This document shows, one piece after another, positions 1 through 24,000 of a stretch of DNA of 24,000 bases. The stretch's first letter is position 1; each line of letters starts with the position of its first letter. The position numbers and the translations under genes are program-made. The notes beneath the pieces were generated by a model, which was not told the DNA's origin, ran no database searches, and worked only from the letters and a program-made list of their open reading frames with translations. The stretch covers positions 856,578 to 880,577 of the forward strand of contig NC_018645.1 in the NCBI RefSeq assembly GCF_000307105.1. The letters run 5' to 3'. The DNA comes from Desulfobacula toluolica Tol2 (lineage in GTDB: Bacteria; Desulfobacterota; Desulfobacteria; Desulfobacterales; Desulfobacteraceae).

Positions 1-996
1 AAATATTCCCAGTACCAATAGACAAAACGTCTCTGTTACAACCCCTTTAATCACCTGGACTGGCCTCATGCCAAGGGCTTTCATCAGGCCGAACTCCCTG
101 GTTCTCTCAAACACGGCCATAAGGGTTGTATTGGCAATGCCAAAGCCCATTGCTACAAAAACCACACCATACCAGATATAAAGGAAAAACCCCGACATCT
201 CCAGGTAGGCTTTCATCATGGGCAAAAGCTGGTGCCATGTTTCAACATGAAATGTATCATTCGCAAGACCTGATTTTAATTTTTCTGCGGCACGGGTTTC
301 CTGTTTGCCGTCAATGTCGGATCCGGGCAGCAAAATGGATATTTCTGAAATAGAACGCCCCATTTTAAACATCTTTGCCGCCTGTGAAATGGGAACAAAA
401 ACAAACTGCTTTTCAATTGCTTCTGATTCCGCACTGAAAACCCCCACAATCTTGAACGCCTTTGATGCAATCTCTTTTCGGGTATCCTGGGACATGAGAA
501 TCAGCTTATGGCCGATTTTGGTATTGAATTTTTCAAGAAACGCCCTTCCTACCACAATCTTATTTGTATCTTCTAATGAAAGATACCGTCCCGATATTAC
601 GCTGTTTCCAATGAATGAGATCTTTTTTTCCTTTTCAGGTTCAATCCCCACAAGGATCACGCCCCCGGAGTGCCTGGCATTGGAGGCAACTGCATTGACT
701 CTTATCCTTTTTGCCCACAGAGCATCTTTCCCAAGTGTTGCGTTAAGTATTCTGTCGAGTTTATCCATGTCATCCATGGAATTTTCAACCACGGGATCAT
801 TCCGGTAATCCATGTGATGGATCTGGATGCTTCCGGTAAGTGTGGATATGGCGGTTTTGACCATCTGGGTTTCCATTCCCCGCATAAGGGCCCCCAGAAA
901 AATCATGCTCCATACACCAATGATCACGGCCATCAGGATGACAATGGTTCTTCTCGGGTTTCTCCAGATATTTCTCCATGCTAATATGGCATACAT
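1..996 (-). CDS. ABC transporter permease, FtsX/LolC-LolE (MacB-type) family; 5' end complete, 3' end runs off the left edge of the window
   Basis: Absent from the supplied ORF track because there is no stop codon inside the window. My own minus-strand translation from the ATG at 996..994 stays open for all 332 codons down to position 1: MYAILAWRNIWRNPRRTIVILMAVIIGVWSMIFLGALMRGMETQ...MAVFERTREFGLMKALGMRPVQVIKG. The AWRNIWRNPRRT N-terminus and the FERTREFG-MKA-G motif are the same hallmarks as in the paralog at 1044..2282. The plus-strand ORFs 305..808 and 670..984 are antisense artefacts. Confidence 0.85.
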   Translation of the reverse strand, partial: MYAILAWRNIWRNPRRTIVILMAVIIGVWSMIFLGALMRGMETQMVKTAISTLTGSIQIHHMDYRNDPVVENSMDDMDKLDRILNATLGKDALWAKRIRVNAVASNARHSGGVILVGIEPEKEKKISFIGNSVISGRYLSLEDTNKIVVGRAFLEKFNTKIGHKLILMSQDTRKEIASKAFKIVGVFSAESEAIEKQFVFVPISQAAKMFKMGRSISEISILLPGSDIDGKQETRAAEKLKSGLANDTFHVETWHQLLPMMKAYLEMSGFFLYIWYGVVFVAMGFGIANTTLMAVFERTREFGLMKALGMRPVQVIKGVVTETFCLLVLGIF

Positions 997-1043
997 AATT
1001 GTTTCTCGTCTTTTGTCTTGTTTTGTTTTCTCTTCTTTTTAAT

Positions 1044-2282
1044 TTATACTGAGGCCATGGCATCAACAGGTTTCAGTTTTTTTATTTTCAATGCCGGAAA
1101 AACAGATGATACAATGGTGATTAAAAATACGACCAAAGGCCCTGCCGTGGCTGAAATCAGGGACAGTTTCGGATAGAGCCGGTCTGGAATCCCGTATTGT
1201 TTAAGGATATCTTCAGTACCGGCAATATAAATGCCCTTGCTTTGAAAATAAAGGGTTAAAAGGCTTCCAATGACTATCCCCGCAAGGATTCCCACCAGGG
1301 TCATGAACAGGGATTCAAACAGGACAAGTTTTGTAATCCTTGAAGGGGTTGTTCCGATGGCCATCATGACGCCGAATTCCCGTGTTCTTTCAAAGATGGC
1401 CATTAAAAATGTATTAAAAATGCTGAACGCAACAACAATGACAAGGATGATATACATTATGATACCGGAAACCAGGTCCATTTGAATCCCCTGCAGCAGG
1501 CCCGGCATGATTTCCATCCAGTCGGCGGCAACAAGGGTTTTATTCTGTTGCGTTTCAGAAAAATGATTTTGGATCTCTTGTTTAACCATGGATACATCAC
1601 CAAGGGAGTTTGCAGTTATGACTGCTTCATGAATGCTGTTTCCCATTGAAAAAATGTCCTGGAAATCGTTAAGCCCCGTCATGATCACATTCCGGTCAAA
1701 TTCGTCAATGCCGGAGTCAAAAATGCCTTTTATGGTAAGAACCGCTGCTGCAATTGAACCGTCACGCCCCTGGCCCAGAATGGTGAGTTCGTCACCAATA
1801 CCGGCTTTCAGGTTTTTTGAAAGGTGTTCTCCGATAAGTGCGGAAGACTCGTCTTCCTCTTTTAGATAACTTCCTTTGCGGATAATAGAGGATATGGTTG
1901 AAACATGGGCTTCCTTTACCGGGTCTATACCTGTGACCACAACCCCATAGGTTCTTTTATCAGAAGATGCCAGGCAGAAGGCATTGGCACGAAAAGTATA
2001 GGCGCTAATGCCTTTTACCGAATCAAGGATGCTTGCAACCGGTGCGGGATTTTTAACGACCAGGTTTATTTTTTTGTCTTCAAGATACCCCTTTGCCTGG
2101 ATCTGCAAATGCCCGGTGCTGACTTTAACGGATGTGTTGATCATTGTTTCATAACACCCCAACTGGAAAGAGAGCATAAACACAAGGATCAGACTTGAAA
2201 AAGCAATGGCGGCAATGGTGAGAAGTGTCCTTCTTGGGTTTCGCCATATATTGCGCCATGCCATTTTTAATTCTATTGACAT
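1044..2282 (-). CDS. ABC transporter permease, FtsX/LolC-LolE (MacB-type) family
   Basis: 412 aa. N-terminus MAWRNIWRNPRRTLLTIAAIAF (TM1), a large periplasmic domain, then a C-terminal FtsX 3-TM bundle with FERTREFGVMMAIG. SD-like AAGGAAAG lies upstream of the ATG. A tandem paralog lies downstream. Confidence 0.9.
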   Translation of the reverse strand: MSIELKMAWRNIWRNPRRTLLTIAAIAFSSLILVFMLSFQLGCYETMINTSVKVSTGHLQIQAKGYLEDKKINLVVKNPAPVASILDSVKGISAYTFRANAFCLASSDKRTYGVVVTGIDPVKEAHVSTISSIIRKGSYLKEEDESSALIGEHLSKNLKAGIGDELTILGQGRDGSIAAAVLTIKGIFDSGIDEFDRNVIMTGLNDFQDIFSMGNSIHEAVITANSLGDVSMVKQEIQNHFSETQQNKTLVAADWMEIMPGLLQGIQMDLVSGIIMYIILVIVVAFSIFNTFLMAIFERTREFGVMMAIGTTPSRITKLVLFESLFMTLVGILAGIVIGSLLTLYFQSKGIYIAGTEDILKQYGIPDRLYPKLSLISATAGPLVVFLITIVSSVFPALKIKKLKPVDAMASV

Positions 2283-2299
2283 GTTATCTTTCCTTTTTT

Positions 2300-3082
2300 T
2301 TAGATGCCCGGATTTTTAAGGTTGGTCCGGGTGAAGATACGGTTGCTCAACTTTTTGTTAAACTCAATCTTTTCATATACAAGAAGGGTATACTCATCTG
2401 TTGCATCGGATTTTTGCATTTTCCATTTCATGGGGAAAAGCTTGTCATCGCTTTTTTGGATATCCCATGCCGTCATTATTTTTACAGTCTGAAGATCTTC
2501 ATCAAAAAATTCTTCACTTAAAAGGATAAAGTCTTCTCGTATTTTTAATTTGATCATGCCCCAGATAACCGGGGCATCAGGCTTGGGTATTGATCTTATT
2601 GTATGGATTTTTTTGTCCTGACCAAGAGTTGTCGCTTCCAAAGTATGCACATAATCTTTGATCAGGCTGTCGCTCTTTACAAGGTCATTGTTGGAAAAAT
2701 CCGATCCCTGCCAGGCTTGGGACATCATGGAAGGGGGAAGTTTGATGACCCGGTTTATCTTGGGATTGTATATCCACATTCCTTTGCCGGCTTTAAGGGT
2801 TCCGTTTCCCTTGTCCTTTGCCGGTTCAATAATGACAAACAGGGAATCGGATTCACCCCGGGTCCAGGATTTTATGGTCATGCTGCGTTCCCAGTCAGAG
2901 CGGTGGACGGTCATGATTGTGGTTGAAACAGAGGTTTGCCCGCGCCAGTAATCAAAGGCATTTTTAACGATGGTTCCGGCATTCGTTATTGCTTCGGTAT
3001 CCATAATTATTTCAGCATTCATCCGGGCCTGCGAAGTTGCTGCAAAAATAAGGATTACAATTGCCAGTACAGCTTTTTTCAT
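2300..3082 (-). CDS. LolA-like outer-membrane lipoprotein-sorting protein (secreted)
   Basis: 260 aa. Signal peptide MKKAVLAIVILIFAATSQA. The motif PPSMMSQAWQGSDFSNNDL is typical of the LolA_like family usually encoded next to FtsX-type permease pairs. SD GGGAGG lies 4 nt upstream of the ATG. The stop is 17 nt before the next permease start. Confidence 0.75.
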   Translation of the reverse strand: MKKAVLAIVILIFAATSQARMNAEIIMDTEAITNAGTIVKNAFDYWRGQTSVSTTIMTVHRSDWERSMTIKSWTRGESDSLFVIIEPAKDKGNGTLKAGKGMWIYNPKINRVIKLPPSMMSQAWQGSDFSNNDLVKSDSLIKDYVHTLEATTLGQDKKIHTIRSIPKPDAPVIWGMIKLKIREDFILLSEEFFDEDLQTVKIMTAWDIQKSDDKLFPMKWKMQKSDATDEYTLLVYEKIEFNKKLSNRIFTRTNLKNPGI

Positions 3083-3167
3083 TTTGCCTCCCTGATCTGA
3101 TTGATCAAATTTTCATATCAGAATCACCCATTGTTTTGCGTTAGAAGATAATTGCAACCACAATGTT

Positions 3168-3632
3168 TTATTCATATTCTTCATCATCATAGTCAGGATA
3201 TTGAGGTGGAGATTCTCCGACTGACTTGATTAATTTAATATATTTTTTTTTGGCTTTTGTCTCTTTGATATTTTGCACCTTGATTCGATGCCACCACTCA
3301 TCTCCAAAATCAAACAGGTAATGAAAGACATCTTTTTCATTCAAGCCGACATCGCAAATTTGCATCTTTGCTGTGGATTCTTTCCTTTCCCCATAACCCA
3401 TCATCTCTTCTGCACTCACGGGATGGGTTATCTGTGGAGCATCATATATATTCCGCATACTCTTGGTGTCTTTTCGAGTGATGAAAAATGAATAAAGGTG
3501 TTCATCGTATCTGTCAAATGACTGGAAAATCACATTGTGAAGATCATCAAAAGTGCAATTTTCAGATGCCTCAATTAGTCGATAAAGCTTTGGTATTCCT
3601 ATTATGGAAACCCTGAACTGGTATGTTTTCAT
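3168..3632 (-). CDS. plasmid pRiA4b ORF-3-like (PF07929 / MM3350-like) domain protein, stand-alone
   Basis: 154 aa. YQFRVSI...L..L...I...F.......HLYSF and YLFDFGDEWWHRIKV match the family hallmark (Y-x-YDFGD-x-W-x-H). The C-terminal tail is acidic. The gene is visibly more AT-rich than its neighbours and is flanked by long AT-rich non-coding DNA. Confidence 0.8.
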   Translation of the reverse strand: MKTYQFRVSIIGIPKLYRLIEASENCTFDDLHNVIFQSFDRYDEHLYSFFITRKDTKSMRNIYDAPQITHPVSAEEMMGYGERKESTAKMQICDVGLNEKDVFHYLFDFGDEWWHRIKVQNIKETKAKKKYIKLIKSVGESPPQYPDYDDEEYE

Positions 3633-3773
3633 TCTATTACTCTTATTCAGTTAATAATAAATTTTACTGTTTTTTTAATTTTGCAACATATTGGAATAAT
3701 TATATTTAAAATTTTTTGCCGAACTGTTGATTAAAAAAGAGCTGAATAAATAATATACAGTCGCTACCAGGAA

Positions 3774-3800
3774 AATGTTGGAATGGCAACATTCTTTTTG
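3774..3800 (+). terminator. orphan terminator-like hairpin (AATGTTG-gaatgg-CAACATT followed by CTTTTTG)
   Basis: A 7-bp perfect stem with a 6-nt loop and a T5 run on the plus strand. No plus-strand CDS lies upstream. See the candidate-sRNA finding. Confidence 0.35.
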
Positions 3801-3931
3801 AGAAAGGTATTTTTTTCAACATTATTACTCACAAAAGAAAGTGATAAACAGGATGTCAGGATATTTCCGCTGTTTCAAATGGTGTGGTTTCTAATTTGCT
3901 ATGGATTGTTCTTATTCTTTGAAATATGGGT

Positions 3932-3958
3932 TTGACATGACCGGCTACAGGGTATAGG
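3932..3958 (+). promoter_or_regulatory. putative sigma70-type promoter for the FMN riboswitch/ribB transcript
   Basis: TTGACA (3932-3937), a 15-nt spacer, then TATAGG (3953-3958). The predicted start falls just before riboswitch stem P1. The spacer is short and the -10 is imperfect, so this is tentative. Confidence 0.3.
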
Positions 3959-3967
3959 GTGTCTCCC

Positions 3968-4152
3968 GTATATTCTCAGGGCGGGGTGAAATTCCCCACC
4001 GGCGGTAACCTGGCCTGTATCAGGAAGCCCGCGAGCGCTCCCCCCAAGGCTTGAATGAGAAAGCTTAAATTGAAAAGTTTAAACCAGGGGAGGTCAGCAG
4101 ATCCGGTTAAATTCCGGAGCCGACGGTTAAAGTCCGGATGGAAGAGAATGCG
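3968..4152 (+). promoter_or_regulatory. FMN riboswitch (RFN element)
   Basis: All canonical blocks are present: ATTCTCAGGGCGGGGTGAAATTCCCCACCGGCGGTAA ... AGCCCGCGAGCG ... GTCAGCAGATCCGGTTAAATTCCGGAGCCGACGGTTAAAGTCCGGATGGAAGAGAAT. P1 closes as ATTCTC (3972-3977) / GAGAAT (4144-4149). The variable P3 hairpin is unusually long (~55 nt, GCTCCCC...GGGGAGG). It sits directly upstream of ribB. I could not resolve the expression platform; there is a weak hairpin CAGGCA-ttgtac-TGCCTG at 4201-4218 followed by a T-rich run. Confidence 0.95.
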
Positions 4153-4280
4153 TCAAGGCTGTGTTTTGTCTTTGGCGGTTTCCTTTTTATCAAGGAACTG
4201 CAGGCATTGTACTGCCTGAACGTCTATTTTTCCTTTTGCCCTGATTCATGTTTAATTTTATTATTGTAAGGAGATCGACC

Positions 4281-4943
4281 ATGAATCAGAGTCTGTTAAC
4301 TCGATTTGGAAATCCAGAGGAACGTGTGAAAAACGCGCTGTTATCCCTTCAGAACGGAAACGGCGTACTGGTCACGGATGATGAAGACCGAGAAAATGAA
4401 GGTGATCTTATTTTTCCGGCCCAGTCTTTGACGGAACAGCAGATGGCCATAATGATCCGGGAATGCTCGGGCATCGTCTGTTTGTGCCTGACCGAAGACA
4501 AGGTGGCATCCCTTGAATTGCCCATGATGGTTCAGCACAATTCCAGCCGATACCAGACGGCATTTACCATCTCCATTGAAGCTGCCACGGGAGTCACTAC
4601 GGGGGTGTCTGCAAAGGACCGTGTCGCAACGGTGCATGCAGCCGCAGCTGATAGTGCAGGGCCTTGTGACCTGAATAGTCCGGGTCATGTTTTTCCCTTA
4701 AAAGCAAAACCCGGCGGAGTGCTTGAGCGTGGGGGCCATACCGAAGCCACCGTTGATTTAATGCGCCTTTCCGGGTTGTCTCCTTGCGGGGTGCTGTGTG
4801 AATTGACCAACCCCGACGGCACCATGGCCAGACTGCCGAAGATCGTTGAATTTGCCGGGATACACGGGTTTCCCGTGCTGACCATTGATGATTTGATTTT
4901 GTATCGGAAAAATCAGAATTCGGAACACGACTCAACACTTTAA
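4281..4943 (+). CDS. ribB: 3,4-dihydroxy-2-butanone-4-phosphate synthase
   Basis: Hallmark motif [17 protein letters not shown], plus GHTEATVDL and [15 protein letters not shown] chose the start at ATG 4281 ([10 protein letters not shown]) because AAGGAG lies 7 nt upstream; the track start at 4248 has no SD. At 220 aa it is a monofunctional RibB. Confidence 0.95.
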
Positions 4944-4952
4944 AATGACGGC

Positions 4953-4983
4953 CCCGGTGCAGGATATTTCTGCCTGCACCGGG
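4953..4983 (+). terminator. GC-rich hairpin downstream of ribB (possible terminator, no U-tract)
   Basis: CCCGGTGCAGG (4953-4963) pairs with CCTGCACCGGG (4973-4983): 11 bp with a 9-nt loop, starting 10 nt after the ribB stop. It is followed by AGATTGAT rather than a T-run. Confidence 0.4.
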
Positions 4984-4988
4984 AGATT

Positions 4989-5036
4989 GATAAAGCCGGA
5001 TTTATCCCGGACAGCAGGTTTGAATCCGGCTTTATC
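4989..5036. other. perfect 14-bp inverted repeat / long hairpin
   Basis: GATAAAGCCGGATT (4989-5002) and AATCCGGCTTTATC (5023-5036) with a 20-nt loop. Function unknown. Confidence 0.6.
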
Positions 5037-5381
5037 AGGGATCGGATAAGACATGTGGCAACCCTGGAATTAACAAAGCTTATGATGAATCAGAACCTCA
5101 CCCTGGCCTTGGCGGCATATTATTACCCATTTATGAAGACGGCTATCTTCGTCCAAAAGCCAATTATAAATACAGTTACAGCCTTGTGCTTGAAACAGGA
5201 TTAAATATTTTTTTCGGATATGAACATCATAAGTTTTTTGCCGGGTTTGGAAATAATACCAATATTTATGCGGCGGTTAGATATTATTTTTAAAGGGATT
5301 TCAATTTGAAATAAACATTGCTCAAATGATATCCTGTGTTATGTTAGCAATGTATTCTTTAAGACAAACAGGTGAAATGGT

Positions 5382-5630
5382 ATGTGTTTAGCAGTTCCGT
5401 CTAAGATTGTCGAGATAAACGATACGGTTGCCAAAGTTGATGTGGACGGTGTGACCCGGCAAATCAGTACCATGCTTCTGGGTGATGTAAAGATCGGGGA
5501 TTATGTCATTGTCCATGCCGGATTTGCCATCAATAAGGTCGATGAAGCCACTGCCCGTGAAACCCTGGAAGATTTGCGCCAAATACTGGCAGCGGATGCC
5601 CGGCAGGATGATGGCCGTAATGAACAGTAA
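5382..5630 (+). CDS. hypC: [NiFe]-hydrogenase maturation chaperone HypC/HybG/HupF family
   Basis: 82 aa starting MCLAVPSKIVEI (the invariant Cys2 motif MCLxxP). GDYVIVHAGFAI is present. SD AGGTGA lies upstream. Confidence 0.95.
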   Translation: MCLAVPSKIVEINDTVAKVDVDGVTRQISTMLLGDVKIGDYVIVHAGFAINKVDEATARETLEDLRQILAADARQDDGRNEQ

Positions 5631-5639
5631 CAGGTTTTT

Positions 5640-7988
5640 ATGACCGTTCCCATAGCCTTAAACCAAACGGCAGTAGCAAAAAAGCTGGAAATCAGCGGCG
5701 TTGTTCAAGGCGTTGGGTTTCGGCCTTTTTTATTTGGTCTGGCAGATCAATATCATCTGAAAGGGGAGGTATTCAATACCTCCGGCGGCATTCGGGTTAT
5801 TGTGGAAGGACCCCCTGAAAAAATTGAGCGGTTTGTCGATGATATTTATCATAAAAGTCCTTTGCTGGCTTCTGTGACAGACATTAAATCCAGTGATGTG
5901 CCGCCTGGAAATTTTTTTTCATTTAAAATTGAGAACAGTGAAGTTGCCAACCGGCGGACCACCCTTATTTCTCCTGATGTGGCTATTTGTTCCGACTGCC
6001 TGGCTGAAATGAAAGATCCCGGCAACAGACGGCATGAATATGAGTTTATCAATTGCACCAATTGCGGCCCCAGGTATACAATTATTAAAGATATTCCCTA
6101 TGACCGGTCCAAAACTTCCATGAAATCGTTTAAGATGTGTGGAAAATGTCAACAAGAGTATGATGACCCGCTGAACAGGCGGTTTCATGCCCAACCCAAT
6201 GCCTGCCCGGTCTGCGGACCACAGGTTTTTTTGACGGACCGCCGGGGGAATCGGATCAATACGGATTCACAATCAGCCATCACTCTTGCGGCTCAATATT
6301 TGCGCCAGGGTAGAATTATCGGGATAAAAGGGCTTGGCGGATTTCATCTGGCCTGTGATGCCGCCAATCTTGATGCAGTAAAACAATTGCGGCAGAGAAA
6401 AAACCGTCCCCATAAGCCCTTTGCCCTGATGGCAGCATCGGCATCAATCCTGTTTGACCATGTTCATGTCAGCAACAGGGAAAAACAACTCCTGACCTCC
6501 TATCAAAGACCCATTGTTTTGCTGAAAAGGAAATATATCAATGGGGACAATCAAAAAGGGTCTGTACTTGCAACGGATGTGGCTTTCTTTAATAAAACTC
6601 TGGGCGTCATGCTTCCCTATGCGCCGTTGCATTGTCTGCTGCTTGAAAAAGGACCGTCCATCCTGGTGATGACCAGCGGCAACCTTTCAGGAGAGCCGCT
6701 TTCCATTGAAAATGAGGATGCTCTGGAGGCATTTTCCCATATTGCGGATTATTTTTTATTGCACAATCGGGATATCTGTTTTCGCGCAGATGATTCCATT
6801 GCAAGAATCCAGGCGGGTGAAACAAGATTTATCCGGCGGTCAAGAGGATATGCACCCCTGCCGGTTTTTATCAACCGAAAAATGCCGAAAATTCTGGGGT
6901 GCGGGGCAGGGTTCAAGAATGCGGTCTGCCTGACCCGGGGTCATCATGCTTTTTTAAGCCAGCATATCGGGGATCTGGATAATATGAAGACTCATGCGTT
7001 TTATCGGGACAGTATTGATCATTTGAAAAATATTTTCGACATCCAGCCGGACATTATTGCCCATGACATGCATCATGGATATATGAGTACTGATTATGCC
7101 AAAGCGCAGAACACGGTAAAAAAAGTGGCGGTTCAGCATCACCATGCCCATGCTGCCGCCTGCATGGCGGAAAACGGTTTGGATGAAGAGGTTATCGCCA
7201 TCACCCTTGACGGCACGGGGTATGGAACAGACGGTCATATCTGGGGCGGGGAAATTCTTTTGTGTACACAAAAAGCCTTTAAACGCAAAGCTCACCTGTC
7301 CTACATTAAAATGCCGGGCGGGGATGCGGCTGTTCTGGAACCTTGGCGCATGGCGGCATCTGTTCTTTTTCAGGTTTTTGGCAAAGATTTTTTACAGATG
7401 GAGATTCCTTATATAAAGGCCATGGAAAAAGAAAAACTGTCTTTTATCTGCGGTATGATGGAGAAAAATCTGAATTCACCGTTGACCTCCAGTGTTGGAA
7501 GGCTGTTTGATGCGGTGTCTTCCCTTTTGTGCGTCCGGCATACGATTTCGTATGAAAGTCAGGCCGCAATGGAACTGGAAGCCATGGCAGACGAACGTCC
7601 TGTTCGGGAATGCTATGCCTTTGATCTGGTATCCGGTAAAAAGGATGGTGGCCGAGACCAGGTTTTTGAAATTAATTTAATGCCCTGTATCAGGCAGATA
7701 ACAGCGGAGTTGCAGCAGGGTCGGCACGTTGCCGGAATAAGTGCAAAATTTCATTATACGCTGGCTCAGGCTTTTGCCGTGGCAGCGCTCAAAGTTAGCC
7801 TGCAAACCCATATCCAAAAAATAATCCTCTCCGGGGGGGTGTTCCATAACGATATCATTTTGAATACCATGATCCTGGCCCTTGAAGAACATAACCTAAA
7901 GGTATACACACACACGCAGGTTCCCACCGGTGACGGGGGGATCTGTTTAGGCCAGGCAGTGGTTGCGGCTGCCCTTGAAGGAAGCTGA
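5640..7988 (+). CDS. hypF: carbamoyltransferase HypF
   Basis: 782 aa. N-terminal acylphosphatase-like domain (VQGVGFRPF). Two zinc-finger pairs (CSDCLAEM...CTNCGPRY and CGKCQQEY...CPVCGP). A YrdC-like segment (KGLGGFHLACDA) and a C-terminal Kae1-like domain. Starts 9 nt after hypC. Confidence 0.97.
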   Translation: MTVPIALNQTAVAKKLEISGVVQGVGFRPFLFGLADQYHLKGEVFNTSGGIRVIVEGPPEKIERFVDDIYHKSPLLASVTDIKSSDVPPGNFFSFKIENSEVANRRTTLISPDVAICSDCLAEMKDPGNRRHEYEFINCTNCGPRYTIIKDIPYDRSKTSMKSFKMCGKCQQEYDDPLNRRFHAQPNACPVCGPQVFLTDRRGNRINTDSQSAITLAAQYLRQGRIIGIKGLGGFHLACDAANLDAVKQLRQRKNRPHKPFALMAASASILFDHVHVSNREKQLLTSYQRPIVLLKRKYINGDNQKGSVLATDVAFFNKTLGVMLPYAPLHCLLLEKGPSILVMTSGNLSGEPLSIENEDALEAFSHIADYFLLHNRDICFRADDSIARIQAGETRFIRRSRGYAPLPVFINRKMPKILGCGAGFKNAVCLTRGHHAFLSQHIGDLDNMKTHAFYRDSIDHLKNIFDIQPDIIAHDMHHGYMSTDYAKAQNTVKKVAVQHHHAHAAACMAENGLDEEVIAITLDGTGYGTDGHIWGGEILLCTQKAFKRKAHLSYIKMPGGDAAVLEPWRMAASVLFQVFGKDFLQMEIPYIKAMEKEKLSFICGMMEKNLNSPLTSSVGRLFDAVSSLLCVRHTISYESQAAMELEAMADERPVRECYAFDLVSGKKDGGRDQVFEINLMPCIRQITAELQQGRHVAGISAKFHYTLAQAFAVAALKVSLQTHIQKIILSGGVFHNDIILNTMILALEEHNLKVYTHTQVPTGDGGICLGQAVVAAALEGS

Positions 7989-7991
7989 TCA

Positions 7992-9077
7992 ATGAGTTTG
8001 CAATATATTGAAGAATACAGGGATGCATCTCTTGCAAGGGAGCTTGTGAAAAAAATTAAGGCTGTCAGCCATAAAAAACTCAGACTGATGGAGGTCTGCG
8101 GAACCCATACCATGTCCATTTTTCGGCATGGTATCAGAAGTGTTCTGCCGGAAAGGATAACGCTTCTTTCCGGGCCGGGGTGTCCTGTGTGCGTGACCGC
8201 CCAGAAAGACATTGATGCTTTTGTGGCGCTGGCAAGGGTTAAAAATGTGATAGTGACCACATTTGGAGATCTCATGAAAGTGCCGGGGTCCGGTTCGACC
8301 CTTGCCCTGGAAAAAGCATCCGGCGCGGATGTAAGGATGGTCTATTCCATATCGGATGCCGTTGCCATTGCCCGGGAAAATAAAAGCAAGCAAGTGGTGT
8401 TCTGTGCAGTGGGATTTGAAACCACCATTCCCACCATTGCGGCCGGAATTCTAATGGCCATCCGGGAAAAAACAGATAATTTTTCCATTTATTCCGCCAA
8501 TAAACTCACCCCGCCCGCACTTACCGCCCTGATGGAAACAGACGGGGTTCAGATCGACGGATTTATCCTTCCGGGCCATGTCTCCGTGATTACCGGAACC
8601 CATGCCTACAGGGACACATTTGAAAAATATAATATGCCGTCCGTGATTGCTGGATTTGAACCGGTTGATATTTTAAATGCCATCCTGATGTTGATCCGAC
8701 AGAATGAGACGGGAACGCCGGCTCTTGAAAATGCATATCCAAGGGCCGTGTCAGATTCAGGAAATGTAAAGGCAAAACAGATCATGAACCAGGTCTTTGA
8801 TATTTGTGATGCCTCCTGGAGAGGGATTGGACACATTCCATCCAGTGGGATGAGGCTGAAAAAATCGTATGAAAAATTTAATGCCTCCATAAAATTTAGC
8901 ATGGATATGCCCGAGGTTCCCGAACCCAAAGGGTGCGCCTGCGGTCAGATTCTCATGGGGTTAAAAACGCCTGAAAAATGCGTTCTTTATAAGAAGAAAT
9001 GTACTCCCATGACACCGGTCGGTCCCTGTATGGTCTCAAGTGAAGGGGCTTGTGCAGCATTTTACAGATACAGTTAA
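7992..9077 (+). CDS. hypD: hydrogenase formation protein HypD
   Basis: 361 aa. Motifs MEVCGTHT, GPGCPVCV, FETT and PGHVS, plus a C-terminal Cys cluster. Starts 3 nt after the hypF stop. Confidence 0.97.
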   Translation: MSLQYIEEYRDASLARELVKKIKAVSHKKLRLMEVCGTHTMSIFRHGIRSVLPERITLLSGPGCPVCVTAQKDIDAFVALARVKNVIVTTFGDLMKVPGSGSTLALEKASGADVRMVYSISDAVAIARENKSKQVVFCAVGFETTIPTIAAGILMAIREKTDNFSIYSANKLTPPALTALMETDGVQIDGFILPGHVSVITGTHAYRDTFEKYNMPSVIAGFEPVDILNAILMLIRQNETGTPALENAYPRAVSDSGNVKAKQIMNQVFDICDASWRGIGHIPSSGMRLKKSYEKFNASIKFSMDMPEVPEPKGCACGQILMGLKTPEKCVLYKKKCTPMTPVGPCMVSSEGACAAFYRYS

Positions 9078-9146
9078 TATGAAAGCAGCGAGTAATGAGT
9101 GTTGAGATTCTCATCACCCAGAACCCAATGCCAAGTATTCAATTTT

Positions 9147-9210
9147 AATTATCAAGTCCCCACAATGTCAATTATCAAGTCCTCAATGTCAAGTATCAAG
9201 TACCTAATAC
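9147..9210 (+). repeat. three imperfect tandem ~21-nt repeats in the hypD-hypE spacer
   Basis: AATTATCAAGTCCCCACAATGTC (9147-9169), AATTATCAAGTCCTCAATGTC (9170-9190) and AAGTATCAAGTACCTAATAC (9191-9210). A weaker related stretch, CAAGTATTCAATTTT, lies just upstream (9132-9146). Confidence 0.8.
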
Positions 9211-9250
9211 ATACCAGGGCATAGGGTTACTATATAAACAGGAAAAAAAT

Positions 9251-10261
9251 ATGACTGAAGAAAAAATATTACTCGACCATGGTTCCGGAGGAAAACTATC
9301 CCACTCAATGTTTTCCGATATGATCCTGCCTTTGTTTGAAAATTCTGAATTGTCAAAACAAGATGACGGGGCAATCCTGGATGTTGAAGGCGCAAGGCTT
9401 GCTTTTTCAACCGATTCTTATGTGGTGGACCCCATTTTTTTCCCCGGCGGGAATATCGGCGACCTGGCGGTGAATGGAACCGTCAATGATATCTCCATGT
9501 GCGGGGCTGTCCCTAAGTTTATCAGCGTGGGCCTGATTATTGAAGAAGGACTGCCGGTAAAGCAGTTAAAGATAATTCTTGAAACCATTGCAGCGGCTGC
9601 CAAAAAAGCCGGGGTCAAGATTGTCACAGGTGATACCAAGGTGGTTCCCAGGGGAAAGGCAGACAAGATTTTTATCAACACTTCCGGTATAGGCGTGATT
9701 CCTGCCCATGTGAATGTGTCCGGAAGCAATGCACAACCGGGCGATAAGATCATTGTCAGCGGAACCCTTGCAGATCACGGTATTGCGGTCTTAAGCTCAA
9801 GGGAGGGTTTAAAATTTGATTCCGATATCAAAACCGATTCAGCCCCGTTAAATAAAATGGTTCAGTCTCTTATCCGGTCCGGCTGTGATGTTCATGTGCT
9901 TCGGGACCCTACAAGGGGTGGTCTGGGAACAACCTTGAATGAGATTGCATCACAATCAAGAGTTGGAATTAGAATAGATGAAATGTCTCTGCCTGTCACG
10001 GGACCGGTAAGGGGAGCCTGTGAGTTGTTGGGGTTTGATCCGCTCTATATTGCAAACGAAGGCAAATTGATCGCCTTTGTGCCGGAAAAGGATGTGGACA
10101 AAGCCCTTGAGATTATCCGGCAGGATGTGTTTGGCAAAGTTGCTGTGATTATTGGTGACGTCACAAGCGAAGATCCCGGCAAGGTTTTTTTGCAGACCTC
10201 TATCGGCGGGGTGAGACCCATTGATATGCTTACAGGAGAGCAGCTGCCGAGAATCTGCTGA
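9251..10261 (+). CDS. hypE: hydrogenase expression/formation protein HypE
   Basis: 336 aa with an AIR-synthase-like fold. N-terminus LLDHGSGG. The diagnostic C-terminal PRIC motif is present (…GEQLPRIC-stop). Confidence 0.97.
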   Translation: MTEEKILLDHGSGGKLSHSMFSDMILPLFENSELSKQDDGAILDVEGARLAFSTDSYVVDPIFFPGGNIGDLAVNGTVNDISMCGAVPKFISVGLIIEEGLPVKQLKIILETIAAAAKKAGVKIVTGDTKVVPRGKADKIFINTSGIGVIPAHVNVSGSNAQPGDKIIVSGTLADHGIAVLSSREGLKFDSDIKTDSAPLNKMVQSLIRSGCDVHVLRDPTRGGLGTTLNEIASQSRVGIRIDEMSLPVTGPVRGACELLGFDPLYIANEGKLIAFVPEKDVDKALEIIRQDVFGKVAVIIGDVTSEDPGKVFLQTSIGGVRPIDMLTGEQLPRIC

Positions 10262-10271
10262 CTTGATTTTT

Positions 10272-10682
10272 TTATTCCTTGGATTTTAAGAAGTCCAGAT
10301 CCGGGATGGGCATTAATTTTTTGTTCGGCCCCAGGCAGACAAGCTCCAGTGTGCATGTGACAGCCGCTTTTTTTCCATCCGGCCGCCAGGCTTCATGGAA
10401 AAAGATAATCCTGTAATGCCCTTCTTTTTTCCAGGTTGTCCTGATGTCGAGACGATCTCCGAAAATGGCACCCTCATGGTATCCTATATTTATTTTGTAA
10501 ATGGCAAAACCTATTTCATGCTTATGCCACATGTCGGCAAGAACCTTGGTCCCCATGATATCTTCCCTTGCCCGTTCAAAAAATTTTAAATAGTTTGCAT
10601 GGTAGACAACCCCTGAATGGTCGGTGTCTTCATAATATACTTGAGCTGTAAAATGATGTGGTGTCATGTTTGAATCCATCAT
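10272..10682 (-). CDS. acyl-CoA thioesterase, YbgC/4HBT (hotdog) family
   Basis: VYYEDTDHSGVVYHANYLKFFERARED is the family catalytic motif. The track ORF starts at 10742. I prefer ATG 10682 (MMDSNMTPHH...) because AGGA lies 8 nt upstream and the N-terminal length then fits the family. The start is uncertain by +/-60 nt. The gene is convergent with hypE, with only 10 nt between the stops. Confidence 0.85.
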   Translation of the reverse strand: MMDSNMTPHHFTAQVYYEDTDHSGVVYHANYLKFFERAREDIMGTKVLADMWHKHEIGFAIYKINIGYHEGAIFGDRLDIRTTWKKEGHYRIIFFHEAWRPDGKKAAVTCTLELVCLGPNKKLMPIPDLDFLKSKE

Positions 10683-10851
10683 ATCCCGTATCCTGTAAAA
10701 TGAGTCATATGGTAGGCTTTTATATATCTGCGGGCAAATCAAATCAAGGATTTTATATTAAAGCAGTGGTTTTTGGATAGTGGCTTTTGGGTTGTAGGCT
10801 TCTCTTGATTTTATGTAAAAGAATTTTTAACCTGGGGTTATTGAAAACAGG

Positions 10852-11184
10852 TTATCTTGTGCGATAGAACCGGATACTTATTTCTTCTATGGTAACAAGC
10901 CCCTCAATAATCGTGTGGTCAATGACCGGCATAAACTTGTTTATTTTTTCCAGGGTATCTACAATCTCTATGACCATGGGCATATCTTCCGAAAGCCTTA
11001 AAATCTTTGTGGTATGAATCCTTGAATGCGCTCCAAAACCCAGGATACCACGGGTAACAGTTGCCCCGGCTAATCCCTGTTCTCTTGCTTTTTTTACAAT
11101 CCACTCATATAGCGGTGTTCCGTCTTTTTTATCAGACTCGCCAATAAAGATTCTGAGCAAATGCCCTTTTTCAGGAAGAACCAT
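10852..11184 (-). CDS. DUF190 (PII-like) protein commonly paired with crcB
   Basis: 110 aa. LLRIFIGESDKKDGTPLYEWIVKKAREQGLAGATVTRGILGFG matches DUF190. SD AAGGAG lies 7 nt upstream. It sits immediately downstream of crcB. Confidence 0.85.
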   Translation of the reverse strand: MVLPEKGHLLRIFIGESDKKDGTPLYEWIVKKAREQGLAGATVTRGILGFGAHSRIHTTKILRLSEDMPMVIEIVDTLEKINKFMPVIDHTIIEGLVTIEEISIRFYRTR

Positions 11185-11198
11185 AAATAATCTCCTTT

Positions 11199-11291
11199 AT
11201 AATAACTGCCATGGGCAAACCTGGTATTTTATTTAAGATTTGCCACAACAAGCATGAAAGTTGCTGTTTTGATTTTTAAAGACTTTCATAT
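11199..11291 (+). repeat. structured intergenic repeat, copy A
   Basis: TATAATAACTGCCATGGGCAAACCTGGTATTTTATTTAAGATTTGCCACAACAAGCATGAAAGTTGCTGTTTTGATTTTTAAAGACTTTCATAT. Stem 1 is GGGCAAA/TTTGCC and stem 2 is ATGAAAG/CTTTCAT. The right end overlaps the crcB stop codon (11286-11288). The left end is 15 nt from the DUF190 start codon. Confidence 0.85.
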
Positions 11292-11663
11292 GAATTTAGA
11301 CAAGGAAAATCCAAGCCAGACAGAGCAAAAACCCAGAATAAGGTGAAGCATCAGGTTTGTCATGGCTGAGGCAAGCTGCCCATCCCGGGCAAATGTGAAT
11401 ATTTCATACCCAAAGGTTGAAAAAGTTGTAAATCCTCCCATGAATCCAATGAGAATCAATGCCCGAATTTCAGGGCTGAATATTTGTCTTGATTCTGATA
11501 ATCCGCCCAGCAAACCGATTAAAAGGCATCCTATCACATTAACCGTCAGGGTCCCGTAGGGAAAAAAAGGATCATTGAACAGTCTGTGGGACAAATCACT
11601 GATCATATATCGACAGATTGAGCCTGCAAAGCCTCCCGCTCCAACCATTAACAGCTTCATCAT
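11286..11663 (-). CDS. crcB: fluoride ion channel CrcB (Fluc)
   Basis: 125 aa with four TM segments. GGFAGSICRY, TLTVNVIGCLLIG and GFMGGFTTFSTF are CrcB signature stretches. Confidence 0.95.
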   Translation of the reverse strand: MMKLLMVGAGGFAGSICRYMISDLSHRLFNDPFFPYGTLTVNVIGCLLIGLLGGLSESRQIFSPEIRALILIGFMGGFTTFSTFGYEIFTFARDGQLASAMTNLMLHLILGFCSVWLGFSLSKFI

Positions 11664-11790
11664 AATTTATCTCCGGAACGTTTCTTTTAACCAGCTTCTA
11701 CAGCCCAACTGACACTGTAGGTTTGTTTTTTTTGCTTATGTTTGGCCGCAACACAGAATAAAAATCACGATTGGGGCTGCCAAAATTTTC

Positions 11791-11892
11791 ATATAACTGC
11801 CACGGGCAGACCTGGTATTTTACATTGTTTTGCCCACAACAAAAAATGAAAGATATCTGATTCCAATAGGTTTGAAATCCTTTCATATAAAA
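11791..11892 (+). repeat. structured intergenic repeat, copy B
   Basis: ATATAACTGCCACGGGCAGACCTGGTATTTTACATTGTTTTGCCCACAACAAAAAATGAAAGATATCTGATTCCAATAGGTTTGAAATCCTTTCATATAAAA. Stem 1 is GGGCAGA/TTTGCCC and stem 2 is ATGAAAG/CTTTCAT. It lies 128 nt upstream (minus sense) of the crcB start. Confidence 0.85.
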
Positions 11893-11999
11893 TATTAACT
11901 CTCGAAAGTTTAAAGGCAAATGGGTACAAAAGCCATGATTATTTAAATGCCAGGTCTTTTTTTTAAATTTTATAACCACTGGAAACTTTCTGGAAATCT

Positions 12000-12428
12000 T
12001 TAACGGGTATGATGGATTTCCTTTATTTTAAGCCGCAACATCTTGTCTTTTACTGAAATGAGGCGATACATCACATTGCCGATCCGGATGTCCTCATCCG
12101 TCTTTGTTTTAGGAAATTTTAAAGTATATGAAACCTCTGGGTCCAAATCAAGCAGATAAAGATCAATGGTTGCCGTGTTGCCGCTTAGTCCCTTAAAAAC
12201 AATGGCTGTCCTGTTTGTAATAAACTTTTCATTTTTTAAAAGCAGCAACTGGTCCGCCATTATTTTTGAACGACTTGGCAGGCCAGGGGTTTGCAAACTT
12301 TTGGGCCTGCCCCTGTAACGGTCTTGATAGGATGGTGTTGATACATAATAGGTGATTGCAAAAGGGATTGCCAGGGTTAACACAATAAAAAGAACGGCAA
12401 GCCATCCTTTGGGACTTGGCAGATGCAT
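12000..12428 (-). CDS. hypothetical protein with an N-terminal membrane anchor
   Basis: 142 aa. One clear TM helix (WLAVLFIVLTLAIPFAITYYV) followed by a soluble domain that looks beta-rich. SD-like AAGGGAAAG lies upstream. I recognise no family. Confidence 0.5.
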   Translation of the reverse strand: MHLPSPKGWLAVLFIVLTLAIPFAITYYVSTPSYQDRYRGRPKSLQTPGLPSRSKIMADQLLLLKNEKFITNRTAIVFKGLSGNTATIDLYLLDLDPEVSYTLKFPKTKTDEDIRIGNVMYRLISVKDKMLRLKIKEIHHTR

Positions 12429-13171
12429 TGGCTTTCCCTTTCGTTAATATGTATGCATTATCTTTGGAATTTTTAATAATATCAATTTATAAGAACAAAT
12501 TCAATCCGGGAAACCCTGCTCCGGTTTTTTTATATTTTTCTGTAATTTTTAACTTGGGTTTTTCTTAAATAAAGCAGATAGTTTTGCAAGAAATGCTTAT
12601 AAGGCCGTGTCGATATCTCGTTTTGGGGATTTAAAAATTAAACCTTGACGGTTTATAAAACATTGAATTGTCTTCATCTTTAAATGAGGCATATTCAATA
12701 TATGCAGGGTTGTTTTTTTTGATCAGTTTTGGATGTTGAAAATTGTTAGAATATATAGGCTCTCAAGGCCTGTTTTTTTTCATCAACCGTCTGCATTGAA
12801 TGATTTTCGGACATCTTAAAATTGCGGTCCCATAGTTTTCTGTGTTGGCGTTGTCGTGTAGAGGGCTGCCGGTAAAAAGGTTTCTCGCGAGAGGGGTTGG
12901 TATGCGGGATGCTTGTTTGGAAGGGTGGACAAAAGAGATGTATATTTGTAAAGGTCTTTGAATATGCCTCAAAAATAATTAAAACAAGCAAATATCGAAT
13001 GATATTCAAGATTCTTGCTAAATTGGTATGGGTAACAAACTATAAAAATAGTAAATGATTTATATTTTTATGAGGATATTATCAGGAGAATTATATGGTA
13101 ATATATTGTTTTGTTAAGATATAACGCTATATCGGATGGATTTTGGGATTATTATTTAAAAAAAAGTCTTC

Positions 13172-13201
13172 TTGACAATGGATAATTTATTATTTTAGAA
13201 T
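13172..13201 (+). promoter_or_regulatory. putative sigma70-type promoter
   Basis: TTGACA (13172-13177), an 18-nt spacer, then TAGAAT (13196-13201). It lies about 60 nt upstream of the 13261 ATG. Confidence 0.4.
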
Positions 13202-13260
13202 GCGACTCGAAATTCAGAGATGATACAGTAGTTAAAAAAGTCAAAGACAGGAGGCAGGGT

Positions 13261-13440
13261 ATGAAATTTCTTGAAGTCTTGATCAATATCTTGTCTGCTG
13301 CTGAAAATGATATTTATCAAGCGATTTTGACCAAAATAATTTTTCAGTCCAAAGGCACCATTAAAGCCGATACCGTTACAATAGACCGGAAACATGCAGA
13401 ATTATTTTTTTTGGGAGGTCATAAAGCCTCTTTTGTTTGA
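13261..13440 (+). CDS. small hypothetical protein (59 aa), below the ORF-track cutoff
   Basis: My translation: MKFLEVLINILSAAENDIYQAILTKIIFQSKGTIKADTVTIDRKHAELFFLGGHKASFV-stop. A strong SD AGGAGG lies 6 nt upstream, a promoter-like TTGACA/TAGAAT further upstream, and the stop codon sits inside a terminator-like hairpin. I recognise no family. The overlapping minus-strand ORF 13195..13395 has none of these signals. Confidence 0.4.
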   Translation: MKFLEVLINILSAAENDIYQAILTKIIFQSKGTIKADTVTIDRKHAELFFLGGHKASFV

Positions 13441-13462
13441 ACCAGGACAAAGAAGGCTTTAT
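13421..13462 (+). terminator. terminator-like hairpin after the small ORF
   Basis: ATAAAGCCTCTTTTGT (13421-13436) pairs with ACAAAGAAGGCTTTAT (13447-13462): 14 Watson-Crick pairs, one G-U pair and one mismatch out of 16, with a 10-nt loop. It is followed by TAATTTAAATTAATTTTTT. Confidence 0.4.
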
Positions 13463-13515
13463 TAATTTAAATTAATTTTTTAATAGAACACCAACAAGAA
13501 AAAAAGGAGAAAAAG

Positions 13516-14427
13516 ATGACAAAAAATTGGACTGTTTCGCTCACTATTACCGGTATGCTGCTTCTGATGCTGACCTGTGCTATGCCAGCCTGGGCCGGCC
13601 ATTATACGCCGGGAACAGAAGGTGCCATGGGAGCTTCCGTTCCACCGCCGGGATTTCATTACAAGCAATACAACATATATGTGGACTCAGATACCTTGAA
13701 GGATGATGATGGCGATGATATAAATATCGGTTTTGATCTGAATGTTTTTGCCCAGGCACACCGGCTTATTTATATCACCAAACACAAGTTTTTAGGAGCG
13801 GATTACGGAATGAGTACGATTGTCCCGATTGTCGGAACTGATTTTAATCTTAACGTTCCTGGTGTGCATGATTCCGAGGTAGGTTTGGGGGATATTTTTA
13901 TTGAGCCCCTTATTTTGGCTTGGCACACGGACAGATGGGATGCGGTACTGGGGCTGGGCGTAAACCTGCCCACAGGAGAATATGACTGGACAGAACCGGC
14001 ATCTGCCGGCCAAGGATATACCAGCGGCATGATGACCCTTGGTGCGACTTATTATATAGACCAGGCCAAAAGCTGGGCTGTGTCAGCATTGTCCAGGACT
14101 CTGGTATATGGGGAACAGGATGATACAGATATCACCCCTGGCTGGGAATTTATCGTTGATTGGGGAATCAGCAAACAATTTCCCATCTCTGAAGGGCTTC
14201 TTATCAGGCCTGCACTTGTGGGATACACATATTGGCAGATGGATGAAGACAGCGGCACAGGTTCCTCTGATGAGAAGGGTACAAATTACGCCATTGGAGC
14301 GGAAGTCAATCTCTTCTGGTTACCGCCTCATCTGTTTCAGATCAACCTGAGGGTATTGCAGGATTTTGGTACTGAAAATGAAGCAGAAACTACAAAGGTG
14401 GTTTTCTCTGTTGTTAAATCGTTTTAG
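13516..14427 (+). CDS. outer-membrane beta-barrel transporter, MetA-pathway-of-phenol-degradation-like family (PF13557-type)
   Basis: 303 aa. Signal peptide ending AMPAWA-GHY. The N-terminal HYTPGTEGAMGASVPPPGFHY and GLGDIFIEPLILAW motifs are typical of the family. Amphipathic beta pattern and a C-terminal aromatic residue (…VVKSF). SD AAGGAG upstream. Confidence 0.8.
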   Translation: MTKNWTVSLTITGMLLLMLTCAMPAWAGHYTPGTEGAMGASVPPPGFHYKQYNIYVDSDTLKDDDGDDINIGFDLNVFAQAHRLIYITKHKFLGADYGMSTIVPIVGTDFNLNVPGVHDSEVGLGDIFIEPLILAWHTDRWDAVLGLGVNLPTGEYDWTEPASAGQGYTSGMMTLGATYYIDQAKSWAVSALSRTLVYGEQDDTDITPGWEFIVDWGISKQFPISEGLLIRPALVGYTYWQMDEDSGTGSSDEKGTNYAIGAEVNLFWLPPHLFQINLRVLQDFGTENEAETTKVVFSVVKSF

Positions 14428-14589
14428 TTAGAAATATAAAATAAAAAAAGCAACCTGTTACAACTATGGAATATAAGAGCAGCATGGCGATGCAGATTGG
14501 GCAAATTTCATATCCATAGAAGTGAAGCTTTTAGATATCGCCAACCAGCTTGATTTGCTTCCATGGCGATCAGGGGTGCTTAAATTAAG

Positions 14590-15153
14590 TTATTTGAATG
14601 CCCGGCTTTTTTTGCCGGGCATTTTAAATTTTGGTGCAACAGGATCAAGCAAGCTTAATTTAGAGATAAACAGATCCGCATCAAAGGGTTTGGCAATAAT
14701 ATCCCGGTGCTGGTTGAAAAGCCCAATTGCCTTTAATGCAACTTTTTTTGCAGGAGCTTTTCTGCCATATGTAAGCTGTTCATATGCGATGGCGGCAAGA
14801 ACCATTGCCTGCAATGCTTTTTTGTTTTTACCCTGGGCTGTTGTCCATTTTATTTCCAGCCATTCATGGAATTCAAAAAACAATTCAAAGTTCCATAATA
14901 TGCGGGCAATTACAAAAAAATCATCATCCGGCTGCAAATTAAAGGCAGCCATCTGATCAAATGTTTTTTTTAAAAAGTCTGCCCTGTTATTGACGTATGC
15001 TTTTATATGGACTTGAGTTTCCCCGTATTGATACTGACTGCTCGCAGTGTGAAAAAAAGACGGGTCTTTTGCCTGAATTGCTTTGACAAAACAATGGCCC
15101 AGGGTATTTCTGATGTCTCGGGATAAGCGGTTTTCAAACGGGTTAAATTTCAT
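14590..15153 (-). CDS. DUF309 domain protein
   Basis: LWNFELFFEFHEWLEIKW fits the DUF309 signature (F-x-x-x-x-FxEaHE-x-lE-x-x-W). I prefer the start at ATG 15153 (MKFNPFEN...) because it overlaps the upstream gene's TGA as ATGA (translational coupling). The track start is 15171. Confidence 0.7.
   Translation of the reverse strand: MKFNPFENRLSRDIRNTLGHCFVKAIQAKDPSFFHTASSQYQYGETQVHIKAYVNNRADFLKKTFDQMAAFNLQPDDDFFVIARILWNFELFFEFHEWLEIKWTTAQGKNKKALQAMVLAAIAYEQLTYGRKAPAKKVALKAIGLFNQHRDIIAKPFDADLFISKLSLLDPVAPKFKMPGKKSRAFK
14597..14623. terminator. perfect 10-bp hairpin AATGCCCGGC-TTTTTTT-GCCGGGCATT between convergent genes
   Basis: The stem is 14597-14606 / 14614-14623 with a 7-T loop. It is followed on the plus strand by TTAAATTTT. 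It lies inside the last 13 codons (KFKMPGKKSRAFK) of the minus-strand DUF309 gene. Confidence 0.5.
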
Positions 15154-16118
15154 ATCTGTATTTCCCAGCATCTATGAATCTGTTTGCGCTTGTTCTGATA
15201 ATCCTCGGGAATGGTTTTGGATGTAATCTCCTTGATATTTGTGACGGTCAGCTCTTTTGTCTTTAAATCAAAATTTTGATGATTGGTGGAAAAGAAAACC
15301 ACAGCACTGGTTTTCATCAACTCAAAAACAGCATTGAGTAAATGTGGGTGTTCTTTTGCAATGTCAAAATGCCCGTTGGTCATCCGGGTGGTTGAATAAG
15401 AAGGCGGATCCACAACCGCCAGATCAAAGTCCCGGTATCCGTCATGCCTGGCCCGTTCAAGAAAATCAAGGGTGTCTTCCCGGATTATGGTGTGGTGGGA
15501 ACCTGTGAGACCGTTGAGTTCAAGATTGTCTTTTACCCAGTTGACAGCGGTTTGAGAGCGATCCACAGATACGGTCCGGCAGGCACCCCCTTTTGCCGCA
15601 TAACAGGTGAATGACCCTGTATAGCAATACAGGTTTAAAAAGTTTTTACCTGCTGCCTGCTTGCGCACCATCATTCTTGTGTTCCTGTGATCTGAGAACA
15701 GGCCCGTATCCACATAATCGTTTGGATTGATGTAAAATTTAAGGTCTCTTTCACCCATGGCTATTTTCTGGTTTGTATGGTTGATACGCTCGTATCTTTT
15801 TCCTTCCTTGATTCCTGACCGCCGGATTTTAAGATGCAGGTTTTCGTTTGGAACGTCCAATGCACGGGCAACGGCTTTGCCCATTATGGGAAGCCATTCC
15901 GGGAAGGATTGTTTGCGGCTGTATTCAGCAACAACAAGGTGGCCGTCATACCAGTCCACAACAGCCCTGATTTCCGGGATATCCCAGTCGTATAGCCTGA
16001 AGATGTCCAGGCCCTGTTTTTTATACCGTTTGCGCAGATGCTTGAATCTTTTTTTCACTTTGTTGGCCAGCATCCGGGCCTGATCTCTCTGCTTCTCCTG
16101 CAATGCCTGATTGTTCAT
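15150..16118 (-). CDS. class I SAM-dependent 23S rRNA methyltransferase, RlmK-like (homolog of the C-terminal half of E. coli RlmKL)
   Basis: 322 aa. From memory it aligns with the E. coli RlmKL C-terminal domain: FRLYDWDIPEI vs YRLYDADLPEY; DYVDTGLFSDHR vs DYLDTGLFLDHR; FLNLYCYTGSF vs FLNLFSYTGSA; VDPPSYS vs IDPPTFS; KQIHRCWEI vs RQIHNCWLI. Confidence 0.85.
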   Translation of the reverse strand: MNNQALQEKQRDQARMLANKVKKRFKHLRKRYKKQGLDIFRLYDWDIPEIRAVVDWYDGHLVVAEYSRKQSFPEWLPIMGKAVARALDVPNENLHLKIRRSGIKEGKRYERINHTNQKIAMGERDLKFYINPNDYVDTGLFSDHRNTRMMVRKQAAGKNFLNLYCYTGSFTCYAAKGGACRTVSVDRSQTAVNWVKDNLELNGLTGSHHTIIREDTLDFLERARHDGYRDFDLAVVDPPSYSTTRMTNGHFDIAKEHPHLLNAVFELMKTSAVVFFSTNHQNFDLKTKELTVTNIKEITSKTIPEDYQNKRKQIHRCWEIQI

Positions 16119-16252
16119 CTACAGCACTCCTGTATCATTAAATAAAACATCCATACACTATTTGAGTATGAATTTGCAACTCTGCGGATGTCCTTGACTT
16201 ATGGAATATGAACAATAAAAATCATCCATGGGGTTTGTGAATAATATTATGA

Positions 16253-16347
16253 TATAACTGCCACGGCAGGCTTGGTATTTCGCCTTGGTTTGAACACAAC
16301 AAAACATGAAATTTTCTTTTTGGATTTTTCAAGACTTTCATATAAAA
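16253..16347 (+). repeat. structured intergenic repeat, copy C (more diverged)
   Basis: ATATAACTGCCACGGCAGGCTTGGTATTTCGCCTTGGTTTGAACACAACAAAACATGAAATTTTCTTTTTGGATTTTTCAAGACTTTCATATAAAA. Stem 1 is degraded (TTTGAAC replaces TTTGCCC). Stem 2 is ATGAAA/TTTCAT. It lies 65 nt upstream of the 16412 start. Confidence 0.8.
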
Positions 16348-16411
16348 CTATAAACAAACCATGAATTTTGTACTATTATCTGTAAAACTGTAAATAAAAA
16401 AGGAGTCGGTT

Positions 16412-17077
16412 ATGCTCAAAGATGGTGAAAAAGGGGTGATTCGTCAACGAGGTAAGGAAAAAGAAACCTATGCCATTGCCCCGCATCTTCCCTGCGGGAT
16501 TGTGAATCCGGATCAGCTCAGGAAGCTTGCGGATGTGGCCCAAAAATATAATGTGTCGGATGTGAAAATCACCAGTGCGGCAAGGATCGCCCTTATCGGC
16601 ATTACCGAAGACCAGGTGGACGGCATCTGGAAGGATCTTGGCATGGATGCCGGTCATGCCACAGGGCTTTGTGTCAGAAGCATCAAGGTTTGCCCCGGAA
16701 CAGCCTATTGCCGCCTGGCACAGCAGGACAGTCTTAAGATGGGCATGGCACTGGATGAAACTTATCATGGCATGGTTCTGCCCAGTAAAATGAAAATGGG
16801 TGTCAGCGGCTGCAAAATTCAATGTGCTGAAAATTGTATCAAAGATATCTCCCTTTACGGAACCAAAAATGGATGGACCGTCATGGTCGGCGGCAATGGG
16901 TCGGCAAGACCGAGGCTTGCCGATCTTCTGGTGGAAGATCTTGACTTTGAAGATGCCCGGGCCATGGTGGCAAAGGTGGTGGCGTACTACAAGGAGAATT
17001 CAAAACGCGAACGCATGGGCCGGATGATTGAACGTATCGGTCTTGATATAATGAAGGCAAAATTAAATATCAAATGA
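16412..17077 (+). CDS. small siroheme-[4Fe-4S] nitrite/sulfite reductase family protein (assimilatory-type low-molecular-weight sulfite reductase, alSiR-like)
   Basis: 221 aa. The cluster/siroheme Cys motif C-x5-C...C-x3-C is present as CPGTAYC and CKIQC. There is a NIR_SIR ferredoxin-like half-domain (DQLRKLADVAQKY...VKITSAARIALIGI). The size matches the ~218-aa Desulfovibrio alSiR class. SD AAGGAG upstream. Confidence 0.85.
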   Translation: MLKDGEKGVIRQRGKEKETYAIAPHLPCGIVNPDQLRKLADVAQKYNVSDVKITSAARIALIGITEDQVDGIWKDLGMDAGHATGLCVRSIKVCPGTAYCRLAQQDSLKMGMALDETYHGMVLPSKMKMGVSGCKIQCAENCIKDISLYGTKNGWTVMVGGNGSARPRLADLLVEDLDFEDARAMVAKVVAYYKENSKRERMGRMIERIGLDIMKAKLNIK

Positions 17078-17164
17078 TATAATAACGGCCATGGCAGATC
17101 ACTCTGCCACAACAAGAAATAAAAGGTATCTAATTTCAATAGGTTGGAGATTTTTTATATAAAA
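17077..17164 (+). repeat. structured intergenic repeat, copy D (short-loop variant)
   Basis: ATATAATAACGGCCATGGCAGATCACTCTGCCACAACAAGAAATAAAAGGTATCTAATTTCAATAGGTTGGAGATTTTTTATATAAAA. Stem 1 is GGCAGA-tcac-TCTGCC. Stem 2 is ATAAAA/TTTTAT, a compensated change. It starts at the alSiR stop codon and ends 20 nt before the 17184 ATG. Confidence 0.8.
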
Positions 17165-17183
17165 TTTTAAAAGGGAGGGGAAA

Positions 17184-18113
17184 ATGGACAGGCGAAAATT
17201 TTTAAAACAGGTGTCGTTGTGGTCTGCAGGTATTATCATGACTCCTCCTGTATTTGATCTGACACCTGAATTGTTGGCTTCTTCTTTGATAAAACCGGAT
17301 GTTTTGGTGGCAAAAGGAGAAAATTATTTTGGCATGGTTACACAGGTGGTTCAGGCCATGGGCGGGATACAGGCCTTTGTCAAGCCTGGCGACAAAGTGG
17401 TGATCAAGCCCAATATCGGGTGGGACAGGAACGTTGAGCAGGGCGCGAACACTCATCCGGTGATTGTCAGCAGGCTGGCAAGTCTTTGTCTTGATGCGGG
17501 TGCATCCAAAGTGCTGGTGTTTGACCGGACCTGCAATGAAGAGCGACGGTGCTATCATAACAGCGGGATAAAGTCGGCATTAAAAGAGATCCGGGATAAC
17601 CGGCTCAGGCTTGAGTATGTGGATGATAGAAAGTTTGTGCCGGTCACCATCAAAAACGGAAAAGCATTAAAACAATGGTCGTTTTATAAGGATGCCCTGG
17701 AAGCCGATTGCTATATCAATGTGCCGGTTGCCAAGCATCATGGCCTTTCCGGGCTGAGCCTCGGCCTTAAAAATGTCATGGGCATTATCGGTGGATGGAG
17801 GGGCAGGATACATTATCAGCTGGGGGAAAAGCTTGCGGATTTGAACACCGTTATAAAACCTGGGTTTACCATTGTTGATGCCACCCGTGTGATTACCAGG
17901 AACGGTCCTCAGGGCGGGGATATGGATGATGTAAAAAAACTGGACACCATTATCGGCTGTGTGGACCCTGTGGCAGCAGATGCCTATGCCACAACGCTGT
18001 TCGGGCTGAAACCCGATCAGATCAAATCAACGGTTGAAGCCTATAAAAGAGGACTTGGACAGATGGATCTGGACAAGTGCAATATCCGCAACCTGAAAGC
18101 CTTGCAAGCATGA
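17184..18113 (+). CDS. DUF362 domain protein with a twin-arginine (Tat) signal peptide
   Basis: 309 aa. The N-terminus MDRRKFLKQVSLWSAGIIMTPPVF matches the Tat consensus (S/T)RRxFLK followed by a hydrophobic region. The body (VVIKPNIGW..., HHGLSGLSLGLKNVMG, DATRV, DPVAADAY) fits DUF362. SD GGGAGGGG upstream. Its TGA overlaps the next gene's ATG as ATGA. Confidence 0.8.
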   Translation: MDRRKFLKQVSLWSAGIIMTPPVFDLTPELLASSLIKPDVLVAKGENYFGMVTQVVQAMGGIQAFVKPGDKVVIKPNIGWDRNVEQGANTHPVIVSRLASLCLDAGASKVLVFDRTCNEERRCYHNSGIKSALKEIRDNRLRLEYVDDRKFVPVTIKNGKALKQWSFYKDALEADCYINVPVAKHHGLSGLSLGLKNVMGIIGGWRGRIHYQLGEKLADLNTVIKPGFTIVDATRVITRNGPQGGDMDDVKKLDTIIGCVDPVAADAYATTLFGLKPDQIKSTVEAYKRGLGQMDLDKCNIRNLKALQA

Positions 18114-19654
18114 AGATAAAACCGTATTTAAAACAGTTGAGACGGTTGTCCCAGGTTGTCTGTCTGCTGATATTTTTATTCTTGTTTCGGCAGACAGATT
18201 ATTCAGGCAGTGATATCATCCCCTATGCCGTCAATATCTTATTCCGGCTTGATCCTCTGGTGCTTGCCACTGTTACGCTGGCCAAAAAAACTTTTGTGAC
18301 ATTGTTGTGGCCGTCTTTTATCATTATCGGGTTAACCGTTTTGCTGGGCAGGGTTTTTTGTTCATGGATCTGCCCGTTGGGAACTATGATTGATCTGTCC
18401 GGTCGGTTTATCAAGCCTGTAACAAACCGTATACGCCTGTCCTGGTTAAAATATGTTGTTCTTATGGTTGTATTGATCTCAGCCGGTTTTGGTGTTCAAA
18501 TTCTGGGCTTTGCAGATCCTTTTTCCCTGTTGGTCAGGGGTATGGTGTTCAGTATTGATCCGATGATCAATTACCTTGTTTCCCTGTTTTTTGATTCAAT
18601 TTATATCAGTGGTCCTGCCTGGCTTTCAGGCATGACCGAGCCTGTGTATGATGTTTTTAAGGTTTTTCTTCTTCCCTATAAACAAAGCTTTTTTTTTCTG
18701 TCATTTGTATCCTTTTTTTTGCTGGTCTCTATTTTTATACTGGAGTTTTTCGGCAAGCGGTTCTGGTGCCGGAACCTTTGTCCCCTGGGCGGACTTTTGG
18801 CATTGATGTCACGGATATCTTTTTTCAAGCGAATCCCTGTGAAAGCATGCAGGCATTGTGATTTGTGTGAAACTCGTTGCCGGATGAAAGCCTTTGACAA
18901 AGACCGTTATTTTATGGGTGAAGAGTGTACTCTTTGCATGGACTGCCTGGAATTTTGCCCGGAAGCCATAACCACGTTCCGATTTGCCCCTGGCAAAAGC
19001 AAACCGCCCGTGGATATCAACAGACGCCAATTGATGGCCGCAGGGATTGCGGGCCTTGCCCTGCCTGTTCTCTGTCGGACCAGTGCCGTGTCAAAGACGA
19101 CGGATGACGCCTTGATCCGGCCCCCCGGTGCTCTGGATGAAAAAGATTTTCTTGCCACCTGTGTGCGTTGTGGAGAGTGTATGAAAGTTTGTATTAATAC
19201 GGCACTGCAACCCGTGTTTCTGGAAAAGGGTTTTGAAGCCATGTTTACTCCAAAACTGGTTCCCCGGCTGGGATATTGTGAATTCAACTGCACGCTGTGT
19301 TCCCAGGTATGTCCCACAGGTGCCCTGGAAAAAATGGAAAAAAAACAAAAGCATGCCTTTGTCATGGGCAATGCCTGGTTTGATAAAAACAGGTGCCTGG
19401 TGTACGCACAAAAAAAATCTTGCATTGTTTGCGAAGAACACTGCCCAACCCATGACAAGGCTATTAAATTTAATGAAATCAATACCATGGATCAGTCTGG
19501 CAATTCTGTTTTGCTCAAACAGCCTTATGTGGTGGCAGCTCTTTGCATTGGCTGCGGCATATGTGAATATATCTGTCCGGTCCAGGGCAGTGCAGGCATC
19601 AGGGTGGCAGGCAAGGGGGATAATGAAAAATACGGGGCAGGGTATGCATTATGA
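18110..19654 (+). CDS. membrane polyferredoxin: NapH-like N-terminal half fused to a NapG-like C-terminal half
   Basis: I prefer the start at ATG 18110 (MKIKPYLKQLRR), which overlaps the upstream stop; the track used GTG 18077. N-terminal half: TM helices carrying the two CX3CP motifs VFCSWICPLGT and FWCRNLCPLGG, then CRHCDLCETRC and CTLCMDCLEFCPE (compare NapH LFCSWVCPL, WCGHICPVG, CNRCMDCFHVCPE). C-terminal half: NRRQLMAAGIAGLALPV, IRPPGALDEKDFLATCVRCGECMKVC, CEFNCTLCSQVCPTGAL, CIVCEEHCP and CIGCGICEYICP (compare NapG RRRFLRD..., [48 protein letters not shown]). Confidence 0.85.
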   Translation: MKIKPYLKQLRRLSQVVCLLIFLFLFRQTDYSGSDIIPYAVNILFRLDPLVLATVTLAKKTFVTLLWPSFIIIGLTVLLGRVFCSWICPLGTMIDLSGRFIKPVTNRIRLSWLKYVVLMVVLISAGFGVQILGFADPFSLLVRGMVFSIDPMINYLVSLFFDSIYISGPAWLSGMTEPVYDVFKVFLLPYKQSFFFLSFVSFFLLVSIFILEFFGKRFWCRNLCPLGGLLALMSRISFFKRIPVKACRHCDLCETRCRMKAFDKDRYFMGEECTLCMDCLEFCPEAITTFRFAPGKSKPPVDINRRQLMAAGIAGLALPVLCRTSAVSKTTDDALIRPPGALDEKDFLATCVRCGECMKVCINTALQPVFLEKGFEAMFTPKLVPRLGYCEFNCTLCSQVCPTGALEKMEKKQKHAFVMGNAWFDKNRCLVYAQKKSCIVCEEHCPTHDKAIKFNEINTMDQSGNSVLLKQPYVVAALCIGCGICEYICPVQGSAGIRVAGKGDNEKYGAGYAL

Positions 19655-19668
19655 TAGTGGCGTAAAAT

Positions 19669-19698
19669 ATGAAGCTGTTTTTTTCAAGACTTTACAAC
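19669..19698 (+). repeat. partial/degenerate copy E of the intergenic repeat (stem-2 half only)
   Basis: ATGAAGCTGTTTTTTTCAAGACTTTACAAC resembles copy A/C ATGAAAGTTGCTGTTTTGATTTTTAAAGACTTTCATAT. The stem complementarity is lost. It lies 41 nt upstream of the cbiX start. Confidence 0.35.
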
Positions 19699-19738
19699 TT
19701 AAATGGATTTGGACTTAAAAAAATATCAGGGAGACTGT

Positions 19739-20101
19739 ATGAAAGCATTGATCATTGCTGCCCATGGCAGCCGGAAAAAAGAATCAAACCTGGAGATCGC
19801 ATCATTGGTGGAACGGTTGTCCAAAAAAACATCAGGATCTTTTGACATGGTGGTGCATGCTTTTTTGCAATTTGCCGATCCTTTGATTGAGAAAAAAATT
19901 GATGAGCTTGTGGAAAAAGGGGTAGAAAAACTTGTGATATTTCCGTTTTTTCTCGGCAGCGGCAGCCATATTCTTGTGGATATCCCGGAACTTGTAAAAA
20001 AGGCCCAAACCACCCATGGTCATGTTGAGTTTCAGTTGACCCGGCATTTAGGGAAAATCGAGGCAATAGAAGATGTGATCTTAAAGGAGGTGACAGGCTA
20101 A
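19739..20101 (+). CDS. cbiX: sirohydrochlorin chelatase, small CbiX(S)-type
   Basis: 120 aa from ATG 19739 (MKALIIAAHGSRKKESN...), with GGGAG 7 nt upstream; the track start at 19703 lacks an SD. The AHGSR motif, FPFFLGSGSH and the single-domain length fit CbiX-small. Confidence 0.8.
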   Translation: MKALIIAAHGSRKKESNLEIASLVERLSKKTSGSFDMVVHAFLQFADPLIEKKIDELVEKGVEKLVIFPFFLGSGSHILVDIPELVKKAQTTHGHVEFQLTRHLGKIEAIEDVILKEVTG

Positions 20102-20158
20102 CGCAAATGGATCAACAGATTGTTTCTTTTCAATTAATCCTGTGATATCTTTTTTGTC

Positions 20159-21391
20159 ATGAAAATTCTTCACATCATCAGCCAGACCCCGGATTTTACC
20201 GGGAGCGGAAAGTTTATCCGGGAGCTGATTCGGCAAAGTACACGAAACGGTCATGAAAATTATCTGGTGGCTGGTGTTCAGGCTGATTTTAACCTGCCAG
20301 AAACTTTAATCAGGGCAGATCATTGCTGTTTTGTGAGATTTGACGGAAAAGATCTTGATTATTCAATCCCCGGCATGAGTGATGTCATGCCCTATCAAAG
20401 CAGCGTGTTCTCAAACCTGGATATCACGGATATGATCGAATACCAGCGGGTTTTTGAAGAGAAGATCAGGCAGGCAGTGTGCAGGTTTCAGCCGGATATT
20501 CTGCACACTCATCACCTCTGGGTGGTGTCGGCCCTGGCAAGAAGGATTGCACCTGATATTCCAATGGTGACCACCTGTCACGGGACATGTCTTCGCCAGC
20601 ATTATCTGTGTCCGCATATTGGCCGGTCCATCATAAAGGATCTGCAAAACATAGACTGGATAATTGCCTTGAGCTGTGATCAGCAACAGTCCATTGTGAA
20701 AACCATTGCAGCTGATCCGTCAAAAATCAATGTGATCAGCGGCGGGTATAATCCGGATTGTTTTTTTTGTGAATCCAAAGAGTTTGACGGGGTTGTGGAA
20801 CTGGTATATGCGGGTAAGCTAAGTTCTTCCAAAGGCGTTCCCTGGCTTTTGAAAAGTCTGGAAAAGATCAAAGATCTTCCTTTCAGGCTTCACCTGGCCG
20901 GCAGCAGCAGTGGCAGGGAAAAACAGATCTGCCTTGAGCTTGCCGGAAACCTGGGGGCCAAAGCTGTCTATCACGGCTCTTTGACTCATGAACGTCTGGG
21001 AGCGTTGATGCGGCGATCCCATATCTTTGTGCTGCCTTCATTTTTTGAAGGTCTTCCCCTTGTTCTGATGGAGGCCATGGCCTGCGGATGCAGAATTATC
21101 ACCACTGCGCTGCCCGGAGTAAGACAATTGTTTGGTACCGATCACGGAACCATGGTAAAAATGATTCCTCTTCCAACCCTGAAAACCATTGATACCCCAT
21201 TTAAAAAAGATGAAGCCATGCTTGAAACCCGTCTTGCCCAGACATTGAAATCCGGCATTGAACAGGTTATGCAGGCTGTTGAACCGAATATGACCTATGT
21301 TTGTTCAGCAACGTCTCATTTTACCTGGGAAAAAATATTTTCAAATATTCAACAAGGGTATGCCCGGCTGTGCCGGGAAGCTCTCAAATAG
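20159..21391 (+). CDS. glycosyltransferase family 4 (GT-B, group 1)
   Basis: 410 aa. N-terminus MKILHIISQTPDFTGSGKF. The C-terminal donor-binding motif is VLPSFFEGLPLVLMEAMACGCRIITT (E-x7-E type). No obvious SD. Confidence 0.85.
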   Translation: MKILHIISQTPDFTGSGKFIRELIRQSTRNGHENYLVAGVQADFNLPETLIRADHCCFVRFDGKDLDYSIPGMSDVMPYQSSVFSNLDITDMIEYQRVFEEKIRQAVCRFQPDILHTHHLWVVSALARRIAPDIPMVTTCHGTCLRQHYLCPHIGRSIIKDLQNIDWIIALSCDQQQSIVKTIAADPSKINVISGGYNPDCFFCESKEFDGVVELVYAGKLSSSKGVPWLLKSLEKIKDLPFRLHLAGSSSGREKQICLELAGNLGAKAVYHGSLTHERLGALMRRSHIFVLPSFFEGLPLVLMEAMACGCRIITTALPGVRQLFGTDHGTMVKMIPLPTLKTIDTPFKKDEAMLETRLAQTLKSGIEQVMQAVEPNMTYVCSATSHFTWEKIFSNIQQGYARLCREALK

Positions 21392-21411
21392 CCGACGGCA
21401 GCATTGTTATT

Positions 21412-22206
21412 TTATGGATGTATGGCAATGGCGGCAATATCGTCATGGCATTTGAACCTGGGATAGTGTTGAATTTCCGGGTCCAGGGACTCGACTTTTC
21501 TTATATGATTTTTAAGCCCGGTCAGGCCAAGTTTTTGATAAAGCGTTACAAACCGGTCAAAACACCGTTTTTTTTCAGGGGTTGATGAGGGAAGCTGTAA
21601 TCCGTCGGTGAACAAAAGAATTGTTTTGACATGATTTAGGGGAAGAGATCCGCTGTTGACAAAATCAAGGGCATCAGGTTCGCCATTGAGGACGCCATAG
21701 GTTTTGTTCATGTTTGCTCTGATTTTTTTAACCTGAAGCTTAAATTCCAGAGCTTGGCAGGACTTGATTCTTTTGAGCATCATGAGGGTTTCATAATCAT
21801 GATCTTCTTGTTCCACCAGGACTTTGTAGGAATCATCGGTGTAAATAACAATAATATAAGAATCCCCGGTTTGCAGCCATTCAAGGGTGTTTTTGTGCAG
21901 CCTTACAACTGCGGCGCTGGTACTCCACAAACTATGGCGCCGGTTTAAGTCCACTTGCTGGGCCATCATCTTGGATAAAATGGCCTGATTTGCCTGACAA
22001 CCCAGTTTTAAAAGGGGAAAATGATTTTTAGAAAATATATGGCTGGCTGTGGAAGATGCAATCAGGCCACCTGTTTTGTCGCCCTCAAACAAGTCATTAT
22101 CAAGGCTTGAGGCTCCGTCAAAAACACCATAAAGATTTTTTTCAAGGACAACGGCATCTTCGTTTAACCTGCCTGATCCCTTTTCCAGTATATGTTCTAT
22201 TTTCAT
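21412..22206 (-). CDS. PP2C-family (PP2C_2-like) phosphatase domain protein
   Basis: 264 aa. The metal-ligand-like motifs occur in the expected order: NEDA, GVFDGASS, TGDS, FTDG and HDDIAAIAI. Convergent with the GT4 gene (20-nt gap). Confidence 0.6.
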   Translation of the reverse strand: MKIEHILEKGSGRLNEDAVVLEKNLYGVFDGASSLDNDLFEGDKTGGLIASSTASHIFSKNHFPLLKLGCQANQAILSKMMAQQVDLNRRHSLWSTSAAVVRLHKNTLEWLQTGDSYIIVIYTDDSYKVLVEQEDHDYETLMMLKRIKSCQALEFKLQVKKIRANMNKTYGVLNGEPDALDFVNSGSLPLNHVKTILLFTDGLQLPSSTPEKKRCFDRFVTLYQKLGLTGLKNHIRKVESLDPEIQHYPRFKCHDDIAAIAIHP

Positions 22207-22374
22207 AATTTAGGATGGGGTCACAATAAAACAAATCAGACCCCTTTTGCTGTTCAATCCAAAAGTTGAGTTAATAAATTACTGAAAAATATAGAGATCA
22301 GGGCTGGATTGTCAAAATGATAATTTCTATATGTTTGTTAAAAGGTATCAGAAAAACCAATTCTTGACCTGTTA

Positions 22375-23583
22375 TCAAATAATACCTATACCGGCAAAAA
22401 TATCGAGTCCCCCGTGATAAATGGGTTTTAGCTCAAGCTTGAGTCCAAGAGATGATTTGTATTCTCCGGACGGAAGAATGATCCCAAAGCGCCATCCTTT
22501 AAAGTCTGCAGCCAGTTTTTTTCCGATTTCACGGTAAAAAGACCGGGTATCGCTTTTTTCACCAAGTCTTTTTCCGTAAGGCGGATTTAACATTACCACT
22601 CCTTTTTTTTCAGGTGATATCATAGAAGGCAGGATGGTAAAAAAGTCTGTTTTTGATACGTCTATGACAGGGTTGAGCCTGGAATGTGAAATGTTTTGTT
22701 CCATGGCAGTCAAGGCCATCTCATCGATATCAGATGCAAAAATCTGTTTTGCAGAACAATGGGTAAAATTTTCTTGCGCCTGCTTTTTTATATGAGAATA
22801 GGCTTTCGGGCTGAATCCAGGCCAGTTTTCAAAGGCAAAAGACCTGAAAAAGCCAGGTGGTATACAGGATTTTATCATGGCGGCTTCAAGCGAGAATGTG
22901 CCTGACCCGCACATTGGATCAATCAATATATCTTCTTTTGAAAACCCGGCCCAGAAAAGCATGGCAAAAGCCAGGTTTTCTCTCAGCGGTGCCTGGGTTA
23001 CTTTCTGTTTAAGGCCTCTTTTAAATAAAAGCTCTCCTGTGCTGTCTAAGGAGACGGTAAAATTGTCGTCTTCAACCCGGACATAGATGGTTTGAGTTGA
23101 TATTTTACCGGGTATCCCGTCAAATCCGCTGCCTGACCTGATCTGATCAAGGATTATTTTTTCACATCTTTGTGCAATGGCATCTGAATGATACAATCTT
23201 GATTTTCTGGCTGTAACATTAAATTTGAGATGACAATTTTTCGGCAGATAAAGTATCCAGTCAATGGCATTGATTTTTTTTTCAAGTTTCTTAAAAGAGT
23301 CTGCCTTAAAGCTGTTGATTCGCATCAGGATTTTTGAAGGGCTTCTTAAATTAAGATTCAACAGTACACATGAATTTAGTTTGCCTATAAATTCAATTCC
23401 ACCCTGGATGACGCTTATGTTATCTTCAGGGAAAGAGGACAGATTTGAAATCTGTCCTTGCATTTCATTGAGGCAAACTTGTTTTAATCCGGGAGAACAA
23501 GACACAAAAAAAGAGTGGTCCCGGCCAATAATCCTTCTTTTTACCCTTTTTTCATATGAAGATGGTTTCATTATTGCAGTCAT
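22375..23583 (-). CDS. THUMP-domain class I SAM-dependent RNA methyltransferase, RlmL-like (homolog of the N-terminal half of E. coli RlmKL; COG0116/UPF0020)
   Basis: 402 aa. APLRENLAFAML, DPMCGSGTFSLEAAM and LNPPYGKRLG are the UPF0020 motifs. An N-terminal ferredoxin-like/THUMP region is present. The start could alternatively be MKPSSYEK (23571). Confidence 0.85.
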   Translation of the reverse strand: MTAIMKPSSYEKRVKRRIIGRDHSFFVSCSPGLKQVCLNEMQGQISNLSSFPEDNISVIQGGIEFIGKLNSCVLLNLNLRSPSKILMRINSFKADSFKKLEKKINAIDWILYLPKNCHLKFNVTARKSRLYHSDAIAQRCEKIILDQIRSGSGFDGIPGKISTQTIYVRVEDDNFTVSLDSTGELLFKRGLKQKVTQAPLRENLAFAMLFWAGFSKEDILIDPMCGSGTFSLEAAMIKSCIPPGFFRSFAFENWPGFSPKAYSHIKKQAQENFTHCSAKQIFASDIDEMALTAMEQNISHSRLNPVIDVSKTDFFTILPSMISPEKKGVVMLNPPYGKRLGEKSDTRSFYREIGKKLAADFKGWRFGIILPSGEYKSSLGLKLELKPIYHGGLDIFAGIGII

Positions 23584-23585
23584 TA

Positions 23586-24000
23586 TTACAATCTGTTATG
23601 GGCGCAGCGGATCAGTCCTTCTGTGCTTTCCCAGGAGATGCATTCATCTGTGATGGAAACGCCGTATTTAAGGGATTTTATATCTCCATTGCATTTCTGG
23701 TTGCCTTCAAAGAGATTGCTTTCAAGCATTAAGCCTATTATGCTGCTGTTTCCTTCAATGCGCTGATCCAGAACACTTTTAAATACAAAAGACTGTCCCG
23801 TGTATTTTTGTCCGGAGTTATCATGGGAACAGTCAATCATGACCGCATCAGGAAGATTTTTTGCTTTTAATTTTTCCAGGGCTTTACCCACGGAAATGGG
23901 ATCATAATTCGTGTGTCCTCCACCCCTGAGAACAAGGTGGCCGAATGGATTTCCCCTGGTTGACACTATGGCTGTATATCCATGTGGTTCAACTCCGAGG
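23586..24000 (-). CDS. 3-deoxy-7-phosphoheptulonate (DAHP) synthase, class I (AroF/G/H type); C-terminal part only, 5' end beyond the right edge
   Basis: The frame stays open upstream of the track's Met to the window edge (…VEPHGYTAIVSTRGNPFGHLVLRGG…). IDCSHDNSGQKY and YGVSITDECISWEST match class I-alpha DAHP synthases. The stop is 2 nt before the next gene's start. Confidence 0.9.
   Translation of the reverse strand, partial: LGVEPHGYTAIVSTRGNPFGHLVLRGGGHTNYDPISVGKALEKLKAKNLPDAVMIDCSHDNSGQKYTGQSFVFKSVLDQRIEGNSSIIGLMLESNLFEGNQKCNGDIKSLKYGVSITDECISWESTEGLIRCAHNRL

What the first reader, a model, noticed from the sequence alone, without database searches (positions are those of the whole stretch)
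11199..17164. Same-orientation, strictly intergenic ~90-100-nt two-hairpin repeat family with compensatory stem changes
Four full copies occur within 6 kb, each in a non-coding spacer and all in the same orientation: A 11199-11291, B 11791-11892, C 16253-16347, D 17077-17164. Degenerate copies are reported separately. Shared blocks on the plus strand are ATATAACTGCCAYGGGCAGA ... TTTGCCCACAACAA-NN-ATGAAAG-(23-29 nt)-CTTTCATATAAAA. The structure is conserved, not just the sequence. Stem 1 is GGGCAAA/TTTGCC in A and GGGCAGA/TTTGCCC in B (one G-U pair that exists only if the plus strand is the RNA). In D it is GGCAGA/TCTGCC: A->G and T->C change together, and the loop shrinks from ~18 nt to 4 nt. 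Stem 2 is ATGAAAG/CTTTCAT in A and B, but ATAAAA/TTTTAT in D, where G->A is compensated by C->T. The stem-2 loop comes in two flavours (A~C and B~D), which suggests subfamilies. CTGCC...GGCAG just upstream could pair as an alternative to stem 1. The orientation is independent of flanking gene direction: A and B sit in a minus-strand operon, C and D in a plus-strand one. That argues against a classic 5'-UTR riboswitch. It favours an interspersed structured element such as a REP/BIME/MITE-like repeat, an sRNA family, or a protein-bound insulator/terminator. Read on the minus strand, stem 2 is followed by TTTTTGTTGTG, which is weakly terminator-like. I do not recognise it as any named RNA or repeat family.
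Basis: seen in the sequence. Interest (0 to 1): 0.7.

Follow-up and report, generated by a model that had tools for sequence, protein, structure and literature searches.

The report
Small hairpin-bearing mobile repeat of Desulfobacteraceae
The four repeats are real copies of a roughly 90-base, gene-less mobile DNA element with two hairpins, common in Desulfobacteraceae genomes, that inserts in one orientation just after the bases ATAA; it looks like an undescribed family of a known general kind, not a regulatory RNA.

Summary
**Observation.** It is confirmed. The window holds four copies, all on the + strand, with none expected by chance. Both hairpins show compensating base changes across about 150 relatives.

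**What it is.** It is a dispersed repeat family. At least 163 copies were found in sampled DNA of Desulfocicer, Desulfamplus, Desulfobacterium and several uncultured relatives. The window itself is from Desulfobacula.

**Evidence for mobility:**
- Close relatives have uninterrupted "empty" sites at positions A, B and C.
- One metagenome bin carries both the filled and the empty form of the same locus.
- Insertion is always directly 3' of ATAA (usually TATAA).
- There are no terminal inverted repeats and no duplication longer than 2 bp.
- The element's own right end is ...CATATAA(A), which recreates a target. This explains the head-to-tail arrays.
- In 14 of 51 cases the target TAA is the stop codon of the upstream gene.

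**What did not hold up.** Orientation does not follow gene direction, and elsewhere it is often mixed. The four + copies here carry little weight.

**Mechanism.** The most likely route is transposition as folded single-stranded DNA by an HUH-type enzyme encoded elsewhere, as in IS200/IS605-derived elements. That enzyme was not found.

**Database and literature checks.** There was no match in Rfam, plasmids, phages or the searchable literature.

**Verdict.** A new variant of a known kind, of moderate interest.

The parts
11206..11294 (+). Copy A. Long left module, right-end hairpin of the A/C flavour, right end CATATGAA. The target ATAA lies at 11202-11205. The reverse complement of its right end now encodes the last two codons and the stop codon of crcB.
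   Evidence: 71.1 bits. Relatives L123/L124/L125 have an 8-14 nt crcB-DUF190 spacer without it.
11797..11891 (+). Copy B. Its parts are CTGCC 11797-11801; hairpin 1 arms GGGCAGA 11804-11810 and TTTTGCCC 11828-11835; CACAACAA 11835-11842; hairpin 2 arms ATGAAAG 11846-11852 and CTTTCAT 11880-11886; right end ATAAA. The target ATAA lies at 11793-11796.
   Evidence: 82.5 bits. Absent from the orthologous spacer in L123-L125.
11744..11796 (+). Decayed unit immediately upstream of B (GGCCGCAACACAGAA-TAAAAATC...AAAATTTTCATATAA). Its right end supplied the ATAA after which B sits, so this is a two-unit head-to-tail array.
   Evidence: Read against the CCGGC-type unit. The segment is absent in relatives. 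The model gives only a weak hit, at 11700-11765 (E = 4), which overlaps only the left part of this segment, so this part is tentative.
16258..16346 (+). Copy C. Long left module with one G fewer, right-end hairpin of the A/C flavour. The target ATAA lies at 16254-16257, inside a conserved ..ATGATATAA.
   Evidence: 75.7 bits. Relatives L123, L124, L126 and L127 keep ..ATG(A/G)TATAA with no element after it.
17086..17163 (+). Copy D. Short left module (hairpin GGCAGA-TCAC-TCTGCC), right-end hairpin of the B/D flavour with stem ATAAAA/TTTTAT. The target ATAA lies at 17082-17085, 5-8 nt after the stop codon of the small sulfite-reductase-like gene.
   Evidence: 48.7 bits. At the equivalent site, L123 carries a different family member that abuts the TAA stop codon.

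Best explanation
These are copies of a non-autonomous mobile DNA element of about 80-95 nt.

**Anatomy.** The unit reads [ATAA|] C(T)GCC-AYG-GGCAG...(variable upper stem and loop)...CTGCC-CACAACAA - 2-4 nt - ATGAAAGnn...(variable loop)...nnCTTTCAT-ATAA(A).

**Shown.**
- It inserts in one orientation immediately 3' of ATAA (mostly TATAA, often a TAA stop codon).
- It has no terminal inverted repeats and no target duplication longer than 2 bp.
- Its own right end ends in ...TATAA(A) and so recreates a target. Further units land there and build head-to-tail arrays.
- Left and right modules occur in different combinations.

**Inferred.**
- The element moves as a folded single strand (the + strand).
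- The hairpins and the invariant single-stranded motifs (CAYG, CACAACAA, ATAA) are read by an HUH-type (Y1, IS200/IS605- or RAYT-like) transposase encoded elsewhere in the genome.
- That enzyme cuts after ATAA at both ends and pastes the strand after an ATAA in the target.
- Effects on neighbouring genes are incidental. Insertion is tolerated because the AT-rich target lies at gene ends and in spacers.

**My estimates.** A mobile, gene-less repeat of this kind: about 0.9. The single-strand HUH route specifically: about 0.5.
For: **A dispersed family.**
Nearly all are Desulfobacteraceae.
- The covariance model finds 163 copies at E <= 0.001 in 648 kb. Of the 150 best-scoring hits (the aligned set), 62 fall in 27 loci of Desulfocicer vacuolatum and 51 in 39 contigs of one MAG.

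**Insertion.**
- The crcB-DUF190 spacer is 8-14 nt in three relatives and 101 nt here.
- Site C relatives keep ..TATAA uninterrupted, and site B is also empty.
- No model hits occur anywhere in 20-kb orthologous loci of relatives.
- Two contigs of MAG230 with 99% identical flanks differ by exactly one unit, inserted after CATATAA.
- At site D a relative carries a different family member abutting the stop codon.

**Target and ends.**
- The left flank reads A63 T69 A90 T92 A99 A98 % | C95 %.
- The right end CATATAA is constant while the left flank varies upstream of TAA.
- In 14 of 51 cases the TAA is the upstream gene's stop codon.

**Arrays.** Neighbouring copies less than 500 nt apart are in the same orientation 13 times and opposite 1-2 times. 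About one third of units directly follow or precede another.

**Structure under selection and strand-specific.** Covariation is seen. G.T exceeds A.C on the + strand.

**No gene-orientation rule.** Contexts are 25 co-oriented, 15 anti-oriented, 14 convergent and 13 divergent.
Against: - No transposase was found next to any copy or recurring near copies. The one IS200-like gene in the sample (L072) has unrelated end hairpins.
- The two hairpins of a unit are unlike each other, whereas IS200/IS605 ends usually carry similar hairpins.
- I see no IS608-style complement of ATAA just 5' of either hairpin.
- No significant link was found between orientation and local GC skew or coding strand.
- The A-run at the junction means a 1-2 bp duplication cannot be excluded.
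- The G.T excess comes from related copies and from an alignment fitted to an RNA model, so it is only suggestive.
- The MAG230 filled/empty pair comes from metagenome contigs that break in repeats.
Confidence: 0.6

Rival explanations
1. It is the same mobile element, but moved as a double-stranded circle by a site-specific recombinase. This could be a serine recombinase as in IS607, or a tyrosine recombinase. Recombination would occur between the circle junction ...CATATAA|C... and a target sharing a 2-bp AA (or TAA) core.
For: The shared signatures fit: oriented insertion, no inverted repeats, and the same AA at both junctions. The A-run makes a 2-bp core compatible with the filled/empty pair. 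Head-to-tail arrays are typical of site-specific insertion next to an existing site.
Against: Long variable-loop hairpins with many compensating changes and the + strand G.T excess are not expected for double-stranded recombinase sites. No recombinase gene lies near any copy.
Confidence: 0.15
2. The repeat is kept mainly because it works as RNA: a small RNA family, an mRNA-stabilising or terminating 3' structure, or an attenuator. In that reading the spread of copies is secondary.
For: Stems covary. The three-way CTGCC/GGCAG/CTGCC relation allows two alternative foldings, like a switch. On the - strand the left module folds into a longer G-U-rich hairpin followed by UUAUUAU. Copies 75-84% identical occur in genera whose coding DNA is about 66-70% identical.
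Against: No Rfam family matches, even at E <= 10. Copies occur in all four gene contexts and in both orientations relative to genes. There is no promoter or proper terminator consensus. Relatives do without the element at the same genes. Fold energies of A, B and C are not better than shuffles on the + strand.
Confidence: 0.08
3. The repeat is a host-recruited protein-binding site, as E. coli BIMEs bind IHF, gyrase or Pol I. The palindromes would then be half-sites for a dimeric protein rather than hairpins.
For: There are invariant motifs (CAYG, CACAACAA) and a palindrome, CTGCCAYGGGCAG. Joint changes in both halves of a palindrome can mimic base-pair covariation.
Against: This does not explain the presence/absence differences, the ATAA junction or the arrays. 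Hairpin 2 has many different stem sequences and 20-30 nt variable loops, and up to about 230 nt in long versions. That fits folding, not fixed half-sites. This reading could be a secondary role rather than a true rival.
Confidence: 0.07

Closest known systems
PATEs: gene-less derivatives of IS200/IS605 insertion sequences, mobilised in trans by the Y1 HUH transposase TnpA (described in Haloquadratum and Geobacillus; PMC3119063, PMC10055086)
   Same: Both are short and gene-less, with no terminal inverted repeats and no target duplication. Both insert in one orientation 3' of a 4-5 nt motif next to the left end, with a related motif at the right end. Both have hairpins just inside each end and are present in many copies without a transposase of their own.
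   Different: No IS with the same ends was found. The left and right hairpins are unlike each other. No guide sequence complementary to the cleavage motif was seen beside the hairpins. At about 90 nt the unit is too short for the guide RNAs that PATEs often carry. Head-to-tail arrays are common.
REP sequences and BIMEs of Enterobacteria and Pseudomonas, with their RAYT (TnpA-REP) transposases (PMC2817692, PMC8266576, PMC3116915)
   Same: Both are high-copy, extragenic hairpin repeats with conserved single-stranded bases at the hairpin foot. Both are assembled into mosaics and have species-specific variants. The enzyme is encoded once elsewhere in the genome.
   Different: REPs are single palindromes of 20-40 nt with a GTAG-type 5' motif, and BIMEs or REPINs pair them in alternating (inverted) orientation. 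Here a unit has two different hairpins and units are joined head to tail. No RAYT gene flanked by the repeats was seen.
BOX elements of Streptococcus pneumoniae (modular boxA-boxB(n)-boxC repeats; from my own knowledge, not tested here)
   Same: Both have a modular build from interchangeable parts and a stable folded structure. Both sit in intergenic positions in either orientation relative to genes, and neither has a known transposase.
   Different: I noted no sequence resemblance. A defined ATAA target with no duplication is shown here.
IS91/ISCR and Helitron-type rolling-circle elements (Y2 HUH; from my own knowledge)
   Same: These also insert next to a fixed short motif without duplication, lack inverted repeats, have a hairpin just before the 3' end, and tend to form tandem copies.
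   Different: Those are kilobase-sized gene carriers. No such gene was found near these repeats. The end sequences are unrelated, as far as I can judge from memory.

Membership tests
IS200/IS605-derived non-autonomous element (PATE) | No terminal inverted repeats and no target-site duplication | tested here: met
   The ends CTGCCAYGG... and ...CTTTCATATAA are not inverted copies of each other. The filled/empty pairs allow at most a 0-2 bp duplication.
IS200/IS605-derived non-autonomous element (PATE) | Oriented insertion 3' of a conserved 4-5 nt motif next to the left end | tested here: met
   The left flank is (T)ATAA in 90-99% of 150 copies. Empty sites already carry the motif.
IS200/IS605-derived non-autonomous element (PATE) | Hairpins just inside both ends, similar to each other | tested here: not met
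   Hairpins are present and covary. However, the left one (GGGCAGA/TCTGCCC) and the right one (ATGAAAG/CTTTCAT) are unrelated.
IS200/IS605-derived non-autonomous element (PATE) | Short guide 5' of each hairpin that pairs with the cleavage motif | tested here: inconclusive
   By inspection, no complement of ATAA lies 5' of either hairpin (CTGCCAYG and CACAACAAnn). The pairing rules are partly non-canonical and I recalled them from memory.
IS200/IS605-derived non-autonomous element (PATE) | A tnpA-carrying IS with the same ends in the same genome | tested here: inconclusive
   None was found in 923 kb of sampled loci. Whole genomes could not be scanned.
IS200/IS605-derived non-autonomous element (PATE) | Orientation biased with respect to the direction of replication | tested here: inconclusive
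   There is no significant link with local GC skew or coding strand. Runs of a single orientation along two Desulfamplus contigs are suggestive only.
REP/BIME with RAYT | Single 20-40 nt imperfect palindrome with a conserved GTAG-type 5' tetranucleotide | tested here: not met
   The unit is about 90 nt with two different hairpins. The conserved motifs are CAYG, CACAACAA and ATAA.
REP/BIME with RAYT | Repeats arranged in alternating (inverted) orientation | tested here: not met
   Neighbours closer than 500 nt are in the same orientation 13 times and opposite 1-2 times.
REP/BIME with RAYT | A RAYT gene flanked by the repeats | tested here: inconclusive
   The 20 ORFs flanked by elements on both sides look, by reading their N-terminal sequences, like ordinary genes; they were not scanned against Pfam. 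No Y1-like ORF was found, although the profile used was weak.
Classical MITE | Terminal inverted repeats plus a fixed-length target duplication | tested here: not met
Described RNA families (Rfam 15), including riboswitches, sRNAs and transposon guide RNAs | Match to a curated covariance model | tested here: not met
   There is no hit on the elements at the gathering threshold or at E <= 10. Related loci give none either.
Integron attC site | Complementary outer cores RYYYAAC ... GTTRRRY that pair with each other | tested here: not met
   The left end ATATAAC resembles the first core and the junction falls at AA|C. However, no GTTRRRY partner exists, and the two ends do not pair with each other.
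Intrinsic terminator | G+C-rich hairpin followed by a U-run, downstream of genes in the sense orientation | tested here: not met
   There is no U-run on the + strand. Only weak matches occur on the - strand, at A and D. Copies occur in all gene contexts.

The most novel reading that the evidence does not exclude
The family is moved by an enzyme, or by a recognition scheme, not yet described. The features pointing that way are two unlike hairpins; a left end in which three segments (CTGCC / GGCAG / CTGCC) change together, so that it can fold in two ways; an invariant CACAACAA; and cutting after ATAA. This could be a new branch of single-strand DNA transposases, or a cassette-like system without genes, conserved across several genera of Desulfobacteraceae.
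Probability: 0.15. Interest if true: 0.7.

Novelty: new variant of a known kind. Interest (0 to 1): 0.4.

Why it matters
- **Annotation.** These conserved, covarying hairpins could easily be mistaken for riboswitches or sRNAs in Desulfobacteraceae genomes. They should be masked as repeats.
- **Genome evolution.** The element lands at stop codons, inside operons (crcB-DUF190, sucC-sucD) and on promoter-like TATAA boxes. It rewrote the last two codons of crcB without changing the protein's length. It is therefore a frequent and apparently tolerated source of change in spacers.
- **Strain typing.** Copies present in one lineage and absent in its relatives are ready-made strain markers for these abundant marine sulfate reducers.
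- **An unknown enzyme.** A conserved enzyme that reads these ends must exist in several genera. The well-defined substrate (ATAA, two hairpins, CACAACAA) gives a direct way to look for it.

Tried and rejected
**Known RNA family.** Rfam gave nothing on the window, on the two regions at E <= 10, or on six related loci.

**Sigma-54 or sigma-70 promoter.** Reading TGGTAT...TTGC by eye, the spacing is off by one, and copy D lacks it altogether. The consensus scan gave nothing consistent.

**Fluoride riboswitch.** I considered this because crcB and DUF190 are its usual targets. There was no hit.

**The transposase partner.** None of the following found one:
The only hit was an unrelated IS200-like gene in L072, whose end hairpin is different.
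- A weak hit in L102, which I read as a probable Fic-domain protein from its sequence motif; it was not scanned against a domain library.
- All-against-all clustering of ORFs near the copies. No recurrent transposase-like family appeared.
- ORFs downstream of left ends that lack a right end, and ORFs flanked by elements on both sides. By inspection of their sequences (no domain search), all look like ordinary genes.

**Replication-strand bias.** GC skew and coding-strand share of the 8-kb loci were not significant.

**Other collections.**
- Viral contigs gave six pattern matches. None scored significantly with the model, and the one I inspected (L131) lies in phage coding sequence.
- Plasmid and phage collections gave no match.
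- A literature search by sequence motif found only unrelated primers.

**Other notes.**
- RNAalifold on the plain MAFFT alignment recovered only three pairs, because the loops are misaligned. I therefore supplied the structure by hand.
- The metagenome scan was not used.

Full report
**1.

- A pattern spanning the shared blocks (ATAACNGCCAY-GGCA-N5-35-CACAACAA) matches four times, all on the + strand. None was expected in 100 shuffles.
- A covariance model built from 32 non-redundant relatives finds exactly these four: 82.5, 75.7, 71.1 and 48.7 bits. Nothing else in the window scores better than E = 1.
- The hairpin-2 halves fall into two flavours. A~C is 82% identical and B~D is 80%, against 60-69% across flavours.
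- D has a short left hairpin while B has a long one, so left and right halves are combined freely.

**2. The setting**

- The window is from Desulfobacula. Its CrcB protein is encoded identically in GCA_900105645.1, and the methyltransferase is labelled "MULTISPECIES Desulfobacula".
- Copy A lies between crcB and a DUF190 gene, both on the - strand. Copy B lies upstream of crcB.
- Copy C lies in the divergent spacer between a methyltransferase gene (-) and a small sulfite/nitrite-reductase-like gene (+).
- Copy D lies between that gene and a DUF362 gene.
- Rfam finds only an FMN riboswitch elsewhere in the window. It finds nothing on the elements, even at E <= 10.

**3. A large dispersed family**

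Nearly all are Desulfobacteraceae: Desulfocicer vacuolatum DSM 3385, a Desulfamplus MAG, Desulfobacterium MAGs, "Thermodesulfobacteriota MAG230" and others.
- The few hits in unrelated phyla lack the right end.
- The model finds 163 copies at E <= 0.001 in 648 kb. Of the 150 best-scoring hits, 62 fall in 27 D. vacuolatum loci and 51 in 39 MAG230 contigs.
- Typical units are 85-110 nt.
- About a third are joined head to tail to another unit...CTTTCATATAA|C(T)GCCAYGG....
- Neighbouring copies within 500 nt are in the same orientation 13 times and opposite once or twice.
- Variant left ends exist, such as CCGGC-ATG-GCCGG...CGGCC-ACAACAA and GGGCATG-TCC...GGA-CACAACAA.
- In D. vacuolatum and in a Desulfobacula relative, the small right hairpin is replaced by a GC-rich palindrome of 190-230 nt.

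**4. Structure**

- On an alignment not fitted to any structure, 80% of cells pair, against 37-51% with slid partners. The three inner pairs of hairpin 2 carry 4, 10 and 11 double changes among 32 sequences.
- On 150 model-aligned copies, 17 of 21 pairs show double changes.
- The short upstream palindrome CTGCC/GGCAG also covaries: UA 109 / CG 19 and CG 130 / GC 9.
- Three segments therefore change together, and the middle one can pair with either neighbour.
- G.T outnumbers A.C by 224 to 145 on the + strand, and by about 131 to 54 in the well-aligned parts of the stems. This points to the + strand as the folding strand. The copies are related and the alignment was fitted to an RNA model, so I treat it as suggestive.
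- Single-sequence folding of A, B and C is no better than shuffles on the + strand.

**5. It is mobile**

Orthologous loci from three relatives, whose methyltransferase is 77-79% identical in protein sequence, were fetched.
- **Site A.** crcB and DUF190 are 8-14 nt apart in the relatives and 101 nt apart in the window.
  - The flanks align across the gap.
  - In element orientation the window reads CCTTTATAATAA|[C...CATATGAA]|TTTAGACA. The relatives read CCTTTATAATAC-TTTAGACA and CCTTTTAAATTAA-TTTTGACA.
  - The insertion fell two codons before the old stop codon. CrcB ends ..SKVL* or ..SKLI* in relatives and ..SKFI* here. F, I and the stop codon are read from the reverse complement of the element's right end, and the protein length is unchanged at 125 aa.
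- **Site C.** Relatives keep ..ATGATATAA or ..ATGGTATAA followed directly by unrelated sequence. In the window the element follows that TATAA.
- **Site B.** The element, and a decayed unit before it, are absent from relatives.
- **Whole loci.** None of the relatives' 20-kb loci has a model hit.
- **Site D.** One relative carries a different family member, with a short left end and long palindrome, starting right after the TAA stop codon of the same gene. This suggests independent hits at a favoured site.
- **MAG230.** Two contigs with 99% identical flanks differ by exactly one unit...GGAGTTTCATATAA|AGAGAGG against ...GGAGTTTCATATAA|[CTGCC...CTTTCATATAAA]|AGAGAGG.

**6. Junction rules**

- Across 150 copies the left flank is A63 T69 A90 T92 A99 A98 %, followed by C at 95%.
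- The right end CATATAA is constant, while the left flank varies upstream of TAA. The right TATAA therefore belongs to the element and is not a duplication.
- The A-run allows a duplication of 0, 1 or 2 bp, but not 3.
- The ends are not inverted repeats of each other.
- Because the element ends in ...TATAA(A), it recreates its own target. This explains the arrays.
- In 14 of 51 cases with a co-oriented upstream gene, the target TAA is that gene's stop codon.
- The AT-rich target, together with selection against hits inside genes, is enough to explain the near-intergenic distribution of about 91%.

**7. Orientation**

- Relative to flanking genes the contexts are 25 co-oriented, 15 anti-oriented, 14 convergent and 13 divergent.
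- Neighbours 500 nt or more apart are in the same orientation 24 times and opposite 14 times. 15 of 32 multi-copy loci are mixed.
- The four + copies in the window are therefore not evidence of a rule.
- Tests against local GC skew and coding strand were not significant. These are poor proxies for the direction of replication.

**8. Mechanism**

- The combination seen here is the signature of IS200/IS605-type single-strand "peel and paste" transposition and of its gene-less derivatives (PMC10055086, PMC3119063). It consists of oriented insertion 3' of a short motif, a related motif at the right end, no inverted repeats, no duplication, hairpins inside both ends, strand-specific wobble pairs, and many copies without a gene.
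- It is also close to REP/RAYT systems (PMC2817692, PMC8266576).
- I therefore favour an HUH-type enzyme acting in trans on the folded + strand.
- Several points count against simple membership:
  - the two hairpins are unlike each other;
  - no guide-like complement of ATAA sits beside them;
  - arrays are head to tail, not alternating;
  - no transposase was found in 923 kb of sampled DNA.
- A double-strand site-specific recombinase using an AA core remains possible.
- An RNA role cannot be excluded as a side effect. It is not needed to explain the data, and it fits the gene contexts poorly.

**9. Known or new**

There is no match in Rfam, in plasmid or phage collections, or in viral contigs beyond chance. 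The signature motifs do not appear in the searchable literature, and text searches found no description of it in Desulfobacteraceae genome papers. ISfinder and repeat databases could not be consulted. I class it as a new variant of a known kind, namely REP/BIME/PATE-like mobile repeats.

**10. Verdict**

The feature is real, statistically solid, structured and mobile. The claims of "same orientation", "strictly intergenic" and "plus strand is RNA" do not generalise. Interest is moderate: an ordinary class of element, but with an unusual build and a missing enzyme.

Noticed in passing
window 3968-4153 (+): An FMN riboswitch (112.8 bits, gathering score 66.2) lies upstream of the ribB-like gene at 4248-4943.
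   Followed up: partly
window 10852-11663 (-) and upstream to 12000: The crcB-DUF190 pair is a classic target of the fluoride riboswitch. It has no fluoride-riboswitch match even at E <= 10. The relative L123 has none at the gathering threshold either.
   Followed up: partly
window 11286-11294 (crcB 3' end): The insertion of copy A replaced the last two codons and the stop codon of crcB: relatives end ..SKVL*/..SKLI*, the window ..SKFI*. Protein length is unchanged. The old TTATTATAA plus the AGGAG ribosome-binding site now sit after the element, in front of DUF190.
   Followed up: yes
window 9140-9206 (+): Three consecutive 21-23 nt direct repeats (CAATTTTAATTATCAAGTCCCCA and variants) lie between hypD and the hypE-like gene (family D5).
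   Followed up: no
window 11719, 12706, 12766, 13391, 20747 (+): There is a recurrent motif AGG(G/T)TTGTTTTTTTTG. The copies at 11716-11745 and 12703-12732 are 80% identical over 30 nt (families D6, D12, D15). These may be terminator tails or another small repeat.
   Followed up: no
L007, L011, L015, L019, L022, L031, L041, L046, L097, L099, L103 (Desulfocicer vacuolatum); L123 8510-8775 (-): Long versions of the element exist: a short left end (..CATG-hairpin-CACAACRAA), then ATATAG(G/A).., then a GC-rich long palindrome of 190-230 nt, then TTTTCATATAA. They are shared between genera. The two loci tested, L007 and L123, give no Rfam match.
   Followed up: partly
L005, L010, L044, L078, L091, L104, L105 (MAG230): A 26-nt GC hairpin (GGGCAACCACAGGGGGTTGCCCCTAC) is nested in the loop of the right hairpin in many units. 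It looks like a second, even smaller inserted repeat.
   Followed up: no
Desulfamplus MAG contig_2 (L079, L085, L111, L020, L112) and contig_7 (L029, L108, L071): The dominant orientation of units at each locus runs + + + + then - along contig_2 (one weaker opposite-strand hit at the first locus, L079), and + then - - along contig_7. This is what a replichore-dependent bias would look like. Local GC skew was uninformative.
   Followed up: partly
L124 7247-9118, L126 7109-8983, L127 2167-4086: In three relatives' loci (L124, L126, L127) a methyl-accepting chemotaxis protein gene sits between the small sulfite-reductase-like gene and DUF362. The window has only copy D at that position.
   Followed up: no
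L024 25-2193 (Desulfocicer vacuolatum): Two units sit between sucC and sucD and a third just after sucD. The element is therefore tolerated inside a core metabolic operon.
   Followed up: no

What the first reader, a model, noticed from the sequence alone, without database searches (positions are those of the whole stretch)
17184..19654. Translationally coupled Tat-exported DUF362 protein plus NapH-NapG fusion polyferredoxin: candidate uncharacterised membrane redox module
The DUF362 protein carries a textbook twin-arginine signal (MDRRKFLKQVSLWSAGIIM). This implies export of a folded, probably cofactor-loaded protein. Its stop overlaps (ATGA, 18110-18113) the start of a 514-aa protein that reads as NapH joined to NapG. 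The NapH part has TM helices with the two CX3CP motifs and two Fe-S motifs; the NapG part has IRPPGA-x-x-E-x-x-F-x-x-x-CVRCGECMKVC and three further CxxCxxCxxxCP clusters. In the Nap system, NapG (Tat-exported and periplasmic) and NapH (membrane-bound) form a quinol dehydrogenase that feeds a periplasmic catalytic subunit. Here no napA or napB is present, and the only exported partner is a domain of unknown function. By analogy, DUF362 would be the periplasmic catalytic or electron-accepting subunit of a quinone-linked complex with an unknown substrate.
Basis: partly seen in the sequence, partly recalled or inferred. Interest (0 to 1): 0.65.

Follow-up and report, generated by a model that had tools for sequence, protein, structure and literature searches.

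The report
Exported DUF362 enzyme with polyferredoxin partner
Two overlapping genes encode a protein of unknown function that is exported folded and its own membrane iron-sulfur "wire"; the pair recurs in hundreds of mostly anaerobic bacterial species, so it is probably an unstudied redox enzyme working outside the cytoplasm.

Summary
17184-18113 encodes a 309-aa DUF362 protein with an RRKFLK twin-arginine signal. Its stop overlaps (ATGA) the start of a 514-aa NapH-like/NapG-like fused polyferredoxin.

The pairing is not local. At least 596 species-level genomes carry this DUF362 subfamily. In 76 of the 80 loci fetched, from about eight phyla, the polyferredoxin lies directly downstream. No third gene is conserved.

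The polyferredoxin half is already published. It is 34% identical (E 8e-50) to the MLMS-1 "PFD" of Tooke et al. 2017, whose fifth helix is inserted by Tat through an internal RR motif. That motif is conserved here.

The DUF362 half has a lactate-racemase (LarA)-like fold and appears to keep LarA's His/Lys/His pocket. Its Cys pair is not universal.

Earlier agents of this scan, which flagged this module on other DNA more than 100 times, proposed a nickel-pincer cofactor. My test weakens that idea. One 99%-complete Desulfobacterales genome and four Acidobacteriota genomes carry the pair but have no LarA, LarB, LarC or LarE.

Best reading: a periplasmic catalytic subunit fed by a quinone-linked polyferredoxin, with substrate and cofactor unknown. 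No paper found describes the pair. No transcript data could be obtained.

The parts
17173..17180 (+). Shine-Dalgarno (GGGAGGGG) of the DUF362 gene
   Evidence: Read directly from the sequence. It ends 3 nt before the ATG at 17184.
17184..18113 (+). Gene for the Tat-exported DUF362 protein (309 aa, P0001)
   Evidence: ORF. Pfam PF04015 gives E 5.7e-51. There are more than 6500 homologues and 385 clusters at 50% identity with E<=1e-30.
17184..17282 (+). Twin-arginine signal peptide (residues 1 to about 33; D-R-R-K-F-L-K, h-region, LLASS)
   Evidence: R3, R4 and F6 are invariant in 29 sequences and 97% kept in 69 sequences. RRx[FLIVM] occurs in 112 of 129 distant representatives. TatC is present in the genome.
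17397..17993 (+). DUF362 domain (residues 72-270) with a LarA-like fold
   Evidence: Pfam coordinates. The AF2 model has pLDDT 76.7. The top 18 Foldseek hits against PDB are all LarA or LarA-like enzymes, with E from 5e-6 to 1e-4.
17739..17813 (+). Conserved pocket segment H186...K196-N197...R206...H210, which corresponds to LarA His174, Lys184 and, by spacing, His200
   Evidence: These residues are 96-100% conserved in 129 representatives at 34-58% identity. hhalign places H186 opposite the LarA catalytic His and K196 opposite the LarA tether Lys (weak statistics, E 0.41 and 0.022). LarA numbering was checked against PDB chain 2yjg.
17532..17552 (+). C117-x5-C123 loop (FDRTCNEERRCY), specific to part of the subfamily
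   Evidence: The loop is 90-97% kept among close orthologues. Among 129 representatives, C117 is kept in only 54% and C123 in 36%. Some distant members have one Cys or none.
18110..18113 (+). ATGA start/stop overlap, suggesting translational coupling
   Evidence: Read directly from the sequence. Across 76 loci the estimated gap has a median of about 0 nt.
18110..19654 (+). Gene for the polytopic polyferredoxin (514 aa, P0002; NapH-like plus NapG-like)
   Evidence: ORF. NCBIfam gives partial NapH and NapG hits. The protein is 34% identical (E 8e-50) to residues 9-360 of the MLMS-1 PFD.
18110..18979 (+). NapH-like part: four TM helices, two CX3CP motifs (C84/C88, C220/C224) and two cytoplasmic CxxCxxCxxxC motifs (247-257, 273-283)
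   Evidence: Hydropathy profile and Cys conservation. AF2 helices at 6-28, 68-79, 112-126 and 197-214. TIGR02163 and NF007013 hit residues 9-173.
19022..19090 (+). Internal twin-arginine motif (R305-R306) followed by the weakly hydrophobic fifth TM helix (309-327)
   Evidence: R305 is kept in 93% and R306 in 98% of 59 homologues. Kyte-Doolittle hydropathy is 1.54 here against 2.2-2.6 for TM2-4. AF2 gives a helix at 305-327. The segment aligns with the RR motif and TMD5 of the experimentally tested MLMS-1 PFD (PMC5449189).
19118..19651 (+). NapG-like periplasmic four-cluster ferredoxin domain (IRPPGA motif; Cys clusters at 351-361, 390-401, 429-445 and 479-489)
   Evidence: NF007012 and TIGR00397 hit residues 304-500. 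All Cys are invariant in 35-59 homologues.

Best explanation
The two genes encode a self-contained redox module that faces the periplasm.

The polyferredoxin:
- The 514-aa protein is a polytopic polyferredoxin of the family called PFD.
- Its first four helices are NapH-like and carry the two CX3CP motifs. The Sec pathway inserts them.
- Two ferredoxin-type clusters, and probably a third built from the CX3CP cysteines, stay on the cytoplasmic side.
- The internal RR motif hands the weakly hydrophobic fifth helix to the Tat system. Tat pulls the pre-folded NapG-like four-cluster domain across the membrane.

The DUF362 protein:
- It is exported separately by Tat, in a folded state and probably already loaded with a cofactor or metal.
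- It docks on the NapG-like domain.
- Its LarA-like pocket is built from universally conserved residues: K75, N77, D114, K184, H186, K196, R206, H210, D232 and D266.
- This pocket is the catalytic site of the module.

Electron flow:
- By analogy with NapGH, NosGH and MauMN, electrons pass between the menaquinone pool and the periplasmic clusters, and from there to or from the DUF362 site.
- The module would therefore be a quinol:substrate reductase, or the reverse reaction.
- The substrate and the cofactor are unknown.

Shown and inferred:
- Shown: the gene pair and its conservation, the signals, the motifs, the fold, and the family link to the tested PFD.
- Inferred: the physical complex, the quinone link, the direction of electron flow, and catalysis by DUF362.
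For: Gene pair:
- The pair is directly adjacent, on the same strand and in the same order, in 76 of 80 loci from Desulfobacterota, Acidobacteriota, Nitrospirota, Planctomycetota, Verrucomicrobiota, KSB1, Zixibacteria and Elusimicrobia.
- The median gap is about 0 nt, and the identities of the two proteins across loci correlate with r 0.89.
- No third gene is conserved; the next most frequent cluster occurs in 12 of 80 loci.
- The pair is single-copy in this genome.
- It is also adjacent in six further genomes reached independently.

Export signals:
- The Tat motif of DUF362 is nearly universal, and TatC is present.
- The polyferredoxin keeps all 28 Cys and the internal RR motif.
- It aligns with the MLMS-1 PFD through TMD5. 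Tat-dependent export of that protein's C-terminal domain was shown with reporter fusions (PMC5449189).

DUF362 as a redox domain:
- It has a LarA-like fold.
- The polar pocket is invariant.
- The least confident AF2 loops (118-124, 198-206, 241-244) are conserved motifs, as expected for loops that need a ligand to order.
- A cytoplasmic DUF362 paralogue in the same genome has a 2x[4Fe-4S] ferredoxin domain inserted into it. This fits a domain that exchanges electrons with ferredoxin-type clusters. In the exported version, the polyferredoxin would supply those clusters in trans.

NapGH is described as a quinol dehydrogenase in the sources cited by PMC5449189.
Against: - No experiment or transcript data are available.
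- No complex model could be computed.
- NapH and NapG scores are far below the curated cut-offs, so quinol oxidation is only an analogy.
- NapH-type proteins have no haem and no obvious quinone site. A cytoplasmic electron donor is equally possible.
- In L067, and probably also L074 and L051, a Tat-DUF362 gene has no polyferredoxin downstream. The partnership is therefore not absolute.
- The LarA enzymes known so far are racemases or epimerases with no net redox change. That does not call for an electron wire.
- The Foldseek search with the polyferredoxin model found nothing significant.
Confidence: 0.6

Rival explanations
1. [quoted passage not shown] DUF362 would then act as a periplasmic hydride-transfer enzyme that the polyferredoxin recharges or protects. 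Earlier agents of this scan proposed this reading.
For: - All significant PDB fold matches are NPN enzymes.
- DUF362 and LarA_N share Pfam clan CL0471 (PMC11770544).
- H186-x9-K196 matches LarA His174-x9-Lys184 exactly. H210 lies two residues off the LarA spacing, and cytoplasmic paralogues have exactly K+16.
- H186, K196 and H210 are 98-100% conserved.
- This genome has LarB, LarC and LarE.
- 45 of 50 pair-bearing genomes have LarC. Four of the five without it have LarA, so they are probably incomplete assemblies.
- At least six pair-bearing genomes have LarC but no LarA.
- In Acidobacteriota, LarC is present in 90% of pair-positive genomes and 64% of pair-negative genomes.
- NPN enzymes outside the LarA family are now known (PMC13524815).
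Against: - G410 is 99% complete and belongs to the same order as this genome. It has the pair with the K/H/K/H core intact, but no LarB, LarC or LarE.
- Four Acidobacteriota genomes (G018, G524, G564, G586), drawn with a 90% completeness floor, have the pair but no LarA, LarB, LarC or LarE. Two of them are 58-59% identical to P0001.
- LarC is present in 90% of Desulfobacterota genomes regardless of the pair, so co-occurrence there says nothing.
- No lar gene lies within 8 kb of the pair in any of the 80 loci.
- B. thetaiotaomicron has a DUF362 protein but no LarC.
- The LarA C-terminal domain and the His108 equivalent are missing.
- The sequence-level alignment to LarA is statistically weak (E 0.022 to 0.41).
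Confidence: 0.17
2. DUF362 is not the terminal enzyme. It is an accessory or maturation factor, for example a metal or cofactor handler or a repair protein. It would use electrons from the polyferredoxin to activate or maintain other periplasmic enzymes, much as NosR, NosGH and NosD support N2O reductase.
For: - In Desulfuromonadales the pair sits inside a larger operon with NosD/beta-helix, CarboxypepD_reg, DUF3467, OpuAC-like and DUF3047 genes.
- In four loci a Tat-signal Mo-enzyme of the MsrP/YedY type lies divergently next to the pair.
- Earlier notes of this scan report exported AmmeMemoRadiSam genes beside the pair in other genomes. I did not test this.
- These variable clients around a constant pair fit a service module.
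Against: - In most loci, including this window, there is no conserved client gene.
- The invariant polar pocket in an enzyme-like fold looks catalytic.
- The clade-specific neighbours differ from one clade to the next.
Confidence: 0.15
3. In this genome the pair belongs to a siroheme-linked pathway together with the flanking alSiR-like reductase (16412-17077) and the CbiX chelatase (19703-20101). An example would be sulfite or nitrite handling.
For: - All four genes are co-directional and closely spaced.
- No promoter-like site was flagged in the 106-nt spacer.
- CbiX follows the pair in the four closest loci, L001-L004. The alSiR-like gene lies about 2 kb upstream in L003 and L004.
Against: - Beyond Desulfobacula-like genomes, none of the other 76 loci has either gene nearby.
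- The alSiR-like protein has no signal peptide and would be cytoplasmic, whereas DUF362 is exported.
- The spacer holds a copy of a mobile hairpin repeat (and note e1-2472578), which suggests a chance junction.
Confidence: 0.04

Closest known systems
Polytopic polyferredoxin PFD (Q1NSB0, delta proteobacterium MLMS-1), a dual Sec/Tat-inserted membrane protein (Tooke et al. 2017, eLife; PMC5449189)
   Same: - 34% identity over residues 7-325 (E 8e-50), including the RR motif and the fifth TM helix.
- Same architecture: five TM helices, CX3CP motifs, cytoplasmic clusters and four periplasmic clusters.
- The fifth helix is weakly hydrophobic and is followed by positive charges.
   Different: - The paper deals only with membrane insertion. 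It gives no physiological role, and in the passages I read it mentions no DUF362 neighbour.
- Whether the MLMS-1 gene also has a DUF362 partner was not checked here.
NapGH / NosGH / MauMN quinol-dehydrogenase-type modules
   Same: - A NapH-like four-helix membrane part with two CX3CP motifs and cytoplasmic Fe-S motifs.
- A NapG-like four-cluster domain on the periplasmic side that serves a Tat-exported periplasmic partner.
   Different: - The two halves are fused into one polypeptide.
- Scores are far below the NapH and NapG cut-offs (84.5 against 213; 99.4 against 269).
- No napA/napB, nosZ or mau genes are present.
- The partner is a DUF362 protein, not a molybdo-, copper- or TTQ-enzyme.
LarA (lactate racemase) superfamily of nickel-pincer enzymes (PDB 5HUQ, 7S91, 9EIA, 9Q3J)
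   Same: - It is the only significant structural relative (Foldseek E from 5e-6 to 1e-4, TM 0.37-0.51).
- Same Pfam clan (CL0471).
- The His...Lys...His spacing of the cofactor pocket appears to be kept.
   Different: - About 270 mature residues against about 420. There is no LarA C-terminal domain and no His108 equivalent.
- DUF362 is exported by Tat.
- It is paired with an electron carrier.
- It is present in genomes that lack LarBCE.
- No Lar_N Pfam hit.
MsrPQ (YedYZ)
   Same: The logic is the same: a Tat-exported periplasmic enzyme is fed by its own dedicated membrane electron carrier, and the two are encoded by adjacent genes. PMC5449189 draws the same parallel for fused and split versions.
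   Different: The proteins are unrelated. MsrP is a Mo-enzyme and MsrQ is a haem b protein; here the pair is a LarA-like protein and an Fe-S protein.

Membership tests
Pfam DUF362 (PF04015) | Score above the gathering cut-off over the whole domain | tested here: met
   173.8 bits against a cut-off of 24. Residues 72-270 cover profile positions 1-199 of 200.
Tat substrates | N-terminal S/T-R-R-x-F-L-K motif followed by a moderately hydrophobic h-region | tested here: met
   The N-terminus is MDRRKFLKQVSLWSAGIIM. RRxF is kept in 97% of 69 orthologues and RRx[FLIVM] in 112 of 129 distant representatives. No dedicated predictor such as SignalP or TatP was available.
Tat substrates | Tat machinery present in the genome | tested here: met
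   TatC (PF00902) hits at E 8e-75 at G000:C1:678297-678935.
Tat substrates | Tat-dependent export shown | not testable with these tools
   This needs reporter fusions or fractionation.
Dual Sec/Tat polytopic polyferredoxin (PFD, PMC5449189) | Homology to the tested MLMS-1 PFD across the membrane region | tested here: met
   34% identity, E 8e-50, residues 7-325 against 9-360. The MLMS-1 sequence was taken from the paper's supplement.
Dual Sec/Tat polytopic polyferredoxin (PFD, PMC5449189) | Conserved twin-arginine motif directly before the fifth TM helix | tested here: met
   R305 is kept in 93% and R306 in 98% of 59 homologues. R305 is invariant in the 35-sequence alignment.
Dual Sec/Tat polytopic polyferredoxin (PFD, PMC5449189) | Fifth helix of low hydrophobicity with positive charges after it | tested here: met
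   Kyte-Doolittle maximum is 1.54 for residues 309-327, against 2.16-2.58 for TM2-4. R323 and K329 follow the helix. The delta-G(app) predictor used in the paper was not available.
Dual Sec/Tat polytopic polyferredoxin (PFD, PMC5449189) | Cys motifs for about three cytoplasmic and four periplasmic clusters | tested here: met
   28 conserved Cys: 2x CX3CP, two cytoplasmic four-Cys motifs and four four-Cys motifs after TM5.
NapH (TIGR02163, NF007013) and NapG (TIGR00397, NF007012) proper | Score above the curated family cut-off | tested here: not met
   NapH: 84.5 against 213.05, and 70.9 against 234. NapG: 88.6 against 178.85, and 99.4 against 269. The protein is NapH/NapG-like only.
Nap system | napA or napB in the neighbourhood | tested here: not met
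   None was found among the window's ORFs, and none is a conserved neighbour in the 80 loci.
LarA / nickel-pincer enzymes | LarA fold | tested here: met
   The top 18 Foldseek PDB hits are all LarA or LarA-like (E from 5e-6 to 1e-4). The match covers only the N-terminal two thirds of LarA.
LarA / nickel-pincer enzymes | Lar_N (PF09861) and LarA C-terminal domain | tested here: not met
   P0001 hits only DUF362. It has 309 aa against about 420 for LarA. hhalign to 14 LarA homologues gives E 0.022.
LarA / nickel-pincer enzymes | Cofactor residues: tether Lys184, Ni ligand His200, catalytic His108 and His174 | tested here: inconclusive
   H186 and K196 align with His174 and Lys184. H210 fits His200 only by spacing. 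The His108 position falls in the C-x5-C loop. The alignment statistics are weak.
LarA / nickel-pincer enzymes | NPN biosynthesis genes (LarB, LarC, LarE) present wherever the enzyme is present | tested here: not met
   G410 (99% complete) and G018, G524, G564 and G586 carry the pair without LarB, LarC or LarE. This genome does have all three.

The most novel reading that the evidence does not exclude
The exported DUF362 protein would be a new class of LarA-fold redox enzyme. It would hold a Lys-tethered organometallic or nicotinic-acid-derived hydride cofactor outside the cytoplasm. In most lineages this would be NPN; in the lineages without LarBCE it would be a related cofactor not yet described. 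The polyferredoxin would recharge it one electron at a time. Bacteria would thereby gain a periplasmic stand-in for NAD(P)H-dependent reductases.
Probability: 0.15. Interest if true: 0.85.

Novelty: new variant of a known kind. Interest (0 to 1): 0.6.

Why it matters
DUF362 is a large family with no known function, and the polytopic polyferredoxin is known only as a model for Sec/Tat membrane insertion.

- **Context for two open problems.** The two genes are an obligate pair in hundreds of species: at least 596 species-level genomes, and about one third of the Acidobacteriota genomes sampled. This gives both families a concrete, testable setting, namely a periplasmic enzyme with its own electron supply in anaerobes.
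- **Link to nickel-pincer biology.** The LarA-like fold ties the module to the current search for new nickel-pincer enzymes. The counter-examples found here warn that the cofactor may be something else.
- **What a solved function would add.** Identifying the substrate would add a new terminal or detoxifying redox reaction to the envelope biology of sulfate reducers, metal reducers and many uncultured lineages.

Tried and rejected
2. **Sequence search against PDB.** The DUF362 profile found only chance hits, with E above 0.1.
3. **Foldseek with the polyferredoxin model.** Nothing was significant; the best hit was FwdF at E 0.37.
4. **LarC co-occurrence in Desulfobacterota.** This was uninformative, because 90% of the phylum has LarC.
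5. **lar genes near the pair.** None lies within 8 kb in the 80 loci. The apparent LarB hits were response-regulator genes next to LarB in my query locus.
6. **Cys pair as a metal or Fe-S ligand set.** I rejected this as a general feature, because C117 and C123 are kept in only 54% and 36% of distant representatives.
7. **Siroheme link (alSiR and CbiX).** The association is confined to the nearest relatives.
8. **Third conserved gene.** I searched for a conserved client gene and found none.
9. **Internal RR motif as a dead fossil** (note e1-2472581). I rejected this reading because the motif is conserved and because of the published experiments.
10. **Literature searches.** I searched for DUF362, COG2006, PF04015, LarA plus twin-arginine, and NapGH plus polyferredoxin. 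None returned a functional study.


Full report
**1. Observation**

- The DUF362 gene, 17184-18113 (+), encodes 309 aa (P0001) that begin MDRRKFLKQVSLWSAGIIM. A GGGAGGGG ribosome-binding site precedes it.
- Its TGA stop (18111-18113) overlaps the ATG (18110-18112) of a 514-aa ORF, P0002, which ends at 19654.
- Pfam gives DUF362 for P0001 (E 5.7e-51). For P0002 it gives two Fer4_5 matches and several 4Fe-4S dicluster families.
- NCBIfam places NapH/MauN-type models on residues 9-173 of P0002 and NapG/MauM-type models on residues 304-500. All scores are well below the curated cut-offs, so the protein is NapH/NapG-like rather than NapGH itself.
- Nothing in the window resembles napA or napB. The other genes are an FtsX-type permease, a LolA-like gene, ribB, hypF-hypD-hypE, DUF190-crcB, an outer-membrane barrel, DUF309, methyltransferases, an alSiR-like small siroheme protein, cbiX, a GT4 glycosyltransferase and a PP2C-like gene.

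**2. The pair is a conserved two-gene module**

- A pattern scan of one genome per species found at least 596 loci that encode this DUF362 subfamily.
- In the 80 loci fetched, tblastn finds the polyferredoxin directly downstream on the same strand in 76. DUF362 identity to P0001 in these loci runs from 45% to 83%. The phyla are Desulfobacterota, Acidobacteriota, Nitrospirota, Planctomycetota, Verrucomicrobiota, KSB1, Zixibacteria and Elusimicrobia.
- Three of the four exceptions (L018, L074, L051) have less than 1 kb of DNA downstream. Only L067 has room for the gene and lacks it.
- The estimated gap between the two genes has a median of about 0 nt and is under 190 nt in 74 of 76 loci. The identities of the two proteins across loci correlate with r 0.89.
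- Clustering all flanking ORFs found no third conserved gene. The next most frequent family occurs in 12 of 80 loci.
- The pair is single-copy in this genome.
- Read against 1.84 billion representatives, P0001 has 385 relatives at E<=1e-30 and 5871 at E<=1e-3.
- In a sample of 151 Acidobacteriota genomes, 48 carry a homologue at E<=1e-30.

**3. The polyferredoxin half is a known protein family**

- Tooke et al. 2017 (PMC5449189) described "polytopic polyferredoxins" as NapH-NapG fusions with five TM helices. They have three cytoplasmic and four extracytoplasmic clusters and a conserved RR motif before TMD5. Using reporter fusions, the authors showed that the MLMS-1 protein needs Tat to export what follows TMD5.
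- I took the MLMS-1 membrane region from that paper's supplement. P0002 aligns with it over residues 7-325 at 34% identity (E 8e-50). DINRRQLMAAGIAGLALPVLCRTS lies opposite DLGRRRLLGAAAAGLVVGPLLRVS.
- In 59 homologues all 28 Cys are kept. R305 is kept in 93% and R306 in 98%. The fifth helix (309-327) is much less hydrophobic than TM2-4. AF2 models it as a helix at 305-327.
- The internal signal is therefore almost certainly functional. This contradicts another first-stage note on this window, which called it a fossil.

**4. The DUF362 half**

- RRxF is present in 97% of 69 orthologues. The rest of the signal varies and ends in Ala-rich, cleavage-like sites. TatC is in the genome.
- A profile search of PDB sequences found nothing.
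- An AF2 model (pLDDT 76.7) matched only LarA and LarA-like nickel-pincer enzymes: 18 hits with E from 5e-6 to 1e-4 and TM from 0.37 to 0.51. This agrees with DUF362 and LarA_N sharing Pfam clan CL0471 (PMC11770544).
- hhalign against the genome's own LarA homologue, and against 14 LarA homologues, is statistically weak (E 0.41 and 0.022). It is nevertheless collinear over 246 columns. It puts H186 opposite LarA His174 and K196 opposite the cofactor-tethering Lys184. LarA numbering was checked against PDB chain 2yjg.
- H210 sits 14 residues after K196. In LarA, and in cytoplasmic DUF362 paralogues, the corresponding His sits 16 residues after the Lys.
- In 129 full-length representatives at 34-58% identity, these residues are 92-100% conserved: K75, P76, N77, T90, P92, D114, S127, N179, K184, H186, K196, N197, G200, R206, H210, D232, G241, P242 and D266.
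- In the same set, C117 is kept in 54%, C123 in 36% and H91 in 24%. The Cys pair that stands out in this window is therefore not a universal ligand.

**5. Test of the nickel-pincer idea**

Notes from earlier agents of this scan proposed that DUF362 carries the NPN cofactor. The scan has seen this module on other DNA in more than 100 genomes.

Evidence that fits NPN:
- This genome has LarB, LarC and LarE, and also a LarA homologue.
- 45 of 50 pair-bearing genomes have LarC. Four of the five without it have LarA, so those assemblies are probably incomplete.
- Six pair-bearing genomes have LarC but no LarA.

Limits of that evidence:
- LarC is present in 362 of 401 Desulfobacterota genomes in any case.
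- No lar gene lies within 8 kb of the pair in the 80 loci.
- In Acidobacteriota, LarC is found in 43 of 48 pair-positive genomes and 66 of 103 pair-negative genomes. The odds ratio is 4.8 with p 9e-4, not corrected for kinship.

Evidence against an obligate NPN cofactor:
- The five Acidobacteriota exceptions have no LarB, LarC or LarE at all, and four of them also have no LarA. All five nevertheless have Tat-DUF362 with the polyferredoxin adjacent.
- Among 20 LarC-negative Desulfobacterota genomes, G410 carries the pair with NRREFLK and the K/H/K/H core intact. It has no LarB, LarC or LarE. G410 is 99% complete, 1% contaminated and in the same order as this genome.
- B. thetaiotaomicron has a DUF362 protein but no LarC.

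An obligate LarBCE-made cofactor is therefore unlikely. NPN use in some lineages is not excluded.

**6. Mechanism proposed**

Sec inserts the NapH-like four-helix part. Tat inserts helix 5 and exports the pre-folded four-cluster domain. DUF362 is exported separately and docks on that domain. Electrons then move between the quinone pool (or a cytoplasmic donor, via the cytoplasmic clusters) and the DUF362 pocket.

A cytoplasmic DUF362 paralogue in this genome has a 2x[4Fe-4S] domain inserted into it. This supports the view that DUF362 domains work with ferredoxin-type clusters.

The complex, the quinone link and the substrate are all inferred.

**7. Local and clade-specific context**

- The alSiR-like gene and cbiX flank the pair only in the nearest relatives, L001-L004. 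The 106-nt spacer before the DUF362 gene holds a hairpin of a mobile repeat family.
- In Desulfuromonadales the pair lies in a larger envelope operon with NosD/beta-helix, CarboxypepD_reg, DUF3467, OpuAC-like and DUF3047 genes.
- In four loci a Tat-signal MsrP/YedY-type Mo-enzyme lies divergently upstream.
- These variable neighbours keep open a role as a service module for other periplasmic enzymes.

**8. Novelty and verdict**

I found no paper on the function of DUF362 or on this pairing. The polyferredoxin's biogenesis is published. New NPN enzyme families outside LarA are a current topic (PMC13524815).

I classify the finding as a new variant of a known kind: a NapGH-type electron module serving an unknown LarA-fold periplasmic partner. 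It is widespread and testable, but this scan has already found it many times on other DNA.

Noticed in passing
window 17078-17183 (hairpin 17088-17113): The 106-nt spacer between the alSiR-like gene and the DUF362 gene contains an 11-bp-stem hairpin. The hairpin belongs to the mobile two-hairpin repeat family noted elsewhere in this window. No sigma-70-like promoter was flagged in the spacer.
   Followed up: no
window 19022-19090: Another first-stage note on this window called the internal RR motif of the polyferredoxin a fossil that cannot work internally. Published reporter-fusion work on the homologous MLMS-1 protein shows that such internal motifs direct Tat-dependent insertion of the fifth helix. 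The motif is 93-98% conserved.
   Followed up: yes
L082 (G000:C1:1172782-1173600): The same genome has a cytoplasmic DUF362 paralogue of 380 aa with no signal peptide. A 2x[4Fe-4S] ferredoxin domain is inserted after the H...K...H segment. This is a fused counterpart of the exported pair.
   Followed up: partly
L084 (G000:C1, about 1.329-1.331 Mb): A true LarA homologue of 414 aa matches malate and lactate racemase structures at E 1e-60. It sits between an ETF-alpha-like ORF and a Cys-rich 315-aa Fe-S ORF. LarB, LarC and LarE are scattered elsewhere in the chromosome.
   Followed up: partly
L067, L069, L070, L074 (about 5.1-7.9 kb in each locus): A Tat-signal Oxidored_molyb protein of about 232 aa (MsrP/YedY type) lies divergently next to the Tat-DUF362 gene. 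In L067 no polyferredoxin gene follows the DUF362 gene. In L074 only about 0.7 kb of DNA is held downstream, so its absence there cannot be judged.
   Followed up: partly
L040, L050, L052, L054 (positions 1-11100): In Desulfuromonadales the pair is the distal part of a long co-directional operon. The operon has repeated NosD/beta-helix and CarboxypepD_reg proteins, plus DUF3467, OpuAC-like and DUF3047 genes.
   Followed up: partly
G011:C19:150551-151692 and G023:C13:50192-51337: In two pair-bearing MAGs the LarC reading frame is broken into pieces or has in-frame stops. These could be pseudogenes or assembly errors.
   Followed up: no
window 5640-10261: The hydrogenase maturation genes hypF, hypD and hypE lie 7 kb upstream of the module. 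No hydrogenase structural genes are in the window.
   Followed up: no
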